DNA of 64,000 nucleotides, from positions 2,784,001 through 2,848,000 of the forward strand of contig CAXXKJ010000002.1 in assembly GCA_963675295.2 (NCBI GenBank), read 5' to 3'. Made by a program: the position numbers and the translations under genes. Under the pieces are notes generated by a model. The model saw only the letters and a program-made list of their open reading frames with translations, was not told the origin of the DNA and made no database searches. Below are positions 1 through 64,000 of the stretch, piece by piece. How positions within the stretch are numbered: position 1 is the stretch's first letter; each line of letters begins with the position of its first letter. The stretch comes from a bacterium (GTDB lineage Bacteria > Electryoneota > Electryoneia > Electryoneales > Electryoneaceae).

Positions 1-473
1 CTGGGTATAGTCATCCGTCCTTCCGCATCGATACCCCAATGATCGCCGAGGCGCAAGTTCAGCCCCGCAAACGCGTGTCCCTTGAACAATAGCGAGGTTC
101 GGCTGTGCTGTTCGAGTAATCCGCCCGCGAACACGGTTGAATATTTGCCATGCATCCCGGGACCCGCTGACAGAACAAAGGTCAACCTGGACAATACGGG
201 GAAATCATGCCGTGCAAGGGCGAACAAGGAACTGACACCTATCATTGTCCTCGTGATGTCCTCTTTTTTTATTGCGACTAGAGTCTCGAACCGAAGTTCA
301 GGATCTAGCAACCACTCGGTATCTAATCGCCATTGGCTTCCTCCCTGCCAAGCGGTGTCCATGTACCCAAACGGATATGCTACGGCAGCGCTGATAGAGA
401 ATTGGGACTGCATGCCCTGACAGTCTTGTGGCACCAGCAAGAGGATGCTCAAAATCGCCAGACATGTAAAAAT

Positions 474-1022
474 AAACTACCCCGCAGCAAGCTACGGGGT
501 ATCGACTACTCACAGCTCAAGTCGACTTTGATGTAGCGGCTGGTAGTTAGCTTCTGTACCTTGGTTCATAACGTATTTTCTGATTGTATTTTCGTCACCG
601 TGCGGACCTACGGTGGATATATAATAACCTTTTGTCCAAAATTCCCCACCCCAGAGCTGCTTTTTAACTTTGGGTTGTCGGATAAACATCTCTCGTGCTG
701 TTATGCTCTTTATAGTTCGTACTAATTTTGTAGCACTCATGGTTGGCACGGATTGCACTAAGAAATGCACATGATCTCTATCTATTCCAATTTCTATAAA
801 TTCTATTTCATAACGTTTTTGGATTTCAAAGCAGATATCCTTTAATGTTAAATCTATCTCAGGTTCATCAAATACAACACGACGGTATTTCGCTACACAT
901 ACAAGATGGTATAGCAATATCGATACGTTGTGTTGTTTTCGGATCAGCTCAGACATTCCACAAGAAACCAACTGCAGCTGGCCGAAGCAAGCTTCGGGGC
1001 ATCAACCGCACTGGAGTGAAAC
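474..1022 (-). mobile_element. IS200/IS605-family insertion sequence (tnpA only, about 545 bp)
   Basis: A Y1 transposase lies between two related hairpins: TACCCCGCAGC-AA-GCTACGGGGTA (478-501) and CCGAAGC-AA-GCTTCGG (982-997). The element is AT-rich relative to its flanks, and AAAC occurs at both junctions (474-477 and 1019-1022). Confidence 0.85.
510..956 (-). CDS. tnpA: IS200/IS605 family Y1 (HUH) transposase
   Basis: Contains YHLVCVAKYRR, the HUH motif DHVHFLV, LWGGEFWTKGYY and the catalytic-Tyr helix IRKYVMNQ. Start taken at MSELIRK. Confidence 0.93.
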   Translation of the reverse strand: MSELIRKQHNVSILLYHLVCVAKYRRVVFDEPEIDLTLKDICFEIQKRYEIEFIEIGIDRDHVHFLVQSVPTMSATKLVRTIKSITAREMFIRQPKVKKQLWGGEFWTKGYYISTVGPHGDENTIRKYVMNQGTEANYQPLHQSRLEL

Positions 1023-1047
1023 ATGTACTTGCGTATCATCATCATCC

Positions 1048-1515
1048 TCACGATTTCAGCTCGATGACCAGCACCATGTGTGAGCTGCTGTTTGTCTTGG
1101 GGACAACGGGTTCTGTTTCAACAGGATCATCCCCACCCCCTGTTTTGTATACATGTTCGCCACTCAGGGAAGCGATACCACCGATATACACGGCCAGGAG
1201 ATAAATGCCGTCATCGACCGAATGATTGTCATCATCGGTGTAATCCCACTGCACGGTGTGAACGCCGGCAGCAAACATGCCCTTTGCAAGATCACGGACC
1301 AACTTGCCGCTGGGCTCGTAAACGGCAATCGAGGCCGAGGATGAAGCAGCCAGGGAAAATTCAATCTCGATCGGAACATCCCGGTTGGTGACTACGACAT
1401 CGACATCGTCCTCATCATACAGCGTCGGTTCGACAAGGTTCTCTGTGTCACAGCCGCACAGCAAGCCAATCAGTATCAACAATGGAATCCACGGAAGTAG
1501 CGCATGTCGTCGCAT
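1048..1515 (-). CDS. Lipoprotein with FlgD-Ig-like domain
   Basis: Signal peptide with lipobox LLCG-C; FlgD-Ig pattern IAVYEPSGKLVRDL...TVQWDYTDD...DGIYL. Confidence 0.7.
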   Translation of the reverse strand: MRRHALLPWIPLLILIGLLCGCDTENLVEPTLYDEDDVDVVVTNRDVPIEIEFSLAASSSASIAVYEPSGKLVRDLAKGMFAAGVHTVQWDYTDDDNHSVDDGIYLLAVYIGGIASLSGEHVYKTGGGDDPVETEPVVPKTNSSSHMVLVIELKS

Positions 1516-1531
1516 GTTGTCCCCCTACAAG

Positions 1532-1555
1532 GGGCCTGCCAGGTTCGACAGGCCC
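1532..1555 (-). terminator. GC hairpin downstream of the FG-GAP gene (possible terminator or attenuator)
   Basis: GGGCCTG...CAGGCCC inverted repeat; U-tract is weak. Confidence 0.35.
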
Positions 1556-1576
1556 ACATTGCGTGCTCAGATGGAT

Positions 1577-3436
1577 TTATCGGACCAGCATCACCTTCTG
1601 GACGTCGTTCAACTCGCCAGGTACAACCGTGCGGATGAAAAACAGTCCGCTGGCCAAGTGAGATGCGTCAAACACCAGCCCATGTGTGCCGGCGGAGTGT
1701 TCTCCATCAGCCAGTTGCATCACGAATTGGCCGGTGACGTTGTACACCGCGACGCTTAGATCGGCTGTTTCGGGAAGGTTGACATGAATCGTGGTCGTTG
1801 GATTAAACGGGTTGGGATAGGCGGCGCTGCACTCATACTGCAACGGCAACCCATCGTTGTCAGATGCTTTGGTTGTTACAGCTGAATGGGTGAACGCAGA
1901 GTGAACACCATCCGCTCGCCAGTGTGTACTTGAGTTGCCGGGAGCTGTGTTTCCCGCGACGATTTCAAAATCAAACTCGTCGCTGCCTACGACCGCATAC
2001 GGGAAACGTCCGGCGTACATGCGGTAGGTATAGGAACCAAGCGGAGCATTTCCGGGGATTTGTTGCCCGAGACCTGATGCGAAGAGTACACCGCCCGGAG
2101 CGATCGGTAGTTGTTCGATCAACCACACAGGCCCGTATTCATCGCCATTGGGAAGGACCGCTACGGTCCAGATGTCGACATAGCGGAATGTGGGTAGCAG
2201 GCTGTGAATGACCGCGTCATATTGAAAGTACCCACCGCGCTGGACATGCAACATCGGCTGAGCGATCAGAGTCACATCGAACAGGTTTGGCAACTCAACT
2301 GGTCCAACCTGCTCCCACAGGGTGATTTCCTGGGCGTAGACTGCGGATCCTAGCACGTCGATGTCGCCGTCTTCATCCATATCCATGGCGAGCACATAGA
2401 ATGCACCATCGAAGTCGCCGTCGATTGTATGCTCGGTCCAGTTTGCCACATTGTTCGTGCCATCGTTCTCCCACCACGCAACCTCACCGCCGGTGACGGC
2501 TGTTGCGAGAATGTCGGTGTCACCATCTCCATCAACGTCTGACGCATACACACCTGCTGCCCAGTCAAAATCATCGCATACGGTGTGTTCGATCCAGTTG
2601 TCGACATTGTTGGTGCCGTCATTCTCCCACCACGTGACATCATCGTCATCCCGGCAGGTACCGAGCACATCGATGTCACCGTCACCATCCATATCTTCAG
2701 CGTAGACATACTGAGCCCCGGTGAACGCCCCGTCAATTGTGTGTTCGGTCCAATTGTCGACGTTGTTGGTGCCGTCATTTTCCCACCACGTGATGTCGTC
2801 GGCGTAGGATGCGGCTCCCAGAATGTCAATATCTCCGTCGTCGTCAACGTCTCGTGCGTAGATCCCATTTGCCCCGTCGAAAGCACCATCGACCGTGTGT
2901 TCGGTCCAGTTGTCGACGTTGTTGGTCCCATCATTTTCCCACCACGTGACATCATCGTCATCTTTCGCAGCTCCGAGCACATCTACATCACCGTCGCTGT
3001 CGACATCGATCGCGAACACACAGTGTGCGCTGTTGTAAGCGTTGTCGACCACATGTTCGACCCATACCTCGGTGTTACCGGCCCCGTCGCTTTCCCACCA
3101 GACGATTCGATCACCGAGCTTGTCTGCACATAACACATCGGTGTCACCATCTCCATCAACATCGATTGCATAGACATAAAATGGATCGATAACGGACGAT
3201 CCGACCAGATGCATCGTCCAATCGGCCAGATTGTTTGTGCCGTCATTCTCAAACCAGACGACCTCATCGTTGTTAATGATCCCAGCGATGATATCGATAT
3301 CACCATCGCCGTTCATATCGGTCGCATGCACCGAGCGGCAGTCAAACACACCATCCGCGGAGTGTTCGATCCATTGCTGAGCAGCTGCCAGAACCGGCAG
3401 CAAAATCGCAACCAAGACACACACTTTCACCTTCAT
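1577..3436 (-). CDS. Secreted FG-GAP/VCBS-repeat beta-propeller protein with T9SS-type C-terminal sorting domain
   Basis: Signal peptide; seven DxDxDGDxD repeats; C-terminal YPNPFNP...QKVMLVR. Confidence 0.88.
   Translation of the reverse strand: MKVKVCVLVAILLPVLAAAQQWIEHSADGVFDCRSVHATDMNGDGDIDIIAGIINNDEVVWFENDGTNNLADWTMHLVGSSVIDPFYVYAIDVDGDGDTDVLCADKLGDRIVWWESDGAGNTEVWVEHVVDNAYNSAHCVFAIDVDSDGDVDVLGAAKDDDDVTWWENDGTNNVDNWTEHTVDGAFDGANGIYARDVDDDGDIDILGAASYADDITWWENDGTNNVDNWTEHTIDGAFTGAQYVYAEDMDGDGDIDVLGTCRDDDDVTWWENDGTNNVDNWIEHTVCDDFDWAAGVYASDVDGDGDTDILATAVTGGEVAWWENDGTNNVANWTEHTIDGDFDGAFYVLAMDMDEDGDIDVLGSAVYAQEITLWEQVGPVELPNLFDVTLIAQPMLHVQRGGYFQYDAVIHSLLPTFRYVDIWTVAVLPNGDEYGPVWLIEQLPIAPGGVLFASGLGQQIPGNAPLGSYTYRMYAGRFPYAVVGSDEFDFEIVAGNTAPGNSSTHWRADGVHSAFTHSAVTTKASDNDGLPLQYECSAAYPNPFNPTTTIHVNLPETADLSVAVYNVTGQFVMQLADGEHSAGTHGLVFDASHLASGLFFIRTVVPGELNDVQKVMLVR
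2400..3260 (-). repeat. Intragenic 156-bp (52-aa) tandem repeats
   Basis: CCACCACG recurs at 2471, 2627, 2783 and 2939; the peptide WWENDGTNNVxNWxEHT is repeated. Confidence 0.85.
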
Positions 3437-3481
3437 GATTTCCCCCAGTACTTGTCTTCGCTATTCCTTTCCTTCTTATAG

Positions 3482-3498
3482 TGCAAGTGTTGCGCCAG
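3482..3498 (-). promoter_or_regulatory. sigma54 (-24/-12) promoter of the FG-GAP secreted protein gene
   Basis: Minus strand reads CTGGCGCAACACTTGCA (GG-N10-GC, close to TGGCAC-N5-TTGC), about 45 bp upstream of the ATG. Confidence 0.8.
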
Positions 3499-3525
3499 AT
3501 AGTACGGAGCACCTACACTTTTATT

Positions 3526-3538
3526 AATCAATGATTTA
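3526..3538. promoter_or_regulatory. IHF-binding site
   Basis: AATCAATGATTTA matches WATCAANNNNTTR exactly and sits between the promoter and the enhancer sites. Confidence 0.65.
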
Positions 3539-3569
3539 ACCTAGAAAGACGTAGGAGGAGAAGTCAATG

Positions 3570-3609
3570 TGTCATCTCAGGATGACAGGGGTGTAATCTC
3601 GGGATTGCG
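3570..3609. promoter_or_regulatory. Tandem enhancer (bEBP) sites
   Basis: TGTCATC-TCAG-GATGACA (3570-3587, perfect 7-bp arms) and TGTAATC-TCGG-GATTGCG (3592-3609). Confidence 0.7.
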
Positions 3610-3690
3610 CGGAAAACCGGAAAACGGTCGGAAGGTTGACAAGCACTGGTGGGATCCTGCCAGTAACCAGGGAAGCCATTCCTGATGCTA

Positions 3691-5070
3691 TCAGGAATCA
3701 GATAGTTCGCGGAAGTCGGCAGGATCAAGGCCCAGGGTGGAGAATATCTTGTACAGGCTGGGTCTTTGAATACCAGAGCAACGGGCGACATCTGCCACTT
3801 TCCCACCTTCCCGTTTCAACAATTCCGTGAAATACCTTAGACGGAATTGCTGTAGCGCAGCCTCATAATCGATGTTACCATCGACTTCGCTTGGGGCGTT
3901 GTCGGCCAACCTCCCGAACATCAGTTTATCCGGCGTAATCTCGGTGCCTGTGGTTCGGATGCAGGCGGCTTCGAGCACGGCGAACAACTCGCGTACGTTT
4001 CCCGGCCAACTGTAGTTCATCAGCTGCTTCATTGTTTCTTTGGACAGCATGGGTGGGTTGTTCTGCCTCCCACGGATCTTCTTCTCAAGATAATAGGCGG
4101 CGAGAACAGGGATATCGTCCAGGTGTTCACGTAGCGGCGGCAGCTCGATCGGAAAAACGTGCAATCGGTAGTACAGGTCTTTGCGGAATGATCCGTCTTT
4201 GACTAGATCCTCCATATTCCGGTTGGTTGCCGCGATGATTCGTACATCAGCCGCTAGTGATCGCATCCCGCCGACACGTCGGAACTCGTGGGTTTCAATC
4301 ACTCGCAGAAGTTTCACCTGCATGTGTGTTGGCAGGTCGCCGATCTCGTCGAGGAACAACGTGCCGCCGTCTGCGATTTCGAAACAGCCAGCTTTTTTTC
4401 CGGTAGCACCGGTGAATGCCCCACGCTCGTGCCCGAAAATCTCACTTTCGAACAATTGCTCGGGCAAATCGGGCAAGGAAACCACGACAAAGGGCTTGTC
4501 TGCCCGTCCCGACAGCCGGTGCAGTTCGCGAGCGACAAGGTCTTTTCCTGTACCGGTTTCACCGGTGATGAGGACAGTGCTGTCCGTCGGGGCGGCTTGA
4601 CGGATCAGTTGCCGAACCTGCTCGACTGCCACATTCTGGCCGATATAGCCGCCGGCAGCCTGGTTCAGACGGTCTCGCAGATGCCCCAGTTCGCGACGCT
4701 GTGCCTTTCCATTCAGTGCACGCGAAATCATCGCGTCCAGTTCTTCCACGTCTGGCGACTTGCCGATATAGTCATCGGCGCCGAGTTTCATGGCACGGAC
4801 GACTGAATTCAAGTCCCGCAGCTTGGAGATCATGAAAACAGGTAGCAGGGGATCGATCGATTTGATCTTTGTGAGGACTTCAAGACCGTCCAATCGTTTC
4901 GGACCGAAATCAATGTCCAATAGTACCGCGTCAGGTGTGTATTCTTCCAGCTTTGCTATCGCCTCTTCACCACTCTCGCACTCCTGGATCTCATACTGAT
5001 CACGAAGTACAAGGGCTAGTGTTCTGCGGAATCCATTGTCGTCGTCAACCAGCAGGATGTGACGCTTCAT
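3691..5070 (-). CDS. sigma54-dependent response regulator (REC-AAA+-HTH, NtrC/AtoC family)
   Basis: REC motifs LLVDDD and LLDID; Walker A GETGTGKD; GAFTGA; Walker B LFLDEIG; WPGNVREL; C-terminal HTH. Confidence 0.96.
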   Translation of the reverse strand: MKRHILLVDDDNGFRRTLALVLRDQYEIQECESGEEAIAKLEEYTPDAVLLDIDFGPKRLDGLEVLTKIKSIDPLLPVFMISKLRDLNSVVRAMKLGADDYIGKSPDVEELDAMISRALNGKAQRRELGHLRDRLNQAAGGYIGQNVAVEQVRQLIRQAAPTDSTVLITGETGTGKDLVARELHRLSGRADKPFVVVSLPDLPEQLFESEIFGHERGAFTGATGKKAGCFEIADGGTLFLDEIGDLPTHMQVKLLRVIETHEFRRVGGMRSLAADVRIIAATNRNMEDLVKDGSFRKDLYYRLHVFPIELPPLREHLDDIPVLAAYYLEKKIRGRQNNPPMLSKETMKQLMNYSWPGNVRELFAVLEAACIRTTGTEITPDKLMFGRLADNAPSEVDGNIDYEAALQQFRLRYFTELLKREGGKVADVARCSGIQRPSLYKIFSTLGLDPADFRELSDS

Positions 5071-8000
5071 TGACTGGCTCCGCTTTTCTCGGCGTATCTC
5101 AACTCGATTCGCATGGTCGTACCCTGATCGGCCGATGATTCAGCAACGTAAATCGTGCCACCGAACCGTTGCAACAATTCCTTACTGCGATACAATCCGA
5201 AACCACCTCCCTCACCTCCGCCTTGGGCAGAAGTACTGAATGAGGCATCAAAGATGGCTTCCCAAAACTCCTCTTTGATGCCTGGTCCCGAATCGATAAC
5301 GTCCACCCTGACCATGACGGCAGACTGCTGCACCTGCAGACGCAGTTGCCTGGTCGTCCTGTTGGCCAGTACCCGCAGGCTGTTTTGAACCAGGTTGTCC
5401 AGCACGAACATCAGGTGTTGGCGGGGCAGCCTGACGAGCACATCTGCGGAATCGGTGTCAACCCTCAGTGTAATTCCCTTGGCAGCGATTTCGGATTCAT
5501 ATCGTTTCAGAACATCAGCAAGAACATCCGCCAGTACGGACGAGAACTCCGGCGACAGTTCAGCGCGCAAGCGGTCAATGCTCTCGTCAAGGTTTTCCAG
5601 CAGGTTCAACGTTTTCTCTGCATGCGGAATCTCTCCACGGACGATCGTGTCTTCCACTCGGCGCAGCCTCTGGTCCAACGTCCGCAGACGATCATTCAGC
5701 AGGTGCCCGTTCCCGCCGTTGACCTTCGTTGCTCGAGCCAGATGATCGATTCGCTGCAATGCTGGAAAGGTGTAGGTCTGAATCTGACTGATCAGCTCGT
5801 GAATGTGTCCTGCCAGTTCCGGACCGGGTTGCGTCGAACGATGGGACAGGTTCTGCAACAGGAATTTGAGACTGTCGACCGGACTTTCGACCTGCTTGTT
5901 CTGGTGCCGGAACTGAATCAGCTCGAGGTACAGCTGTTCACGATCCGTGTGACTGTGCGTTCGCTTCCGTGCCACTGCCCCGGGAATGGTCACCGTAGCG
6001 AATACGATCAGCGAGGCCCCGACATACCCGGCAACGAACCAGGGATAGAATCCCCAGAAGATGTACATCGCGAACAGCACAAAGGCTGCGAGCATCGCCA
6101 GTTTGCTGAGCGGTCGGCGCTTTTTCGGCCACAACCAGCCCATTAACAAGGCTGCCAACAGCAGCGGAAGACCCTGAAGCCAGAGTGGCAACCTTTTCAC
6201 CAGGTGCTGCACTGATGTTCGCCACAGAATCATCGGCGTCGCGACTGCCAGCTGGAACAATTGAGATCCAGATTCCACCACGGTGACAGTTGAACCCGCA
6301 CGGATGCCAGTCCTTAAGATTCGCAGTCCGGATGGGAAGACACATTCGAGATCAACGAGCCTTTGTTCGCCGGTTCCGAAGTGGATGGTTCTACTGGAGT
6401 GCGATGATTTTCCGCCGGTCTCAGCGGCTTGCCTGTATCCGAGCAATGCGTCCGACTCACCGAGACGACCATGGTGAAACAGTCGAACAACCGCCCCGAT
6501 TCCGTCACGGTTTGACTGAGTTCCGATCAGGTTCACTTTTAGGAATTGATTGTTATTGCATGGGTTGAGCTTCACTCGGTAATTGAGAAAATAGTCAACG
6601 ATGACGATGTCCAGATCGCCGTCATCATCGAGATCGCCACTAAGCAATCCATTCCCACCGCCAGAATCTTCAAATCCCGAGCCGATGATCTCATTCTTGA
6701 AACTGCCGTCTCCGTTGTTGATGAACAGGGCATTTTCCATGTCCACGTTCAGCAGGTACAGATCCAGCCACCCATCTTGATTCAGATCGAGAAATTCCGC
6801 TGCTTCGGTGGTGAAAGTCTGCGTGAGTGCAACCGAATCGGTGACATCGACAAATCCTTCTACTCCACGATTTTCAAGCAAGACGCCACTTTTACGATAG
6901 CTGTTCTCTGCTTCCGGATACCACGGCAGGTAGCAGGCATACAGGTCCAGATCTCCATCGTTGTCGTAATCCCCTTGACAGAATGTGTGATACGGATTGC
7001 CGCCCGGTTTTAATAGAATGTCCAACTGCTGTTCGGCAGCATTGAACTCAAATGCCCCCTGCCGGTAGTGAAGTTCGGTAAGCGGCGCATATAGATCAGA
7101 AATGCGATCCCCATCGTAGTCAGCAAATGCCGGGTGAGCAGTTCCGAGTCCATAGACCCAGTAGGCATCCAGACGGGAGTCAATGCGTTCATACCTTCGC
7201 TTTTTAACGGATTGAAACACATTGATTTTAAATTTGTTAACCTGATTCTCTTTCTTCCTGAAGTGATTGGCATAGCCATGATGAAGCAGGATATCCAGGT
7301 AACTGTCCTCGTCAAGATCCTGCACCAGAAAACCGGTCCAGTTCAATGGATCAGAAATGAAACCCCACCTTTCAGTCCCCGACTCAAATACTCCAGAACC
7401 ACGGTTTTCGAATAGCTGTGGCGGGCTTATGGCGTATTCGTTGGCCAGGAGGATATCCTGGTCGCCATCGTTGTCCAGATCGGCAAACAGCGCAGAGCTC
7501 CCCACTCCGATATCGCCGGCACCTTTCAATTTGGACTGGAAAAACTCTCCGTGACCGTTGTTAAGCAGCAACGGATTCGGATGCAGATGCGACGCGAAGT
7601 ACAGATCCAGGTCGCCATCACCGTCGGCATCTCCCAGCGCGGCAGCGTTGGGGTGGAATTTTGGCGAGTGGCTCAATTCATCCAGGGATTCGACAAGCGA
7701 GGGACTTGGATAATCCTCGAATGGACACAGGCGGGCGGGACCGACATAGATGTTATCCAGCCAGACATGCTGGATGCGTGTACCTCCGACATCGATTTCC
7801 AGCGAAGCCAGCCGGATGTTTCCAGCCAGGTCCGGGTATTGCGATTCAAGCAACCGTACGAGGCTGTCCACGGATACCGAAACACAATGCCATCGATTCG
7901 GTACCGTGGGTATCAGGCATTCATAGCTGAAGGTATACCGTGTACATGCATACCAATCGTAGTAGAACAGCCGTGAACTGTCCTGTGGCACCTTGAAATT

Positions 8001-8393
8001 CAGCCGCACGTTGGTGAAGTTCGTTTCCCACACGTCCGATACTTTCCATTCCCAGCGAAATGTGGTTGCTTCGTCGGGGCGAACATTCATCCAAGGTTGC
8101 AGGTCACGGCGAATCCTACAGCGTTGATTACCAGCCGGATCGAACAAGCTGACATCGAGACGCAACGTGGATGATCCGTCATGACCCGTGTTTGGTTCGA
8201 TGGAAAGGGACGTTGCCCCCGCCTCTTCGGCGATGTACCACGGCGAGGGAGTTGTCCGGTCGAACTCGTCAATCAGTGCGGTTATCTGTGCGGATGCTGA
8301 GGAAATTATGCACAGAGTCAGGATGGCCAGGAGCGCAATTGTTCCTGTTTCGTGCAGCGTTTGGCGTGATATATCTGGCATGCCCCACTTCAT
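5067..8393 (-). CDS. Sensor histidine kinase with extracytoplasmic FG-GAP/CRTAC1-ASPIC(UnbV)-like region
   Basis: N-terminal hydrophobic segment; GDADGDGDLDLY-type repeats; ASPIC-like SNRDGIGAVV...IHFG; about 3 TM segments; HATPase boxes DNLVQNS, DSGPGI, IFDASFST and GGFGL. Overlaps the regulator start by 4 bp. Start uncertain (8468, 8393 or 8381). Confidence 0.85.
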   Translation of the reverse strand: MKWGMPDISRQTLHETGTIALLAILTLCIISSASAQITALIDEFDRTTPSPWYIAEEAGATSLSIEPNTGHDGSSTLRLDVSLFDPAGNQRCRIRRDLQPWMNVRPDEATTFRWEWKVSDVWETNFTNVRLNFKVPQDSSRLFYYDWYACTRYTFSYECLIPTVPNRWHCVSVSVDSLVRLLESQYPDLAGNIRLASLEIDVGGTRIQHVWLDNIYVGPARLCPFEDYPSPSLVESLDELSHSPKFHPNAAALGDADGDGDLDLYFASHLHPNPLLLNNGHGEFFQSKLKGAGDIGVGSSALFADLDNDGDQDILLANEYAISPPQLFENRGSGVFESGTERWGFISDPLNWTGFLVQDLDEDSYLDILLHHGYANHFRKKENQVNKFKINVFQSVKKRRYERIDSRLDAYWVYGLGTAHPAFADYDGDRISDLYAPLTELHYRQGAFEFNAAEQQLDILLKPGGNPYHTFCQGDYDNDGDLDLYACYLPWYPEAENSYRKSGVLLENRGVEGFVDVTDSVALTQTFTTEAAEFLDLNQDGWLDLYLLNVDMENALFINNGDGSFKNEIIGSGFEDSGGGNGLLSGDLDDDGDLDIVIVDYFLNYRVKLNPCNNNQFLKVNLIGTQSNRDGIGAVVRLFHHGRLGESDALLGYRQAAETGGKSSHSSRTIHFGTGEQRLVDLECVFPSGLRILRTGIRAGSTVTVVESGSQLFQLAVATPMILWRTSVQHLVKRLPLWLQGLPLLLAALLMGWLWPKKRRPLSKLAMLAAFVLFAMYIFWGFYPWFVAGYVGASLIVFATVTIPGAVARKRTHSHTDREQLYLELIQFRHQNKQVESPVDSLKFLLQNLSHRSTQPGPELAGHIHELISQIQTYTFPALQRIDHLARATKVNGGNGHLLNDRLRTLDQRLRRVEDTIVRGEIPHAEKTLNLLENLDESIDRLRAELSPEFSSVLADVLADVLKRYESEIAAKGITLRVDTDSADVLVRLPRQHLMFVLDNLVQNSLRVLANRTTRQLRLQVQQSAVMVRVDVIDSGPGIKEEFWEAIFDASFSTSAQGGGEGGGFGLYRSKELLQRFGGTIYVAESSADQGTTMRIELRYAEKSGASQ

Positions 8394-8531
8394 GCCCACT
8401 GTCCCCCAATTCGTCGGATTGAAGTGACTCTCCGATGAACCCAGGCAAGATATGTGCCTCATGATCACGAAGTAAAAAACGTTCCGCTATCCCGCATTTG
8501 TTCCTCCCCTGCAAAGCTCTCGACAGAAAAG

Positions 8532-8570
8532 TGTCTCCCACGTATGACAGGTTGTCAGCTGAAACAGACG
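8532..8570. promoter_or_regulatory. Tandem enhancer (bEBP) sites
   Basis: TGTCTCCCACGTATGACA (8532-8549) and TGTCAGCTGAAACAGACG (8553-8570); TGTC-N10-GAC pattern with a 21-bp period. Confidence 0.62.
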
Positions 8571-8643
8571 GATGCTTCATCGGCTCGCATGTTGGAATTT
8601 TCTAAACCATTGTTTATTCAAATCTTGTTTCCAACCTCAACCT

Positions 8644-8660
8644 CAGGCCCTGTGTTTGCG
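8644..8660 (+). promoter_or_regulatory. sigma54 (-24/-12) promoter of the candidate sRNA
   Basis: CAGGCCCTGTGTTTGCG (GG-N10-GC with TTGC), 76 bp from the enhancer pair. Confidence 0.55.
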
Positions 8661-8670
8661 AATGTTGTGG

Positions 8671-8878
8671 CTGTCCAAGGGTGACGTAGTCGCGCGGACT
8701 GGATTCGTACAGGGGAAGGGCTCAGGGGCTACCTCCAGTGAATCTACCCGCGCCCAATGGAGACACGCACGGCGGTTCCGCTTTCCCCCGTGTGGTATGA
8801 AACCCAGCGCTGATCCACGGATGCGCGAAATAAGACGTGCAAGGAGGGGAGGTTGGGATTCGTCCCAGCCTCCTTTCT
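8671..8878 (+). ncRNA. Candidate sigma54-dependent small RNA (about 205 nt)
   Basis: Bounded by a -24/-12 promoter and a terminator; internal stems GCGCGG/CCGCGC, GGATTC/GAATCT and CACGG/CCGTG; no convincing ORF with an RBS. Confidence 0.45.
8848..8878 (+). terminator. Rho-independent terminator
   Basis: GGAGGTTGGGA-TTCG-TCCCAGCCTCC-TTTCT. Confidence 0.75.
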
Positions 8879-8958
8879 GGTTCATCAAGGCGTCTTTGTC
8901 GGAGCACGGTTTCGAAACCTCCAGCAACCGATCCAGCAGTCCTGTTTCCAGGCAAACC

Positions 8959-8997
8959 TGTCTCCCTTGGAAAACAGTTTGTCATCCAGCGAAGACA
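8959..8997. promoter_or_regulatory. Tandem enhancer (bEBP) sites
   Basis: TGTCTCCCTTGGAAAACA (8959-8976) and TGTCATCCAGCGAAGACA (8980-8997); 21-bp period. Confidence 0.65.
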
Positions 8998-9067
8998 CTA
9001 TTGTGGTGCTTTACTCCCCACCGAATGCAAAGCATTTGATTCCACTGAAATTACCAATTCTGGTTTT

Positions 9068-9084
9068 TCGGCATTCGATTTGCC
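9068..9084 (+). promoter_or_regulatory. sigma54 (-24/-12) promoter of the beta-helix protein gene
   Basis: TCGGCATTCGATTTGCC (GG-N10-GC), 73 bp from the enhancer pair. An IHF-like AATCAAATGCTTT lies on the minus strand at 9029-9041. Confidence 0.62.
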
Positions 9085-9148
9085 CATAACAACGGGAAAG
9101 GAGAAAAGGCATTCAGCAGCATGAAGTTTGGAACAGGGGGACAGGATC

Positions 9149-11608
9149 ATGTGTAAGCGTTGGACTGGAGTAGCTCTTGGCATTTTTTTGCTGGTTTCGG
9201 CAGGTATCGCTCAAACTGAAATCAGTGGTCCGCAAAGCGGAACCATCACAGCTGGCACGTACATCGTAGTCGGCAGCCTTTCAATCGTAAACGGTGAGTC
9301 ATTGACCATCGAACCGGGAACAACGTTTCTGTTCGATGGCGAACACGACTTTTTTGTTGGTTCAAACCGCACGTTGACCTGTGTCGGCACCGAAACGGAC
9401 AGCATCAAGTTTCTGCCGAATGTCGACAACGGCGTCACTGAGTGGGGGCACTTTTCGTTTATCAACTCGGGCAACGACGATCAGTTCGCGTATTGCTTGT
9501 TCTCTGGCGGGTGTTCTGAAAATTTTGGCGGTGCAATCGACTGCGCGAATTCAAGTCCATCGCTATCAAACTGTGTGATCCGGGATTGCATGGCAGACGA
9601 TTTTGGAGGTGGAATTGCATGCAGAGATGCTTCCGACCCGGTAATTGATCAATGCACGATTACTGGTAATTCGGCTTATGTTGGAGGTGGTGTTTACTGT
9701 TCTGAATCACAATCAACATTAACACAGTCATTAATCAGAGATAACAGTTCATATTCTGATGGTGGAGGCCTCTATTGCATTGATAATTCTGATTTAGGTG
9801 TATCAGACTGTATCTTCATCACAAATATCGCTGGTAGTAACGGTGGTGGAGTTTACTGCAATAATTCAATACCAAATCTTACGGCCTGCTCGTTTGATAG
9901 CAATCATGCTTTTTATGGAGGAGGTCTGTACTTTTATAACTATAGTAATGCGATAATCGAAAACTCATCAATAACAAACAATGTAGCTACTTCTCAAGGA
10001 GGTGGTATAATGTGTCATTTATATTCAGACTCTTTTATTAAATACTGCAATATTTCAAATAATACGGCAACAAGCAGCCATGGAGGTGGGATAAACTGTG
10101 GTCAGTATGCCGATGCTACCATTGAATATTGTACCATTGCCAATAATTTTTCAGGTGCACATGGGGGTGGTATTATCTCGGTAGGGTCTACTATCGATGT
10201 ATCTTGCTGTACTATTACTTCAAATACGTCAAATGCAAATACAGGAGGTATCTTTCTCCAACATCAAACGCCAAGTGTTGCAAATTCAATCGTATCCTTT
10301 AACACTGGTGTAGGTATTTATCTTGATGCTGGATCTCCTGAAGTCATGTTTTGTGATGTCTACAGCAACTCAGGAGGCGAATATGGAGGCAACGCACTTG
10401 ATCCAGATCTTGGTGTCATCGTCGGTGAGAACGCCAACGGGGATCCGTGCGACGCGTTCCACAACATCTCGATGGATCCGTATTACGTCGATGCTGCCAA
10501 CGGGGACTACCACCTGACGTACGGTTCGCCATGCATAGACGCCGGCGATCCGGACAGCCCGCCGGATCCGGACAATACCGTCGCCGACATCGGTGCGTTC
10601 CCATTCAGCCACGGACCCGCGATCCTGGTCACAGCCCCGACCGCCGGAACCGTCTTGATGCGAGGTGACAGCTTCGACATCACGTGGAACGACAACATCA
10701 CCGAAATGGTCTCGATTGAGCTGCACCAGGGGGGGAACCTGGTTGAAGTTCTTACCGACGGCACGGAAAGTGACGGCGTATACGAATGGGATATCACCGA
10801 GGACGGCCCGGTCGGCGATGACTTCACCATCGTCATCACCAGCACCACCGATCCGGGGGTAACCGACAGCAGCGATGAATTCACACTTGACGAACCACCC
10901 CTGCTGATCCTCGAACTGGTCGCGGATGACACCCTGATCGTGCCCCAGGGAGGTTCGTTTGAGTACGGTGTGATTCTGGAAAGCAATCTGGCAACGACGC
11001 ATATCGGGGATCTGTGGACGGAAGTGGATCTTGTGAGTGGGTACACGTACGGACCCATCTGGCTGTTGAGCGATATTTCCGTCGGGCCGAACACATCTCT
11101 GGTCGCTGAAGGCATCGGGCAGGCGATTCCGGCGACAGCAGCACCGGGCTATTACACTTTCCGGATCGAAATCGGTTACTTCCCCAGCTATTTCGTGTTC
11201 TCCGATGAAATCACAATTGAGGTTACCGAGGTACCCGTGGCTGGAATCAGCGGTTCAGAACCGGTCGATGATTGGCATGCGTGGGGGTACCAGGATGCGT
11301 TCAAGTTAAATATTGCTGCTATTGTGGACACCGAGCTCCCGGACGAATACAGCATGTCGCCGGCCTACCCGAATCCATTCAATCCGACCACGACTGTTTC
11401 CGTCAGCTTGCCGGAAACGGCAAGGCTGAAGGTGTCCGTGCTCAACATACTTGGCCGGAAGGTTGCTGAACTCGCTGACGGATCCTTCAGCGCCGGAGAA
11501 CACAATATCGTTTTCGACGCCACGAGACTTGGGAGCGGTTTGTACTTTATCCACGCTACCGTTCCTGGACACCTTGACCAGGTGCAGAAGGTGATGCTGG
11601 TGCGTTGA
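9149..11608 (+). CDS. Secreted right-handed parallel beta-helix (GGAI/GGGI repeat) protein with Ig-like domains and T9SS-type CTD
   Basis: Signal peptide; repeated N-x-A-xx-GGG[IVL]-x-C units; SPCIDAGDP and DIGAF motifs; YPNPFNP...QKVMLVR. Confidence 0.88.
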   Translation: MCKRWTGVALGIFLLVSAGIAQTEISGPQSGTITAGTYIVVGSLSIVNGESLTIEPGTTFLFDGEHDFFVGSNRTLTCVGTETDSIKFLPNVDNGVTEWGHFSFINSGNDDQFAYCLFSGGCSENFGGAIDCANSSPSLSNCVIRDCMADDFGGGIACRDASDPVIDQCTITGNSAYVGGGVYCSESQSTLTQSLIRDNSSYSDGGGLYCIDNSDLGVSDCIFITNIAGSNGGGVYCNNSIPNLTACSFDSNHAFYGGGLYFYNYSNAIIENSSITNNVATSQGGGIMCHLYSDSFIKYCNISNNTATSSHGGGINCGQYADATIEYCTIANNFSGAHGGGIISVGSTIDVSCCTITSNTSNANTGGIFLQHQTPSVANSIVSFNTGVGIYLDAGSPEVMFCDVYSNSGGEYGGNALDPDLGVIVGENANGDPCDAFHNISMDPYYVDAANGDYHLTYGSPCIDAGDPDSPPDPDNTVADIGAFPFSHGPAILVTAPTAGTVLMRGDSFDITWNDNITEMVSIELHQGGNLVEVLTDGTESDGVYEWDITEDGPVGDDFTIVITSTTDPGVTDSSDEFTLDEPPLLILELVADDTLIVPQGGSFEYGVILESNLATTHIGDLWTEVDLVSGYTYGPIWLLSDISVGPNTSLVAEGIGQAIPATAAPGYYTFRIEIGYFPSYFVFSDEITIEVTEVPVAGISGSEPVDDWHAWGYQDAFKLNIAAIVDTELPDEYSMSPAYPNPFNPTTTVSVSLPETARLKVSVLNILGRKVAELADGSFSAGEHNIVFDATRLGSGLYFIHATVPGHLDQVQKVMLVR

Positions 11609-11648
11609 TGCAGACAGGCTCCACAGATCGATTTTAAAGAGTCACTCT

Positions 11649-11688
11649 CGGCCACAGGTCAAATACCCCGACCATGTGGCCGTTTGTT
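11649..11688 (+). terminator. Probable terminator
   Basis: CGGCCACA-GGTC...GACC-A-TGTGGCCG-TTTGTT. Confidence 0.55.
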
Positions 11689-11961
11689 GCTCAGTGGCGC
11701 TTTACAGGTGTTTCTATCGCGAAGAATCGCAAGCATCTAGTGGATGGCTGCACAGTGAGCGCAGAGGATACGAGGTTCACTGAATGACCTCGAATCCGGT
11801 AGAGGCTATATTTTATATAGGATTACCCACTCCGTATTTGGTGCAAATGAGGTGCAGTGCGGACAACATACGACCACATTCAGCCACTTATTTCAAGAGC
11901 TAACCTATAGTATAATCAATCGTTAACAGTTGCGACTTGTTGTCGAATATTGGCGTGCTAA

Positions 11962-12007
11962 GACTGTTAATCACTAGGTTGGCGGTTCAAGTCCGTCCTG
12001 GGGAGCA
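11962..12007 (+). mobile_element. att-site remnant: 3' half of tRNA-Asn(GTT)
   Basis: GACTGTTAATCACTAGGTTGGCGGTTCAAGTCCGTCCTGGGGAGCA contains the anticodon loop, T arm and 3' acceptor strand. No D arm or 5' acceptor strand is present upstream. Confidence 0.8.
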
Positions 12008-12017
12008 AGAAGCAGAC

Positions 12018-12051
12018 AAGGGTCAGGCAAACGCCTGGTCCTTTCTTTTTT
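12018..12051 (+). terminator. Rho-independent terminator following the tRNA fragment
   Basis: AAGGGTCAGGC-AAAC-GCCTGGTCCTT followed by a T-rich tract. Confidence 0.75.
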
Positions 12052-12485
12052 CCGTTTCGACCGATCCAGAACCGCTCGACTTTCTTCGTACCGTTTCCAG
12101 CCAAGCTGTCTTGATGACACCCAAGGACACTCCCAAACCACTCCCTCAAGCCCTGAGTGCATGAGAACGAAAGCTGGCCCAAGTTAACGCACAACTGTCC
12201 CACATCGTGAAGAAATGAGGCACGGTATGGGTCTTTTCCCTCATACAAGATATGCCTGGCCTGGACGCATCCGAATTCCTTCTTTCCCGGCACGGACCAC
12301 CTTGGAATCCGACTTAGCCTTTACTTCGATTGGTGAATTCGTTACCTTCTTCACGAAGCCGTGACGGGTTTGTTCAGTGGTCACGGTGCACCGCAATTTT
12401 TGTCCCCTGCGATGCGGTCACAACCCTGTAGATTCAAAGTGTGCAGTCTGGTTTCTATCGTCCACTCTTGATGAAAAGGTCAACG

Positions 12486-14291
12486 ATGAAACACATTCTT
12501 TTCCTCCTCGCATTCGCAGTCTCCGCGTTTTCCCCAACATTCGCTCAAGTTCCAGACACCGTGTGGACAATGATCCATGGTGATTACGGCAAGAACATCG
12601 GCATGGATGTTGAGCAGACTCCGACTGGTGAGTTCGTCATTGCCGGCACGGCTCGTGTCACCCAGGATGACCCGCTCAACGGGGATGTCTGGCTGGTCAA
12701 ACTGGATGCAAACGGCAACGAGATGTGGACCAGCTACTTCGGTGGAGCGGGCGGCGAAGAAGGCCGGGGGATGGCTCCCGCACACGACGGTGGCTGGGTT
12801 GTCTGCGGTATGACGTATTCTTTCGGTGACCCGGACGTCGACGACATGTACTGTGTGAAAGCAGATGCAGATGGAAACCTCGAATGGGTGCGGACCTTTG
12901 GGGGTGACTACTCGGATGCAGGACGTGATGTCATTGCGACGAACGACGGCGGCTACCTGTGGGTTGGCTATACGCGCTCCTTCGGTGCAACACAACAGGA
13001 CATCCTGCTGGTAAAGACGGACGCGGATGGAAACGAGCAATGGCACCAGCTTTACGGCGGCAGTGAAAACGATCAGGGCTGGTCACTCGCGCAACTGGAA
13101 AATGGAAACTATGCGATTGCGGGACGCACGTGGTCGTATGGTGCTGGGGGACGTGATGCCATCCTGATGGAAGTCACGCCGACGGGTGAACAACTCTGGC
13201 AGCAAACGTACGGTGGTCCGGAAAAAGACCACTTCTATGAAATGCGTCCCACTCCCGATGGTGGATTCATCAACACGGGAAAAACAGAATCCTTCGGCCA
13301 GGGTGCGGGTGACGCATGGCTGATTAAAACGGACGCTGTCGGCGACGAAGAATGGCGCAGGTTCTGGGGCACAGAAGAACTTGAGTTCGGGCGAAGTTGT
13401 ACTCCCACAACGGACGGTGGCTATGCATTCTGCGGTGTGACCCATGTGGACGGAAATGTCGGCAATCAGCTCCTGGTGGCAAAAGCCAGCGCTGACGGTG
13501 AATGGGAGTGGTCTTTCACCATCGGCGGCAGCGACATGGAGGATTCATGGTGCATCCGCCAGACACAGGATTACGGGTACGTCGTATCCGGATTCAGCTG
13601 GTCGTATGGTAATGCAGAACGAAGCATGTTTGTCGTCCGCCTTGAATCAGATTATGGGGAAGTCTCAGCGAACCTGTCTGCGCCAACTGAACCGGTAGCC
13701 GTTACGCCTGAATCCACGTTTTCCTACACATGGGCTGTTCACAACAACACTTATGACCAGATCACAGGATATGACCTGTGGCAGGTCCTGGAATATCCTT
13801 CCGGGGTTCACGGACCACCGGAATTCATGTATTCAGACAACCTTGAGCTGGAACCGTTGACGGAAATTGGTCAGGACCTCCTGTACGAAGTTGGCAACTG
13901 GGTCCTGGGCACCTACAGTCTTCATCTGCAAGCTGGTCACTATCCGAACGTGGTTGACTCGGATGAATTGCAATTCATCGTCAGCGAATCCGGCACGGGC
14001 ACGGACCCCGAAGTGCTCATCCCGGAAACCTTTGCGTTGTCCAAGGTCTATCCCAATCCGTTCAACTCAACCCTCACAATTGCCGTCGATGTCGCCCAGC
14101 CCACGCAGCTCACGGTCAAACTCTTCGATGTGTCGGGACGTTTGGTGAAAACGCTGGTACGTGCTCCCGTAGCCCCGGGTCAACACCAATACAGTGCCCG
14201 CATGGATGATGTCGCGTCCGGAATGTATTTCCTGCTGGCTGAAAACTCACTCGGTGAATCAGCCACCGAGAAGGTTGTCCTGCTTCGCTGA
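12486..14291 (+). CDS. Secreted beta-propeller repeat protein with T9SS-type CTD
   Basis: Signal peptide MKHILFLL...AQ; repeats KxDAxGNxxWxxx[FY]GG and DGGY; YPNPFNS...KVVLLR. Confidence 0.85.
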   Translation: MKHILFLLAFAVSAFSPTFAQVPDTVWTMIHGDYGKNIGMDVEQTPTGEFVIAGTARVTQDDPLNGDVWLVKLDANGNEMWTSYFGGAGGEEGRGMAPAHDGGWVVCGMTYSFGDPDVDDMYCVKADADGNLEWVRTFGGDYSDAGRDVIATNDGGYLWVGYTRSFGATQQDILLVKTDADGNEQWHQLYGGSENDQGWSLAQLENGNYAIAGRTWSYGAGGRDAILMEVTPTGEQLWQQTYGGPEKDHFYEMRPTPDGGFINTGKTESFGQGAGDAWLIKTDAVGDEEWRRFWGTEELEFGRSCTPTTDGGYAFCGVTHVDGNVGNQLLVAKASADGEWEWSFTIGGSDMEDSWCIRQTQDYGYVVSGFSWSYGNAERSMFVVRLESDYGEVSANLSAPTEPVAVTPESTFSYTWAVHNNTYDQITGYDLWQVLEYPSGVHGPPEFMYSDNLELEPLTEIGQDLLYEVGNWVLGTYSLHLQAGHYPNVVDSDELQFIVSESGTGTDPEVLIPETFALSKVYPNPFNSTLTIAVDVAQPTQLTVKLFDVSGRLVKTLVRAPVAPGQHQYSARMDDVASGMYFLLAENSLGESATEKVVLLR

Positions 14292-14310
14292 TGAACAACT
14301 CGAGTAGACT

Positions 14311-15669
14311 ATGGACCGGCGTCAATTCGTAAAAACATCCTTCAGCACCACCGCCGCGCTGGCCCTGGCGAACCAGGGCTTTTCCCAACCGAATCAGCCA
14401 AATGTGCTCTTCATCGGCGTCGAAGATCTTAACGACTGGATCGGTTGCCTCGGCGGTCATCCAGACACGATTACACCCAATTTCGACCGCCTCGCAAACA
14501 TGGGCATGCTGTTCAGCAACGCCCATTGCAACGCGCCCGCATGTGTTCCCTCACGAACCACGCTACTTACCGGAATTCGTCCATCGACTTCCGGCGTGTA
14601 TGACAACGGCATGCACTGGCAGGACTACATCCCGGACGCGGTGACAATGCCGGTCCACTTCAGGGACCATGGGTACACCACGCGAAAAGCAGGGAAGATC
14701 TTCCATTTTGAGGAACCGACTTTCTGGGATGATATGGCGCCCTTTTCCCCGAAGGTCATACCCCCGGAAAAACGGTATAACGGTCTGCCACTGAAGCCGA
14801 ATGATCGCTTCGACTGGACAGCACTGGATGTTCCGGAAGAAGAGATGCAGGATTACAAGCATGCGGATTATGTCATCTCAACCCTTGAAAACCCACCCGA
14901 TCAGCCGTACTTCCTCGCTTGTGGATTTCACAGGGTACACACTCCCTGGTACTACCCGCGGAAATACATGGAGAAGTTCAATCCGAACGAGGTGACATTA
15001 CCACCCTACCTGGAAAATGACCTCGATGATGTGTCCAATATCGGTATCAGCTTCACCTACCCTGCCCTGTTCAACCAGGTGAAGAATTACAAGCAGTGGC
15101 ATGCGGGAGTGGCTGCTTATCTCGCGGGCATCAATTTCATCGACGCACAGCTGGGCCGCATCCTCGATGCCTTTGACGCTACCGGAGCGGCGGACAACAC
15201 CATCATTGTCCTGTGGAGTGATCACGGCTGGCATTTGGGTGAGAAAAACCACTGGAAGAAGTTCACCTTATGGGAAGAGTCCACGCGTATCCCGATGATG
15301 ATTCATGTTCCCTGGTTGACGACGGAGAACAGCTCCTCCGACCAGCCCATGAGCATGGTTGACCTCTTCCCCACACTCAATGACCTCTGCGGATTGCCGG
15401 ACATTGATCAACTGGAAGGTTCAAGCCTCGTTCCCTGGCTGAGCAATCCCAATTTGCAACGAGCGGAACCGGCGCTGACGACCTACCGCTACATGAACCA
15501 CGCTCTGCGTGACGACCAATGGCGTTTCATACGGTACAACGACGGATCTGAAGAGTTATACGATCACGATACCGACCCGAATGAATGGACCAATCTAGCG
15601 GATATCCCCGCCTATCAGCCAATTAAGGATGCCCTGAGTCAGTGGTTTCCGGAGGTGAATCACCCATGA
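14311..15669 (+). CDS. Formylglycine-type sulfatase (iduronate/choline sulfatase-like) with Tat signal
   Basis: MDRRQF twin-arginine leader; PNVLFI; CVPSR (CxPxR); GKIFH; SDHGWHLGEK; ELYD. Confidence 0.92.
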   Translation: MDRRQFVKTSFSTTAALALANQGFSQPNQPNVLFIGVEDLNDWIGCLGGHPDTITPNFDRLANMGMLFSNAHCNAPACVPSRTTLLTGIRPSTSGVYDNGMHWQDYIPDAVTMPVHFRDHGYTTRKAGKIFHFEEPTFWDDMAPFSPKVIPPEKRYNGLPLKPNDRFDWTALDVPEEEMQDYKHADYVISTLENPPDQPYFLACGFHRVHTPWYYPRKYMEKFNPNEVTLPPYLENDLDDVSNIGISFTYPALFNQVKNYKQWHAGVAAYLAGINFIDAQLGRILDAFDATGAADNTIIVLWSDHGWHLGEKNHWKKFTLWEESTRIPMMIHVPWLTTENSSSDQPMSMVDLFPTLNDLCGLPDIDQLEGSSLVPWLSNPNLQRAEPALTTYRYMNHALRDDQWRFIRYNDGSEELYDHDTDPNEWTNLADIPAYQPIKDALSQWFPEVNHP

Positions 15670-17168
15670 GAAAGCCGGCATTCATTCGTTTGTCAACGTG
15701 GTCAGCAAGCCTGCTCGTGATTCTCCTGCTGGTGGGAGTCGATTACGCGAACGATCACCGTAAGCCGCACACCGATCGTTCCATCACCACCCTGAACAGT
15801 GGTTCGGCTTACGATATCCTGCTCTCTGTCACGACTGTGTCAACCGATGAGTTGCTGCTGACGGGACGGACATCCTCACACGATGCCGAGCTCGTTGACG
15901 GCTACCTCGCCCTGACCGACAGTAACGGTGAGCCGGTATGGGAGGAAACGTTCGGTGGTGAAGCATGGGATGAGCTTCGTGTCGCCGTCGAGGGTACGGA
16001 TGGCGGCTATCTCGCGGCAGGAACATCTGAATCAACGGACAATGAAACCTACGACTTCTGGGTCGTAAAAGTAGACGCTGCTGGATCCCTCGAATGGCAG
16101 ACTATGTACGGATCTGACACGGAAGATGACCAGATTGACGCGGTCCTGCCGGCAGCAGACGGTGGATACTACCTCGCTGGTTTCACCAACGATGATCTGG
16201 ACGACAACAGGTCAAACGTCTTCCTGGTCAAGATTGATCAGAATGGACAACTCGAATGGCAAAACTCATATGGCAGCGAGCGAAATGATTATTGCAACGC
16301 CATTGCCTTCACAGGCGACAACCACCTTCTGCTCGCTGGCAGCACGTTTTCCTACGAGGACGAACACCGCGATATCCACCTCGCGAAGGTTGAACTTGAT
16401 GGAGATCTTGTATCTGAAACGTTGATCCAGATCCCTCATCCGCAGATTTGCAATGCGATGGTGGCAAATGCTGACGGATCGTTTACCCTCTGTGGCGAAA
16501 CCTATCCTGACGATGACACGGAATTCAGTTCCGCGTTTGTCGCAAGGATCGATTCCGATCTGCAACTCGACTGGATGAATACCTACGGCTCGAATGGTAG
16601 TTTCGCGGCGCAGGATATCGTGATCCGGCCGGGCGGCGGGTACTACCTCAGCGGACGTGCGACCCCGAATAACGAAGTTGCATTCGACGGGTGGGTCTTT
16701 ACTGTCACACAGAATGGCAACCTGGATGAATCGTGGGAATTCGGCGGTGGTGCCTACGAAGAATTCTACGGTATCGACCTCGTCAGCGGCGACATTCCGG
16801 TAGCCGTCGGCTATACTTCATACAGCGCGTCACGACTCGCTGATTTCTACATGGTGATTGATCTGGAAGACTCGGTCGAGGTCGGTGAAGAGCGCCTACC
16901 AATGATGCCGATGTTGATGCAGGTCTACCCGAACCCGTTCAATTCGACCGCGATGATCGAGCTTGACCTGCCGGTACGTTCTGAAGTACAGGTCGTGCTC
17001 TACGACATGCTGGGACGCGAGGTAACCGTTGTTGCAGATCAGGTCGCTGGACCGGGCAGTCAGCAGATTTCCATTTCCGCGGAAACCCTCGCCTCCGGAA
17101 CTTACATCGTCTATGCCAGCACCGACACCGGACATTCTGCCGCACGCAAGCTTACACTGGTCAAATGA
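15666..17168 (+). CDS. Secreted beta-propeller repeat protein with T9SS-type CTD
   Basis: Same repeat type as the 12486 gene; YPNPFNS...KLTLVK; ATGA overlap with the sulfatase stop. Confidence 0.82.
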   Translation: MRKPAFIRLSTWSASLLVILLLVGVDYANDHRKPHTDRSITTLNSGSAYDILLSVTTVSTDELLLTGRTSSHDAELVDGYLALTDSNGEPVWEETFGGEAWDELRVAVEGTDGGYLAAGTSESTDNETYDFWVVKVDAAGSLEWQTMYGSDTEDDQIDAVLPAADGGYYLAGFTNDDLDDNRSNVFLVKIDQNGQLEWQNSYGSERNDYCNAIAFTGDNHLLLAGSTFSYEDEHRDIHLAKVELDGDLVSETLIQIPHPQICNAMVANADGSFTLCGETYPDDDTEFSSAFVARIDSDLQLDWMNTYGSNGSFAAQDIVIRPGGGYYLSGRATPNNEVAFDGWVFTVTQNGNLDESWEFGGGAYEEFYGIDLVSGDIPVAVGYTSYSASRLADFYMVIDLEDSVEVGEERLPMMPMLMQVYPNPFNSTAMIELDLPVRSEVQVVLYDMLGREVTVVADQVAGPGSQQISISAETLASGTYIVYASTDTGHSAARKLTLVK

Positions 17169-17248
17169 TAGCGTAACCGTTGGCAGGCAGCAAAAACGCT
17201 TGAACGTACGCCTTCAAAGCCTTTGAACAGAAGCTTCGTTGTTGTACT

Positions 17249-18139
17249 TCACCAGATCCATGTGTAGCCAAACAGCACCGCAACCGCGATGTGTACGAAC
17301 ATGATAATGAACATGACCAGTGCGAACGGCCGGTGGATGACATGCCAGTGGTGGAGTGTTTTGCGGGCGACGTTGAGGAAGGCACGGCGGCGGATCAGCA
17401 GCGCACGTTTCCGAGCCAGCGCCACCATGTCGCTGATGTGAGTGGACGCCAGCTCGGTTTCGCTGGCGATTTTGCTTCGCAGAGCACGAACCCGGATGGG
17501 ACGTAGCAAATCCTGTCCGATCCAGCTGAAGACCGCGCCGAACCCCTGTTTCTTTCCTTTGTGTCCGCCGCTCATGGTGCGGGTGATCTCGGCGACGAGC
17601 TCATCGGTCATGCCGGGCAACGCGCGCATTTCGCCTTGCAGCGAGCTGTCTATCGTATCCAGCTCGTGTTCCGATAACTCCTGTCCGGAAAGGGTGCGCG
17701 GGATCTGCAGGTAGATGTACCGTCCGAGCACGCCGCTAAGCGCCACCGCCACCATCGACCAGTAGCTGACCGCGACGATTCCGCCAAACTTGAACGTTGA
17801 GTGAAACGTGATCAGCAACGGGCCGGTGATACCCATCCAGATATGCACATTCAGCCAGTGTGACAGTTTGCCGGCGTTCTGCAGCTGGCGCATGTTCTTC
17901 CGAGGGATGTACAGCAGCAGGAGCATCATCAGCAGGCTGCCGATGATGCCGAGGCCGTGCCCGATGACCCCGCCCGCCTTCCACGCTTCATGCAATTGCA
18001 TGTGCGGACGGTCGAGCCGATCCGCGGTATAGTAATCCCAGCCCTGCACAGCGATCAGCACCACCGCGGCGATGGTCACGCTGAACAGCGCGATCATCAG
18101 CATCCGGTGCGCGAGGGACGGTTTCTGCTCCTGGTTCAT
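17249..18139 (-). CDS. Polytopic inner-membrane protein, probable heme-b/quinone-interacting subunit
   Basis: About 5-6 TM segments with His in or near the helices (GHGLG, WLNVHIW, TFHST, WHVIHRPF, FVHIA); last gene of the cytochrome cluster. Confidence 0.7.
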   Translation of the reverse strand: MNQEQKPSLAHRMLMIALFSVTIAAVVLIAVQGWDYYTADRLDRPHMQLHEAWKAGGVIGHGLGIIGSLLMMLLLLYIPRKNMRQLQNAGKLSHWLNVHIWMGITGPLLITFHSTFKFGGIVAVSYWSMVAVALSGVLGRYIYLQIPRTLSGQELSEHELDTIDSSLQGEMRALPGMTDELVAEITRTMSGGHKGKKQGFGAVFSWIGQDLLRPIRVRALRSKIASETELASTHISDMVALARKRALLIRRRAFLNVARKTLHHWHVIHRPFALVMFIIMFVHIAVAVLFGYTWIW

Positions 18140-18143
18140 GCGC

Positions 18144-19754
18144 TCAAAATCTCACACCCAGTTCGAGATAGCTGCGGTTGCTGTTCTGCAGGTCGCCGGA
18201 GGTGTATTCGTGATACACCTGCCCGTACCACCGCTGCCCGAAGGTAAACGACACGCCCGGGCGAATCCAGAAATCCGTGTAGCTTTCGTTGGTCGAGTCG
18301 TAGTCGTAGACACGTGTGCCGGCATCCAGGTGAACACGCGCGCGGCGGTGCGGATACATCGCCAACCCGAGCGAGGGCTGATACCCGGTGCTGTATGGGT
18401 TGTTGTAGTAGGCCAGCCGTGCATTCAGTGATACACCGCTGCTGAACAGGTCACGGTGGCTGAGGCTGGCATGGCCGGTGTACGTGTCGTCGCCGCCGTC
18501 GCTACGGGTACGCATGTTACCCTGAACCGTGAAACGCAGGTCGCGGGTCAAACGCAGGGTTGTCCCCAAACGCCAGCCCTCACGGACTGCATCATCGAAC
18601 AGGCTGTCCGGGGTGTCTTTCGTTTCCCACGTGCGCAGTATCCGGCGGTTGTCGTACCCGACATCGAAACTGGCCACATCGACCGGCGAGTATCGCACGC
18701 TGAACAGGATGTTGTCTAATTCCAGCGACGATCCAGTCGCCTCTTCGCGCCAGCCACGGTTCACAGCCAGTTCCGCGCTCTCGTATACCGTCAGCGTGCG
18801 ACCCAACGAGTAGCGAATCTGCTGATACAGAAATTCCTCGTCGATTTCGCCCCGGCGGTACGATCCGGCAAACGCCAGCGAGGCGTCAATCCGCTGGGAC
18901 GACCAGTCGCCGCGTGTGTGCTGCACGAATACACCGGTCTTGACCTCGTCACTGTTGACGCGGCTGGTGGTCGGGTCCGGCCGCAATCCACCGAATGCAC
19001 CCACGGTCCAGCTTTCCGCGAAATCGTAATCGACATACGCGCCATCAAACACACCGATCCCGCTCACCGCCCGGGCGTACACCCGCCCGACACGATACCC
19101 CAATGCCGACGCCGGGTCATCATACTGCAACGATGCTTCATAGATCCGGTTGTTCCACGGATCCGGGTATGTTGATTCCGCCTTGCTGTCACGCAGCTGA
19201 TAGCGCGACCGTCCTCGCAACTCGAAGCGCAGCGCGGTGCCGAACAAATCGTCCATCCGCAGCCGGGCCGTTAAGCCCGGTTCTGCCAGGTCACGGTTGT
19301 TGTCGTCCGTGCCGGTGTACCGCAGCTGCAGGCCGATCCGTCCACGTATTGTCATCGGTTTCGCCTCGGCAACCGGACGAGTGGCGCTGGCTGGTGTGGA
19401 AGGTGTCGCCGGAGTCGCGGAGTAGACCGGCGACTCGTCGATCGGGTCGAGCAGGCGTTGCGGGACCGTGAAATGCACAAGATCGCCGACCTGAAGCTCG
19501 TCCAGATCACCCTCGATCAACTCACAGGACGCGGACGCATCAGCGGTGAACAAAACCCGTCCCAAGGCGATTTGCTCGTGATCACGCAACACCTGAACCG
19601 TATCGCCCACTGCGAGACCGGCATTTGAGCCCGAGCCAATGAAGAAGCCGTCCGCCGTGAGGTAGCTGATCGTGGTTTCGCCCAGCGGCGCGGTTGCGAA
19701 CGCGTACCCTGTAACCAGCAGCAGGAGTGCGAATAGCATCGTGAGCCGTTTCAT
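18144..19754 (-). CDS. Outer-membrane beta-barrel (porin-like) protein
   Basis: Signal peptide, small N-terminal domain, P/T/A linker, many amphipathic strands, terminal YLELGVRF. Confidence 0.78.
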   Translation of the reverse strand: MKRLTMLFALLLLVTGYAFATAPLGETTISYLTADGFFIGSGSNAGLAVGDTVQVLRDHEQIALGRVLFTADASASCELIEGDLDELQVGDLVHFTVPQRLLDPIDESPVYSATPATPSTPASATRPVAEAKPMTIRGRIGLQLRYTGTDDNNRDLAEPGLTARLRMDDLFGTALRFELRGRSRYQLRDSKAESTYPDPWNNRIYEASLQYDDPASALGYRVGRVYARAVSGIGVFDGAYVDYDFAESWTVGAFGGLRPDPTTSRVNSDEVKTGVFVQHTRGDWSSQRIDASLAFAGSYRRGEIDEEFLYQQIRYSLGRTLTVYESAELAVNRGWREEATGSSLELDNILFSVRYSPVDVASFDVGYDNRRILRTWETKDTPDSLFDDAVREGWRLGTTLRLTRDLRFTVQGNMRTRSDGGDDTYTGHASLSHRDLFSSGVSLNARLAYYNNPYSTGYQPSLGLAMYPHRRARVHLDAGTRVYDYDSTNESYTDFWIRPGVSFTFGQRWYGQVYHEYTSGDLQNSNRSYLELGVRF

Positions 19755-22700
19755 CAGCGCGCCCCCTTCCGTTCTTCATCAGGTTCAATCTGATCCGGGA
19801 ACAGGTTCGGCCCTTCATCGCCGTCCGGGTGACAGTTGTAGCACGCGAGGCTGTTGTACTGATAGCCCGGAACGTCGTCGTGCTCGTTGTCCATCGCACC
19901 CTGCAAGTGGCAGGTTAGACAGGTGAAGTCGGTGTAGTCGTTGGGGTTCGGATGACACTCGGAACACGAATCCCACTCCCCCTGATGCTCACCGCTGTAT
20001 ATCGGGAACCAGACGATGTGGTTGAACTGAGCGTCCTCCCAGTCGAACGTATTGTGGCACAGGTCGCAAGTTGTGGGGAACATCACCTGCTGATGGTTCG
20101 GATCGTTTGTCTGGTTGTAGTCGTCCTCATGGCAGAAGAAGCACTCGTCCGGCGTGCCGGTGTATTGCCCACCAACATGGCACAGTGTGCAGTCCAGCGT
20201 CAGGTGCTGGCCGGTGAGGTCGTAATCGGTCTGCTGGTTATGGTCGAACGTGGACGGTGTCCAGCCGTTGACCGAGTGGCAGATCGTGCAGTCGGTCCCG
20301 AACGAACCCGGATCGTGCGGCGGATCGGCGTTGTTGAAACTGCCCTCGTGGCACGCAAAGCAGGTGGACGGCGTCCCCTCGTACCCGTTTGTATGGCACA
20401 TCGAGCAATTCACGCCCGTGTGTTCACCCTCAAGCGGGAAGTCGGTCCACTGATCGTGGTCGAAGCTGTCCAGCGGCGTCCAGCTGGCCTGCGTATGGCA
20501 GGTGGTGCAAACCTGCGGGTAGCTGTTTGTGACGTGGTTCGGATCGCTGACACCGTTGTAGTTGCCCTCATGACACGCGAAGCACTCCGTCGGCGTGCCG
20601 GTGTAGCCTTCACTGTGACACAGATTGCAGTCGAGCGTGGTGTGCGCGCCGACCAACGGGAAGCCGGTGTTGTTGTGGTCGAAATCGGCGTCGTCCCAGT
20701 CGGACGTGTTGTGGCAGATGGTGCAGTCGTGCGGGTAGTTGTTCGCCAGATGGTCCGGGTCGTCCGCGTTGTTGTAATCGTCCTCATGGCACGCGAAACA
20801 CTCCGTCGGCGTGCCGGTGTAACCTTCACTATGGCACAGGTTGCAGTCGAGTGTCGTGTGCGCGCCGGTCAACGGGAAGTCGGTGTTGTTGTGGTCGAAA
20901 TCGGCGTCGTCCCAGTCGGTCGTGTTGTGGCAGATGGTGCAGTCGTGCGGGTAGTTGTTCGCCAGATGGTCCGGATCGTCCGCGTTGTTGTAATCGTCCT
21001 CATGGCACGCGAAGCATTCGGTCGGAGTGCCCGTGTAGCCGTCGGCGTGACACAGATTGCAGTCGAGCGTGGTGTGCGCACCGGTCAACGGGAAGTCGGT
21101 GGTGTTGTGATCAAAATCGGCATCGTCCCAGTCAGACGTGTTATGGCAGATGGTGCAGTCCGTCGGGTAGTTTCCGGCGAGGTGATCCGGGTCGTCGGCG
21201 TCGTTGTAGTCCTCTTCGTGACAACCGAAACAGGTTTCCGGCGTGGACGCGTACTGCCCGTCGATATGGCAGTCGGCACAATTCAGCTCGGTGTGCGAGC
21301 CGTTGATCACGAACTGGGTTTGCGTGTCATGGTCGAAGGTGGACGGCGTCCAGCCCTCAATCGTGTGGCAGACTTCGCAATCGTTGCCGAATGATTCCGC
21401 TTCATGCGGCGGCACGGCTTGATCGAAGTCGTCCTGATGGCAGCTGATGCACGCGGGGTCGGTGTTGGCGTAGCCGTCGGCGTGGCAATCAACACAGGTC
21501 AGTCCGGCGTGTCCACCGATCAACGGGAATCCGGTCTGAACGTCATGTGGGAAGTCGTCATCATCGACATCCTCCCAATCGATCTGGTTGTGGCACTCGG
21601 TGCAGTCGGTCGGGTAGTTGTTCGCCGCGTGGTCGGGGTCGTCCGTGTTGTTGTAGTCGTCCTCATGGCAACCGAAGCAGGTCACCGGGGTGTTCACGTA
21701 CTGGCCATCGATATGGCAGTCGGCGCAATCGAGTTCGGTATGCGCCCCTTCGACGAGGAAATCGGTGTCCTGATCGTGATCGAAGCTGGACTGTTCCCAC
21801 GTTTGCGTGTCATGGCACAGCAGGCAGTCGAAATCGAACGAATCCGGATTATGGATTGGCTCGGTTGCGTCTTCGTAATCCACCTGATGGCAGGCGTAGC
21901 AGTCCGTTGGCGTATTGACATAGCCGTCAACGTGGCAATCGGCGCAATCGGTTTCGAGATGCGCGCCAGTCAGCGGAAATTCAGTCGCCTGGTGATCAAA
22001 CTCTGCCTCTTCCCAGTCGACGGGTGTGTGGCAAACTTCGCAGTCGGTTGGATACCCTTCGGCGGTGTGATCCGGATCGTCCGTATCGTTGTAGTCTTCC
22101 AGGTGGCAATCGAAGCACGCGTCCGGCAGGCCAACGTACACGTTGTTCAAGTGACACTGGGAACACTCGGCCTCACGGTGTCCGCCGACCAGCGGATACA
22201 TCGTGTCCGCATCATGGTCAAAGCCCGGCGCCGGAGACCAGCCGTCCGTGGTGTGGCAAATCGAGCAGTCGGACGCGAAGCTCGCCGGATTGTGCGGCGG
22301 ATTCGTCGCGCCGTCGTAATCGTCCTGATGGCAGCCGTTGCAGGCGGTCGGTGTGCCGGCATAACCAGCTGTGTGGCACTCGTTGCAATTCACCTCGCGG
22401 TGTTCGCCGGTGAGGTCGAAACCCGTGGTAGAGTGGTTGAAATCGTCCGCATCGTCCCAGTCATCGATGGTGTGGCAGATCGAGCAGTCGGTCGGGAAAC
22501 CGGCCTGCGCGTGGTTCGGGTCATCGGTTCGGTTGTAATCGTCTGCGTGGCAGGAATAACATTCGCTCGAGGTTTCAGCATAATTGCTGCCCGGTGCATG
22601 GCACGCCTGGCAGTCAAACACACGGTGCCCGCGCACGAGCGGGAAGTCCGGCGTATGGTCAAAGTCGACAATGCTCCCAGCCCAATCGACAGACACCAGT

Positions 22701-23263
22701 CCGTGGCACTCGTCGCACGTTGTACTGAATCCCGCCCCGGCATGGTCCGGGTTGTTCGCGTGATAGTAGTCATCCAGATGGCAGCCGGCGCAGTTGAGTG
22801 ACGCCTCGGCGTAGTTGCCGTCGGCGTGGCAGGCCGTGCACGCCAGGCCATCATGAGCACCGGTCAACGCGAACCGCGTCTGCTGGTGCATTTCCCGAAA
22901 GTGGGCTTCGTCGAACCAACCCTCGGGACTGTGGCATTGGCTACAGTCGTGCGTGAACTGTCCGGAATGGACATCCACATGGCAGTCGAAACACTGTGAG
23001 GACGCCTGCCGAAATTCGAGGGATTCATGGCAGAACTGGCAATCGACCTGCTCATGCCGTCCTTCCAGCGGGAAGGTGGTGGAATTGTGATCAAATTCCA
23101 GCGGCGCTTTCAGTTCGCTCCAGCCCTCAACCACATGGCACAACGAACAGTCGAGATCGAAGTCGTCGCCGTGCGGCATCGTCTGCACCGTTGCTCCCGG
23201 CACCGATCCGGCGAGGATCAGCAGCATCGCCAACAGCAGAAACAGCGTTCGGTCAACTCTCAT
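19754..23263 (-). CDS. Giant multiheme c-type cytochrome (46 CxxCH by manual count)
   Basis: Signal peptide from MRVDRT; about 72-aa triheme repeats; ATGA overlap with the upstream cytochrome. Confidence 0.93.
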   Translation of the reverse strand: MRVDRTLFLLLAMLLILAGSVPGATVQTMPHGDDFDLDCSLCHVVEGWSELKAPLEFDHNSTTFPLEGRHEQVDCQFCHESLEFRQASSQCFDCHVDVHSGQFTHDCSQCHSPEGWFDEAHFREMHQQTRFALTGAHDGLACTACHADGNYAEASLNCAGCHLDDYYHANNPDHAGAGFSTTCDECHGLVSVDWAGSIVDFDHTPDFPLVRGHRVFDCQACHAPGSNYAETSSECYSCHADDYNRTDDPNHAQAGFPTDCSICHTIDDWDDADDFNHSTTGFDLTGEHREVNCNECHTAGYAGTPTACNGCHQDDYDGATNPPHNPASFASDCSICHTTDGWSPAPGFDHDADTMYPLVGGHREAECSQCHLNNVYVGLPDACFDCHLEDYNDTDDPDHTAEGYPTDCEVCHTPVDWEEAEFDHQATEFPLTGAHLETDCADCHVDGYVNTPTDCYACHQVDYEDATEPIHNPDSFDFDCLLCHDTQTWEQSSFDHDQDTDFLVEGAHTELDCADCHIDGQYVNTPVTCFGCHEDDYNNTDDPDHAANNYPTDCTECHNQIDWEDVDDDDFPHDVQTGFPLIGGHAGLTCVDCHADGYANTDPACISCHQDDFDQAVPPHEAESFGNDCEVCHTIEGWTPSTFDHDTQTQFVINGSHTELNCADCHIDGQYASTPETCFGCHEEDYNDADDPDHLAGNYPTDCTICHNTSDWDDADFDHNTTDFPLTGAHTTLDCNLCHADGYTGTPTECFACHEDDYNNADDPDHLANNYPHDCTICHNTTDWDDADFDHNNTDFPLTGAHTTLDCNLCHSEGYTGTPTECFACHEDDYNNADDPDHLANNYPHDCTICHNTSDWDDADFDHNNTGFPLVGAHTTLDCNLCHSEGYTGTPTECFACHEGNYNGVSDPNHVTNSYPQVCTTCHTQASWTPLDSFDHDQWTDFPLEGEHTGVNCSMCHTNGYEGTPSTCFACHEGSFNNADPPHDPGSFGTDCTICHSVNGWTPSTFDHNQQTDYDLTGQHLTLDCTLCHVGGQYTGTPDECFFCHEDDYNQTNDPNHQQVMFPTTCDLCHNTFDWEDAQFNHIVWFPIYSGEHQGEWDSCSECHPNPNDYTDFTCLTCHLQGAMDNEHDDVPGYQYNSLACYNCHPDGDEGPNLFPDQIEPDEERKGAR
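20568..21200 (-). repeat. About three near-identical 216-bp intragenic repeats
   Basis: TTGCAGTCGAG occurs at 20625, 20841 and 21057. Confidence 0.88.
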
Positions 23264-25002
23264 CCATCCCTCCCGGGACGTTCCGGTTGATTTCCATGGC
23301 AGGCGCTGCACTCACGGTTCAGGCCCGCGTATTGGATGACATCCCTATCGCCAACCTGCGTCGGCTTGTGGCACAGATTGCAGGCCACATTTTCATGCCC
23401 GCCGGTGAGCGGGAAATTGGTATCACGATTGTGCACGAACAGCAAATCCGTCCAGCCGCTCGGGATATGGCACTGCTCGCAACCGTCGGACGCGACAATC
23501 TCCGCGAACTGGGCGGCGTGCGGATCGTCATGGCACGCCGCGCAGGTACGTTCCAGCGGCTTCATCCACACCAGTTCCTCGCCGGCGTCTGTCTCGATCC
23601 AGTGGCACTTGAGGCAGAGGATCTCGCGATGCTTTCCCTGCAACGGGAATCGCGCGAGGTTGTGATCGAAGCTGGTGCGGCTCCACGTGCTGGTGTTGTG
23701 GCAGAATTCGCAGCCGTTTTTGTCGATCCAGATGTCGAGTTGGCTGCGATGGATGTCGTCGTGGCACGCCTGGCAGCGCGTCGACTCGAAGGTGAAGGTC
23801 GCGTACGAATCGCCCGTGTCGTCCATCTTCTGCACATGGCACAGCGCGCAGGGTATCGCGCGGTGGCTGCCGGTCAGTGCGAAGTCTGTCTGCTTGTGTT
23901 CGCTGAGACTGAAGGTGGTCCTGTGGAATGGACGTTCGACACTGTGGCAGGCATCGCAGGCACCACCGTCCGCACGATCCGTGAACTGGCCGCGGTGCTC
24001 GTCCTCGTGGCAATCCCGGCAACGGTCGTACGCCAATGGTTCGGTCATCGAGCCGCTGGTGTGGCAATTAAGGCACTGGACCTGCTGATGCAGGCCAAGG
24101 AGCGGAAACTCAGTTCGGCTGTGGTCAAACTCGCCGGACGCCGTCGCGGACTGGAACCCGGCTGTCGTGTGGCAACGGCTGCAGTCGGCACCGAACCGTC
24201 CTTTGTGCACGTCCTCATGGCAAGCGGCGCAACTGGCATACGACAGGCCTGCGTACTGCGCGTAGCTGTCAGGACTGTTTTTGTCCACGATCATTCCGGC
24301 GGAGTGAGACGTGCGCGGTAAAGCGGCGTGGCATTTGACGCACTCGAGGTCCGTGTGACGACCGGTCAGCGCGTACTCGGTGTCACGCGAGTGGTCGAAT
24401 CCGGGAGCGGGCTTCCATGCCTGCTGGGTGTGACAACTGGTGCAGGTATTTGTCAACTGGTCGGCGTGTTCATCTTCGTGGCAGCTGACGCATTGAGAAT
24501 CCAAGCCGAGGAAGGTGCTTTCCTCGTTGACGACGTTCTCCGCAGAGAAGGCGTCCTCGGTGTGAAATCGCGGCTGATGGCATTCGCGACAGTCGAGATT
24601 CTGATGGGCGCCGGAGAATGTCCAGCCGGTTAACCCGTGGTCAAACTCGCTCTGACCGGACGGCCAGTAGATCAGTTCATGGTCGCGGCCGTGATGTTCT
24701 GAATGGCAGGTGGTACAGGCTTCGCCCTGAACCTCGGAGCTGGCGTGGTAGCCTTGCCCGGCGTCGATGCGAGAGTTCAGGGTTGTATGACAGGTGAGGC
24801 ACTTGTCGCCAACAACCGCCTGACCCAGTTCGTGACACTGGGTGCATTTCGTTATGCCTTCAAGGGATTCATGCGCGGCGGACAGCTTGCCGGGAGAGAT
24901 CTGAGCTGATGCAAAATCAGCTGCAACGCTGAAGAAAATCAGCAAAGCGAACACGTACAGGATGCAACGGCTGCGCTTGGGGGTGAACGTTGCCGGTTTC
25001 AC
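23260..25002 (-). CDS. Multiheme c-type cytochrome (20 CxxCH by manual count)
   Basis: Signal peptide, then QISPGKLSAAH and FDH...FPLxGxH-type repeats. Confidence 0.93.
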   Translation of the reverse strand: MKPATFTPKRSRCILYVFALLIFFSVAADFASAQISPGKLSAAHESLEGITKCTQCHELGQAVVGDKCLTCHTTLNSRIDAGQGYHASSEVQGEACTTCHSEHHGRDHELIYWPSGQSEFDHGLTGWTFSGAHQNLDCRECHQPRFHTEDAFSAENVVNEESTFLGLDSQCVSCHEDEHADQLTNTCTSCHTQQAWKPAPGFDHSRDTEYALTGRHTDLECVKCHAALPRTSHSAGMIVDKNSPDSYAQYAGLSYASCAACHEDVHKGRFGADCSRCHTTAGFQSATASGEFDHSRTEFPLLGLHQQVQCLNCHTSGSMTEPLAYDRCRDCHEDEHRGQFTDRADGGACDACHSVERPFHRTTFSLSEHKQTDFALTGSHRAIPCALCHVQKMDDTGDSYATFTFESTRCQACHDDIHRSQLDIWIDKNGCEFCHNTSTWSRTSFDHNLARFPLQGKHREILCLKCHWIETDAGEELVWMKPLERTCAACHDDPHAAQFAEIVASDGCEQCHIPSGWTDLLFVHNRDTNFPLTGGHENVACNLCHKPTQVGDRDVIQYAGLNRECSACHGNQPERPGRDG

Positions 25003-25080
25003 AAAGTGTCTCGATCAGGTCGCTGTTGACTTGTTGCAAAAACTACATAAGTTTGCACCAGTGTGCCAATGATGAAACCG

Positions 25081-26388
25081 CTAAACCTCCCCAAACTTTC
25101 GCGTGAATTCGATCCCGATGCTCTGGAGGAATTCGGTGGGCAGAACACCGCCAGCGAACACAAATACCTGGTCATTGGCCAGTTCCTGTTCATCATCTCC
25201 GACACGAAGCAGCGCCTTGCCGGGCTCCAGTTTTAACACCTCCGAACTGTAAAGCGGGTGAACTTCGCCGGAGGCAATGGATCTCTCCAGGCGTTCCGCG
25301 TTCTTCTCCTTGATCCGGAAGATCTTGTCCCGCCGGTAGCTCAGATGGACTGTTGTACCGGGCTGTTCACCGAGGGACACGGCCGCTTCCACCGCGCTGT
25401 CGCCACCTCCAACCACGAGGATTTTCTTGTCTGCGAAGTGTTCGGGATCCATCAACCGGTAGTATACGCGCGGCGACTCTTCGCCGGGAATACCCAGCTT
25501 GCGGGGGGTCCCGCGTCGGCCGATCGCCAGCAGAACACGCCGGGCATGGTACTCCTGTTTGCTGGTGACAACCCGGAAATGGCCGTTTTCACGGCTGACA
25601 CTCTCGCATTTTTCCCCAGTCTGAACCGTCAGGTCGGTTTTCTGGAACACGGACTGGAACGTACTGAGCAGATTCTCCTTCTCCACTTCCCGCACCTTGA
25701 TCGTGCCGTAGCCGGGCAGCTCCAGCGGCTGAGTCATCACCAGCTTGCGGCGCGGATACGAGAGGATCGTGCCACCGAGATCGTCCTGGTCGATGGTGAC
25801 AAACCGCAGTCCCTCTTCTTTCGCCTGCAACGATGCCGCGATCCCCGCCGGACCCGAGCCGACAATCAGCAGGTCGAGCAGATCCTGACCGTCCTCGCGT
25901 TCGAGGCTCTTCACGATGTACTCGGTTGCCTGCCGGCCCTGAGTCACTGCATTGCGGATCAAGCCCATCCCGCCCAGCTCACCGGCGATGTAAACACCCG
26001 GAACATTGGTCTCGAACGTACCCTTCAGGTGTGGAATGTCGACTCCGCGCTTTTCGGTGCCGAAGACGAGCGTGATTGCGTTCACCGGGCACGCAGCCTG
26101 GCACAACCCATGCCCGATGCAGTTGGACGGACTGATCAGCTTGCCGGCATTGTCAATCAGGCCGAGCACGTTCTGTTCCGGACACGCACGCACGCATGCC
26201 CCCGACCCGATGCAGATGTTCGGGTCGATCACCGGGTGCAGCGAAACCGGCTGGTCACGGCCACTCTCGACCGCCTTGGTCAACGTTTCCGCAGCACGCT
26301 TGCTCTTGCTTCGTTCGCGATACCAGTAGATGCCGGGAATCAGCACAACCAGCATTCCAACAGCGACGTAAATGAGGGTCTCTAGCAT
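25081..26388 (-). CDS. Membrane-anchored ferredoxin-fused FAD/NAD(P)-dependent oxidoreductase (TrxB/FNR-like)
   Basis: N-terminal TM helix; CIGSGACVRACP and CIGHGLCQAACP; ETNVPGVYIAGE; GSGPAG; GGGDSA; SYRR. Confidence 0.88.
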   Translation of the reverse strand: MLETLIYVAVGMLVVLIPGIYWYRERSKSKRAAETLTKAVESGRDQPVSLHPVIDPNICIGSGACVRACPEQNVLGLIDNAGKLISPSNCIGHGLCQAACPVNAITLVFGTEKRGVDIPHLKGTFETNVPGVYIAGELGGMGLIRNAVTQGRQATEYIVKSLEREDGQDLLDLLIVGSGPAGIAASLQAKEEGLRFVTIDQDDLGGTILSYPRRKLVMTQPLELPGYGTIKVREVEKENLLSTFQSVFQKTDLTVQTGEKCESVSRENGHFRVVTSKQEYHARRVLLAIGRRGTPRKLGIPGEESPRVYYRLMDPEHFADKKILVVGGGDSAVEAAVSLGEQPGTTVHLSYRRDKIFRIKEKNAERLERSIASGEVHPLYSSEVLKLEPGKALLRVGDDEQELANDQVFVFAGGVLPTEFLQSIGIEFTRKFGEV

Positions 26389-26784
26389 CGGGATGATCTG
26401 CGCGTTTTACAGTGGATCAGCTGATGTTGTATCACATACGTGATGAATGTACTCAAAGCCTGTTGGAAATTAAACTCTTGTGACAGATGGCCACAACTCG
26501 AATCCGCCATGGCCGTTTCCGTTCCACTATCCGTCCACACCACTGTCCTCTGCAAAAAACCGGCTGCTGAATGATCTCCAGTTTATGCAAAAGATACACG
26601 AAATGATGCTGCCCAGCGGATGCGCCAGCCTTGGCGGTCTGCTCTCACAAAATTCGGCAATATGACAGGATTTCGCGTTTTCGTGCGGCGTTCTGAATAC
26701 ATTGAATTTGATGTGGTTGATTCCAATTCGCCACAGAGTGCCTCGATTGGGGCATGAGGGTAGTTTTCGACATGGGGGGAAGCG

Positions 26785-28350
26785 ATGAAGACGATAGCTG
26801 CGATCTTGATTGTGCTGTGCGTGGCGTGTGTCGTCAACGCACAGTGGGCACAATGGACGCCGATGAACGCCAGCCGCTACGGTCTCGACGCCATTGAGTA
26901 CAACGGGGATATTTATGCTGTTGGCGGCATGGATAACCTGGTCCCCGTAACGACAATGGAGCGGTATTCGGGTGGAACCTGGACCTATCTGGCCAATCTT
27001 CCCGTCGCGCAGGGCTATCTGTGCGCAGCATTGGTTGGTGACAAGATTTACAGCTTCGGCGGCTACGGCCCGTTGAGCACAATTCAAATCTATGACATTC
27101 CATCGAATACCTGGTCTACGAGCCCGGCTGTGTTGCCAATTCCATTGTATTGGGCGACTGCGGAAACTGTGGGGAAACACGTGTACGTGATCGGCGGGTA
27201 CACGGTTCCGGGAGGCGCTCAAGACGATGTGTATATCCTGAACACGACGACCAATTCATGGACCATGGGAACTCCCTGTCCGGTAACGTTGCAGGGCTGC
27301 ACATCGGTCATCTATAACGGGTATATCTACGTTTTCAGCTACAATGGGGACTACAAGTACAACTACACGACCGACACCTGGACCTCTATCGCAAACCGGA
27401 CCTACCTGACCCGAGGCGCTTCAGCGGAAGTCATCAACGACGCCATCTATGTGATCGGCGGCCATTTCGGTAACATTTACGAAGCTGAAGACTATACCCA
27501 GATCTACGACACCGCTTCAGATTACTGGACTATGGGTCCGGATATGATTTTCGCGCGCTATCACCTCGCGTCCGCTTATGTGAACGACTACCTGTACAGT
27601 ATCGGTGGACGTGATGCGAACGGAGGTTCAAACAACTGGGTGGAACGGCTGTATGTGATGGGTGGACCGCCGATGCTTGAGCTCAGCATGACACCGATAA
27701 CAGCCAACATTCCTGCGGGCGGAGGTATGTTCCGTTATATCGCCTATGTGACCAACAATACGGGCAGCCTGCTTGTCCGTGATGCCTGGACGTATGTGCG
27801 TCTTCCCGGAGGCGCATTCTACGGTCCCCTGATGACGAGGACTGTCAACCTGCCACCGGGATTGGTTACGGCGCCCAATCTTCGTGAAGCGATTCCGGGC
27901 TATGCACCACCTGGTGAGTACACGTTCCATGGATACGTCGGAACGTTCGTACCGTGGATTGTCGATGCGACCAACACATGCTACTTCACCAAATTGACGA
28001 CCGGACCCGGGAATGTGGATGAGTGGTTCGGAACGGAGTGGGAATTCACATCAGATGCGAACCGGATGACGGTTGAGCGGCCATCGGAATACACGATGGT
28101 AACCGCCTATCCGAACCCGTTCAATGCCTCAACTGTTGTCACGGTAAATCTGCCGGAACCATCTGAGCTGACGGTGACGGTTTTCAACGCTGCCGGCCAG
28201 ACTATCGCCGAGCTGGCGAGTGGATCGTACACTGCTGGGATAAACCACTTCACATTTGACGCTTCAGGACTTGCAAGTGGCTTGTACTTCATCCACGCCA
28301 CAGTACCCGGTCACCTGAACAAGTTCCAAAAGGTGATGCTGGTACGCTGA
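26785..28350 (+). CDS. Secreted Kelch-repeat protein with T9SS-type CTD
   Basis: Signal peptide; about six Kelch repeats (IYAVGG, IYSFGG, VYVIGG, ...); YPNPFN...QKVMLVR. Confidence 0.88.
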   Translation: MKTIAAILIVLCVACVVNAQWAQWTPMNASRYGLDAIEYNGDIYAVGGMDNLVPVTTMERYSGGTWTYLANLPVAQGYLCAALVGDKIYSFGGYGPLSTIQIYDIPSNTWSTSPAVLPIPLYWATAETVGKHVYVIGGYTVPGGAQDDVYILNTTTNSWTMGTPCPVTLQGCTSVIYNGYIYVFSYNGDYKYNYTTDTWTSIANRTYLTRGASAEVINDAIYVIGGHFGNIYEAEDYTQIYDTASDYWTMGPDMIFARYHLASAYVNDYLYSIGGRDANGGSNNWVERLYVMGGPPMLELSMTPITANIPAGGGMFRYIAYVTNNTGSLLVRDAWTYVRLPGGAFYGPLMTRTVNLPPGLVTAPNLREAIPGYAPPGEYTFHGYVGTFVPWIVDATNTCYFTKLTTGPGNVDEWFGTEWEFTSDANRMTVERPSEYTMVTAYPNPFNASTVVTVNLPEPSELTVTVFNAAGQTIAELASGSYTAGINHFTFDASGLASGLYFIHATVPGHLNKFQKVMLVR

Positions 28351-28390
28351 CAGTGTCCTGACAGTTGACGGTTCGGCTTTGTTCTGAAGT

Positions 28391-28436
28391 AAATCAACCC
28401 CACGGAGGTTACCATGCCTTCGTGGGGTTTTGATTT
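28391..28436 (+). terminator. Rho-independent terminator
   Basis: AACCCCACGGAGG...CCTTCGTGGGGTT-TTGATTT. Confidence 0.75.
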
Positions 28437-28572
28437 GCGATCCACACCTCCAGGGACCCGATTCGTTCGTATGAGCGCATTCTCAGGCCCATGCTACTTG
28501 ATGTATCCTCGATTCGGAAGAAGTGTGCAACCGGCGACGTCTGAACAGAATCATGCCAGCTGAGGGGAAATC

Positions 28573-29112
28573 ATGCCTACCTACGTGTTTGATACACAAC
28601 GATTGCGGCTGCGGATGATGACGGAGGAAGATTTGCCTGCCCTCCGTCCGATTCTATCCAGTGAAATCGCCATGAAACACTACCCGAAGGTGCTGAATGA
28701 CGACGAGATCCGTGACTGGGTTTCCAGAGTTCTGAAACGGTATGAATCGGATGGTCATTCCTTCTGGATGGTCGAATTGAAAGAAACCGGCGATGCCATT
28801 GGCCAATGCGGAATCCTGACGCAACAGGTCGACGGTAAAACCGAACCGGAAATCGGCTACCTGTTCAATCCGGCATTCTGGGGACATGGATATGCCACCG
28901 AAGCCGCGAAGGGTTGCATGGAGTATGGCGCGAAAACGTATGGCTATGAACGCTTTATCTCATTAATTGTTCCTGAAAACCAACCCTCAATCAACGTAGC
29001 CCTGCGAAATGGATTCACCCTCGAAAAGACAGTTCCGTACAAGGATCGTCCTGAAGTGCGGGTGTATTCGATCCGTCTCGCACAAGATCAAAAACCTCCA
29101 GCCACAAGTTGA
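28573..29112 (+). CDS. GNAT N-acetyltransferase (RimJ/RimL-like)
   Basis: TQRLRLR, EIGY...FWGHGYATEA, NQPSINVA. Confidence 0.9.
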   Translation: MPTYVFDTQRLRLRMMTEEDLPALRPILSSEIAMKHYPKVLNDDEIRDWVSRVLKRYESDGHSFWMVELKETGDAIGQCGILTQQVDGKTEPEIGYLFNPAFWGHGYATEAAKGCMEYGAKTYGYERFISLIVPENQPSINVALRNGFTLEKTVPYKDRPEVRVYSIRLAQDQKPPATS

Positions 29113-29242
29113 TACCGAATACAGATGTGCTATTTATCGGACGTGGATGATTTGCGTCTGTTCATCCCATCAGCAGTACCCAACCATGACTGGCAGGACG
29201 TGGCTACACTCCTGATATACTCAAGCAAAGGACATCAGAATC

Positions 29243-30196
29243 ATGAAAGAGATCATTCTTGGATCACAGGGTCTTCGTGTGCCCGCCATCGGCTTGGGCT
29301 GCATGGGCATGTCGGATTTCTACGGTTCTTCCGATGAAGCGCAGAACCTTCGCGTTCTCGACCGGGCGCTCGAGCTCGGCTGCACCTTCTGGGATACGTC
29401 GGATATGTACGGCCCGTTCACGAACGAGATGCTGTTGGCCAAGGCAATGAATGGACGCCGTGACCAGGTTATTCTGGCGACCAAGTTCGGCGTGCGTCGC
29501 GGTGAGGACGGTGGCTTCCTGGGCATCAAGGGGGACGCGGAGTATGTCAAGGCGTCTTGTGATGCTTCGTTGAAACGGCTCGGCACCGATTACATCGACC
29601 TCTATTACCAGCACCGTGTCGATCCGGAAACGCCAATCGAGGAAACGGTCGGCGCGATGGCGGAGCTGGTGCAGGCGGGGAAAGTACGGTACATCGGCTT
29701 GTCCGAGGCGGACCCGGAAACCATCGCCCGTGCGCACAAGGTCCACCCCATCAGCGCCCTGCAAACCGAGTACTCGCTCTGGTCACGGGAGGTCGAGGAC
29801 GAGATCCTGCCGGCCGTGCAGAAGCTCGATATCGGGTTTGTCGCCTACAGTCCGTTGGGCCGGGGTTTCCTCAGCGGCACGATCCGGTCACGCAGCGACC
29901 TCGAACCCGGCGATTGGCGTCTGGAGAACCCGCGATTTACCGACGAAGCCATCGCGCAGAACAGCAAGCTGGCCGACGCGGTCGCGGAGATTGCGAAGGA
30001 ACTGGACGCGACCCCGGCGCAGATCGCGTTGGCTTGGGTACTGTCGCGCGACGAACACCTCGCCGCCATCCCGGGAACGCGCAAGATCGAACGTCTCGAG
30101 GAAAACTGGGCCTCGCAGGATCTCACGTTGCAACCGGAACACTTGGAGCGGCTGGCGTCTTTGATCCAGCAGAGTGTTGCTGGCGAGCGGTACTGA
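29243..30196 (+). CDS. Aldo/keto reductase
   Basis: IGLGCMGMS, DTSDMYG, ATKFG, DLYYQHRVD, AYSPLGRG, IPGT. Confidence 0.95.
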   Translation: MKEIILGSQGLRVPAIGLGCMGMSDFYGSSDEAQNLRVLDRALELGCTFWDTSDMYGPFTNEMLLAKAMNGRRDQVILATKFGVRRGEDGGFLGIKGDAEYVKASCDASLKRLGTDYIDLYYQHRVDPETPIEETVGAMAELVQAGKVRYIGLSEADPETIARAHKVHPISALQTEYSLWSREVEDEILPAVQKLDIGFVAYSPLGRGFLSGTIRSRSDLEPGDWRLENPRFTDEAIAQNSKLADAVAEIAKELDATPAQIALAWVLSRDEHLAAIPGTRKIERLEENWASQDLTLQPEHLERLASLIQQSVAGERY

Positions 30197-30303
30197 TCCA
30201 CGCCGCGATCTCTTTGCGGAAGAACATTGAATGCAACAGGGCCGGGCAATATGCCTGGCCCTATTGACGTTCACGCCGATCTGCTCTTCCATCCTGAGAA
30301 CAC

Positions 30304-31563
30304 TCATCGCATCAGCGACAGCCCTTCGCGATCAAACCTTGGGACACGTGGCGATACCGGAACCAGGCGGATAGCGTACGGTTCCCACCCCGCCAGCGGA
30401 ATTGGCTGTTCGTCCGGCAGGCCGAGCTTGCGCACCAGCACCGGCTCCAGACGTTTTACAGTTGTCTTCGGCAGAACGTGTTCGTGTTTGCCCACGAGGC
30501 AACCCGCCTGGGGGCTGGTGACCATCAACAGCTCATCTTGCAGCTCTGGCATTTTTAATTCCGGCTCGATTGCAGTCGTTTCGACAACATACCCTTGTTC
30601 GTTCACCGTACCCGGAAGCTCGTCGCCCCAGCCGAGTTGCAGCAGCCTTAGCCTGCGTCCCCTGCCCTGAAAGCGGATCTTGTATTCGCGTGCGCAATAC
30701 TGAACGTTCAGCGCGAGGTGTTCTTCCGCAGCCCGTTTCAACAGACGCAACGCAGACAACTCGGAATCCAGTACCGCGTTCGCCGGTTCGTGCAGCAGTG
30801 TGTAGTTGCGTTCCACGAACCGTCCCGCATTCCACTTGTTCACGGTCAGCTGGTGCAGATGCAGGTGATCCACTCCGATCCCGGCCAGCACGTGTAACAA
30901 CTGAGCGACTCGTTCCTCATCCTCGGGTATGGCCGGAATTTCGACAGTTACTCTCCACGGCCATTCGCGTGCGAGCCGGACCGGTTTTAGACGATAGTTG
31001 ATCGCTGAGATGTCGAAGCGGATCTCATTCAGTCCCGCATGGAACAATCGGTCCAGCCGTTCCCTGTTTGCGAGGATGCCGTTCGTGTACAGCCACAGGT
31101 AGATGTTGTCACCGGAACGTTCACGGATCGACGTGATGAAATCGACTGTTCGATCCAAGTTCAGCAGCGGCTCTCCCCCGCTCAACCCGACACCACGGTA
31201 CCCCGCGTGTTCCAGAAAATCCACGTACCGGCCCGGCGACGGGAAATCCACGCCCAGGGCCGTCGGCGGCGGCGCTTCACGGTCGGCGGGTTCCATCGGG
31301 CAGTAGAAGCAGTCGGCGTTGCAGGTTTGATTGATGAACAGGCAGGACCAAGTGCCGTCGCCGCAATGCCGGCATCCGGGCGAAAGAGTACCATGATGCG
31401 GCTTGGTTCCGGCATAAGACAGATTGATCGACGCTGACAGGTCGTTGAGATACGTGTTCCGGGTCCGGTTGGCCGTCTCCGCGTATCCTTCGTCAAGCCA
31501 GGCCAGAAACCGGCCCGCAGAACCCAGCTCCTTCCCGATTCCGTTGTATCCAGGCATCTCCAT
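30304..31563 (-). CDS. Radical SAM protein of unknown function
   Basis: CNADCFYC (CxxxCxxC), SGGEPLL, LYTNG, EIRFD; an additional N-terminal CRHC. Confidence 0.85.
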   Translation of the reverse strand: MEMPGYNGIGKELGSAGRFLAWLDEGYAETANRTRNTYLNDLSASINLSYAGTKPHHGTLSPGCRHCGDGTWSCLFINQTCNADCFYCPMEPADREAPPPTALGVDFPSPGRYVDFLEHAGYRGVGLSGGEPLLNLDRTVDFITSIRERSGDNIYLWLYTNGILANRERLDRLFHAGLNEIRFDISAINYRLKPVRLAREWPWRVTVEIPAIPEDEERVAQLLHVLAGIGVDHLHLHQLTVNKWNAGRFVERNYTLLHEPANAVLDSELSALRLLKRAAEEHLALNVQYCAREYKIRFQGRGRRLRLLQLGWGDELPGTVNEQGYVVETTAIEPELKMPELQDELLMVTSPQAGCLVGKHEHVLPKTTVKRLEPVLVRKLGLPDEQPIPLAGWEPYAIRLVPVSPRVPRFDREGLSLMR

Positions 31564-31734
31564 CCTGTATCAGCTTCCTGTCCTCGTTATCAGGGTATGA
31601 CTACATGGATAATGTACTTCTGAATGAGCGTAAACCATTGCATCGATCGTTCAGCCGCCCCTCCGCCTCCGGACACAGAGAAGGGCTCCCGATCACCCGG
31701 AAACCCTTTATAGACGCTCTCATAACCCATCTAC

Positions 31735-33099
31735 CTACCTGAATCCAAACAGGATCGGAAATAAGACCACCACAATCGCCGCCCAGATCGGGTACACGGG
31801 GATATACGCCGTCTGCCAGCGTTCCAGCGTGGCGAACGGAACTCGTTTGAACAGGAAGCGAGCGTACAGCACCGCCGACCAGCCCAGATTCACCAGCAGG
31901 ATCAGGTTTTCGCCCAGCGCCGCGACCTTATTCGGGCTGAAACCGAATTCGGAAATGCGCATCCCGATGGCCCATAACGCGAGGCCGTCCACGATCAACG
32001 CGCTCACCACCAACAGGAACTGCAGCTTGTCGAACAGGTTCGGCTGCGCTTCGGGGTCGCGCGCGGAGATGGAATACAGCAACAGGCCCAGAATCAAGAC
32101 CAGCAGCAGGTCGAACCCGATCAACACGTCCCGGTCAACCAGAATACCGGTACCGGACACCATGATCGCCACGATGTAACTCAGCAACAGCAGGGTAAAT
32201 AAGGGCGTGAACAGCCGGGTCAACACCGGCGCCATGTTTTCAATGATGCTCTGTTTCGCTTCCACCAGCCAGCTGCTGATGACCACCGCACCGGCAATTC
32301 CGCACGGGATCAGCCACGTCGTGACGAACGGTTCCGCATCCAGCCCGATGGATTCAAACAGCAGCACGGTAAATCCGGTCAGCACCCCGCCGCCCAACGC
32401 GATCAGCGCCAGGTAGATCACCCACTCCCCGGAGAAACGCACGAAGTTCATCCGCTGGGTGTGACTTCGCCATCGGCCGCCCATGTACGCATAGCCAACG
32501 GCAAACCACAACGCAATCGGCAGGTGGATCGCAGCCAGCAATTCAGTGGAACCAAGCTGCGCGAATGGGATAGCGTTCATCAGCACAGCGGAAGCCACAA
32601 ACGGTGCGGCGAGATAGTACAACTGCCGCTGTTCAAACCTCCTGCGGATCGCGAAGAACGCCGCCAGGAACGGCAGGATTAATAGACTGATGTGGCGTGC
32701 GTAAAACGAGGCGTCTGCCGGATCGTCCCCGAACTCCACCCCGAAAAGCTGCGGCAGCTTGATCGCGACTGCCGCGCCAATCGCGAATCCAAACGCGATG
32801 ATGCTATCCTTTGCTACTCCGTCGGTATCCACTTCCGGCCCGGAGGGCATCAACTGCTTCCACAACCGTTCGGAATACTCGCGCGCGAATTCGCGTGACA
32901 GAGAATGCGTGTCGCCCAACCGTTTCACCGCGACGAGAAACGCTTCCTCTTCGTTCAGACCAACCTCTAGCAGTGCCTCAATCTGCGACCGGAGGTGATC
33001 CTCCAACTCTTCCGTATCAACATGATGGATCGACGGATGCCGGTCAAGGTGCTGCCGCCATTCGCCGATTCGTTCTTCTATCGAGTGATGTGTGTCCAT
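31735..33099 (-). CDS. Membrane protein with permease-prefix N-terminal domain
   Basis: EELEDHL...GLNEEEAFLVAVKRLG followed by about 10 TM segments; lies downstream of the PadR gene. Confidence 0.8.
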   Translation of the reverse strand: MDTHHSIEERIGEWRQHLDRHPSIHHVDTEELEDHLRSQIEALLEVGLNEEEAFLVAVKRLGDTHSLSREFAREYSERLWKQLMPSGPEVDTDGVAKDSIIAFGFAIGAAVAIKLPQLFGVEFGDDPADASFYARHISLLILPFLAAFFAIRRRFEQRQLYYLAAPFVASAVLMNAIPFAQLGSTELLAAIHLPIALWFAVGYAYMGGRWRSHTQRMNFVRFSGEWVIYLALIALGGGVLTGFTVLLFESIGLDAEPFVTTWLIPCGIAGAVVISSWLVEAKQSIIENMAPVLTRLFTPLFTLLLLSYIVAIMVSGTGILVDRDVLIGFDLLLVLILGLLLYSISARDPEAQPNLFDKLQFLLVVSALIVDGLALWAIGMRISEFGFSPNKVAALGENLILLVNLGWSAVLYARFLFKRVPFATLERWQTAYIPVYPIWAAIVVVLFPILFGFR

Positions 33100-33124
33100 C
33101 CGTGAACCTCTGTGGGATTGCAAC

Positions 33125-33478
33125 TCATGTACCCAAGACCATGGGATTGACCTGACCGTCCCAGATGTCACGCAGCGCAGCGTCAACCACGGTCCACTGC
33201 CGCCTGTGACGTGCCAGTTCCTCACGTCCCTGCTCGGTCAACCGGTAATATTTCCGCCGCCGGCCGGTTTCGGATTTGCCCCAGAACGCCGTGATGAAAC
33301 CATTGCGTTCAAGGCGATGCAGCAACGGGTACAGCATCCCGTCCGCCCACTGCAGTTCCCCACCGGTCAACTCGCCCACTCTCTTGATGATCGCGTAGCC
33401 GTAACTTTCGCCCTCCCCGAGAATCGCGAGTACCATCGGCGTTGCCGATGCCGCAACCAGATCCTTGCCAATGTCCAT
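33125..33478 (-). CDS. PadR-family transcriptional regulator
   Basis: SYGYAII, GMLYPLLHRLE, RRKYYRLT. Confidence 0.93.
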   Translation of the reverse strand: MDIGKDLVAASATPMVLAILGEGESYGYAIIKRVGELTGGELQWADGMLYPLLHRLERNGFITAFWGKSETGRRRKYYRLTEQGREELARHRRQWTVVDAALRDIWDGQVNPMVLGT

Positions 33479-33537
33479 CGTCCGTCCTCGTCACAATTCC
33501 GGCTTACGATACCTTCCGCCGTCATCCATAGAACCAT

Positions 33538-33560
33538 TATACATTGCTCTACTATGTATA
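33538..33560. promoter_or_regulatory. Candidate PadR operator
   Basis: TATACAT-N9-ATGTATA inverted repeat 60 bp upstream of the padR-like start. Confidence 0.45.
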
Positions 33561-33750
33561 TGCAACACTGGATTCCACCTCAGTGCTCGCTCGTGGATAG
33601 AAGGTCTAAGGACTTAGTTACGCGTCAGATATGAATTGAAACGGAATCGTCGAGAGGGTACCACAAGTAGGATCAGAACAGGAGCTCAATCAAGTTATGA
33701 CTACCTGTTTTACCAATGGAAACAACTGGAGGAGGGATCGGAATCGACCA

Positions 33751-33779
33751 CATCCGGGAAGAGGCCCTCTCCCCGGATG
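33751..33779 (-). terminator. Hairpin downstream of the NHL/SMP-30 gene
   Basis: CATCCGGG...CCCGGATG. Confidence 0.45.
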
Positions 33780-33791
33780 CGGTAAGCGGTT

Positions 33792-34973
33792 TTACATCAC
33801 AAACGTCATTTTCCGGACTTCCACCACATCCTGCGTCTCGAGTCGAATGAAGTACACACCCGACGCAGCTTCCGTTCCATAACGCGTCAACCCGTTCCAG
33901 CTGGACACATGCCGCCCCGCTGACAACGTTCCATCCAGCAACGAAGCGACCTGCCGTCCGAGCACATCGACCACGGTCAAGTGCACCTCTCCGGGCGTTG
34001 CCAGGGTAAACGGAATCAACGTAGTCAGGTTGAACGGATTCGGGGAGTTCTGCGCCAGCTCCGTCCGCAGTGGGATCGGTGTGGCGAATTCTGGCACGTC
34101 GCTGGTGAAACCGCTGATGGTTCGTATGGTCTGGGTGGTGAAATCGGAAACATACAGCGTGTCGCCGGTGGCGTTGGGAACGATCCCATTCGGCTGTGAA
34201 AAGCGTGCGGAGAGCGCATCACCGTCCACATGACCCGCAATCCCGCACCCAGCGAAGACACTAAGTTCGCCATCCAGCGAGATGCGGTAGACATAGTTCA
34301 CCGCGATCCCGGTGGCGTACAGGTAGCCGGACGCATAGGTCAGGAAGCCGCACGCGTAATCTCCGCCCCACAGGTCCCCGGACGGAACAGCCGCGATTTC
34401 AACCAACTGGTCGCCGTCTACACGCAGCACCTTGCCATCATTGAAGTTTGCTATGTACAGCCGGTCGTCGTCGTCATACGTCATCCCCAGCGGACCGTTC
34501 AGCTCGCCACCTGAGATCCAGTAGCTGACCGTGCCATCCGGCGCCAGCTTGTAGATCTGGTTCAACGCATAGCTGGCGACGATCAACGTGTCGCTGTCCG
34601 CTTCAAAGATGACGCCATTGGGATTGGTGATCGTAGGACCGTACTGCGTGGTTGTACCTGCTGGATCGATCTTGAAGATCGCATGATCCCAGGTGGACGC
34701 GAGGTAAATGTTATCATTCGCGTCGATTGTCATCCCGTTTGGATGATTGAACCCGGTCGCGAACGGGGACACATTTCCAGCCGGTGTCACCTTGTATACC
34801 GTGGTCCCCTCGAAATCACACCCGAACAGATTTCCCTGCGAATCGAGGACAAGTCCGTCCGTGATACCGCAACCGGGACCGGCGAGTGTGCCGACTGTTT
34901 GGCTTTGACCAGAAACACTGAAGCTGAACACCATGGAAAGAACCACCAATAAACCAGCCGTAAACCGTAGCAT
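33792..34973 (-). CDS. Secreted NHL/SMP-30-like beta-propeller with FlgD/T9SS-type CTD
   Basis: Signal peptide; PNG/PLG repeats; QNSPNPFN...WNG...ASGVYF...RKM. Confidence 0.82.
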   Translation of the reverse strand: MLRFTAGLLVVLSMVFSFSVSGQSQTVGTLAGPGCGITDGLVLDSQGNLFGCDFEGTTVYKVTPAGNVSPFATGFNHPNGMTIDANDNIYLASTWDHAIFKIDPAGTTTQYGPTITNPNGVIFEADSDTLIVASYALNQIYKLAPDGTVSYWISGGELNGPLGMTYDDDDRLYIANFNDGKVLRVDGDQLVEIAAVPSGDLWGGDYACGFLTYASGYLYATGIAVNYVYRISLDGELSVFAGCGIAGHVDGDALSARFSQPNGIVPNATGDTLYVSDFTTQTIRTISGFTSDVPEFATPIPLRTELAQNSPNPFNLTTLIPFTLATPGEVHLTVVDVLGRQVASLLDGTLSAGRHVSSWNGLTRYGTEAASGVYFIRLETQDVVEVRKMTFVM

Positions 34974-35189
34974 GAACCATTCCCCCATCGTTTCGTGACC
35001 GTGTCAATCCAAAAGGGTGTGTTCTATCGCCGACATGTGGATCGGGCCTTCAGAATTCAAAGGCCATTGGGATCAGGAATTGTCCCATTTGGCACTAGGA
35101 CGTATGAGAGGCAGAGAAGGTAACAAAACTCCGGAGAGCGGTTTGTGCGGTGAGTTGAACGAGTAAAACAAATCGATCAATCGTTCTTG

Positions 35190-35666
35190 CTATGCTAGCA
35201 CCATCACGTATTCATCGATTTCCCGGCCGCGAGCATTCGCGTAGCCGGAATCCGTGCGATCAACCGTGAATCCGCACTTCTCGAGGACGCGGACTGAGGC
35301 AGTGTTGTCGCAGGCAACCCGTGCATACATCGGACGTTCGGTCTGGATCTCGAGAAATTGCTTCAGTGCTTCGGTCGCAATCCCTCTCCCCCAGAACGGT
35401 TTTCCTATCCAGTAGCTGACTTCCGGCGTGTCTTCCATGACATAACTCAGCACTGATCCCGCAATCACGCCCTCGACCAGGATCGTGCGGATGTGGACTG
35501 TTGCGGAGTTCAGGGTTTTCTCCCAGTGCTGATCGAAGGCCTCACGGTCGCGGGGATCCTTGGCGGTAAAGGCAGCCATCTGATTCGCATCGGGATCGAG
35601 CTGGAATTTGAAGAAAAGTGGCAGGTCGTCGTGTTCAACAGGTCTCAGCTGGATATCGTCGCGCAT
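35190..35666 (-). CDS. GNAT N-acetyltransferase (RimJ/RimL-like)
   Basis: EVSYWIG...WGRGIATEAL, NTASVRVLEKCGF. Confidence 0.9.
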   Translation of the reverse strand: MRDDIQLRPVEHDDLPLFFKFQLDPDANQMAAFTAKDPRDREAFDQHWEKTLNSATVHIRTILVEGVIAGSVLSYVMEDTPEVSYWIGKPFWGRGIATEALKQFLEIQTERPMYARVACDNTASVRVLEKCGFTVDRTDSGYANARGREIDEYVMVLA

Positions 35667-35848
35667 GGGATGCCTCGATTCAGATACAGGAGTATGGGTG
35701 GCACGAGTATAGCGAAAAAACAGCTTGGCTGTCTTGGTAATCCGCAACTAAATCTGTTATTTAAGGCATTCCTTACTCGTCGTCCCGATGATAACGCAAC
35801 GCAAATCCGCCTGCCCAAAGAGTTGACCCGTTGCAGGAAGGTCCAACA

Positions 35849-36766
35849 ATGTCCCCCACCGAGCCATTCAAAGTCGCCGCGGTCCAGGATTCTCCCGTGT
35901 ATCTCGACAAAGCTGCGACAGTCGCCAAAGCTTGCGACCTGATCCAGAAAGCCGCGTCCGAGGGCGCGAAACTGGTTGTTTTTCCCGAGGTATACATTGC
36001 CGGCTACCCCGACTGGGTGTGGACCGTGCCGGCGTCGAACAAAGCATTGATCAGCAGTTTGTACGACGAATTGTGGCAAAACGCGGTAAGCGTGCCGGAT
36101 GGCGCCACCGATCAGCTTTGTACTGCCGCGAAGGACAACAGTGTCTATGTCACAATCGGCATCAACGAACGCAACACGGAAGCCAGCAACGCCAGCCTGT
36201 TCAACTCACTGCTCTACATCAATGCGGAGGGGCAAATCCTCGGCACGCACCGCAAGTTGATCCCGACTGGCGGTGAACGCCTGATGTGGTCGCGAGGTGC
36301 CGGTGACACGATGCTGTCCTTCGACACACCGATCGGAAAGCTTGGCGGCCTGCTTTGCTGGGAGAATTTCATGCCGTTGGCGCGCACGGTGATGTACCAG
36401 GCCGGTGTTCAGGTATATGTTGCTGCAACGTGGGATTCGTCCGAAGCGTGGCAAACCGCGATGCGATTCATCGCGCGCGAGGGTGGAATGTATGTGATCA
36501 GCTGTGCTCCGGCGATGAAAATGGATGATCTGCCGGACCGGTTTGAATTCAAGCAATTCTATCCGGCGGGTCGGGAGTGGATCAACAAGGGCAATAGCCT
36601 CATCGTCGATCCGGGAGGAAAAATCATCGTTGGCCCGGTGACTTCGGAACAGACGATCCTCTACGCCGACATTGACCTCGGCGCGATCCGCTCGCAGAAA
36701 TGGCTGTTTGACGCCGCCGGGCATTACTCCCGGCCGGATGTGTTCGAGTTCCGATTGCGTCAGTAG
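35849..36766 (+). CDS. Nitrilase (carbon-nitrogen hydrolase)
   Basis: Glu-Lys-Cys triad in FPE, HRKLIPT and LLCWEN; C-terminal GHYSRPD. Confidence 0.93.
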   Translation: MSPTEPFKVAAVQDSPVYLDKAATVAKACDLIQKAASEGAKLVVFPEVYIAGYPDWVWTVPASNKALISSLYDELWQNAVSVPDGATDQLCTAAKDNSVYVTIGINERNTEASNASLFNSLLYINAEGQILGTHRKLIPTGGERLMWSRGAGDTMLSFDTPIGKLGGLLCWENFMPLARTVMYQAGVQVYVAATWDSSEAWQTAMRFIAREGGMYVISCAPAMKMDDLPDRFEFKQFYPAGREWINKGNSLIVDPGGKIIVGPVTSEQTILYADIDLGAIRSQKWLFDAAGHYSRPDVFEFRLRQ

Positions 36767-37632
36767 TGATTCGGGATCGTGATGAATTTGTCCATCGGCG
36801 GACGTTCATACTCTTCCTGTTCCGGCCGTGGCGGCAACTCGAACGGTTCCGGGCTCAGATCTTCGTAGTCGAACATCGACAGCAGGTGACGGATGGTGTT
36901 CAACCGCGCCCGTTTCTTATCGTCAGACGGCACATCAAACCAGCGCGCTTCCTCGATGTCGGTGTAGAAGAACATTTCATCCTTCGCCTTGGAATACTCG
37001 ACCCATTTTGCTCGGGAGGTGAGATCCATCGGCGACAACTTCCACCGTTTGGTTGCGTCCTTCAGTCTCGCCTGAAAACGTTTTTCCTGCTCGTCGTCAC
37101 TGACCGAAAACCAGTATTTGAACAGCTTGATCCCGCTACGGACAATCATCCGCTCGAATTGAGGACAAGACCGGAGAAACTCCCTGTACTCATCGTCGGA
37201 GCAGAAGCCCATCACTCGTTCTACGCCGGCGCGATTGTACCAGGAACGATCAAAAAAGACCATTTCGCCGGCGGACGGCAGGTGGGCGATGTAGCGTTGA
37301 AAGTACCATTGGGTGCGTTCCCGGTCGGACGGCTTGTCCAACGCGACGACACGCGCACCGCGTGGATTCAGCGGCTCGATGATGCGTTTGATCGTTCCAC
37401 CCTTGCCCGCAGCGTCACGTCCTTCAAAGAGAACTACAACGCGTTTACCTGTTTCCTTGATCCAGTATTGCAGCTTGACCAGCTCGATATGCAACCGGCG
37501 CAGCTCTTTTTCATATGCCTTGCGTTTCAACTTGTGGTCAGGATAAGTATGCGCATTGTTCCTGCTTGAGTTGGTGTTTTCAGCAGAGAGATCCTTCCCT
37601 TCCGTACGTCCATCTTCTTTGTGCTTGCTCAT
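36760..37632 (-). CDS. ppk2: Polyphosphate kinase 2
   Basis: FEGRDAAGKGG, FDRSWYNR, WKLSPMD. Confidence 0.96.
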   Translation of the reverse strand: MSKHKEDGRTEGKDLSAENTNSSRNNAHTYPDHKLKRKAYEKELRRLHIELVKLQYWIKETGKRVVVLFEGRDAAGKGGTIKRIIEPLNPRGARVVALDKPSDRERTQWYFQRYIAHLPSAGEMVFFDRSWYNRAGVERVMGFCSDDEYREFLRSCPQFERMIVRSGIKLFKYWFSVSDDEQEKRFQARLKDATKRWKLSPMDLTSRAKWVEYSKAKDEMFFYTDIEEARWFDVPSDDKKRARLNTIRHLLSMFDYEDLSPEPFELPPRPEQEEYERPPMDKFITIPNHY

Positions 37633-38088
37633 CGAATTCTTCCACCTGTTCATCGTTCCAGTTCTTCCACCGTCGCATCGGGCCGATGATGGAATGTGGT
37701 GCAAATCGGCGCAAAATTGTGCTGCCTGTTCCTTTCGCCATCATGGTTTGGAGCCTCAGGCCACCGAGAGAGCTGATTTGCCTCTCTGATATTTTATTTC
37801 CATTTTACTTTATGGATGTTCGGGCTGGGCATCGGCTCTGCATTTAGTATTGTAAATATAAGTAATTACTAAGGTTATAATATTCTTTACCATCCTTCAG
37901 CCGTACCTTGCAACGGCAACGTGCAAGATGTACTTTGTGAAAAGAAGAACGACAATGCGCAGGCATTGTCCAGCATCATCCAGAAACGGGTTCTACCAGG
38001 AACTCCGTTTTGAGTTTACAAGCGATTTTAATTCGGATCTGCATCCGCGCAACAGCGTTTGATGCAACATGTGTTTAGGAGACTCCCC

Positions 38089-40374
38089 ATGAGATATGAA
38101 CGCGAGGCGATTGAGTATCATTCGTCGCCACGCCCCGGCAAGATTGAGGTACGCCCGATCAAGCCCTGCTCCACCCAGCACGACCTTTCGCTTGCTTACA
38201 CACCCGGTGTCGCTGTCCCCTGCCTGGAGATTGAAAAGAACCCTGAGCTCGCCTATTCGTACACGTCAAAGGGCAATCTTGTCGGTGTCGTTTCAAATGG
38301 CACGGCTGTTCTTGGGCTTGGCGATATCGGCGCACTGGCCGGCAAACCGGTGATGGAAGGCAAGGGCGTATTGTTTAAGCGGTTTGCCGGAGTTGACGTG
38401 TTCGATCTCGAATTGGACACAAAGGACCCGGAAGAAATCATCCGCACCTGCGAGATCCTCGCCCCCACGCTTGGCGGAATCAACCTTGAGGACATCAAGG
38501 CGCCTGAGTGTTTCCATATCGAGGAAACGCTGAAGGAACGGCTTGATATTCCTGTTTTTCACGACGACCAGCACGGCACGGCGATCATCTCCGGGGCGGC
38601 GTTGATTAATGCGCTCGACCTGATCGGAAAGGACATCGCCAAGATCAAGGTCGTGTTCAACGGTGCCGGAGCCGCGGGGATTGCTTGCGCGAAGTTTTAC
38701 GAGACGTTGGGTGTCTCGCACGAAAACATCATCCTCTGCGATTCCAAAGGCGTGCTGTACACCGGTCGTGAAGATCTCGACCCGGCCCACCCGCGCTACA
38801 ACAAGTACAAGGCTTATTTCGCCCAGAAGACGGACTTGCGCACGCTTGGCGAGGCAATGGAGGGTGCGGATGCCTTCGCCGGCGTTTCCGTTGCGGATTG
38901 CGTAACCCAGGATATGGTCCGCGCCATGGCGGAAAATCCAATCATCTTCGCGATGGCGAATCCGGATCCGGAAATCACCTATCCGGACGCCGTCGCCGCC
39001 CGTGACGATGTGATTATGGCGACCGGACGCTCGGATTATCCGAACCAGGTGAACAACGTGCTCGGTTTCCCGTTCATCTTCCGCGGTGCCTTAGATGTTC
39101 GCGCGCGTGGTATCAATGAGGAGATGAAATCAGCCGCTGCTCATTCCCTCGCCGCGCTCGCGAAGGAAGATGTTCCCGACAGTGTACTCCGCGCCTATCA
39201 CGTGGAAAAGATGCATTTCGGCAAGGAGTACCTGATCCCGAAGCCGTTTGACCCGCGTGTTCTGACATGGGAAGCTGTCGCCGTTGCCAAGGCTGCGGTG
39301 GAAACCGGTGTTGCCCGTCAACCGATCAAAGACTGGGACGAATACCGGGAACGCCTCGAGCAGTATCTCAGCGGTGACCGGACAACGCTCCGCCGCATCA
39401 TTCGCCGGGCGAAGCAGGAACCGCAACGAATCGTATTCGCTGAAGGAACCGGCGAAAAGATTCTTCGTGCCGCGCAGCTTGTCATTGATGAACGGATCGG
39501 GACGCCGGTGCTGCTCGGTTCCCCGGACGTTATCGAGGAACGGCGGAAAGAACTGGGCCTGACCCTTGACGGCGCGGATGTTATCAACCCGGAATCCTCA
39601 CCGTTTTACAGCGGCTACGTCGAAGAGTATTATCGACTGCGGCAGCGTAAAGGTGTCAACCTCGAGGAAGCTCGGCGTGACATGCGTTCGCGTGATTACT
39701 TCGGACCGATGATGGTTCGCATGGGCGATGCGGATGTATTCATGTCTGACCAGTCCAGACATTATCCGAACATGTTGCGACCGATGCTCAAGGTGATGTC
39801 GGACCGTCTCGAAGGGCGGATGCTGTGCGGCGTGATGATGATAACCATCGACCACAAGGACTATTTCCTGGCGGACACAGCGGTCAACGTGGATCCGTCA
39901 GTGGAAGAAATCGTCGGTATCACCGAAGAGCTGCACAACCTTGTCATCGGGCTCGGCATGACGGTACCCCGGATTGCCTTGTTGTCGTTCAGCAACTTTG
40001 GCAGTGTGCGTTCTGCTTCGAGCAACAAGATGCGGTCAGCAGTTGAACAGCTCTGGGAGAAGCATCCGGACTGGCAGGTTGACGGCGAAGTCCAGGCAGA
40101 CATCGCGGTGAGTCCCGAACGGTTGAAAACCGGATATCCTTTCACGAAGATCCCGAATGGCGCAAATTGCCTCGTCTTTCCGAATCTCGATTCGGCGAAC
40201 ACGAGTTTCCGGCTGTTGTCGAGCCTTGGGCATGCGTCAAAGACCGGCCCGCTGATGGCTGGTCTTGATCTTCCCATGCACATTCTTTTGCCTGGGTTGG
40301 ACGTAAATGATATCGTTGATCTGGCAGCAATTGGCGTAAACCAGGCGATGGCTCGCAAACGGCAACAAGGATAG
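38089..40374 (+). CDS. maeB: NADP-dependent malic enzyme with PTA-like C-terminal domain
   Basis: [35 protein letters not shown]; C-terminal IVFAEG...DGEVQAD; AGGAG RBS. Confidence 0.96.
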
Positions 40375-40634
40375 CTCTGAGTTCGCTTCGGTGTGCTGGC
40401 AAGGCAGACTGGCGTGAATTCGTTGATTTCGGCGTGGTGGAACCGATATTGTATATATCGAAAAGGGTATATACAACCAGGTTCCACCCGCATTGTCACC
40501 TACGTGACAAGTTGCACAGACTTTGCACGAAGTGCTGAAATACCCGAACACCAATCGCCCGGAACGGGAGACCCCGGTTTCGTGAGTGTCCGTCAAAAGC
40601 GTACTTTCTCAGCCTGAAACACAGGGAGGGTATC

Positions 40635-40913
40635 TTGCACGAGAATCTCGTCATGATCTGTATCACGGCGTTCACGGCCGTGTTTTCACTGCTCGCCTTA
40701 CTTGCTGCTGTCATGGAGGGTATTACTCGTCTCGCCGCCGCGCCGGCGACCGCGACGGTGAAGAAGGCCGCCCCTCCGGCAGCGTCATCCCCCAAAGCCA
40801 CTCCTGCACCGTCCGTAGCGACCCACGATCAAGCCCGGATCGCCGCAATTTCGTCCGCGTACAGGAGATTATTCCCAGACAAGTCCGTCATACATATCGA
40901 GGAAATAGGCTGA
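40635..40913 (+). CDS. oadG: Na+-translocating decarboxylase gamma subunit
   Basis: Single TM (VFSLLALL), A/P linker, IAAISSA; TTG start with GGGAGG RBS; precedes the alpha and beta subunits. Confidence 0.72.
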   Translation: MHENLVMICITAFTAVFSLLALLAAVMEGITRLAAAPATATVKKAAPPAASSPKATPAPSVATHDQARIAAISSAYRRLFPDKSVIHIEEIG

Positions 40914-40962
40914 CCTGAACCCGATTCAGGCCAACCTGCCTAACGCAGGAGGCTTTAATCCG

Positions 40963-42861
40963 ATGATTTTCACTGAGAAGAAAAAGACCATCCGGGTCAT
41001 GCTCACCACGTTCCGCGATGGGTTTCAGAGTATGTTTGGCGGGAAGGTGCGCATTGACGACGTGCTCCCGGCGATGAAGGTTGCCGCCAAGGATGTCGGC
41101 GTCAAACACTTTGAGTTTGGCGGCGGTGCACGTTATCAGGCTCCGTATTTCTATTGTGGCGAAGATCCGTTTGAAACGATGCAGAAGATGCGTGACACGG
41201 TTGGTCCGGAACCGGATCTGCAGATCCTCACCCGTTCCATCTCCGGTGTGACGCTGACGACGCAGAACATCGACGCATTGAAGCTGCAGGCGAAGCTGCA
41301 CCAGAAGTATGGTACCACCTGGGACCGTAACTTCGACTTCATGAACGACGTCGACCTGCTGGCCAAGACCGGTCAGCCAATTGTTGACGCCGGCATGCAT
41401 CACCAGGTCTGTGTCGCGTTGATGGGTCTGCCGTTCGAATCCGACAAGGCGCACACGGCTGAGTTTTACATTAACGTCGCGAAGAAGATTATTGCCAGCG
41501 GCGTTCATTTCGACTCGTTGTGTCTCAAGGATGCGTCCGGTACGACCACACCGCACGTGGTTTACGAAGCCGCCAAGGGGATCAAGCCGTTGCTGCCGGA
41601 AGGTACTCCGCTGTGGTTCCACACGCATGATACCGCGTCGACGGCGGTTTCGTGCTACATGGCCGCAATCGAAGGTGGCGCCGACGGTATCGACCTGTCG
41701 AACCGTCCGCTGGCCAGCGGCACCGTGCAGCCGGATGTACGCTCCATGGCGCACGCACTCAAGGGGACCGGTTACGAGCTCGACATCGACCACACCAAGG
41801 TCATGTTGATTGAAGAAGCACTGACCGAAGGGCTCAAGGATTACAACTTCAATCCTGTGGTGACCAGTGCGGACGCCCGCGTGACCGGCTTCCCAATGCC
41901 GGGTGGCGCGATCGGGCCGAACGTGCACATGATGGTGAAGGCCGGCATTCTTGACCGCTACAGCGAAGTTCTGGCTGAGTTCCCGGTCGTGGTGAAGGCT
42001 GGTGGTGGCTGGACCTCTGTGACGCCGGGTTCCCAGCAGTACTGGCTGCAGGCGTTCAACAACGTGCTGCTCGGCCGTTGGGAAAAGATCGACCCGGGCT
42101 ACGGCAAATCCGTTCTCGGGTACTTCGGCAAGACCCCGTTGCCGTCCGATCCGGAAGTGGTCAAGATCGCCAGTGAACAGCTGAACCTGCCGGTTCTCGA
42201 GAAGAACCCGCTGGAAGTCGCGCCGGACAGCCTCGGCCCGGCAAAGGCCGAACTGGAGAAGCGTGGTTTGCCGACGGACGAGAAGAGCGTCTTCCTCGTG
42301 GCGGCGGCAAGTGTTCCGGGCAAGGATTTCGAGTTGAATGAAGGTATCCGTCTGCTCGAGAAGCGTCCGAAGATCGAGATTCCGCTCAAGAAGAAGGAAG
42401 AAGCGCCGAAGAAAGCCGCTCCGAAGGCCGCGGCTCCGGCAGCTGCTCCTGCCGCCGCTCCGGCGATGGTCAGTGGTCCGATGACGACCACCTGCACCGT
42501 GGTCGAAGGTGGCACCGCGCGTCAGTTCATGGTCATTGTGGACGCGCAGGGCAACGGTGGCGCGGCTCCGATGCCGATGGCAACGGGTGCGGCTCCGGCA
42601 GCAGCACCAGCTCCGGCGGCTGTGGCGGAAGCCACGGGTACCCCGGTGTATTCACCGTTTGATGGTGACAGCCCGCTGGTCGAGCTGAAGGTGAAGGTTG
42701 GTGACGCGGTCACGGAAGGCCAGATCCTGGGTGCGGTCGAAGCGATGAAGGCGAACTACAACTTCAAGTCTCCGGCTGATGGTACGGTAGGTGAGATTTT
42801 CTACCATCTCGGCGATGACGTTCCCGCCGGCGAACCGATTCTGACCATTCAGCCAAAGTAA
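40963..42861 (+). CDS. oadA: Oxaloacetate decarboxylase alpha subunit (carboxyltransferase plus biotinyl domain)
   Basis: FRDGFQS, CLKDASG, HTHDT, MPGG, VTPGSQ; biotin site EAMKA. Confidence 0.88.
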   Translation: MIFTEKKKTIRVMLTTFRDGFQSMFGGKVRIDDVLPAMKVAAKDVGVKHFEFGGGARYQAPYFYCGEDPFETMQKMRDTVGPEPDLQILTRSISGVTLTTQNIDALKLQAKLHQKYGTTWDRNFDFMNDVDLLAKTGQPIVDAGMHHQVCVALMGLPFESDKAHTAEFYINVAKKIIASGVHFDSLCLKDASGTTTPHVVYEAAKGIKPLLPEGTPLWFHTHDTASTAVSCYMAAIEGGADGIDLSNRPLASGTVQPDVRSMAHALKGTGYELDIDHTKVMLIEEALTEGLKDYNFNPVVTSADARVTGFPMPGGAIGPNVHMMVKAGILDRYSEVLAEFPVVVKAGGGWTSVTPGSQQYWLQAFNNVLLGRWEKIDPGYGKSVLGYFGKTPLPSDPEVVKIASEQLNLPVLEKNPLEVAPDSLGPAKAELEKRGLPTDEKSVFLVAAASVPGKDFELNEGIRLLEKRPKIEIPLKKKEEAPKKAAPKAAAPAAAPAAAPAMVSGPMTTTCTVVEGGTARQFMVIVDAQGNGGAAPMPMATGAAPAAAPAPAAVAEATGTPVYSPFDGDSPLVELKVKVGDAVTEGQILGAVEAMKANYNFKSPADGTVGEIFYHLGDDVPAGEPILTIQPK

Positions 42862-42871
42862 GGGAGACAGC

Positions 42872-44008
42872 ATGGAGGCGTTAGCCGAATTGCTAGGATC
42901 CTCCGGCTTTGCTGGGCTGACTTGGCAGAACATAGTCATGTTCGCGGTCGGTGGAATTCTGATCTATCTGGCCATTACACGAGGATACGAACCCCTGTTG
43001 CTGATCCCGATCGGGTCCGGCGCGATTCTGGCCAACCTGCCATTTGCGCACATGGCCGCCGGTCTTGGCATCAGCGAAGGGTTGCTGCAGGATATTTACA
43101 AGGTCGGTATCAAGACCGAGTTTCTCCCGCCCGTTATTTTCCTCGGGGTGGGCGTACTCACCGACTTCCGGCCGTTGCTCAGCCGTCCGTACACGTTCCT
43201 GCTCGGTGCGGCTGCGCAGTTGGGCATCTTTACCGCGGCGCTGGGTGCATTTTACCTGGCCGGCTTCACCATTGAGGAATCGGCCGCCATCGGCATTATT
43301 GGTGGCGCGGATGGTCCGACGTCGATCTTTCTTGCGAGCAAGCTGGCTCCGCACCTGCTCGGACCGATTGCTGTTGCGGCGTACAGCTACATGTCGCTGG
43401 TTCCGATCATCCAGCCGCCGATCATGCGCATGTTGACGACCAAGAATGAACGGAAAATCGACATGCCGCAGGCGAAACCGGTCTCGAAGACCGCGACCAT
43501 CCTGTTCCCGATCGTCACGGGTACGGTGGCAATGCTGGCAATTCCGTCCAGCGCGCCGTTGCTGGGCATGCTGATGTTCGGCAACCTGCTGGCGGTTTCC
43601 GGTGTCACCGAACGGCTGCGCAAGACCGCTGGTGGAGCGATGACCGACATCGTCACCATCTTCCTTGGCCTCGCAGTTGGTGCGACGATGACCGGCAGCT
43701 CGTTCCTGCAGGTGGAAACGTTAAAGATTCTGGTGATGGGCGCGATCGCATTCGGATTCTCGACTGCGGGTGGCGTCCTCTTCGCAAAGTTGATCAACGT
43801 GTTCCTGCCGGCCGGGAAGAAGATCAACCCGTGCATCGGCGCGGCCGGTGTCAGTGCGGTACCGATGTCCGCACGCGTTGTCCAGGGCTTCGTGAGCGAA
43901 CAGTCGAATGGCAAGGTGAATCCGTTGATGGCCGCGATGGGACCGAATGTCGCGGGCGTGATCGGTTCCGCCGTCGCTGCCGGTGTGTTCCTGATGTTGC
44001 TGCAATAA
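42872..44008 (+). CDS. oadB: Na+-translocating decarboxylase beta subunit
   Basis: EPLLLIPIG, IGIIGGADGPT, AAYSYMSLVPIIQPP, GPNVAGVIGSA. Confidence 0.95.
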   Translation: MEALAELLGSSGFAGLTWQNIVMFAVGGILIYLAITRGYEPLLLIPIGSGAILANLPFAHMAAGLGISEGLLQDIYKVGIKTEFLPPVIFLGVGVLTDFRPLLSRPYTFLLGAAAQLGIFTAALGAFYLAGFTIEESAAIGIIGGADGPTSIFLASKLAPHLLGPIAVAAYSYMSLVPIIQPPIMRMLTTKNERKIDMPQAKPVSKTATILFPIVTGTVAMLAIPSSAPLLGMLMFGNLLAVSGVTERLRKTAGGAMTDIVTIFLGLAVGATMTGSSFLQVETLKILVMGAIAFGFSTAGGVLFAKLINVFLPAGKKINPCIGAAGVSAVPMSARVVQGFVSEQSNGKVNPLMAAMGPNVAGVIGSAVAAGVFLMLLQ

Positions 44009-44037
44009 CGTATCCAAACACCTTTGTTCAACCACCC

Positions 44038-44070
44038 CGCCTGCGGTTTCTGACCGCAGGCGTTTTCTCT
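44038..44070 (+). terminator. Rho-independent terminator
   Basis: CGCCTGCGGT-TTCTG-ACCGCAGGCG-TTTTCTCT. Confidence 0.85.
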
Positions 44071-44312
44071 CTTCTCACTGGTGTTTCCACCCCTCTGAGC
44101 TCGAAACGGGCTCCCTTGCTCCCCTTATCACATGACAAGAAGTTAGAGGCTCCTTACATTCAAAAGACAACAATTTTCATGGAACTGTTGGGGGACAGTC
44201 ATCCGTGAGAGAGACGTACGAACTTACGGTAGCCCTCCCCCATCCCCCTGCTTCCGGCACGTTGGGCACGGTTATCGTGACGTATAACCATACTGTCTGG
44301 AGGTAGTGGAAA

Positions 44313-46289
44313 ATGTTGAAGTTAAATCACGGAACCGACATCCTTGCGGCCAGCGGCGGAGTGGAGAATTACGCCGATGCCCGCGCGATCCTTACCGATA
44401 TCCTCGACGACACCAACCTCGCCAAGCTTGACCAGATCAAGACGGAAGACGCGTGGGTAAAGATTGCTAACGCGGTGAAGTTGTGTGAGCCGGATGATGT
44501 GTTCGTTCTGACCGGTTCGATGGAGGACGTGTACGAGATCCGTCGCCGCAGCATCGAGAAGGGCGAAGAGAAGCTGTTGGCGATGAAGGATCACACAGTC
44601 CACTTTGATCTGCCCGAAGAACAGGGCCGGATCGTGGACCGCACGTTCTACATCGTCAACGAAGACGAGGACACCAGCGTGCTCGCGAAGACGATGATCC
44701 GCAACGAAGCGCAGGACTATGTGCAGGAAAACATGCGCGGCATCATGAAGGGCAAGACGATGTTTGTTGGCTTCTTCAGCCGTGGTCCGCAGGGCGCGAA
44801 GCTGGCGTTGCCGGCGATTGAGATTTCGTCCTCAACCTACGTCATGCACTCCGGCTTGATCCTGTATCGCAATTGTTTCGGCACGTTTGACGATCAGGTC
44901 AAGCAGACCGGCCATTTCCTGACGAACGTACACAGCGAAGGCCAGAACCGTCCGGAAGATCTGCCTAACGCCCGTGTGTTCATGGACCGCAGTTGGCTGA
45001 CTACGTTCTCGATGTTCTGCACCTATGCCGGCAACACGCTGCTGCTGAAGAAGGGCAATCACCGCATGGCCGTGGACCTCGCCAGCTATTATGGCAACAG
45101 CGAAGCGTTGTCCGAGCATATGTTCATCACCGGGATGAAGGATGACAGCGGCCGGATCACGTGGTTCGCGGGAGCGGCACCGTCCGGTTGCGGTAAAACC
45201 ACCACTGCGATGGCGGGCACGGACTTCGTCGGCGACGACCTCGCGCAGATGTGGGTCGACGATGACGGGACCATGCGTGCGATCAACCCGGAACAGGGCA
45301 TCTTCGGCATCGTTGCCGATGTCAACCGTGACGGCGACCCGTACCTGATGAAGGCGCTGCGAGAAGAAGGTACTGAGGTCATTTGGTCGAACGTGCTGGT
45401 GGATGATGATGGCGTCACGCACTGGACCGGCAACGGCGAGGAGCACCCGGACCACGGCGTCAATTTCCAGGGCGAGTGGCACAAGGGCAAGACCAGGGCC
45501 GACGGCACGGAAATCCCGATCTCGCACCCGAACGCTCGCTGCACGCTGCGTTGCGACGCAATTGACAACTACAACCGTGAACATGGCGAGGATCCGAATG
45601 GCGTCCCGGTCAAGGTGGTGACCTACTCCGGCCGTGACAGCGACACGATGCCGCCGGTGTGGGTTGGCAAGAATGCGGATCACGGCGTGGTAATTGGGGC
45701 CTCGATCGTCTCCGCCGCGACGGCGACCGAAGTCGGCGCTTCCGGCGTCAAGCGTCAGCCGTGGGCGAACGCACCGTTCATCCCGGGTCCGCTGGCCGAC
45801 TACATGAAGGTCCAGTTCGAGTTCTTCAACAGCAGCAAGTTTGATACGGACGGACAGCCGGTGCTGGCGGGTCTCAACTACTTCCTCACCGACGAAGCCC
45901 GTGGTGGCTCGAGCAAGAAGCTGCTCGGCGAAAAGAGGGACGTGAAGGTGTGGTTGTCCTGGCTGGCGGCATACGCCAACGGCGATGTCGAGGCGATTGA
46001 GACGCCGATTGGCTACATCCCACGTTACGAGGATTTGCACGAACTGTTTCACAAGGTGATCGGCAAGGAGTATTCGTGGGAACTGTACGTCAAGCACTTC
46101 TCGCTGTACATCGACAACATTCTTGCCCGGATCGAATTGCAGCGTGACGCCTTCGGCAAGGAGAAGAACCTGCCAACGCAACTGTTTGCGGTGTACGACG
46201 AGTGGGAATCCGGCCTGATCGAACTTAAGCAGCATCATGGCGCGGTAGTTAGCCCCGACCAGTTGCAGGCGTTCACCGCGGCCGGTTAA
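44313..46289 (+). CDS. pckG: Phosphoenolpyruvate carboxykinase (GTP)
   Basis: YAGNTLLLKK, LSEHMFI, APSGCGKT, VGDDLA, INPEQGIFGI, SHPNARCT. Confidence 0.94.
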   Translation: MLKLNHGTDILAASGGVENYADARAILTDILDDTNLAKLDQIKTEDAWVKIANAVKLCEPDDVFVLTGSMEDVYEIRRRSIEKGEEKLLAMKDHTVHFDLPEEQGRIVDRTFYIVNEDEDTSVLAKTMIRNEAQDYVQENMRGIMKGKTMFVGFFSRGPQGAKLALPAIEISSSTYVMHSGLILYRNCFGTFDDQVKQTGHFLTNVHSEGQNRPEDLPNARVFMDRSWLTTFSMFCTYAGNTLLLKKGNHRMAVDLASYYGNSEALSEHMFITGMKDDSGRITWFAGAAPSGCGKTTTAMAGTDFVGDDLAQMWVDDDGTMRAINPEQGIFGIVADVNRDGDPYLMKALREEGTEVIWSNVLVDDDGVTHWTGNGEEHPDHGVNFQGEWHKGKTRADGTEIPISHPNARCTLRCDAIDNYNREHGEDPNGVPVKVVTYSGRDSDTMPPVWVGKNADHGVVIGASIVSAATATEVGASGVKRQPWANAPFIPGPLADYMKVQFEFFNSSKFDTDGQPVLAGLNYFLTDEARGGSSKKLLGEKRDVKVWLSWLAAYANGDVEAIETPIGYIPRYEDLHELFHKVIGKEYSWELYVKHFSLYIDNILARIELQRDAFGKEKNLPTQLFAVYDEWESGLIELKQHHGAVVSPDQLQAFTAAG

Positions 46290-46318
46290 TCCCCGCACCA
46301 TTACGATTCAAGCTATCC

Positions 46319-46350
46319 AACCGCGTGGTTTTCGCACCACGCGGTTTTTC
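46319..46350 (+). terminator. Rho-independent terminator
   Basis: AACCGCGTGGT-TTTCGC-ACCACGCGGTT-TTTC. Confidence 0.85.
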
Positions 46351-46457
46351 TCTCTGAACGTTGCTCCTTCCTGCCTCTCGCGTCTCTTCGTTATGGAAAT
46401 CACAAAGGTTGGATCTGCATCTAACTTTGCAACAGCTCCCCTGCTTCACGGTTTGAT

Positions 46458-46475
46458 TTGTGAAGCATTACACAA
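46458..46475. promoter_or_regulatory. Rex-like operator
   Basis: TTGTGAA-GCAT-TACACAA, one mismatch to TTGTGAA-N4-TTCACAA. Confidence 0.6.
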
Positions 46476-46511
46476 ATTGGGTCCATGTTCACCCGGGAGA
46501 AAGGAAGTCTC

Positions 46512-47891
46512 ATGCGTCACCTGTCCTGGTTACTGATCCTTGTACTCGCGACTGTCGCTCTGGCCGCCGAGGATCACAGCGAATACTTCACCGATCCCTT
46601 TGATACACCTCAGGACGTCACCGCCACCTGCCTCGAATGTCATGACGATGTGGGCGAATCCATCCTCCACACCCGTCACTGGAACTGGCAGGGCACCACA
46701 ACCGCCGAGGATGGCAGTGAGCAAGTTGTGATCGGCAAGCAGAGCCTGATCAACAATTTCTGCATCTCGGTGCCGTCAAACTGGCCACGCTGCACCAGCT
46801 GCCACATCGGGTACGGCTGGCAGGACGCAAGTTTCGATCACAGCGACCCGGGCAACATCGACTGCCTCGTCTGCCATGACGCCACCGGCACCTACAAGAA
46901 AGTCCCCACCGGCGCGGGCATGCCGGACCCGTCGGTTGATCTGCTGGCGGTGGCACAGTCAGTCGGCTCCACCCCTTCACGCACCAATTGCGGCACCTGC
47001 CACTTTGATGGTGGTGGCGGAACCGGCGTCAAGCACGGTGACATGGACGACATGTTGTACGAACCGACTCGTGAGCTGGACGTGCACATGGGCGGACTGG
47101 ACTTTGTCTGCGTCGATTGCCATACGACCGAAGACCACAAGATATCCGGCGCCAGCCATGGCTCGATGACGATGAACGAGAACCACATCTCTTGCACCGA
47201 TTGTCATGACGATCCGGAACTGCATGACAATTCCGCGATCAATCGTCACCTCAATACCCTCGCCTGCGAAACCTGCCACATCCCGGAGTATGCGCGCGGC
47301 CTGCCAACGAAAACCTGGTGGGACTGGTCACAGGCCGGCGAGGATCGTGAGGTTGGGCACGACGAGTACGGTAAAGAGATGTACAGCAAGAAGAAGGGCG
47401 AATTTGAATGGGGCAAGGACCTGGTACCAACCTATGCCTGGTCCAATGGTGGCGCGTCTGTGTATCGCATTGGCGACACGATTAATCCCTCGGCGCCGGT
47501 CGCGTTGAACCAGCTGCAAGGTGGGTTTGACGACCCGGATTCACGGATTCGGCCCTACAAGGTGATGCGTGGCAAGCAACCTTATAACGTCGTAAACAAC
47601 ACGATGATCGTGCCGCACCTGTTCGGTTCTGAAGGGTATTGGAAGACCTTCAACTGGGAACAGGCTGCGTCGATCGGAATGGCAGCGGTCGGACAGGATT
47701 TCTCCGGCGAGGTCGGCTTTGTCGAAACCGAGATGTACTGGCCGTTGAACCACACCGTCGCTCCGAAAGAGGACGCTTTGCGCTGCACCGACTGCCACAT
47801 CCGTGGCGAACGTCTCGACTGGACAGCGTTGGGTTACGATGGCGATCCAATGAAGACGAAACAGAAACGCCTCGAGCCTGACGGGGACTAA
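46512..47891 (+). CDS. Octaheme c-type cytochrome, tetrathionate reductase (OTR) family
   Basis: Eight CxxCH; GKxxxINNFC; CHIGYGW; VKHGD; WDWSQAG; KKKGEF; signal peptide. Confidence 0.92.
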   Translation: MRHLSWLLILVLATVALAAEDHSEYFTDPFDTPQDVTATCLECHDDVGESILHTRHWNWQGTTTAEDGSEQVVIGKQSLINNFCISVPSNWPRCTSCHIGYGWQDASFDHSDPGNIDCLVCHDATGTYKKVPTGAGMPDPSVDLLAVAQSVGSTPSRTNCGTCHFDGGGGTGVKHGDMDDMLYEPTRELDVHMGGLDFVCVDCHTTEDHKISGASHGSMTMNENHISCTDCHDDPELHDNSAINRHLNTLACETCHIPEYARGLPTKTWWDWSQAGEDREVGHDEYGKEMYSKKKGEFEWGKDLVPTYAWSNGGASVYRIGDTINPSAPVALNQLQGGFDDPDSRIRPYKVMRGKQPYNVVNNTMIVPHLFGSEGYWKTFNWEQAASIGMAAVGQDFSGEVGFVETEMYWPLNHTVAPKEDALRCTDCHIRGERLDWTALGYDGDPMKTKQKRLEPDGD

Positions 47892-48281
47892 AAGTTAGGA
47901 AGCCCTGTCTCTCGGGCTCCGCCGGACACGGTCCAAGGGCTACACACCGCAGTACGAATTGCAGGGGATATCACGCATATCCCCTGTTCTCCTCGATTCG
48001 GCCGCAGTCTGCTAACTTGCCTCTCTCGCTGGAATTTCGCCGTTCCCGAAGTTTTTCTCGCCAACTTTGAAAACCGAAATTTCTGGTGCAGAACCTCGAA
48101 ACGTGTAATTACGCGGTTGGATCTGAGCGTCAAAACCAAAAAATCAGGGCAATAAATTTCAAACTCGTTTTGATAGCTTTTCCCCTGAAGCTCGAGTAGA
48201 TTCCGCGCCGGGTTGGTACTCCTCGTAGTCCCGCGGAATTGGCATGCCTCTGTGTAGAACAACTGCAGACAGGACTGAACG

Positions 48282-50081
48282 ATGAAACGCATCATACTTC
48301 TGTGCACAATACTAGTGTTCCCTCTGCTCGCGATGGCTCAGCCAACGTGGGATGAACAGATTATCGCGATCAATACGGACGGCCCGATTATCGTTCACAC
48401 GGCTGACATCGACGGTGACGGCGACATGGACGTTGTCAATTCCGGTTGGTTTGACGATAAGATCGTGTGGCACGAAAACCTGCCCAATGGCTGGAATTCG
48501 CACACCATCGATCCGGAGTTTCCCGGAAATCGAACCGTCTCCCCCGTTGACATTGATCTCGATGGCGACATGGATGTCTTGTCCGCAGCGTTTTCAGGTG
48601 ATGAACTCGCGTGGTATGAACAGGATGGTAACAACTGGACCAAGCACGTGATCTCCAGCGCCGTGGACGGCCCCGTCGGCGTCGAGGGTGTTGATCTCGA
48701 TCAGGACGGCGACATTGACGTCCTCTGCACTGCCTTTAACGGCGACAAGATCTACTGGTTCGAGAATGAAAATCTGAGTTTCACCGAACATGAAATCGGG
48801 CGGAACTACAATGGCGCAAACGGGATCATGTCGTTCGACATCGACCAGGACGGCGACATCGATATCGCGACCAGTTCACAGGAAGGCAACCAGATCTCGT
48901 GGTGGGAAAACGATAATTTCAACTGGATCGAACACGACTTGAGCCAGAACATGGCGTCGGCACGTTGTGTCGCGGTGGGTGACATGGACGGTGACGGCGA
49001 TCCGGACATTGTCGGCGCTGCAGTGATCGCGGATGAAATCGCGTGGTGGGAGAACCGTGGCGGCGGTGAATTCGCCAAGCACATCGTCTCCTGCGGATTT
49101 GACGGCGCACGGTACGTGAAGATCATTGATGTCGACAACGACGGCGACAACGACCTCGTCGCTACCGCGCTGTGGCAGGATGAAGTTGCGTGGTTTGAAA
49201 ATGTTGGCGATGATTTTACCAAGCACGTTGTCAGTAGCGATTTGTACCTGGCCAAAGGCGTGGACGCGGCAGATCTGGATGATGACGGCGATATCGATAT
49301 CGTTGGTGCTTCCTACCAGGCCGATAACATCATCGTTTACACGCAGGACCCGGATCAGAATCGGGATAAGGTCAGCATCGAATTGACCCCGCACGAATAC
49401 CCGATCACGGTGCAGCGTGAAGAAGAATTCCTGCTCGATCTGGAAATCAACATCGATAACTTCTTCATCGGGTACTACGGTATCTGGATCGAAATCATGC
49501 TCCCGAACGGGCACATCTACGGTCCAACGTACTACAACGACGTCTGGGTGATTTTCTCGCGAACGATCACTTCGAACAACTACTCACAGTACATCCCGGC
49601 GAACGCGCCGTACGGCGAATACCAGTGGATGATGAGTGTCGGCGATTCCGGCGAACATGCATACCAGACGGCTTCGTTCCGTTTCACCGTCGAACCGAGC
49701 CAAAGCGCGGATGAAGCCTCCGTTGGCGAGACGAAGCCCGGCGACTGGACCGTGACCGGACTCGACATTCCGGAATATGAAGACGAAGCGGCGGCGGATT
49801 TCTTCGCCCAGCCGCGTGAGACAGCACTCGGTAAGGCATACCCGAATCCGTTCAACGCGCAGGTGGTGATTCCATTGAGTGTTGCGAATGACAGCGACGT
49901 TCGCCTCACGGTGCACAACACGCTGGGCCAGGAAGTTGCGGTGCTGCAGGATGGAACGTTGATTGGCGGCACCCACGAGTTCAGCTTCCAGGCACAGAAC
50001 CTGAGCACCGGCCTGTATTTCGTGCAGGCGACGGTGGACGGTCGTCCCCTCGCACCGCAGAAGCTGATGCTGCTGTGGTAA
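48282..50081 (+). CDS. Secreted FG-GAP repeat protein with T9SS-type CTD
   Basis: Signal peptide; seven DxDxDGDxD repeats; YPNPFN...QKLMLLW. Confidence 0.88.
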   Translation: MKRIILLCTILVFPLLAMAQPTWDEQIIAINTDGPIIVHTADIDGDGDMDVVNSGWFDDKIVWHENLPNGWNSHTIDPEFPGNRTVSPVDIDLDGDMDVLSAAFSGDELAWYEQDGNNWTKHVISSAVDGPVGVEGVDLDQDGDIDVLCTAFNGDKIYWFENENLSFTEHEIGRNYNGANGIMSFDIDQDGDIDIATSSQEGNQISWWENDNFNWIEHDLSQNMASARCVAVGDMDGDGDPDIVGAAVIADEIAWWENRGGGEFAKHIVSCGFDGARYVKIIDVDNDGDNDLVATALWQDEVAWFENVGDDFTKHVVSSDLYLAKGVDAADLDDDGDIDIVGASYQADNIIVYTQDPDQNRDKVSIELTPHEYPITVQREEEFLLDLEINIDNFFIGYYGIWIEIMLPNGHIYGPTYYNDVWVIFSRTITSNNYSQYIPANAPYGEYQWMMSVGDSGEHAYQTASFRFTVEPSQSADEASVGETKPGDWTVTGLDIPEYEDEAAADFFAQPRETALGKAYPNPFNAQVVIPLSVANDSDVRLTVHNTLGQEVAVLQDGTLIGGTHEFSFQAQNLSTGLYFVQATVDGRPLAPQKLMLLW

Positions 50082-50140
50082 CTGGTGGGCCGGTAATCGG
50101 TCATACGACGCCGGTCTATCGTCTACCATGTACTAGCAAT

Positions 50141-50176
50141 AAACCGCGACCACCAGATGGTGATCGCGGTTTTCTT
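50141..50176. terminator. Bidirectional terminator between the FG-GAP gene and tRNA-Val
   Basis: AAACCGCGACCACCA-GA-TGGTGATCGCGGTTT. Confidence 0.75.
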
Positions 50177-50177
50177 G

Positions 50178-50251
50178 TGGGCGATACTGGATTCGAACCA
50201 GTGACTTCCACCTTGTAAGGGTGGCACTCTAACCAGCTGAGTTAATCGCCC
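50178..50251 (-). tRNA. tRNA-Val(TAC), CCA not encoded
   Basis: GGGCGATTAACTCAGCTGGTTAGAGTGCCACCCTTACAAGGTGGAAGTCACTGGTTCGAATCCAGTATCGCCCA forms a full cloverleaf. Confidence 0.96.
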
Positions 50252-50264
50252 GAGAGTGGTTGGC

Positions 50265-50567
50265 TCAGGTCTTTGCCTTGTCTCGTACAAGGATGGACAC
50301 CGGCAGCAGTACGACGTAGCCGATTACCAGCAGGATCGGGCCGAGGGTCAGCGACGCGAAGCTGTCATACGGTCCCTGGCCGAGAAACACGTATCCGATG
50401 ATGATCACTGCCAGCGAGCCGAGGAACCAGTACAGGTTCTTGCGTGAGAACGGCCACGTGAACCGATCCTTCTGAACCACCGAGGGTCTCGGTTTAGGCT
50501 GTTCGAGGGCGGATTTCGCTTCGGGTCCGGTTTTCTTCTGCTTCGACTTCTCGCTGGTAGCTGCCAT
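50265..50567 (-). CDS. Small two-TM membrane protein (DUF3098-like)
   Basis: PFSRKNL...IIIGYVFL...SLTLGPILLVIGY. Confidence 0.72.
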   Translation of the reverse strand: MAATSEKSKQKKTGPEAKSALEQPKPRPSVVQKDRFTWPFSRKNLYWFLGSLAVIIIGYVFLGQGPYDSFASLTLGPILLVIGYVVLLPVSILVRDKAKT

Positions 50568-50758
50568 TGTTCTGGTCTTCTCTCGCTGAACAGGGTTGCT
50601 GCACGGTTGTTCGCGGCTTGACGGATCGAGTTTCGCGAACAGCCCGTAACGTACACTCGGACAGGACTCCCGGTCAACGCGGAGTCCCGCTTGAACCTCG
50701 TGGGTCCATCCCCTAGTTTGGGAACACAACATTCGTGAAAACCTAGCAGGATCCACGC

Positions 50759-53002
50759 ATGCACAGCATCCGCCCGGGTCTCGTTCTGGTTCTGTTCACC
50801 CTGCTTCTGGGTGGAACGTTCCTGCGGACCCACGCCGTCCCCCCCGCCGTCACTGATTCATCCATGGCCTACCTCAAGCGTCTCGCGGACCCGGAACTGT
50901 ACCAGGGCCGGAAATCCGGTTCAGAAGGCGGGAATGCGTCCCAGATGTGGATCGCCGACCAGTTTGACCGCTGGGGCCTGCAACCGTTGATCGGCGACAG
51001 CACTCTCGTCCGCTACCCGATGTTGGCGACCGTAGAAAAAAAGGCGAAGCTGGTGCTGTTGGATACCGAACGGTACGGCGATCTCGAGTTTCTGCTCGGC
51101 GACGATTACACGGTTACGGTCAACAGCGGCAGTGGCAAGGTGACCGCGCCGGTGGTACTCGTCGGGCACGGCATCTCAAAGCCGGACAAGGGCTGGGATG
51201 ATTACGGCGATGCCGATGTCTCCGGCAAGATCGTCGTCATCCTGCGTGGCAAGCCGACCAGTGACGAACAGTGGGATGACGAATACCGCCGTACGTACCT
51301 GCTCAACGAGGCGAAATCCCGTGGCGCGGCTGGTGTGTTGTTCTACATGGGTGAAAACGTGATCGGCGGCGCGGCAATCATGGAAGACGCGTACAGTCCG
51401 GACATCCCCAGTGTGGTTATCGGCGAACGAGTGCTGAACCATTTGTTCTACGGCACCGGTTTCACGCACGAAATCTACAAGCGCGTGCTGAAGAAGGAAC
51501 CCCGGGTACTTGAATTCGGCAAACGCATGCGTATCGAGACGAAGGTCGAACGCATCGAGGATGGTCACGGCTACAACGTCGCCGGAGTCGTCCCAGGTAC
51601 CGACCCAAACCTGGCGCAGGAAGCGGTGTTGCTCGGTGGGCATGGTGACCACGTCGGCCCGAACGCGCTCGGGCATGTCTACACCGGCGCGGATGACAAC
51701 GGATCGGGCGCATGCGTGGTGATGGAGCTGGCGCGTGTGTTCGCACAGAACCCGCAGCCTCGCACGATGATCTTCATGGTGTTCGGCGGCGAAGAACAGG
51801 GCCTGCTCGGCAGCCGGGCGTTGGCGGCCGAATTGCCGGAAACGTATGACTACATCACGATGGTCAACCTCGACATGGCCGGCCGTGGTGAAGGTGTCAC
51901 CGGTCTCGGCGGCGGTCAGGCGATTCCGGACCTGTGGTACGATTTCTACGCATCGTTGTCCGACAGCATGCGCGGCCAGATTCAGCAGCGGCGGTCATGG
52001 GGTGGGTTCAGCTCGGACCACGCCTATTTCCGCGAAGCAGGGATCCCGGCGTTCACCGCCTACAGCAAGGGCTCGCACGACCATTACCACAGCACCGAGG
52101 ACCGTTACGAGACCATTGACACCCGTGCGATTGGCGGCGCTCTGTCCGCCATCAGCCTGTGGCTGGAAACGGTCGCCACTCACCCGGAACCATTGACTAG
52201 TGAATACCAGTCGGAACGGGTTGTCTGGCATTCGGGGTATGGCTTCCGCTGGGCGGAACTGAGCGAGGATCTCGATGCCGATATCGCCGTCGCCCGGGAG
52301 TTCAACCACCAGGGATATGTCGCCACGGTGCTCAGCACCTATCCACCGACCAACGAGATCGAACGAGACCTGTTCGAGGAGACGCTTGATCACTACCGTG
52401 ACCGTCTCGAGCTGGAGGACGACCTTGCGCTGGGCGAATCGCTGGCGAATGTGCGTGGGAACGCCTACAACCTGCGCGGGACGGTATTTCTCGCGGTCGA
52501 AGGCGACGCGTTGACCAGCGCCGACAGCACGCGGATGGAATTCTGGGACGCGCTCGGCCTCCACTGGGTCCGGCTGGAGCAGCTAACGGCATGGCTCGGG
52601 AACGGGGAACTGCGTTTCGACAAACAGGGAATCGTGCGCGCGTGGAAGAAACTGGACACGATTGTCCAGCTGCCACTGGCAAACGCAACGGACTGGCTGC
52701 TGCTGTTGCCAGATCTGGGGCCGGTGCTGTTCACTGGGGATTGGGATGCGTTTGCTGCACTCGACGACGAAACCCGTTCAGCGTTGAAAGACAACGGCGC
52801 GCACCTGCTGGTTCATGTTCCGCACGCCGATCTGCCGGATGCTATCGCCGCGACCGAACAGTTCCACGACCTTCAGGTGCACCTGCAGCCGGTTGGCGAT
52901 GACTACAGCGAAACCTTGAGCTGGATCCGGCTCGCGTTGGATGACGGCCTGGAGAAGGAAGAGCTGAAAAACTGGATCGGCGGGTATTTCGGGATGTGGT
53001 GA
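50759..53002 (+). CDS. Secreted M28-family aminopeptidase with PA domain and C-terminal extension
   Basis: GHGDH, GADDNGSG, GEEQGLLGS, NLDM, SDH, YHSTED. Confidence 0.9.
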   Translation: MHSIRPGLVLVLFTLLLGGTFLRTHAVPPAVTDSSMAYLKRLADPELYQGRKSGSEGGNASQMWIADQFDRWGLQPLIGDSTLVRYPMLATVEKKAKLVLLDTERYGDLEFLLGDDYTVTVNSGSGKVTAPVVLVGHGISKPDKGWDDYGDADVSGKIVVILRGKPTSDEQWDDEYRRTYLLNEAKSRGAAGVLFYMGENVIGGAAIMEDAYSPDIPSVVIGERVLNHLFYGTGFTHEIYKRVLKKEPRVLEFGKRMRIETKVERIEDGHGYNVAGVVPGTDPNLAQEAVLLGGHGDHVGPNALGHVYTGADDNGSGACVVMELARVFAQNPQPRTMIFMVFGGEEQGLLGSRALAAELPETYDYITMVNLDMAGRGEGVTGLGGGQAIPDLWYDFYASLSDSMRGQIQQRRSWGGFSSDHAYFREAGIPAFTAYSKGSHDHYHSTEDRYETIDTRAIGGALSAISLWLETVATHPEPLTSEYQSERVVWHSGYGFRWAELSEDLDADIAVAREFNHQGYVATVLSTYPPTNEIERDLFEETLDHYRDRLELEDDLALGESLANVRGNAYNLRGTVFLAVEGDALTSADSTRMEFWDALGLHWVRLEQLTAWLGNGELRFDKQGIVRAWKKLDTIVQLPLANATDWLLLLPDLGPVLFTGDWDAFAALDDETRSALKDNGAHLLVHVPHADLPDAIAATEQFHDLQVHLQPVGDDYSETLSWIRLALDDGLEKEELKNWIGGYFGMW

Positions 53003-53008
53003 TACGAC

Positions 53009-53036
53009 GGGCTCTGGGCTCTGGGCTCTGGGCTCT
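53009..53036. repeat. Heptamer tandem repeat (GGGCTCT)x4
   Basis: Four exact copies just after the peptidase stop codon. Confidence 0.9.
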
Positions 53037-53045
53037 GAAAGAAAA

Positions 53046-53069
53046 TGCCACGGACTTGAGTCCGTGGCA
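53046..53069. terminator. Perfect palindrome between convergent genes (terminator or REP-like)
   Basis: TGCCACGGACT-TG-AGTCCGTGGCA. Confidence 0.6.
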
Positions 53070-53126
53070 AAACTCTACTAGCTGCGATATAGAATCACAA
53101 GACCGCTGATCGTAGACCGCGCAGCC

Positions 53127-54017
53127 CTATCTACTTTCCCACGCCAGCTGCTCCGCGTACAGTGTGTTCTTCAGTAGCAGCGCGACGGTCATAGGGCCGA
53201 CACCGCCCGGAACGGGGGTAATCAGTGACGCCCGCGGTTCGGCTTCGGCGTAGTTGACATCACCCGTCAACCGGTAGCCGCGTTTCTTCGTCGCATCCTC
53301 GACACGGTTCATCCCGACATCGATCACCACCGCGCCTTCCTTGACCATGTCACCGGTGACAAACTCCGGCTGTCCAATGGCGGCGATCAGGATGTCCGCC
53401 TTGCGGGTCTGATCCGCAATGTCAACAGTCCGGCTGTGGCACAGGGTAACCGTCGCGTTCGCCCCCTTGGCTTTGCGCATCAGCAGCATCGCCATCGGGG
53501 TGCCGACCAGGTGGCTGCGTCCGAGCACCACCGCATGCTTGCCTTGCGGATCGACACCGTAGCGTTCGAGCAGCTCCATCACGCCCAATGGTGTACACGG
53601 CACGAACTTCGGCTGGTTCAACGCGAGAAGCCCCATGTTCATCGGGTGAAAGCCGTCCACGTCCTTCATCGGATCAATCGCGCGTACGACCTCGTCCTCA
53701 TCCAACCCAGCCGGCAACGGTGACTGCACCAGCAGGCCGTTGTAGCGGTCGTCGGCGTTGATCTCACGCACCTTGGCGAGCAGATCTTCCTGCGTGGTGT
53801 CGGCGGGCATACGTTCGATCAGCGACCGCATTCCGGTTTGTTCGCACGCTTTCTCCTTCATGTTGACGTAGACCTTCGACGCGGGATCATCGCCCACCAG
53901 AATCAACGCCAGCCCGGGTTGACGGCCGTCTTTCGCGCGCTTCGCGACTTCGTCCGCGACTTCCTGCCGCAAGGCTGCCGCGACGGCTTTACCGTCAATG
54001 ATTTTATCGCCATTCAT
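53127..54017 (-). CDS. folD: Methylenetetrahydrofolate dehydrogenase/cyclohydrolase
   Basis: KDVDGFHP, PCTPLG, TPVPGGVGPMT. Confidence 0.97.
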   Translation of the reverse strand: MNGDKIIDGKAVAAALRQEVADEVAKRAKDGRQPGLALILVGDDPASKVYVNMKEKACEQTGMRSLIERMPADTTQEDLLAKVREINADDRYNGLLVQSPLPAGLDEDEVVRAIDPMKDVDGFHPMNMGLLALNQPKFVPCTPLGVMELLERYGVDPQGKHAVVLGRSHLVGTPMAMLLMRKAKGANATVTLCHSRTVDIADQTRKADILIAAIGQPEFVTGDMVKEGAVVIDVGMNRVEDATKKRGYRLTGDVNYAEAEPRASLITPVPGGVGPMTVALLLKNTLYAEQLAWESR

Positions 54018-54973
54018 GGATGAACTCCGTGTTGCAGGTTTCGTGCGTAGGAACGAGAATAGAGCTGGAAAACGAGATAGTCAAACACCTTTGCTGGCCA
54101 CGGGAATCTCGGGAACGCGGTGACCAGGCAGTTGATGAATTCAAACACCGGTTCGCTGCACAGATTTCGTAGTAGCCATGGCCGAATAACACCGGCCATT
54201 AGTCCCCGTCCCGGCCGGATGCGCAGTTTGTTCAGCGAGAGTTGGCATTCCAGGTGCGGGTGTCTGTCAAGCAGACGCGGGATCGCGTGGTCGCTGAACG
54301 CCTGGTAGCGTTGTACTTGCTGGGTCCACGTGATGTCGTGTTCGTGAAAGCTCCGCGCGCGGGGTTCGTAATAGAAAAACATGCCCGCGTTTTCGAGCCG
54401 GATCGCGAACTCGAGGTCTTCCCCACCCCATCCCTCGAAGCCTTCGTCAAACTCACTGGCAATGTCGAGGACGTGTCGCGGAAACGCCGAGTTGCCGCTG
54501 GTGAAGTAGCGCCCCGGGATGCGATCGCCGGGGTGATGCTTGTGCGCGCCACGTGTGTGCGAATACTGGAGAAAGGCGCTCGGATTCAACGATGGGTGCG
54601 GATCGTACCGTCCGGCAATGACACCATCCGTATGCAGCACCGCCCGGACCATCATCTCCAGCCACACCGTCACCGGTTCCATGTCACTGTCGATGAAAGC
54701 GATAATCTCACCCTTCGCCAGTTGCAGCGCGAGGTTACGCGCACGGGCACGGCCGACATTGTTCTCCAGGCGATGGGCTTCGATGGCGAAGGGAGTGTCC
54801 GGAGTATCGTACCATTCGGGCGGATCTTCCCAGCTGGCGTCGTCGATCACGATCCAGGTGAATTTCGCGTGCGGGTAGGTTTGCGCGGCGAGGGCGTGCT
54901 TGAGCCGGTTCAGGGTTCGCATCGGCCCGTGGTGGATGGTGAGCACGCTGACTGTCGGCGCATCCCGAAGCAT
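54014..54973 (-). CDS. Glycosyltransferase family 2
   Basis: IVIDDAS, ARARN, FIDSD, FDEGFEGWGGEDLE. Confidence 0.9.
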   Translation of the reverse strand: MLRDAPTVSVLTIHHGPMRTLNRLKHALAAQTYPHAKFTWIVIDDASWEDPPEWYDTPDTPFAIEAHRLENNVGRARARNLALQLAKGEIIAFIDSDMEPVTVWLEMMVRAVLHTDGVIAGRYDPHPSLNPSAFLQYSHTRGAHKHHPGDRIPGRYFTSGNSAFPRHVLDIASEFDEGFEGWGGEDLEFAIRLENAGMFFYYEPRARSFHEHDITWTQQVQRYQAFSDHAIPRLLDRHPHLECQLSLNKLRIRPGRGLMAGVIRPWLLRNLCSEPVFEFINCLVTAFPRFPWPAKVFDYLVFQLYSRSYARNLQHGVHP

Positions 54974-54981
54974 CGCTTCCC

Positions 54982-56010
54982 TTACAGTTCAACCGCCCGC
55001 AGCAGTTCGGCGGCCTGTTCAGGTGGAGTGCTGTTGATGTGGAATCCGGTGCCGAATTCGAACCCGGCGAGGTTGCCAAGGCGTGGCAGGATCATCAGCC
55101 TCCAGTGCCAGTCCAGCTCGAGCGTGCTCCACTGCGCCGGCCGTGGGTCGATGGTATCCGAATTCGGTGCGGTCACGAGGGTGAAGTTGTATGGCGGATC
55201 GTCCAGCGCGGCCTTGATCCGTGTCAGTACGTCCCGCATCAAGTACATGAACTCACGGATGTCCTTATCCGTCATGCGGCGGAAATCGTGCTGATGGAAA
55301 CGTGGCATGATCCACGTTTCAAAGTTAAAGCGGCTGGCGTACGGACAGAACGCGACGAATCGATCCGTGACCTGCACCAGACGGTCACGTTGATCCAGTT
55401 CCTGCGCCAGCATGTCGCACAACAGGCAGCGATTCTTGTCGCTGTAGTGGTCGCGTGCGGCCTGCAATTCCAGCGCGACTTGCATCGGAGTTACAGTCAT
55501 CGCCGCGATCTGCGTGTGCGGGTGCGACAGGCTCGCTCCCGCCGCCTTGCCGTGGTTGCGAAACAGGATGACGTACTTCAGCCGCCGGTCGCGGAACAGG
55601 TCGATGATGCGATCCCGGTATGCAATCCCGAGGTTGTAAATGTGCTCGTCATCAAGCTGCGGCAGGTCGTCATAGCGGCTCGGCGTTTCGATCACCAATT
55701 CGTGCGCGCCGACGCCGTTCATCTTGTCGTAAATGCCATTCCCGCGCCGGTCGAGGTCACCCTCGACGCGGAACGCGGGAAATTTGTTCGGTACCACACG
55801 CAGTTGCCAACCCGGTCCGTTTTTCTTACTGCCCGGAGCACGAACGGCGAAGATCTCGGACGTCGTTTCCGACTCATTGCCTTCGGCGAATGGATCAAAC
55901 CCGTCGATATCCTCGTCCGCGCGGCGGTAATCCGTCGGACGGATGCCCCGTTCCGGCGCGATAATCACCCACCGGCGCTGCAACGGATCGTGTCGCATCT
56001 CTGCGTGCAT
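54982..56010 (-). CDS. galT: Galactose-1-phosphate uridylyltransferase family protein
   Basis: RVVPNKFPA, GAHELVIET, GASLSHPHTQ (HxHxQ), AGFEFGTG. Confidence 0.9.
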   Translation of the reverse strand: MHAEMRHDPLQRRWVIIAPERGIRPTDYRRADEDIDGFDPFAEGNESETTSEIFAVRAPGSKKNGPGWQLRVVPNKFPAFRVEGDLDRRGNGIYDKMNGVGAHELVIETPSRYDDLPQLDDEHIYNLGIAYRDRIIDLFRDRRLKYVILFRNHGKAAGASLSHPHTQIAAMTVTPMQVALELQAARDHYSDKNRCLLCDMLAQELDQRDRLVQVTDRFVAFCPYASRFNFETWIMPRFHQHDFRRMTDKDIREFMYLMRDVLTRIKAALDDPPYNFTLVTAPNSDTIDPRPAQWSTLELDWHWRLMILPRLGNLAGFEFGTGFHINSTPPEQAAELLRAVEL

Positions 56011-56016
56011 AGGGGT

Positions 56017-57735
56017 TTACGCCCACATGTTGAGGTCGATGTCCGGGAACAACGGATCGCGCTTGCAGATCGTGTCGTACTTCTCCCACATCTCGCCGGT
56101 GATTTCCTCGCCGTTCAGGTACTTGTCGATCAAGTTCCGGATGAACTCGAAGTCGTTGGCGTGCAAATTGATCCGCATTTCGGCGTAATCCGCCGCCGCG
56201 ATGGTGCTGATCAGGAACTGCCAGTCGCTGGCTTCAAGCACCAGCAGCTCACGCGCGAGCTGCTCGAGCATTTCCTTCAGCTTGCCGCTGGCGTCCTTGT
56301 GTTCACGGACCAGTCGCGTCATGTGCTTTTCGGCGGCATGGATCAGCGGCCAGGTCCACGCGGTCTTGTCGTTGAGCCAGATGTAGTGATGGCCGCCTTC
56401 GCCCCACGACCCTTCTGGCAGTTTGATCAACGGCGCGTCATGCGAATCGTTGATCAGCTCGAACCCATGCGCGGCGTCAAGCTTGTTCTCGTTCGCGATC
56501 AACGACAGCACCTTCTCGAGAAAGTGCGGACCCTCGAACCACCAGTGGCCGAACAGCTCGGTGTCGAATGGACTGACGACGAAGCGGTCATCGACGGGAA
56601 TATCCGCGCCGGCGATCGTCTCCTGCAGCAAACCATAGAAATGGTCGGCGTTTTCGCCAAGGCGGCCTTCGATCTTACCCGGCACGTACTCTTCCTTGTC
56701 GCCGAGGTCGGCGTCCGAACGGGTGACACGCCAGTACTTGTGTCCGCCCGGGAAGTGCTTTTTGTGGAAATCGAGGTAATTGCCGTCACCCGGATAGCCG
56801 TATTCACCAGACCACACCTGCAGCGAGGTCTTGGAGTCACGGGTCAGAATCCCGACGGGGCCTTCCTTGTCTTCGCCGACGGTGCTGTCGAGGAAGTAGG
56901 CGCGATAAGGCGTGCGATTCTGCGCGGCGGCGAACTCACGGGCTTTCTCGTTGTCCGCCTGCTCCCACAACTGCCTCAAGCCTTCGAAGCGGTCGAGGTA
57001 GGTTCCCACCGCCTGGCCACCCTTGGTCAGGTGCGAGTCGACGATGAAGTAGCGGAGGCCGTGCTTCTGCACCAATTCCTCGACGCCCTTGCGGTCGAAG
57101 CCGGGATCGTCCAGATCAACCGGGCTGCTCCAGTGGTACGCGGGACGGTACGCACATTCCGGCAGCCAGATGCCTTTCGGCTTGCGTCCGAAATGACGCT
57201 CATGCGACTTCACCGCCATCGCAATCTGCGCGTTGACCGCCTCATCCGTGCCGAGCAGCGGCAGGTAGCCGTGCGTCGCGCCGCAGGTAATGATTTCGAT
57301 GGTGCCGGCGTCCAGCAGATCGCGAAACCCGCTGAGGATGTTCGTCTTCAACGGACCGTTGAAGTCCGCCTTGACGTCCGAATACCAGTCGACCCACATC
57401 TTCGCGACGGTGGCCTTATTCTCGTCCCCGGCCGCCTTGAAGGAATTCAAATCCTCCTTCGCGGTAAGGATGCGGGAATCGAGGTAGCCGTTAAACTCGT
57501 CGACAAACGTCGGATCAGCCAGCTGTTCCGCGAGCACCGGGCTGATGCCGATGGTGATCGCCGCTTTCTTACCCTGGTTCTTGAACTCGCTGAACACGCG
57601 CCACAGCGGGATGTACGTTTCCGCGGCGGCTTCGTTGAGCCACACCGATCCGTGCGGCCAGGTGCCATGCGTCAGCACATACGGCAGGTGCGAGTGCAGG
57701 ACAAAGGTGAATCTACCAAGTGTTGTATCAGCCAT
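56017..57735 (-). CDS. GH57 1,4-alpha-glucan branching enzyme
   Basis: HSHLPYV, ETYIPL, THGYLPL, WLPECAY, PFDTELFGHWWFEG, ASDWQF. Confidence 0.93.
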   Translation of the reverse strand: MADTTLGRFTFVLHSHLPYVLTHGTWPHGSVWLNEAAAETYIPLWRVFSEFKNQGKKAAITIGISPVLAEQLADPTFVDEFNGYLDSRILTAKEDLNSFKAAGDENKATVAKMWVDWYSDVKADFNGPLKTNILSGFRDLLDAGTIEIITCGATHGYLPLLGTDEAVNAQIAMAVKSHERHFGRKPKGIWLPECAYRPAYHWSSPVDLDDPGFDRKGVEELVQKHGLRYFIVDSHLTKGGQAVGTYLDRFEGLRQLWEQADNEKAREFAAAQNRTPYRAYFLDSTVGEDKEGPVGILTRDSKTSLQVWSGEYGYPGDGNYLDFHKKHFPGGHKYWRVTRSDADLGDKEEYVPGKIEGRLGENADHFYGLLQETIAGADIPVDDRFVVSPFDTELFGHWWFEGPHFLEKVLSLIANENKLDAAHGFELINDSHDAPLIKLPEGSWGEGGHHYIWLNDKTAWTWPLIHAAEKHMTRLVREHKDASGKLKEMLEQLARELLVLEASDWQFLISTIAAADYAEMRINLHANDFEFIRNLIDKYLNGEEITGEMWEKYDTICKRDPLFPDIDLNMWA

Positions 57736-57776
57736 GATCGTATCCAAAACCTTCTTTTTCGTGTGAGAACTGCTGG

Positions 57777-58637
57777 TTAACACATGCGTAGCGAAATGTC
57801 GAGCGGTTTCGCCGAATGCGTTAACGCCCCCAGGGAAATGCGGTGTACACCGGTCGCTGCCACCTCGGCGAGGTTGGCCAGCGTGATGCCGCCGGACGCC
57901 TCGAGTACGCAGAGATCGCCGGTTCGTTCCACCGCCTGTATCAGTTGTTCCGGCGGGAAGTTATCAAGGAGAATGCGGTCAGGCTTCTCTTCTAACGCCA
58001 GTTCAAGCTGTTCGAGAGTCTCGACTTCGACCTCGATCGGTATGTTGCTGCCGTGCTGCTTGACCCAATCGTGGGACGTACGCACCGCTTCCGCGACTCC
58101 CCCGGCGGCTTCGATATGGTTTTCCTTGATCAGGATTTCATCGTACAGGCCGATGCGGTGATTGCCCGCGCCGCCACACTTGACGGCATACTTCTCCGCC
58201 ATGCGCCAACCCGGCGTTGTCTTGCGTGTATCGATCACCACCGCGCGGGTTCCAGCGACCAATCGCATCGCGTCACGGGCCATCGTCGCAACGCCGCTCA
58301 GGCGTCCGAGGCCGTTCAACGCTGTCCGCTCGCTGATCAGGATGCCGTGCACCGGACCGGTCACCGTCGCCAGCACCTGGCCGGGGGTGACATGGTCGCC
58401 GTCATCGACGTGGAACGTCCACACCGCCGCTGGATCGGTCATCCGGCCGGTGTACACCGCCCAGTCGATCCCGGCGATGATGCCGTCCTGTTTCGCGACC
58501 AGTTGCGCTTCGCCGATCTGGTCAGCGGGAATCGTTGCGAGGCTGGTGATGTCACCACGCTCGCCGAGGTCTTCGTCCAGCGCTTCCCGGACATGCCGAG
58601 TCAGCCATTCTTCGCCGGTCGCGTCACGCAGACTCAT
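57777..58637 (-). CDS. nadC: Quinolinate phosphoribosyltransferase
   Basis: DTRKTTPG, HRIGLYD, IKENH, EVEVET, LLDN, EASGGI. Confidence 0.97.
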   Translation of the reverse strand: MSLRDATGEEWLTRHVREALDEDLGERGDITSLATIPADQIGEAQLVAKQDGIIAGIDWAVYTGRMTDPAAVWTFHVDDGDHVTPGQVLATVTGPVHGILISERTALNGLGRLSGVATMARDAMRLVAGTRAVVIDTRKTTPGWRMAEKYAVKCGGAGNHRIGLYDEILIKENHIEAAGGVAEAVRTSHDWVKQHGSNIPIEVEVETLEQLELALEEKPDRILLDNFPPEQLIQAVERTGDLCVLEASGGITLANLAEVAATGVHRISLGALTHSAKPLDISLRMC

Positions 58638-61600
58638 CGTCCCTCCTCAACCGCGGCCCGCTCCTCCTGGAACATTTCCAGCCGTTTCACCTGTTCGTCG
58701 GCTCGGCGTCCGAACGGACTGCCCAATCCTTCCCGCCGCACGATCTCACGGTACATCTGCTTCGCGCGCTCGGGCTCGTTCAGGCGTTCGAGCACCCGTC
58801 CGGCGGCGTACAATGCGGTCACACCCCATTTCAGTTTGGTCGCACGGTTGAGGTGCACCACCCGCAGATACTCGCTCACCGCCTCTTTCAAACGCCCGTC
58901 GCGTTCCATCGCCTCCGCGATGTAGAACTGGCAGGCGGCGTAGTCTTCACCTTCGGCGAAGGTCATCGCCCGGCGAAACTGCGAGATCGCGAGGTCGTAG
59001 TGCCCGGTTTCGTGGTAGGATAGCGCGAGATTCATCCGATGGTCGAACGCATCCGGCGCATCCGGATACAGCTCGAGGTACTTACGCGCGGCACGCATCG
59101 CGCCTTCGTAGAACCCGGCGTCCTTGAATGCACGGATCTGGTTTCCGAGCACGTACGGCCAGCTGTCGATGTACGCGCTGTCTGCGAGCACCTGTTCGTA
59201 CTTGTTGAACGCGTCGAAGTAGTTCTGCTGGCTCGCGTAGTAGTTCCCGAGCAACCAGTAAACGTTGCCCATCACCGGATGGCTGGGGACATCGTCGCTG
59301 AGTTCGATCAGCATCTCGTACGCTTTGTCCGCCTCGCCCTGGTCCATGTAGTCCCGCGCCAGCTCATACTTGGCCCACGGCGCCTGGTCCGTGTCCTCGT
59401 ACTTGTTCATCACGGTCTTGTAGGCCTTGAGCGAATTGTTGTACTGCTGCTTGGACGAATAGAACCGGCCTTTTTCCAGCTCAAACCGTGCCAGCGCGTG
59501 GTCCAGTTTCGGGTCCTGCTTGTGCCAGCCCTCGAACGCTTTCGTCTCGGGCAACGCCTTGTCCATCAATCCGCCACGATACAACGCGACCACACCGAGC
59601 TCGTCCAGCGCGAATGCCGTGTCGGGATTCGTTTCGTGCTCGGATGCGGTCCGTGCCCACTCATGCGCCTTGGCATATTGTCCACCCCGGAACGCCCAGT
59701 GAGTCAACTGACGCCGGAGCGGTTGCAGCGTTGGGTCGTCAGGTGAGCGCCGAATCGCCTGCTCGTATAATGGCAGCGCGTACTCCCACTTTCCGCCCTG
59801 GTGGTACAGACGCGCGAGCCGCAAGGATGCCATCGGACTCGATTGCGTGGCGAGATACGCTGTGTAGTCAAACAGGGCGTTCAGCGTGTCGCCATGGGCC
59901 TCAGCATTCAACGCGGACAGCAGCAGGTTGTCACCACTCGCCAGCACCGGATCGACGAACGTCGGCCGCGCCGGTTCACGAGCTTCGACCCATCCGACTA
60001 CGGTCTGAGCGGTGGCAGGGTTGCCGTCCCGGCCGAAGGTGCCCAACAGATGATCGAGCACCTCAGGCGCGTTCGCTTCGATCTGCGTTACGTACGGCGC
60101 CTGGTTCAGCAACCACTCGCCGGCAGTTGCGGCTTCGGGCTGGCTCGGACGCTGCGTGATCCAGTACAACGCTACGTCCGTCTTTTCCGGCGAATCGGGC
60201 GCGTTCAACAACGTTCGTGCGAGACTATCCGCGTTGGCGATGCTGTCAGCGGCCAGTTCCTGCTGGAACGCGCTCAGAAGTGCCTGCCGTGTCGCGCGAC
60301 TGGAAAGCTCGCCACTCAGCACCGGATCGAGCGTAGCATGGTACAACGAATCCATCTCGGATTCGTTATCCCCTTCCAGCTTGTGGGTGTACGCGTCCGC
60401 GAGAATCAGGCGAACGTCGGCGTTGTGTTCGGCATTGGGATGCGAGGCGAGATACCGTGACCAGTCGTTTCGTTGTTGACGGGTCAGGGTGCTGGCGACT
60501 GTGACCGTCAGATCCTGCAACGTGTTGTAGCGCCACGCCCGCACCGGATCGGCCTGCAGGCTGTCGAATGCATCACGATACAGCGCCGACCACGTTTCCA
60601 GCAGCGATGCCGCCCGTCCACGCAAACCGTCAGACACGGACAACGCTTCCGCGCCCGGCCCGTGGCTCGCCTGCTGCCATTCCATCCACAGCGCGTCGGC
60701 GTACATGTCACGCGCCCGGTTGCGAACCTCGGGCGGGTTGTTCTCGCCATTGACCAGCAGAAGCAACAACGTCATCGCCGGCTGCGGCCGTTTGAACGAG
60801 TGCAGATACATCGCGGCGAGGTCTATTTTCGCCGCCGGGGTAACGTCCGGCTTCACCAGTTCGCTCAGCAGCGGGATCAACGCGTCGTCACTTTGTTCGC
60901 TGGCAATCACGTGTTCACGCAGGAAATCCGCCCGTTCTTCCGCGTCGTAACGATGCGGGCTCGCCGGATACAAGGTTGCAAAGCGCTCAAATAGCTCAGC
61001 AGCAGTCTCCGTATCACCCGGACGCGCGCGCAATTCGGCAGACAGCCACAGCAGATCGTCGTCGAACGGCGTCGTCGCCCGGCTGACCGGTTCGGTTTCA
61101 CGCAGGAAAGTCAACGCGGCTTCGGGTTCTGTCGCTCCGATGGTCTTTGCCGCGTGCAGCCGGATCGACTGCTTCAGCAGCAGATCATCGCAGGCGTTAA
61201 CGGCTTGCACGTACAGATGCGGAGTCGGATCGCCGGTCTCGTAGCTGAGATCCGCCGCTGCCAGTGTCGCGGCAAGCTGGATCGCGGGATCGTCGCCGGC
61301 CATCGCCCCGGCGAACGCCGACGCCGCCTGCACCGGTTTGCTGCTGCGTTGCAGGCACCAGCCCTGTTGCAGCAGGGTCCCCATGCTGTCCGCCGCTGCG
61401 AACAGGGTGCGAGCCGCGTCGTAGTTGCCTTCCCGGAACATCAGCTCGGCGAACGCGAGGTCAACCCGCGAATGCTGCGTCGAATCCGGCGCCATCCGCG
61501 ACGCTCGTTCGAACATCAACCGTGCGCCGTCGCCATCTCCGCTGCGGAAACGCAGTTTTGCCAGCTCCAGCGCAGCCTGCGAAGCATACGTCACATCCGC

Positions 61601-62407
61601 CATTCCCTCGAGCACCTGCGTCCAGATCTGCTCGGCGGCCTTGGGATCGAGACGCCTCAGCTCCCAGCGGCCCAGGAACAATCCGGCGGTGACTTTCAGG
61701 CTGTCGCTACTGGTGTGCATCGCGACGGCTTTTGCTTCCTCGATGGCGGGTGGGAGATCATGCTGCCCGGCGTAGGATTGCGCCAGCAGCAACCGCGCCT
61801 CGAATTCCCATTCGGTTCCGGGAAAGTCACGCAGCAGGATGTTGAGCGTGCGTTCGGTCGCCTGCCAGTCACGGATCGCCAGTTGCAGCTTGGCGGCCCG
61901 AACCAGGGTTCGGGGCAGGGTTTCGGCGTCAGGATACAATACCTGCACCGCGAGGTAGCGGTCGATCGCGCGAGTGGTGTCGCCGAGCAGCAGGTCCATC
62001 TCGGCGGCACGGTGCATCGCCTCAACCGCACGTGTGCTGTCCAGCAGATACACCGCCGCACGTTCGTACGCGTTACGCGCGGAGGAAATCAGGTCCTGGT
62101 GCTGCAGCGATTTGGCGAGCCACAGGGCGGCGTCGCCGGCATATTCGTGGTTCGGATAAGCCTTGAGGAAGAGCTCGAACTCGGAGGCGGCAAAATCGTA
62201 CAGGCCTCGATCATACAATTTTCGAGCGTGGAGGAAATCGCCCTCCGGTCCGACGGAACCGGGCGCGAACTCATCCTCTTCCTGGGCACTGGCGATCGAT
62301 GGCACAACTGCCACGACCATGACGATCAGCACCACCAGCGAGAACAGAACACGTACTGCTCCTCCCCACCGGATCGTTATCGTCCGGCGCCGCTCGAGTC
62401 GTTTCAT
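58634..62407 (-). CDS. Large exported tetratricopeptide-repeat protein
   Basis: N-terminal signal or TM segment; many TPR-like helices ending in YP/FP. Confidence 0.82.
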   Translation of the reverse strand: MKRLERRRTITIRWGGAVRVLFSLVVLIVMVVAVVPSIASAQEEDEFAPGSVGPEGDFLHARKLYDRGLYDFAASEFELFLKAYPNHEYAGDAALWLAKSLQHQDLISSARNAYERAAVYLLDSTRAVEAMHRAAEMDLLLGDTTRAIDRYLAVQVLYPDAETLPRTLVRAAKLQLAIRDWQATERTLNILLRDFPGTEWEFEARLLLAQSYAGQHDLPPAIEEAKAVAMHTSSDSLKVTAGLFLGRWELRRLDPKAAEQIWTQVLEGMADVTYASQAALELAKLRFRSGDGDGARLMFERASRMAPDSTQHSRVDLAFAELMFREGNYDAARTLFAAADSMGTLLQQGWCLQRSSKPVQAASAFAGAMAGDDPAIQLAATLAAADLSYETGDPTPHLYVQAVNACDDLLLKQSIRLHAAKTIGATEPEAALTFLRETEPVSRATTPFDDDLLWLSAELRARPGDTETAAELFERFATLYPASPHRYDAEERADFLREHVIASEQSDDALIPLLSELVKPDVTPAAKIDLAAMYLHSFKRPQPAMTLLLLLVNGENNPPEVRNRARDMYADALWMEWQQASHGPGAEALSVSDGLRGRAASLLETWSALYRDAFDSLQADPVRAWRYNTLQDLTVTVASTLTRQQRNDWSRYLASHPNAEHNADVRLILADAYTHKLEGDNESEMDSLYHATLDPVLSGELSSRATRQALLSAFQQELAADSIANADSLARTLLNAPDSPEKTDVALYWITQRPSQPEAATAGEWLLNQAPYVTQIEANAPEVLDHLLGTFGRDGNPATAQTVVGWVEAREPARPTFVDPVLASGDNLLLSALNAEAHGDTLNALFDYTAYLATQSSPMASLRLARLYHQGGKWEYALPLYEQAIRRSPDDPTLQPLRRQLTHWAFRGGQYAKAHEWARTASEHETNPDTAFALDELGVVALYRGGLMDKALPETKAFEGWHKQDPKLDHALARFELEKGRFYSSKQQYNNSLKAYKTVMNKYEDTDQAPWAKYELARDYMDQGEADKAYEMLIELSDDVPSHPVMGNVYWLLGNYYASQQNYFDAFNKYEQVLADSAYIDSWPYVLGNQIRAFKDAGFYEGAMRAARKYLELYPDAPDAFDHRMNLALSYHETGHYDLAISQFRRAMTFAEGEDYAACQFYIAEAMERDGRLKEAVSEYLRVVHLNRATKLKWGVTALYAAGRVLERLNEPERAKQMYREIVRREGLGSPFGRRADEQVKRLEMFQEERAAVEEGR

Positions 62408-62438
62408 CGCTCGCTCACCCCTTGTCACACGGGTTCCG

Positions 62439-64000
62439 CTAAAAGTCCTTCACCGGCTGAAGCCGGGCGATCTTCTGGATCAATTTCTTCTGGCCGATGC
62501 CGTCAAATTCAACCGTCACCCGCACAGAATCCTGGAACGGTGACGTCGCAATCACAATTCCCTGCCCGAATTTCGGGTGCGTCACCAGGTCGCCGGTACG
62601 CACCGCCGGAATGTCCTCGCCATTCACATGCGGGGTCTGCGGCGAGGTTGATTCAGGTTCGCCGCTGGACTCGTCGTGCTGAGTTCCGCCGCCAAGACGT
62701 CCGAGCACTGGAAGCTCGGCTGACGCCTGCTTGCGGGGCGCTTTGCCCTGCGCGCGCGGCTTCCACGATCCTCCGCCCGATCCAGCGTAGCCCTGCGCCT
62801 TCTGCAAGCCCTGGTATTTGCCGGCCGAGGACATCGGATTGCGTCCCGACCACTCGACACCGTCTTTCGGCAGATCGAGCAGGAACGGACTCGGTCCCAT
62901 GTCGGTAAACTGGCCCCAGACACGCCGGTTCTGCGTGTATGTCAATACTAACTCATCGTGCGCCCGGGTCACGGCCACATAAAACAGCCGCCGTTCCTCG
63001 TCGAGATCGCGGGAATCGTCGTCATCGGGACTGCTCAACGGGAAGGTCTTGTCCTCGAGTCCGGTGACGAAGACGCTCGGAAACTCCAACCCCTTAGCGG
63101 CGTGTATCGTCATCAATCGTACAGAATCCGCGCCCGCATCGTACTTGTCCTGATCGCTGGCCAGCGCTGCCTGCTCGAGGTAGTCCTGCAGCCTGCCTTT
63201 GCGCACCGCGTGTTCCGCGAGACTGTTGAACAGGCTGTCGAGGTTGTCAAGCCGGCCCTGTGCCTCGAAATCGCCCTCGTCGCGTAACCGTCCGATGTAA
63301 CCGGACTCCTCAAGCACCGTCTGTGCCCACTTTTCCAACGGTGCGGGCTCAGCGGATTCTTCGTCCGCGCTGGGTTCGGCGTCGTCCGGTTTCGCCTCGG
63401 AATCGCTGTTTTCAGCGGGTTTCGGCGGCTGGATTTCATGCAGCGCGGTCTGCCACGTCAGGATCTGTTCGGTGAACTTATGGCAGGCGTTGACGGCCCG
63501 TGTACCCAGTCCCTCGACCAGGTTCGCTTTGGTCATCACTTCGAACAGCGAGCGGTCGTGTTCCGCTCCGAACGCCTGCAGCTTCTGCAACGTGGTCGCG
63601 CCGATGCCGCGCGGCGGTTCGGCGATGATGCGGCGCAGGGACAGTTCGTCCAATGGATTCAGGCAGAGCCGGAAATACGCCAGTGCGTCCCGTATTTCCT
63701 TCCGTGAGTAGAAGCCGACACCACCCAGTACCTGGTACGGATAGCGCATCGCCCGCAACGCGTCTTCGAAAAGGCGGGATTGCGCGTTGGTGCGGTACAG
63801 GATCGCGAAATCCTTGAACGCGCGCTTGCCGCTTAATGTCGCCCGGCCGATCCGGTCAACCACTTCGCGGGCTTCGTCGATGTCGGTACCGACACCAACC
63901 ACCTCCGGCACCATGCCGCCGGACCGATCGGTCCACAGCTTTTTCTCTTCGCGACGGATCGACTTGGCGACGACTGCATTTGCAAGGTCGAGAATCTGCT
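62439..64000 (-). CDS. UvrD/PcrA family helicase, 5' end outside the window
   Basis: AILYRTNAQSR, MTIHAAKGLEF, EERRLFYVAVTRA; C-terminal HPKFGQG. Confidence 0.95.
   Translation of the reverse strand, partial: QILDLANAVVAKSIRREEKKLWTDRSGGMVPEVVGVGTDIDEAREVVDRIGRATLSGKRAFKDFAILYRTNAQSRLFEDALRAMRYPYQVLGGVGFYSRKEIRDALAYFRLCLNPLDELSLRRIIAEPPRGIGATTLQKLQAFGAEHDRSLFEVMTKANLVEGLGTRAVNACHKFTEQILTWQTALHEIQPPKPAENSDSEAKPDDAEPSADEESAEPAPLEKWAQTVLEESGYIGRLRDEGDFEAQGRLDNLDSLFNSLAEHAVRKGRLQDYLEQAALASDQDKYDAGADSVRLMTIHAAKGLEFPSVFVTGLEDKTFPLSSPDDDDSRDLDEERRLFYVAVTRAHDELVLTYTQNRRVWGQFTDMGPSPFLLDLPKDGVEWSGRNPMSSAGKYQGLQKAQGYAGSGGGSWKPRAQGKAPRKQASAELPVLGRLGGGTQHDESSGEPESTSPQTPHVNGEDIPAVRTGDLVTHPKFGQGIVIATSPFQDSVRVTVEFDGIGQKKLIQKIARLQPVKDF

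Follow-up and report, generated by a model that had tools for sequence, protein, structure and literature searches.

Analysis of the window (the whole 64,000-nucleotide stretch of DNA under study) points to a self-contained two-component sigma-54 circuit, in which a response regulator encoded next to an unusual sensor kinase would bind tandem enhancer sites and drive three promoters, P1, P3 and Pkin; we put the probability of this reading at about 0.78. The circuit lies on a 25.2-kb island inserted at a tRNA-Asn gene, which carries the sensor kinase, the sigma-54 activator, an integrase and a primase-helicase. The regulatory logic is of a known, textbook type; what is new is the propeller sensor and the mobile context. 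The features are listed in Table 1.

Table 1. Coordinates of the regulatory elements, genes and island boundaries (window positions unless a genome position is given).
Feature	Position	Strand	Description
P1 sigma-54 promoter	3498 to 3482	-	CTGGCGCAACACTTGCA; GG 3496-3495, GC 3484-3483; predicted start ~3471
P2 sigma-54 promoter	8644-8660	+	CAGGCCCTGTGTTTGCG; GG 8646-8647, GC 8658-8659; predicted start ~8671
P3 sigma-54 promoter	9068-9084	+	TCGGCATTCGATTTGCC; GG 9070-9071, GC 9082-9083; predicted start ~9095
Pkin sigma-54 promoter (kinase-activator operon)	8444..8459	-	AGGCACATATCTTGCC; GG 8458-8457, GC 8446-8445; predicted start ~8433
Enhancer pair 1	3570..3609	.	1a 3570-3587 (8/8 of TGTC..GACA); 1b 3592-3609 (4/8, weak)
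Enhancer pair 2	8532..8570	.	2a 8532-8549 (8/8); 2b 8553-8570 (7/8); common to Pkin and P2
Enhancer pair 3	8959..8997	.	3a 8959-8976 (7/8); 3b 8980-8997 (8/8)
IHF-like site, P1	3526..3538	+	exact match to WATCAANNNNTTR
IHF-like site, P2	8603..8615	-	1 mismatch
IHF-like site, P3	9029..9041	-	1 mismatch
IHF-like site, Pkin, degenerate	8488..8500	+	2 mismatches, by eye; offset equal to that at the other three promoters
Sensor histidine kinase, 1108 aa	5067..8393	-	Pfam and translation; same 1108-aa protein in database
Sigma-54 activator, NtrC-class, 459 aa	3691..5070	-	Pfam Response_reg, Sigma54_activat, AAA_lid_14; GlrR-like DNA-binding end
Secreted protein, 619 aa, putative P1 output	1577..3436	-	FG-GAP beta-propeller, pre-sorting module, T9SS type A sorting domain
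Secreted right-handed beta-helix protein, 819 aa, putative P3 output	9149..11608	+	Kre9_KNH Ig-like domain, pre-sorting module, T9SS sorting domain (Pfam, TIGR04183)
Candidate non-coding RNA, ~215 nt	about 8671-8888	+	P2 promoter; 16-bp hairpin 8843-8878, U-containing tail
Island right end	11962..12010	+	exact 49-bp repeat of tRNA-Asn(GTT) 3' end (aragorn and blastn)
Intact tRNA-Asn(GTT)	G000:C2:2770712-2770785		25.2 kb left of the 49-bp repeat

Promoters were scored over the 11 consensus positions of TGGCAC-N5-TTGCW, with at least 8 of 11 taken as promoter-like. A first-pass annotation of this DNA had described three GG-N10-GC promoters, and all three were read directly where it placed them; the count is nevertheless four, Pkin having been overlooked. 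P1 agrees with the consensus at 10 of the 11 positions, Pkin at 9, and P2 and P3 at 8 only, all with GG-N10-GC, and the genome carries rpoN, a gene whose lack had been named beforehand as grounds for giving up the proposal. Remeasured from the end of the proximal site to the first G of the GG, the distances are identical to those given earlier (74 bp from site 1a for P1, 76 bp from site 2b for P2 and 73 bp from site 3b for P3), and Pkin lies 74 bp from site 2a. The tandem pairs of 18-bp sites likewise have the claimed spacing, with periods of 22, 21 and 21 bp for pairs 1, 2 and 3, but site 1b is weak. IHF-like sequence does sit between enhancer and promoter, as had been said: the sites of P1, P2 and P3 are centred 35–37 bp from the GG and lie on the other strand from the promoter. 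A scan allowing at most one mismatch gave no IHF match for Pkin; with the degenerate site included, the four have 0, 1, 1 and 2 mismatches at a constant offset. The exact sequence WATCAANNNNTTR occurs 105 times in the genome (both strands), which contains four genes of the HU/IHF family, a count in which HU and IHF are taken together.

The promoter-enhancer arrangement is real and far beyond chance. Coincidental resemblance in AT-rich intergenic DNA could account for the motifs and promoters in so far as single TGTC-N10-GACA sites occur at random frequency over the genome (73 found vs 66.5 expected), but the combined elements behave differently. Tandem pairs with a period of 21–22 bp and at least 7/8 matches in each site number five in the genome, two of them at this locus. 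The co-occurrence scan that had been proposed as a check found 4430 promoter-like sites (at least 8/11) in the 4.8-Mb genome, 12 of which have a site of at least 7/8 located 72–77 bp upstream, and 4 of these 12 site-plus-promoter units fall inside a single 5.6-kb stretch here. The other eight, scattered over the remaining 4.8 Mb, have no second site, show GC-rich spacers (0.54–0.71) and lie inside open frames of 212–873 aa; they look like chance matches. Four units of identical geometry in 5.6 kb, which moreover can be aligned in register, 25 columns being invariant, make coincidence extremely improbable. A scan of 79 genomes from the phylum gave 17 matches to the pattern vs 21 to a reversed control, and within it the host genome had three matches, all at this locus, and no controls.

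The regulator encoded beside these sites is predicted to be a complete NtrC-class activator, combining a receiver domain and a GAFTGA motif with a DNA-binding end of the Fis type. Its AAA+ domain matches PF00158 (E 3.8e-68), with ERGAFTGA and Walker A read in the translation, and its receiver domain matches PF00072 (E 1.3e-22), with Asp52 aligned, by our own count, to Asp56 of GlrR, which the accessible part of the published account gives as the phosphorylation site (PMC3045617). The protein is 37% identical to Escherichia coli GlrR over residues 4–455, aligned to the C-terminal end of GlrR. Pfam reported no HTH_8 at E ≤0.001, and the last 80 aa gave one significant family match, the C-terminus of the GlrR model (E 2.8e-6; next AtoC, 0.17). 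With the full-length protein, the NtrC and AtoC models score above GlrR, all of them below their curated cut-offs. The proposal that the adjacent regulator acts on the sites thus stands in silico: a predicted complete NtrC-class activator with a GlrR-like DNA-binding end is encoded here, and the GlrR consensus is the site motif. A different regulator might bind them instead, for instance the activator encoded in the chromosome at G000:C2:1602731-1603231, with the island activator acting elsewhere. The genome encodes about 20 strong sigma-54 activators, and this paralogue shares 40.5% identity with the island activator across 37 residues of its DNA-binding end. However, beyond the G-G with which the DNA-binding motif begins in both proteins the residues differ, all four units flank the island's activator gene with no convincing unit elsewhere, and the island was acquired in one piece, which together make the involvement of another regulator very unlikely.

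The accessible parts of the literature give TGTC-N10-GACA as the binding consensus of GlrR/QseF, which occurs together with IHF sites and sigma-54 promoters (PMC3045617; PMC4987338), and we read sites of this type upstream of E. coli glmY. The island sites lie upstream of sigma-54 promoters in the same way: the activators belong to one class, the site consensus is identical (PMC3045617, as far as accessible), IHF-like sites lie between enhancer and promoter in both systems, and, as glmY stands beside glrK, the candidate non-coding transcript lies next to the kinase gene. The differences are equally clear. By our own count, glmY has three sites with periods of ~33 and ~63 bp, and the one closest to the GG is ~90 bp away from it, whereas the island enhancers consist of two abutting sites with a 21–22 bp period at 73–76 bp; unlike the E. 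coli system, the island has a kinase with a large FG-GAP/ASPIC propeller, no qseG gene, and T9SS proteins as outputs besides the RNA. We rejected assignment as a GlrR/QseF orthologue (NF011695 315.5 bits vs a cut-off of 763; a kinase of FG-GAP type; no gene between kinase and activator; no GlmY or GlmZ match in Rfam). In the ZraR system, according to the accessible text of one paper, a single activator serves the divergent sigma-54 promoters of zraP and of zraSR, its own two-component operon (PMC4987338). The island activator gene also stands behind one of two divergent sigma-54 promoters, a likeness of promoter arrangement; ZraS, which senses zinc and envelope stress, has no propeller, unlike the island kinase. 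The first-pass annotation had not recognised the module as one already described; since the enhancer type is published for GlrR/QseF, this holds only for the sensor kinase and its setting.

The kinase consists, in order, of a signal anchor, an N-terminal domain, an FG-GAP/UnbV_ASPIC propeller, membrane segments and a kinase core. Pfam reported HATPase_c (PF02518) and no HisKA; H830, N1004 and D1034xGxG are invariant in six family sequences. A start at 8468 was replaced by the ATG at 8393, which is preceded by the ribosome site GGGGGA, and the kinase stop overlaps the activator start by 4 nt.

The sequence anatomy, its genome-wide specificity and the homology of the DNA-binding end are observed; activator binding and activation, the positions of the transcription starts, the signal, and an RNA with its role are inferred, as follows. 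The membrane kinase would sense an extracellular signal through its beta-propeller and phosphorylate the activator, probably at Asp52; the activator would then assemble on the tandem sites, and a DNA bend at the IHF-like site ~36 bp upstream of the GG would bring it into contact with sigma-54 polymerase at four identically built promoters. P1 would yield the FG-GAP T9SS protein, P3 the beta-helix T9SS protein, P2 a ~215-nt transcript without a gene, and Pkin the kinase-activator operon, amounting to positive autoregulation. Autoregulation through the site pair upstream of the kinase gene had been offered earlier as something that could occur, and it is now better supported because Pkin, at the standard distance of 74 bp, is a sigma-54 promoter of the operon itself. 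Pair 2 would act in both directions, since the sites that serve Pkin on the minus strand also serve P2 on the plus strand.

The co-induced small RNA fared less well. It has a promoter and a strong hairpin and contains no plausible gene, but Rfam gave no real match, neither GlmY nor GlmZ, and it is still a prediction; we consider the chance that P2 makes a discrete RNA slightly better than even. No ORF of at least 21 aa lies wholly within the region. One plus-strand frame is open across it; this frame belongs to a 155-aa ORF that begins before P2 and matched no family. Alternatively, P2 may make no separate small RNA, being either a coincidental match next to an enhancer dedicated to the kinase promoter, or a second, upstream promoter of the 819-aa gene, in which case the hairpin would be an attenuator or processing site. 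Read-through would enter the 819-aa gene, because pair 3 and P3 follow immediately on that strand; in addition, P2 scores only 8/11, the RNA is not predicted to fold any better than shuffled sequence (z −1.2), the hairpin, whose U-tract is short, was not picked up by a simple terminator scan, and the region has neither an Rfam family nor a second copy in the genome. Against this, a promoter-like site of at least 8/11 at 72–77 bp across pair 2 has a chance of ~0.003 (our own estimate, based on the 4430 promoter-like sites over 9.6 Mb of strand), P2 is like P1 and P3 in its AT-rich spacer (GC 0.39) and in the offset of its IHF-like site, the hairpin has a free energy of −27 kcal/mol and is followed by UUUCUGGUU if its stem is read 5 bp shorter, and small RNA genes are among the targets of GlrR-type activators in the accessible part of one account (PMC3045617). 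We therefore hold the absence of a separate RNA to be a serious but less than even possibility.

The description of the two protein targets as T9SS-type was borne out, both carrying C-terminal T9SS sorting domains of type A (TIGR04183, 31.8 and 30.3 bits vs a cut-off of 23). Pfam also found FG-GAP_3 (six stretches) and Por_Secre_tail in the 619-aa protein, in which a signal peptide was read, and over the final 240 aa this protein and the 819-aa protein share 45% identity. PorV, the one component of the T9SS machinery searched, gave a PorV-like match (E 1e-44) below the curated cut-off. It is conceivable, but improbable in our judgement, that the locus is a mobile, self-regulating surface-protein cassette whose propeller kinase senses the FG-GAP/T9SS proteins it induces, or a ligand shared with them; if so, it would provide contact- or density-dependent positive feedback, the co-induced RNA would link the island to host regulation, and a mobile element would bring a new cell-surface trait together with the sensory logic that controls it.

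The island itself is delimited by the 49-bp direct repeat of the tRNA-Asn 3' end, and the tyrosine integrase gene starts 340 bp past the intact tRNA-Asn; ARAGORN found no whole tRNA in window positions 1–16000. Composition is atypical, with GC of 0.45–0.55 at the locus (1-kb windows) vs 0.58 genome-wide. The kinase sensor region, used as query, had no match in the three same-genus genomes searched, from which the kinase-activator module appears to be absent. No orthologous locus was found for a conservation comparison, the kinase's best full-length relative in a set of 5.8 billion proteins being 31% identical, and the same promoter build does not recur elsewhere within the island.

FG-GAP propeller kinases followed by a sigma-54 activator were found in six other loci, namely two genomes (G011 and G004) and four of six metagenome loci, and because the pairing recurs in this way it apparently represents a small, undescribed family. 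As in the island, these kinases (~1170–1212 aa) have FG-GAP repeats and an invariant LxxFxH histidine, with the activator directly next; identity is 21–32%. In G011 and G004 the activator gene is followed by a 10/11 sigma-54 promoter preceded by two tandem near-palindromes, which are GTC-N12-GAC vs GTC-N10-GAC in the island, and the outputs are a small receiver protein and a CarboxypepD_reg protein, unlike the T9SS proteins of the island. In its DNA-binding end, the G011 activator is best matched by NtrX and the G004 activator by NorR, GlrR scoring almost as well for the latter. One of the four metagenome loci shares a promoter 16-mer with G004 and may be the same locus.

Direct reading of the sequence found the three sigma-54 promoters P1, P2 and P3, which precede the 619-aa gene, a candidate RNA and the 819-aa gene, respectively, and the six TGTC-N10-GACA sites where the first-pass annotation had placed them. 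The site-to-GG spacings are 74, 76 and 73 bp and the site periods 22, 21 and 21 bp. The description of the sites as three tandem pairs holds for five of the six, which match at least seven of the eight bases of TGTC..GACA, but site 1b matches only four of eight. Although all three promoters are present, a scan of the minus strand revealed a fourth that had been missed, Pkin (AGGCACATATCTTGCC), which agrees with the consensus at 9 of 11 positions and lies 74 bp from site 2a, upstream of the corrected start of the kinase gene. Pair 2 is thereby flanked by divergent sigma-54 promoters, each at the usual spacing from it, and the earlier proposal that this pair could autoregulate the kinase gene thus gains a predicted promoter. 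The four promoter-oriented regions align almost without gaps, with 25 invariant columns. The IHF-like sequence reported between enhancer and promoter, including the exact copy, was also borne out: in all four regions its centre lies 35–37 bp from the GG, and it reads on the strand that does not carry the promoter.

Coordinates of the module, its regulatory elements and the surrounding island (window coordinates unless prefixed; C2, contig in the source genome G000; L098, the island locus)
Feature	Coordinates	Strand	Remarks
619-aa protein	1577–3436	minus	six FG-GAP_3 stretches, Por_Secre_tail domain
459-aa response regulator (local activator)	3691–5070	minus	sigma-54 interaction domain
Sensor kinase, 1108 aa	5067–8393	minus	FG-GAP, UnbV_ASPIC, HATPase_c
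819-aa beta-helix protein	9149–11608	plus	Kre9_KNH, Por_Secre_tail
Pkin, GG	8458–8457	minus	fourth promoter
Site 1b	3592–3609
Site pair 2	8532–8570
IHF-like	3526–3538		exact copy
IHF-like	8603–8615 and 9029–9041		one mismatch each; scan
IHF-like	8488–8500		two mismatches; by eye
P2 hairpin	8843–8878		16 bp, −27 kcal/mol
Island	G000:C2:2770712–2796010		25.2 kb; window up to 12010
tRNA-Asn	G000:C2:2770712–2770785		intact
Repeat of last 49 bp of tRNA-Asn	11962–12010		exact
Tyrosine integrase	L098:3125–4252		island
Prim-Pol/AAA_25/DnaB_C replicase (DnaB-like helicase)	L098:5489–7504		island
DUF5681 protein			island, between tRNA-Asn and 49-bp repeat
Three further FG-GAP and T9SS-sorting-domain genes	L098:9252–11351, 11742–13637, 13672–15495		island
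IS200-type Y1 transposase	510–971	minus	between other cargo and module
155-aa FlgD_ig protein	1048–1515	minus	between other cargo and module
616-aa gene with T9SS sorting domain	12441–14291	plus	just beyond right end of island

The ORF list and Pfam matches gave four genes in the module stretch. The GTG at 8468, listed as the start of the kinase gene, was replaced by the ATG at 8393, because a GGGGGA ribosome site lies 8 nt upstream of the latter, as likewise before the other two regulated genes, the signal anchor starts there, the identical 1108-aa form (the window's own protein) is in the protein database, and the closest homologue, P0003, has the same start point. The kinase stop and the activator start overlap by 4 nt, so the two proteins are probably co-translated. 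The activator has a Walker A motif, the GAFTGA motif and a receiver domain. The periplasmic region of the kinase is put at residues ~37–730; within it, residues ~37–240, the first ~200 extracytoplasmic residues ahead of the propeller, matched no Pfam family and align solely with P0003. The two regulated proteins of 619 and 819 aa have in common a C-terminal unit of 240 aa (45% identity), consisting of the sorting domain and the module preceding it, with VQKVMLVR as last residues.

Single TGTC-N10-GACA sites occur in the genome at chance level (73 observed vs 66.5 expected). Of tandem pairs with at least 7/8 matches in each site, five exist genome-wide, two of them in the module. Among 4430 promoter-like sites in the genome, 12 have a site 72–77 bp upstream, against a background of ~1.8 matches per distance value, and four of the 12 are in the module; none of the other eight has a second site, and all combine a GC-rich spacer with a position inside a long open frame. 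Across 79 phylum genomes the site-plus-promoter pattern gave 17 matches vs 21 for the reversed control, and the source genome contributed three matches, every one in the module, and no controls. These counts demonstrate that the site–promoter architecture is real and limited to the module locus, with no phylum-wide habit. A search of the AT-rich metagenome loci L154–L156 yielded no convincing combination of sigma-54 promoter and tandem pair.

The genome carries rpoN, on which the proposed sigma-54 regulon depended, and encodes ~20 strong sigma-54 activators. The site of GlrR (QseF), a sigma-54 activator of E. coli, is tabulated in a review as TGTC(N)10GACA (PMC4987338), and Göpel et al. (PMC3045617) place three such sites and two IHF sites upstream of the glmY and glmZ sigma-54 promoters, with binding and mutational evidence; we also read the E. 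coli sites directly. GlrR and the local activator are 37% identical over residues 4 to 455, reaching the last residue of GlrR, and for the last 80 residues of the activator GlrR was the sole significant model (E 2.8e-6; AtoC, 0.17). Identity as a GlrR orthologue was rejected (315.5 bits vs a cut-off of 763). We read the local activator, from its sequence, as a sigma-54 activator with a DNA-binding domain of the GlrR type, which makes the predicted binding by the neighbouring regulator much firmer than position alone would. The module suggests that the GlrR-type protein–DNA recognition code extends far beyond the Enterobacteriaceae, and E. coli GlrR, having the same site consensus, may cross-activate the four promoters.

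A small RNA had been proposed as one output of the regulon. The predicted P2 start at 8671 and the hairpin downstream favour it, but a search of window positions 1–14000 against Rfam (E ≤1) gave two chance matches to eukaryotic families and nothing for the P2 transcript, and the predicted fold is no better than that of shuffled sequence. The alternative is that P2 is a second promoter or leader of the 819-aa gene. One frame is open across the P2 transcript region; it belongs to an ORF of 155 aa, without a Pfam match, whose start precedes P2. No ORF of at least 21 aa both starts and ends inside the region. The candidate RNA has no paralogue in the genome. Its duplex energies with seven 5′ regions (−38.5 to −53.9 kcal/mol) do not stand out from those of 400 background start regions (mean −42.8, sd 7.0) and are therefore uninformative. 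We put the odds that P2 yields a discrete RNA, predicted to be ~215 nt long and to end near 8885, slightly above even.

The module lies in an island bounded by an intact tRNA-Asn gene and an exact repeat of its last 49 bp. The island replicase has partial relatives (33–50% identity) in 6 of 78 other phylum genomes. GC at the module is below the genome mean, and no kinase orthologue was found in three same-genus genomes or in forty relatives. The tRNA-Asn repeat and integrase setting, the low GC and the same-genus absence indicate that the regulon is cargo of an integrative element. Upstream of the three further FG-GAP genes in the island there is neither a sigma-54 promoter nor a TGTC-N10-GACA pair, suggesting that the local activator governs only part of the cargo. 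A sigma-54 circuit can thus move as integrative-element cargo, if the host provides sigma-54 and a DNA-bending protein. GC stays under the genome mean up to ~17 kb in the window. Contigs of two runs represented the same strain only, with no informative variants.

Among the matches listed from 5.8 billion proteins, the best full-length relative of the kinase has 31% identity, and only 4 of the 119 other listed matches contain the kinase domain. A contig search with the kinase returned 80 loci that match in the FG-GAP region only, at ≤33% identity. A kinase of the same build directly followed by an NtrC-class activator is present in two other genomes (G011 and G004) and at four of six metagenome loci; of the remaining two, one contig stops after the kinase and the other, which has no adjoining activator, matches only the C-terminal ATPase part (residues 991–1098). 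The LxxFxH histidine is invariant in six family members. In both G011 and G004 a 10/11 sigma-54 promoter with two tandem near-palindromes lies 3′ of the activator gene; the best model for the DNA-binding end of the activator is NtrX in G011, and NorR, with GlrR nearly equal, in G004. The module is further evidence for a signalling family, so far unstudied, in which a propeller-sensor kinase is paired with a sigma-54 activator; genes for type IX secreted proteins adjoin some of its members.

The first-pass annotation did not recognise the module as described. This stands for the sensor, as the literature searched held no description of FG-GAP propeller kinases of this build, but the cis-logic is textbook NtrC/GlrR-type. 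Nor did we find reports joining FG-GAP histidine kinases to sigma-54, on sigma-54 in Latescibacteria, pertinent to type IX secretion together with an enhancer-binding protein, or relevant to this kind of island. Novelty lies in a propeller as sensor, T9SS proteins as outputs, the use of one predicted enhancer in both directions, the candidate RNA and the location on a mobile element. For an uncultured lineage the module offers a wiring diagram exact enough to test, with one kinase, one activator, near-consensus sites and four promoters whose starts are predicted near 3471 (P1), 8433 (Pkin), 8671 (P2) and 9095 (P3).

Similar arrangements were seen in other genomes. In G008, of the same family, a tandem pair with a 22-bp period (TGTCTCATCGGTGAGACA and AGTCGCATGCCCGAGACA; L147:9594–9701) accompanies a 9/11 sigma-54 promoter at spacings of 53 and 75 bp, ahead of a subtilase-T9SS gene and an FG-GAP-T9SS gene and beside a DDE transposase. 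Neither G008 nor G058 yielded a close relative in a search with 59 aa from the DNA-binding end of the activator. In G067 (L149:9377–9498) a TGTC-N10-GACA site stands 90 bp ahead of TGGCATGCACTTTGCA, a near-consensus sigma-54 promoter that precedes a T2SSE/T2SSF (pilus-type ATPase) operon whose last gene encodes a sigma-54 activator with a DNA-binding end that is not GlrR-like. Conservation of this promoter and its site extends to G071 (L138), which belongs to the same genus as G067.

Follow-up and report, generated by a model that had tools for sequence, protein, structure and literature searches.

The 755-nt gene-free region at positions 8394-9148 of the window (the whole stretch of 64,000 nt that was analyzed in the present study), which is flanked by a sensor-kinase operon on the minus strand and a gene for a beta-helix protein on the plus strand, raises the question of whether a promoter lying inside it, designated P2 here, drives a small regulatory RNA. 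The first-pass annotation of this DNA had described a complete sigma-54 enhancer-promoter at this site, followed by pairable stems and a UUCG-loop terminator ahead of the next enhancer, and had proposed a regulatory small RNA (sRNA) as an output of the two-component module, with the titration of CsrA as a more speculative function. The host lineage is uncultured, and to our knowledge neither an sRNA nor an sRNA chaperone is known in it. The features of the locus are as follows.

1577-3436, minus strand: gene for a 619-aa FG-GAP protein that has the type IX secretion system (T9SS) sorting domain also found in the beta-helix protein; second cargo gene, downstream of the regulator gene
3441-3446, minus strand: GGGGGA site ahead of a regulon start codon
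3497-3482, minus strand: promoter TGGCGCAACACTTGCA of the fourth unit, with an exact dyad, TGTCATCCTGAGATGACA, at 3570-3587, ahead of the FG-GAP T9SS gene
3691-5070, minus strand: gene for an NtrC-type response regulator, a sigma-54 activator (Pfam Response_reg, Sigma54_activat, and AAA_lid_14)
5067-8393, minus strand: gene for a sensor histidine kinase with an FG-GAP/ASPIC periplasmic domain (Pfam), ATG at 8393
8401-8406, minus strand: GGGGGA site ahead of a regulon start codon
8444-8459, minus strand: sigma-54 promoter of the kinase-regulator operon, AGGCACATATCTTGCC, predicted start at approximately 8433
8532-8549 (exact) and 8553-8570 (one mismatch): UAS1, two TGTC-N10-GACA dyads 21 bp apart
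8645-8660, plus strand: P2, sigma-54 (-24/-12) promoter AGGCCCTGTGTTTGCG, GG at 8646-8647 and GC at 8658-8659, predicted start at approximately 8671
8671-8880, plus strand: predicted non-coding transcript of approximately 210 nt, no coding signal in six frames
8843-8878, plus strand: terminator-like hairpin, 16-bp stem, UUCG loop (8859-8862), -27.8 kcal/mol
8959-8976 (one mismatch) and 8980-8997 (exact): UAS2, two dyads serving P3
9069-9084, plus strand: P3, sigma-54 promoter CGGCATTCGATTTGCC of the beta-helix gene
9134-9139, plus strand: GGGGGA site ahead of a regulon start codon
9149-11608, plus strand: gene for a beta-helix protein of 819 aa with a T9SS C-terminal sorting domain (Pfam Beta_helix, NosD, and Por_Secre_tail; TIGR04183)

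Positions 1577-11608 of the window form a compact sigma-54 regulon with four promoters of the same dyad geometry, the members of which are an FG-GAP sensor kinase, an NtrC-type regulator, and two type IX secretion cargo proteins. The kinase is 1108 aa in length, which is that of the called protein P0001, and the activator gene is located 3.6 kb from P2; rpoN was also found in the genome. The NtrC-type regulator scored under every NCBIfam equivalog cut-off. The beta-helix gene is a predicted target of the regulon. The hexamer GGGGGA, which is present in 131 of the 5230 upstream windows of the genome, is located 4-9 nt before the ATG in all three protein-coding units of the regulon, and Shine-Dalgarno sites are in general use in this genome (AGGAG is enriched 6.9-fold). 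On the far side of the beta-helix gene, a hairpin of -21.3 kcal/mol directly follows position 11608, and an 830-nt gap without a long open reading frame (ORF) (11609-12440) separates this gene from the next T9SS cargo gene (12441-14291).

Regarding P2 itself, the motif has the form GG-N10-GC with its boxes 12 nt apart and matches 8 of the 11 consensus positions, which makes it the joint-weakest match among the four promoters of the locus, with C replacing the consensus A in TGGCAC. The window contains 41 copies of the bare motif GG-N8-TTGC, where shuffles predict 40.3, so that the motif is not enriched and the promoter call for P2 rests on its position. The two dyads of UAS1 are located 92 and 113 nt from P2; the corresponding distances are 90 and 111 nt for the promoter of the kinase operon and 89 and 110 nt for that of the beta-helix gene, while the single dyad of the FG-GAP gene is located 90 nt from its promoter. 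Seven dyad-to-motif pairs at 86-92 nt were found in the 4.8-Mb genome, four of them in this locus, and seven were found genome-wide at 109-115 nt, three of them in this locus. The exact dyad TGTC-N10-GACA occurs 73 times in the genome; by genome-wide count, all exact-dyad pairs at these spacings belong to the locus. Motifs scoring at least 8/11 numbered 1145 in 9.63 million strand-positions, from which approximately 6e-4 would be expected in a 5-nt slot. Since the dyad distances of P2 match those of three gene-driving promoters, and considering this small slot chance, we counted P2 as a genuine promoter, in agreement with the first-pass annotation. Measured from the center of UAS1 (8551), the GG of P2 is 95 nt away and that of the kinase promoter 93 nt; therefore, UAS1 is midway between two divergent promoters and a single enhancer can serve both.

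The interval downstream of P2, with a GC content of 0.61, is richer in GC than the intergenic region as a whole (0.515) and than its flanks (approximately 0.48). Codon scores in its six frames ranged between -0.10 and -0.30, against 0.244 +/- 0.143 for true frames, and none of six longer ORFs across the region was found in a 15-billion-protein collection that does contain the kinase. Elsewhere in the genome, no DNA resembles the interval; the 16 nt at 8817-8832 recur exactly at three sites, which was set aside as one chance match to a three-copy repeat. The scan of the window against Rfam returned nothing at gathering thresholds, and four matches in 8400-9200 were at chance level (E 4.9-8); the predicted RNA is outside every catalogued RNA family.

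The proposed terminator stood in part. The hairpin is real and is located approximately 172 nt downstream of the predicted start, and UAS2 begins at 8959, as described previously, 80 nt beyond it. On the other hand, its tail UUUCUGGUU is partly paired and its T-run is interrupted, and a consensus terminator scan made no call at 8843-8878 because the T-run is located partly inside the stem. A hairpin at or below -25 kcal/mol was present in 8.8% of 500 windows after long ORFs, against 0.8% of 500 intragenic windows of 120 nt, which places the 8843-8878 hairpin in the class that this genome has at gene ends, on a par with the best of them.

The pairable stems that had been noted in the body of the RNA were not borne out as a signal. 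The 213-nt stretch folded with a z-score of -1.41 (19 of 200 shuffles folded as well), which is owed mostly to the hairpin, and the z-score of the 113-nt RNA body was -0.03, with 88 of 200 shuffles folding as well. Conservation was uninformative. BLAST of the intergenic DNA against 40 relatives gave one 36-nt match at chance level, outside the RNA, and the best other match of a single-sequence covariance model of the RNA body in 78 other genomes of the phylum had an E value of 0.48, with none being credible. A search for sequencing runs containing the locus turned up no RNA run; the contigs of two DNA runs are identical to the window and derive from the same strain, so that they offer no variation to read. 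The kinase has no ortholog in three genomes of the same genus or, at E 1e-40, in the 78 other phylum genomes, no protein above 31% identity to it was present among 5.8 billion, and the best relative of the regulator in the 78 genomes is 45% identical; therefore, the missing homologs of the RNA carry little weight. The module as a whole is a singleton. The locus is bordered by a transposase gene of the IS200 type (Y1; 510-971, minus strand), and the GC content of positions 1-16000 is 0.50-0.545 against 0.577 +/- 0.033 genome-wide; combined with the absence of orthologs from the phylum, these features fit an acquired island.

More distant relatives of the kinase were also found. It belongs to a family of histidine kinases (P0011, P0088, and others; alignment A2) of approximately 1100-1300 aa, in which the sensor domains are of the FG-GAP/ASPIC type and the His of an F-x-H-x-E-W-like motif is invariant. 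Its alignment with P0011, a distant homolog, runs from end to end at 24% identity. A search of genome contigs with the kinase returned FG-GAP proteins only. A metagenome scan with the generic pattern FADFDND identified a full-length kinase homolog in 2 of the 80 listed loci (L118 and L119, from one organism). In L118 (5722-16609 of a metagenome contig, the same locus as L119), this distant homolog, which is 22% identical over residues 225-1067 of the query P0088, is followed by a sigma-54 response regulator, the promoter TGGTACGTGCCTTGCA with the palindrome CTAACTAAAGTTAG 89 nt upstream, and two T9SS cargo genes. This arrangement indicates that the pairing of an FG-GAP kinase with the sigma-54 control of secreted cargo recurs. 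Neither L118 nor L119 carries an orphan unit.

A screen of the genome placed 129 of the 1145 sigma-54-like motifs in a non-coding context, and 10 of these, P2 included, have a hairpin at or below -25 kcal/mol 60-420 nt downstream. The further motifs of this screen (G000 C2) are located at the following positions.

962366, minus strand: screened sigma-54-like motif
4074802, plus strand: screened sigma-54-like motif
540393, plus strand: screened sigma-54-like motif
4307543, minus strand: screened sigma-54-like motif
2225577, minus strand: screened sigma-54-like motif
1369785, plus strand: screened sigma-54-like motif

Two of the ten, with scores of 10 and 9, may be further small-RNA candidates. 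Four of the ten units end in a recurring palindrome, (CC)GGGGACAC..GTGTCCCC(GG), which looks like a repeated terminator element.

Regarding possible partners of the RNA, neither CsrA nor Hfq (no Pfam match) was found in the 92.8%-complete genome, in which the controls were detected, and ProQ was not found in the genome. Any action of the RNA would, therefore, be independent of these chaperones. The RNA contains UCCCCC, a candidate complement to the GGGGGA of the regulon genes. Pairing was predicted against 5230 start regions, with that of the kinase left out; using the whole RNA core, the beta-helix gene ranked 2574 and the FG-GAP gene 3948 of 5230, and using the loop segment they ranked 603 and 1503 of 5230, respectively. 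As the predicted pairing with the regulon start regions was unremarkable, the pairing of UCCCCC with the common GGGGGA was dropped, and we regard the correspondence as a coincidence without an explanation.

Based on these findings, we tentatively propose, at a likelihood that we put a little under even, that P2 drives a sigma-54 sRNA that depends on the regulator and has a layout resembling those of GlmY/GlrKR, Qrr/LuxO, or Pxr/Nla19. The FG-GAP sensor kinase would phosphorylate the neighboring NtrC-type regulator, which in its phosphorylated form would bind both dyads of UAS1 and, from this single enhancer, fire the divergent kinase-regulator operon and P2 with the sigma-54 polymerase. P2 would then give a non-coding RNA of approximately 210 nt that ends at the 8843-8878 hairpin, before UAS2, while UAS2 with P3, and the fourth unit, would drive the two type IX secretion cargo genes. 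The RNA may thus represent a post-transcriptional output that is induced together with these cargo genes, and any function in trans would probably be exerted by base-pairing without Hfq. The more specific version of this proposal, in which a bidirectional enhancer co-induces an autoregulated FG-GAP-sensor operon and an Hfq/CsrA/ProQ-independent riboregulator of approximately 210 nt that tunes a T9SS cargo regulon, is possible but rather unlikely; if true, this little-studied phylum would have its first example of a sigma-54 sRNA linked to T9SS cargo.

The same geometry may be read in other ways. The enhancer of the kinase operon, being equidistant from P2 and the kinase promoter, may also fire a promoter-like site and produce a functionless RNA, with the hairpin 80 nt before UAS2 insulating UAS2/P3 from the polymerase; the RNA body without excess structure or conservation agrees with such a by-product. 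However, a useless promoter is losable by one change in GG or GC, yet the boxes are intact at the exact spacing, and a chance site in the right slot is expected at the low frequency given above. We consider a by-product to be unlikely. P2 and the hairpin may otherwise have been left by a lost or decayed gene or by an old tandem duplication of an enhancer-promoter, with P2 being unused. In this respect, UAS1 and UAS2 aligned with a score of 22 (12.0 +/- 2.2 for shuffles, reached by 2 of 300), and their common sequence, TGTCTCCC-N7-ACAG-N-TTGTCA, exceeds the minimal dyad. In addition, the locus is low in GC and lies beside a transposase gene, and a G-rich stretch resembling a ribosome site, GGGGAAGGG, is located approximately 45 nt after the predicted start, with the GGGGGA of the real genes being at approximately 25-40 nt; no start codon follows GGGGAAGGG within 5-12 nt. 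Against such a relic, a six-frame tblastn search of the genome gave nothing better than E 0.24, and the P2 boxes are intact. Moreover, neither the spacers nor the downstream DNA of the P2 and P3 units align (downstream score 16 against 18.5 for shuffles). The two units share binding sites only, which fits functional sites better than a fresh duplication, and we regard a relic as improbable.

Since the beta-helix gene is on the same strand and under the same regulator, P2 may also be conceived as a second, upstream promoter of its mRNA, with the hairpin acting as an attenuator and read-through adding to P3; the 5' arm of the hairpin is rich in G and could, from the sequence, pair with the C-rich segment CUUUCCCC (8781-8788). 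Nevertheless, none of the alternative pairings in the fold approaches the strength of the 16-bp stem, no riboswitch or leader family was matched, and an upstream promoter would be redundant to the second enhancer-promoter, which is complete and separates the hairpin from the beta-helix gene, so that a leader of this type appears to be quite improbable. The translation of the transcript is a still fainter prospect. It has three short ORFs, of 18 aa (ATG, 8759), 20 aa (GTG, 8738), and 78 aa (TTG, 8853), with codon scores of -0.06 to -0.09 against 0.244 +/- 0.143. The 18-codon ORF, as previously described, has no ribosome-binding site. In a genome that uses Shine-Dalgarno sites, the AAGGAGG 5 nt upstream of the TTG at 8853 speaks for the 78-aa ORF; however, this site and the TTG are both buried in the 16-bp stem, the ORF was not called as a gene, and its two matches among 1.84 billion representatives were translated tandem repeats rather than true homologs. 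A small protein is, therefore, very improbable. The suggestion that the RNA is a sponge titrating a protein, in the manner of CsrB/RsmY or CrcZ, had been based on eight GGA, three of them as A-N-GGA. These counts were correct, yet they are within the range of chance: 5.5 +/- 1.7 GGA were expected in the interval, 119 of 1000 shuffles reached eight, and 101 of 1000 reached three A-N-GGA. With neither CsrA nor Hfq found in the 92.8%-complete genome and no Rfam match, the sponge is close to refuted. As for the broader proposal of a regulatory sRNA, its genuine enhancer-promoter, non-coding interval, and terminator-grade hairpin held, whereas homologs and excess fold stability were not obtained.

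Should the RNA be produced, the control of T9SS cargo would gain a post-transcriptional arm, and the locus would provide a clean case of one enhancer for two divergent sigma-54 promoters. With its single sensor and activator, four promoters, two secreted proteins, and the RNA, the regulon would then be small enough to be tested as a whole. Should the RNA not be produced, the locus still represents a well-defined sigma-54 regulon, and the finding itself would be ordinary.

Among known systems, GlmY with GlrK/GlrR (QseE/QseF) of Enterobacteriaceae likewise combines a sigma-54 sRNA promoter with an adjoining gene for an NtrC-type regulator (PMC3045617). GlrR binds TGTCN10GACA sites approximately 100 bp upstream of glmY, which are the same site consensus and distance as in the candidate (PMC3045617). 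The candidate differs in that neither the GlmY nor the GlmZ model of Rfam was matched, either at E values up to 10 across 8400-9200 or at gathering thresholds in the window, and its regulator scored 315.5 bits against the GlrR cut-off of 763. It has two dyads against three at glmY, its RNA gene is divergent from the operon with an enhancer in common, and no overlapping sigma-70 promoter was seen. Furthermore, its lineage, which uses type IX secretion, is unrelated to Enterobacteriaceae.

The Qrr RNAs of vibrios are approximately 100 nt in length and Hfq-dependent. In Vibrionaceae, a putative Qrr was located opposite luxO in 20 of 21 taxa, and Qrr/LuxO and the candidate have in common a sigma-54 sRNA gene opposite in orientation to the adjoining gene for an NtrC-type activator (PMC10162802). 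Unlike Qrr and CrcZ, the candidate is found in a genome in which Hfq was not detected, and it matched no Rfam family. Sigma-54 sRNA promoters beside genes for sigma-54 regulators are also represented by pxr, which adjoins nla19 in Myxococcus (PMC5568312), and by the sigma-54 regulome of Desulfovibrio vulgaris, which includes four non-coding RNAs (PMC4641369). The Pxr and D. vulgaris RNAs are conserved across relatives and Pxr has a demonstrated function, whereas the candidate is a singleton predicted from sequence.

The zraP and zraSR promoters are both sigma-54-dependent. In E. coli, one regulator-binding region in the spacer between them serves the two divergent units, and, as in the candidate, the two-component operon is itself one of these units (PMC8249747). 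The partner of zraSR is the protein gene zraP, whereas the partner in the present locus is a gene-free interval ending in a hairpin. Overall, a small RNA driven by P2 is credible but unproven, and would belong to an already known kind.

Follow-up and report, generated by a model that had tools for sequence, protein, structure and literature searches.

Which known system, if any, does a bacterial operon represent that encodes a flavoprotein, two large multihaem cytochromes, a barrel and an inner-membrane protein, and where would electrons enter and leave it? We addressed this question for a five-gene operon in a 64,000-nucleotide stretch of DNA (the window), which has the following features:

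17249–26388, minus strand: five-gene operon (ORF list and translations)
25081–26388, minus strand: membrane-anchored Fe-S flavoprotein, 435 aa (Pfam, solved relatives, motif alignment)
23260–25002, minus strand: 20-haem cytochrome c, 580 aa (20 CxxCH, Pfam Cytochrome_C7)
19754–23263, minus strand: 46-haem cytochrome c, 1169 aa from its probable start (46 CxxCH, Pfam)
20555–21208, minus strand: tandem DNA repeat in the 46-haem gene (Tandem Repeats Finder, score 1017)
18144–19754, minus strand: 22-strand outer-membrane beta-barrel, 536 aa (AlphaFold2 model, Foldseek, VIA-align)
17249–18139, minus strand: five-helix inner-membrane protein, 296 aa (motifs, invariant residues, model)

Inspection of the translations placed the five ORFs at these coordinates, all on the minus strand, in the 5' to 3' order flavoprotein, 20-haem cytochrome, 46-haem cytochrome, barrel, membrane protein. 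Read directly, the junctions bear out the preliminary description, in which the last four genes overlap or lie within 4 bp of each other: the TGA stop of the 20-haem gene (23262–23260) overlaps an ATG (23263–23261) as ATGA, the barrel ATG shares one base with the stop of the 46-haem gene (TGATG, 19756–19752), and the membrane-protein ATG lies 4 nt beyond the barrel stop. The flavoprotein gene is separated from the 20-haem gene by 78 nt. The longest ORF for the 46-haem protein (19754–23311) begins with a GTG at 23311; since an ATG further in, at 23263, forms the ATGA overlap and has GGAGG just upstream, the protein probably starts there, at residue 17 of the ORF. The flanking genes, both on the plus strand, are convergent (15642–17168) and divergent (26785–28350); hence, the five genes form a self-contained unit.

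We counted 20 and 46 CxxCH motifs in the two cytochromes, exactly the 66 haems originally described, and no CxxxCH, CxxxxCH or CxxCK. Only 21 of the 16,662 ORFs of at least 80 aa in the genome contain at least three CxxCH, and the operon cytochromes have the highest counts, far above chance. The proposed check for cytochrome c maturation genes found CcsA-family genes in the same genome. The 20-haem cytochrome has a Sec-type signal peptide and matches Cytochrome_C7 (E=3.4e-26). Among 66 complete homologue ORFs, 52 encode 20 haems, 11 encode 17, two encode 19 and one encodes 15. Such a near-constant number across phyla would be expected of a spacer bridging a fixed periplasmic width, and the protein is a candidate periplasm-spanning wire. 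The 46-haem cytochrome (Cytochrome_C7, E=1.4e-34) is built from a single haem and 15 three-haem units of 72–77 aa, each with three further conserved His, and is strongly acidic (pI 4.1; 227 D+E versus 15 K+R); the haem number of its homologues ranges from 12 to 73. The surplus of His in both cytochromes (97 for 46 haems, 45 for 20) would fit bis-His wiring. The tandem repeat has a period of 216 nt (72 aa, one three-haem unit), with 3.0 copies and 88% matches, and corresponds to three near-identical protein units at residues 727–944, numbered from the M17 start; it reads as a recent triplication of the three-haem unit. By sequence and Pfam, the 46-haem protein has neither a lipobox Cys nor a T9SS C-terminal domain, and it is a candidate barrel-threading or extracellular wire.

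In the barrel model (m67c93008d1f7, AlphaFold2, mean pLDDT 83.2), the signal peptide is followed by a small beta domain at the N-terminus (24–96), predicted to be periplasmic, then by a disordered Pro/Ala/Thr linker (101–127) and 22 strands (135–535); the last residue is Phe. Foldseek returned 340 PDB matches at E<=1e-3, outer-membrane barrels without exception, and the best neighbours by VIA-align were 22-strand TonB-dependent-transporter (TBDT) barrels (Z 18–19.4, 339–369 residues aligned). Thus, the protein is modelled as a barrel of adequate size, with the dimensions of a TBDT barrel, as the earlier reading needed. Structure comparison indicates that it lacks a plug domain of its own, and we found no Pfam or NCBIfam family for it.

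The operon is predicted to share with MtrCAB of Shewanella an outer-membrane barrel that holds a multihaem cytochrome and passes electrons outside. However, the MtrB barrel has 26 strands rather than 22, the operon barrel has no MtrB/PioB-family match (0 Pfam families), the haems number 20 + 46 rather than 10 + 10, and the entry differs from a CymA-type quinol dehydrogenase. The cytochromes had been called unrelated to decahaem Mtr proteins. This stands for the decahaem DmsE/MtrA model, where they score 51.8 and 33 bits, far under the cut-off of 192.2, but not for the MtrC/MtrF domain II/IV model, which both pass (37.9 bits for the 20-haem and 66.3 for the 46-haem protein, against a cut-off of 30).

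A closer parallel is PCC3, a predicted porin-cytochrome c cluster (He, Barco, Emerson & Chan 2017, PMC5566968; Hoover et al. 2023, PMC9900912) termed 'functionally unverified' in 2025 (PMC12442390). As outlined in the available portions of these papers, PCC3 comprises a porin, a near-constant ~21-haem 'periplasmic' and a variable 'extracellular' cytochrome, both repetitive and low in residues per haem (25–29 aa per haem in the two operon cytochromes), and a ~300-aa inner-membrane protein (IMP) with five TM helices, SGxxG on TM4 and W-x3-H-x13-H on TM3 and TM5. The operon membrane protein, with 15 His in total, carries these motifs at residues 95 (TM3), 135 (TM4) and 265 (TM5), and has TM4 and TM5 separated by a cytoplasmic helical insert of ~110 residues. 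Among 92 homologues, SGxxG is present in all and the two W-x3-H-x13-H motifs in 90. Because the protein has every published PCC3/PCC4 "IMP" hallmark, the cluster classifies as a PCC3-like porin-cytochrome conduit, and the resemblance proposed earlier holds for the published hallmarks (helix number, both motifs and gene set). PCC3 is described, in the same portions, as a cluster of four genes in Alpha-, Beta- and Gammaproteobacteria, with a porin of up to 42 predicted TM regions; here, by contrast, the barrel has 22 strands and, as in the FCB group, a fifth gene, that for the Fe-S flavoprotein, is constant. The available portions of the PCC3 papers do not mention such a flavoprotein, and PMC12442390 contains neither the word 'FAD' nor 'oxidoreductase'.

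What, then, would the fifth gene contribute? The flavoprotein has an N-terminal TM helix, a basic stretch, a two-cluster ferredoxin-like domain (residues 51–107; Fer4_10, E=5.4e-12) and a TrxR/YpdA-like FAD and NAD(P)H domain (residues 172–433; Pyr_redox_3, E=1.1e-43). Its closest solved structures are YpdA/Bdr (7a7b, E=3.5e-23) and TrxR-like ferredoxin-NADP reductases. The whole protein has only 7 Cys and lacks a CxxC disulfide. The Fe-S motifs are C59-x5-C65-x3-C69-P and C90-x-G-H93-G-x-C96-x3-C100-P, and all 78 sequences compared retain the six Cys and H93. Both motifs lack the second Cys, which the invariant His replaces in one of them; the first site has three Cys here and four in 21 of the 78 relatives. 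Hence, the original label 'ferredoxin' calls for some qualification. NADPH is more likely than NADH to be the donor, given the kinship to YpdA and TrxR-like reductases and a basic motif that we take to be TrxR-like and to point to NADPH.

The five genes travel together, as the preliminary description anticipated. The complete set is found at 29 of 33 membrane-protein-centred loci with full 10-kb flanks, all 33 of which have the flavoprotein gene, and at 11 of 18 loci centred on barrel matches. At all 80 membrane-protein-centred loci the cluster genes lie on a single strand; at 10 of these the flavoprotein gene is at the far end, after the barrel gene, and does not adjoin the membrane-protein gene. 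The complete set is carried by Calditrichota, Ignavibacteriota, Bacteroidota, Marinimicrobia, Zixibacteria and KSB1, among others, and it occurs widely within the FCB group, the Bacteroidota-related bacteria. In 41 related, and thus not independent, genomes, barrel and membrane protein co-occur in 19, the barrel is alone in one, the membrane protein is alone in three, and 18 have neither.

Two natural fusions, P0166 (733 aa) and P0167 (753 aa), join a whole flavoprotein to a whole membrane protein, in that order. They share 43% identity over about 430 aa with the operon flavoprotein and 24% over about 300 aa with the membrane protein, and retain both H-x13-H pairs; their order would fit a cytoplasmic flavoprotein C-terminus and membrane-protein N-terminus. 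We also predicted the complex of the two operon proteins with 2 haems and 2 Fe-S clusters, and obtained an ipSAE of 0.58, versus 0.00 for the best of 3 controls, with at least 79% of contacts shared between runs and partner pLDDT of at least 73. Of 157 solved complexes, 116 attained the mark taken as support, as did 2 of 215 mismatched pairs; only 18 of the 157 complexes had values of 0.60 or below, as did both passing mismatches, and the calibration is rough, since custom alignments and ligands were used. The modelling proposed earlier thus gives weak support to the pair.

The membrane protein is a putative di-haem-b transmembrane electron carrier. W95, H99, H113, S135, G136, G139, H263, W265, H266, H269 and H283 are invariant in 24 sequences of 41–75% identity, in line with the expected conservation of its membrane His. 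Its Pfam matches, Ferric_reduct (E=0.0044) and DUF4405 (E=0.011), are weak and under the curated cut-offs; at E<=0.1, 22 of 24 family members match DUF4405 and 15 match Ferric_reduct, the best at about 1e-5. With the model (m9373a1d44585, pLDDT 80.9), Foldseek gave no match at E<=1e-3, and a wider fold search gave STEAP1 (Z 7.1) and STEAP4 (Z 6.9), with unrelated helical bundles scoring alike. The source of the two-component NOX-like concept for Fre-MsrQ is reportedly Juillan-Binard et al. 2017. In the available part of PMC12525009, Fre-MsrQ of E. coli is a 'two-component NOX-like system', and is a precedent for a cytosolic NAD(P)H reductase feeding a membrane haemoprotein of the FRD family. 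With Fre-MsrQ and NOX/FRE/STEAP proteins the operon is predicted to share a cytoplasmic NAD(P)H flavoenzyme, a bis-His membrane haemoprotein with sites on two helices, and a periplasmic acceptor. It differs in a membrane-anchored reductase of TrxR/YpdA type with two Fe-S clusters, in five helices rather than six plus the cytoplasmic insert, in its sub-threshold Ferric_reduct match and in its acceptor, a 66-haem chain. The DUF4405, MsrQ-like and PepSY-like membrane cytochromes are likewise small and have four conserved His at their centre, and one DUF4405 protein is demonstrated to bind haem b; in the portion of PMC11334425 available, however, they are tied to ApbE flavinylation and FMN-binding partners, unlike the operon protein, which is accompanied by an NAD(P)H Fe-S flavoprotein and by multihaem cytochromes.

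We consider it fairly probable that the operon encodes a PCC3-like trans-envelope conduit with its own quinone-independent entry module and with flow likely outward. The entry is best read as a split NOX-like system of NAD(P)H, FAD, two Fe-S clusters and two haems b that would bypass quinones. Cytoplasmic NAD(P)H would reduce the FAD of the tethered flavoprotein, from which electrons would pass singly to the two unusual Fe-S clusters, one with the invariant His as ligand. These clusters may adjoin the membrane, because the Fe-S domain comes straight after the anchor helix, and would pass electrons to two stacked b-type haems held by H99/H269 on the cytoplasmic and H113/H283 on the periplasmic side. 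The 20-haem cytochrome would collect electrons at the periplasmic face and hand them to the 46-haem cytochrome. The latter, whose gene appears to be coupled in translation to that of the barrel, probably runs through the 22-strand barrel, which has no plug, and reaches the outside, its length seeming to evolve fast by duplication of three-haem units. The route from NAD(P)H to the surface would thus be continuous.

The same hardware might instead have a quinol oxidase or quinone reductase as membrane protein, with the flavoprotein as an accessory (repair, regulatory or alternative low-flux donor). He et al. 2017 likened the IMP to two cytochrome b subunits, those of the bc1 complex and [NiFe]-hydrogenase, and their scheme has it exchanging electrons with the quinone pool (PMC5566968, in the portion available); 3 of 24 family members weakly match Ni_hydr_CYTB, and the wide fold search gave NarI and quinol:fumarate-reductase cytochrome b at Z 6.2. 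MsrQ carries ubiquinone, yet the available part of the same paper argues that quinones cannot donate to it (PMC12525009). We consider this arrangement unlikely, since the flavoprotein gene is present at every fully flanked locus, the fusions occur, the predicted complex passes weakly with controls at zero, and no quinone-site motif is known.

For the NAD(P)H-fed conduit, outward flow is the most likely direction, since the membrane potential favours outward electrons and NAD(P)H is a strong reductant; the acceptor would be mineral Fe(III)/Mn(IV), humics, partner cells or electrodes. An inward conduit, from Fe(II), minerals, Fe(0), cathodes or partner cells through the flavoprotein to NAD(P)+, is rather unlikely. 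Bis-His c7-type haem chains can in principle run in both directions, PCC3 is found in genomes of Fe(II) oxidisers (where an inward role is assumed), and carriers of the module include MAGs labelled Prolixibacteraceae, a family with iron-corroding isolates. However, inward transfer opposes the membrane potential and Fe(II) to NAD(P)+ is strongly uphill, the operon encodes no energy-coupling subunit, and the window gives no hint of lithotrophy, the neighbours of the operon being a sulfatase, T9SS-sorted proteins and hydrolases.

The module also lies on a plasmid of Emticicia oligotrophica, with ccsA directly upstream; this host is presumably aerobic, so mineral respiration is perhaps not the module's only or main role. 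The operon might alternatively encode a non-respiratory NOX/FRE-like extracytoplasmic reductase that obtains iron by reducing it, reduces extracellular oxidants or O2 (so producing or detoxifying superoxide) or provides periplasmic or surface enzymes with reductant. This reading would suit an architecture that is that of an NADPH oxidase or ferric reductase divided between two proteins, a likely preference for NADPH (a biosynthetic or defence reductant, over catabolic NADH) and the occurrence of the module on the plasmid of a Cytophagales isolate from spring water and in Marinimicrobia MAGs from the water column. It is unlikely, however, since 66 covalent haems and a dedicated barrel would be very costly for soluble substrates or iron uptake, an outer wire of variable length better suits contact with solids, and the cluster includes no conserved target enzyme.

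If the quinone-independent, outward conduit is correct, the operon would be an electron vent that regenerates NAD(P)+ outside the quinone pool.

The preliminary description of this region as five co-oriented genes was borne out in every detail: five minus-strand ORFs span 17249-26388, and their translations and motif counts agree with it. These genes, and four secreted proteins that lie around them, are listed here.

Genes of the operon (17249-26388, minus strand) and type-IX-sorted proteins around it
Operon, minus strand: flavoprotein, 435 aa, with an N-terminal hydrophobic helix, a basic stretch, Fer4_10 at residues 51-101 and Pyr_redox_3 (E=1.1e-43)
Operon, minus strand: small cytochrome, 580 aa, 20 CxxCH
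Operon, minus strand: large cytochrome, 1185 aa in the longest ORF, 46 CxxCH
Operon, minus strand: barrel, 536 aa, without a family match
Operon, minus strand: membrane protein, 296 aa, hydrophobic, 15 His
9128-11608, plus strand: secreted protein with a type-IX-secretion C-terminal sorting domain
12441-14291, plus strand: secreted protein with a type-IX-secretion C-terminal sorting domain
15642-17168, plus strand: secreted protein with a type-IX-secretion C-terminal sorting domain
26785-28350, plus strand: secreted protein with a type-IX-secretion C-terminal sorting domain

Reading the junction directly, we found an ATG preceded by GGAGG that overlaps the stop codon of the 20-haem gene (ATGA); hence, the 46-haem protein probably starts at residue 17 of its longest ORF. 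The stop codon of the 46-haem gene in turn overlaps the ATG of the barrel gene (TGATG), 4 nt separate the barrel gene from the membrane-protein gene, and the neighbours on both sides of the operon are on the opposite strand. Scans of 16900-27000 gave no usable signal for sigma-70 promoters (3 sites versus 3.2 expected) or intrinsic terminators (12 versus 7.7), and a sigma-54 promoter pattern matched 29 times in the window versus 33.5 expected, with no match upstream of the operon. An inverted repeat, TTGTG-N9-CACAA, at 26478-26496 (minus strand), ~90 nt upstream of the flavoprotein ATG, resembles a target of a dimeric regulator; the region upstream of the same-genus copy does not conserve it.

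The type-IX-sorted neighbours (one beta-helix/NosD-like, one Kelch-repeat and two unknown) place the organism in the FCB group. Elsewhere in the window, a sigma-54-dependent response regulator adjoins a 1133-aa histidine kinase with FG-GAP repeats (3691-8468, minus strand), and a 468-aa ORF with 8 CxxCH, an octahaem cytochrome c, is located 20 kb from the operon (46485-47891, plus strand). The source genome has a second multihaem cluster outside the window (G000:C2:4435057-4446001, minus strand), in which six adjacent ORFs carry 17, 19, 4, 7, 11 and 9 CxxCH; it contains no copy of the operon's membrane protein, flavoprotein or barrel.

The earlier reading required that the five genes occur together in other genomes, and they do. 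Among 41 related genomes, which are kin and not independent, the barrel was found in 20 and the membrane protein in 22, with both in 19, the barrel alone in 1, the membrane protein alone in 3 and neither in 18. In the barrel-only genome the locus ends at a contig end, and the three genomes with only the membrane protein are fragmented assemblies. All five genes were present in 11 of 18 stretches fetched around barrel matches; the other seven either run into contig ends or hold cytochrome and barrel without the membrane protein and flavoprotein. We then drew on a pattern scan in which each species was represented by a single genome. It yielded 569 stretches with a relative of the membrane protein, of which we analysed the best 80. 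These come from MAGs labelled Calditrichota, Ignavibacteriota, Bacteroidota (Prolixibacteraceae, Draconibacterium, Mariniphaga, Tangfeifania, Saprospiraceae and Cytophagia), Neomarinimicrobiota, Zixibacteria, KSB1, Delongbacteria and Acidobacteriota. Within the best 80 of the 569 loci, 66 have the flavoprotein, 68 a cytochrome of the 20-haem class, 59 the large cytochrome and 46 the barrel, and all genes of the set were on one strand. Where flanks were complete, 29 of 33 of these loci have all five genes, the remaining four having split or missing genes. The commonest order among the best 80 is membrane protein, flavoprotein, 20-haem cytochrome, large cytochrome, barrel (25 loci); the order in the window, where the membrane protein comes at the end, is the one seen in its genus. 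Some genomes (loci L021/L030 and L028; genomes G004 and G011) have an extra 9-haem cytochrome with a second, divergent barrel (25-26% identity), a pair that adjoins the main set or stands apart, and Marinimicrobia-type loci have an 8-haem cytochrome inserted before the barrel.

A search of plasmids returned Emticicia plus one distant Methylophaga match, and nothing else. Emticicia oligotrophica DSM 17448, a cultured Cytophagales isolate, carries the whole set on plasmid pEMTOL02 (NC_018749.1 78197-89995, the operon's counterparts at 81299-89995), in the order ccsA, membrane protein, 'NAD(P)-binding domain-containing protein', two 'cytochrome c3 family' proteins with 23 and 40 haems, and a 538-aa hypothetical protein. 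The ccsA gene directly before the set is a 1028-aa fused cytochrome c biogenesis gene. This position and the plasmid location point to a mobile, self-sufficient cassette. On Methylophaga pinxianii plasmid NZ_CP095734.1 (11938-15292), three genes stand side by side, for a 612-aa '2Fe-2S cluster-binding protein', a distant membrane-protein relative (22% identity) and a cytochrome c of 254 aa, and a complete ccm operon and genes for metal resistance lie close by. The trio is a smaller, distant variant of the theme of reductase, membrane haemoprotein and cytochrome.

Both cytochromes of the operon are of the c7/c3 type, and their surplus His are numerous enough to give all haems bis-His ligation. 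The 46-haem protein, which is extremely acidic (pI 4.1), consists of one haem plus fifteen three-haem units of 72-77 residues, each with three additional conserved His; in the DNA, three of the units form a tandem repeat (period 216 nt, 88% matches) that arose by recent triplication. Among complete ORFs from the best 80 of 569 loci, the small cytochrome has 20 haems in 52 of 66 cases, 17 in 11, 19 in 2 and 15 in 1, while homologues of the large cytochrome from the best 80 range from 12 to 73 haems. The constant haem number of the small cytochrome is consistent with a spacer over a fixed periplasmic width, and the length of the large cytochrome, variable and driven by repeats, with an exposed wire. 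Haems in MtrA and OmcS are spaced at ~0.8 nm per haem, so that 20 haems would span ~16 nm and 46 haems ~36 nm. Hoover et al. make the same spacer argument for a 21-27-haem PCC3 protein (PMC9900912).

The barrel has no Pfam or NCBIfam match at E<=0.01. Its predicted structure (pLDDT 83.2) comprises a signal peptide, a small beta domain (residues 24-96), a disordered linker and 22 strands, and the C-terminal residue is Phe, as is common among outer-membrane proteins. Foldseek matches of the model are outer-membrane barrels only, and VIA-align ranks 22-strand TonB-dependent transporters as its nearest structures (Z up to 19.4, 339-369 residues aligned). Thus, the supposition that this protein is an outer-membrane barrel, on which the conduit reading had been made to depend, held by the model and by both sets of neighbours. 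The protein matches TonB-dependent transporters in its 22-strand size but lacks their plug, and a plug-less barrel of this size, as modelled, leaves room for a polypeptide.

The membrane-protein model (pLDDT 80.9) has helices at residues 9-32, 58-75, 92-114, 120-145 and 232-290, with a helical insert of ~110 residues between the fourth and fifth membrane helices. In an alignment of 24 sequences of 41-75% identity, W95, H99, H113, S135, G136, G139, H263, W265, H266, H269 and H283 are invariant; conservation of the membrane His had been set as a test of the earlier reading. W-x3-H-x13-H motifs start at residues 95 and 265, and SGxxG at 135; both histidine motifs are present in 90 of 92 homologues from fetched loci, and SGxxG in all 92. 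The two bis-His pairs, 13 residues apart (H99/H113 on TM3 and H269/H283 on TM5) and stacked across the membrane, have the arrangement expected of the PF01794 superfamily and are candidate haem sites. Ferric_reduct (PF01794) scores 17.5 bits versus a cut-off of 28, with weak matches in 15 of 24 members (best E=1e-5), and DUF4405 (PF14358) scores 16.6 bits versus 26.7, with weak matches in 22 of 24 (best E=2.4e-5). A fold search placed STEAP1 (Z 7.1, 149 aligned, rmsd 6.1) and STEAP4 (Z 6.9, 154 aligned, rmsd 6.8) amid unrelated helical bundles. Foldseek of the model against the PDB gave no match at E<=1e-3, the top rows being GPCRs; the family profile gave only chance matches to PDB sequences (troponin C, E~0.07); and ESM Atlas look-alikes were unnamed clusters, mostly from Acidobacteriota, Gemmatimonadota and Verrucomicrobiota, that offered no functional lead. 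For one DUF4405 protein, binding of haem b is described as demonstrated (PMC11334425). The membrane-protein family is large, with 4103 representatives at 50% identity that match at E<=1e-3 and 715 at E<=1e-30. The first ~270 residues of a separate 663-aa protein, P0165, match the membrane protein at 47% identity and the remainder consists of cytochrome c3/c7 domains; P0165 is either a fusion of membrane protein and cytochrome or a mis-called gene.

The flavin domain of the flavoprotein is closest to YpdA/Bdr (7a7b, E=3.5e-23) and to thioredoxin-reductase-like ferredoxin-NADP+ reductases. We rejected a role as a disulfide reductase: the flavin domain lacks CxxC, and scores are far below the equivalog cut-offs for both TIGR04018, the YpdA/Bdr bacillithiol-disulfide reductase (163 versus 339.9 bits), and TIGR01292, the thioredoxin reductase (87 versus 343.45 bits). 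Judged by its sequence, the flavoprotein is a relative of YpdA and TrxR and not a family member, and it differs from YpdA/Bdr and thioredoxin reductase in its added TM anchor and Fe-S domain. Across an alignment of 78 family members, six Fe-S Cys never vary. The usual second Cys is missing from both Fe-S motifs of the query; at this position the second motif has His in 78 of 78 members, and the first has Ser (40), Cys (21), Thr (11), Ala (4) or Met (1). By established ferredoxin chemistry, we therefore predict one His-ligated [4Fe-4S] cluster and one three-Cys cluster, possibly [3Fe-4S], in the query organism. His-ligated clusters often sit where electrons enter or exit, as in the distal cluster of [NiFe] hydrogenases. 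In all 78 members a hydrophobic N-terminal helix is followed by Lys/Arg, which by the positive-inside rule suggests that the bulk of the protein is cytoplasmic, with the Fe-S domain adjoining the membrane. A basic motif behind the second Rossmann fold holds the invariant R352 and R358 and resembles the NADPH-binding motif of thioredoxin reductase, hinting at NADPH as the substrate.

Three lines of evidence say that the flavoprotein belongs to the wire: its presence at the loci, natural fusions and complex prediction. None of the 33 fully flanked loci among the best 80 of 569 lacks it. Two proteins, P0166 (733 aa) and P0167 (753 aa), consist of a complete flavoprotein followed by a complete membrane protein that retains both haem motifs; each is the sole member of its cluster and comes from a short contig, such that an assembly artefact is possible, and the alignments are continuous across the junction. 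Complex prediction for the membrane protein with the flavoprotein gave an ipSAE of 0.58 (three runs) versus 0.00 for the best of three controls, a verdict of 'weak support', with at least 79% contact agreement between runs and a partner pLDDT of at least 73. Among solved complexes, 116 of 157 attained the mark used, as did 2 of 215 mismatched pairs, and scores <=0.60 were those of 18 of the 157 solved complexes plus both mismatches that passed; these calibration counts are rough, given custom alignments and riding ligands. He et al. 2017 noted clusters of 'MHC + IMP + another redox protein' (PMC5566968).

PCC3 was put forward as a computational proposal for Proteobacteria, with four genes and a membrane protein drawn on the quinone pool (PMC5566968, PMC9900912), and was described in 2025 as 'functionally unverified' (PMC12442390). 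The inner-membrane protein (IMP) of PCC3 and PCC4 is described as ~300 aa long, with five helices, SGxxG on TM4 and W-x3-H-x13-H on TM3 and TM5, motifs in which He et al. see a likeness to the pair of bis-His haem-b sites in ferric-reductase domains (PMC5566968). The 'periplasmic' PCC3 cytochrome is given as near-constant, with 21, 24 or 27 haems, and the 'extracellular' one as having 10-35 and up to 85 (PMC5566968, PMC9900912). The likeness to PCC3 noted earlier stands on these published features. The operon has the gene arrangement by which He et al. 2017 define PCC3, and the 29 complete loci keep it; our membrane protein has every IMP hallmark, namely size, five helices, SGxxG and both W-x3-H-x13-H motifs; and the contrast between a near-constant small and a variable large cytochrome recurs. 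None of the best 80 of 569 loci is from a known PCC3 host. We found no published flavoprotein partner or FCB-group version of the conduit in the literature searched, which covers few subscription journals. Arbour et al. 2020 report both 'OmbB-like' PCCs and cytochromes of 33 and 40 haems in anode-biofilm Ignavibacteria, which may be the same module.

Other known systems fit less well. MtrCAB, MtoAB and PioAB can be set aside: there is no MtrB/PioB-family porin, the family-less barrel having 22 strands; the decahaem model DmsE/MtrA TIGR03508 scores 51.8 and 33 bits versus a cut-off of 192.2; and Mtr-type cytochromes have 10 haems, in contrast to 20 and 46 here. On sequence grounds, the operon belongs to neither the Mtr nor the MtoAB systems. 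A preprint on EET in peat concerns another system, with cytochromes of 8-13 haems, the Verrucomicrobia PCC has octahaem cytochromes, and the Caldithrix abyssi genome paper and an Ace Lake paper naming Ca. Electryonea describe other systems or are silent on the cluster.

We conclude that a split NOX-like entry feeding a PCC3-like conduit is the best-supported reading. Electrons would pass from NAD(P)H to FAD, through two Fe-S clusters and two haems b to 20 c-haems, and on to 46 c-haems through the barrel. Domains, motifs, conservation, synteny and fusions along this path are observed; from them we infer its cofactors, contacts and flow. Electrons might instead flow inward to NAD(P)+, a direction that opposes the membrane potential and is uphill unless the donor is very reducing. 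We favour outward flow, because of the low potential of NAD(P)H and the membrane potential. Outward flow through the NOX-like entry would regenerate NAD(P)+ with no energy conserved at that step, and such venting is akin in logic to the flavin-based EET of Listeria.

More broadly, we tentatively suggest, at somewhat less than even odds, that a mobile, self-contained 'electron vent' exists in FCB-group bacteria and probably in many further phyla. Its entry, a pair resembling a split NADPH oxidase and made up of an Fe-S flavoprotein tethered to the membrane and a five-helix di-haem-b protein, would put cytoplasmic NAD(P)H electrons straight into a trans-envelope haem wire without a quinone step, the wire consisting of a fixed-length periplasmic cytochrome and a fast-evolving outer cytochrome of variable length. 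If so, the entry point in the published PCC3 model is wrong, and a large, ecologically widespread class of EET is fermentation-linked redox balancing, not respiration. Outer-membrane conduits such as Mtr and Geobacter Pcc/Ext draw on the quinone pool via dedicated quinol dehydrogenases; a conduit that NAD(P)H feeds directly would differ in its bioenergetic design, with no membrane energy conservation and an unlimited sink for reducing equivalents. This idea is directly testable, since the cultured Emticicia isolate, which is non-pathogenic, has the whole set on its plasmid. The constant 20/17-haem cytochrome and its 12-73-haem partner are a natural experiment on how the length of a haem wire is set and on its evolution through duplication of a three-haem unit. 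A conduit fed by NAD(P)H would also give a new reading of the 'multihaem cytochrome' genes found in metagenomes from sediments, aquifers and oxygen-minimum zones, touching MAGs labelled Calditrichota, Ignavibacteriota, Marinimicrobia, Zixibacteria and KSB1.
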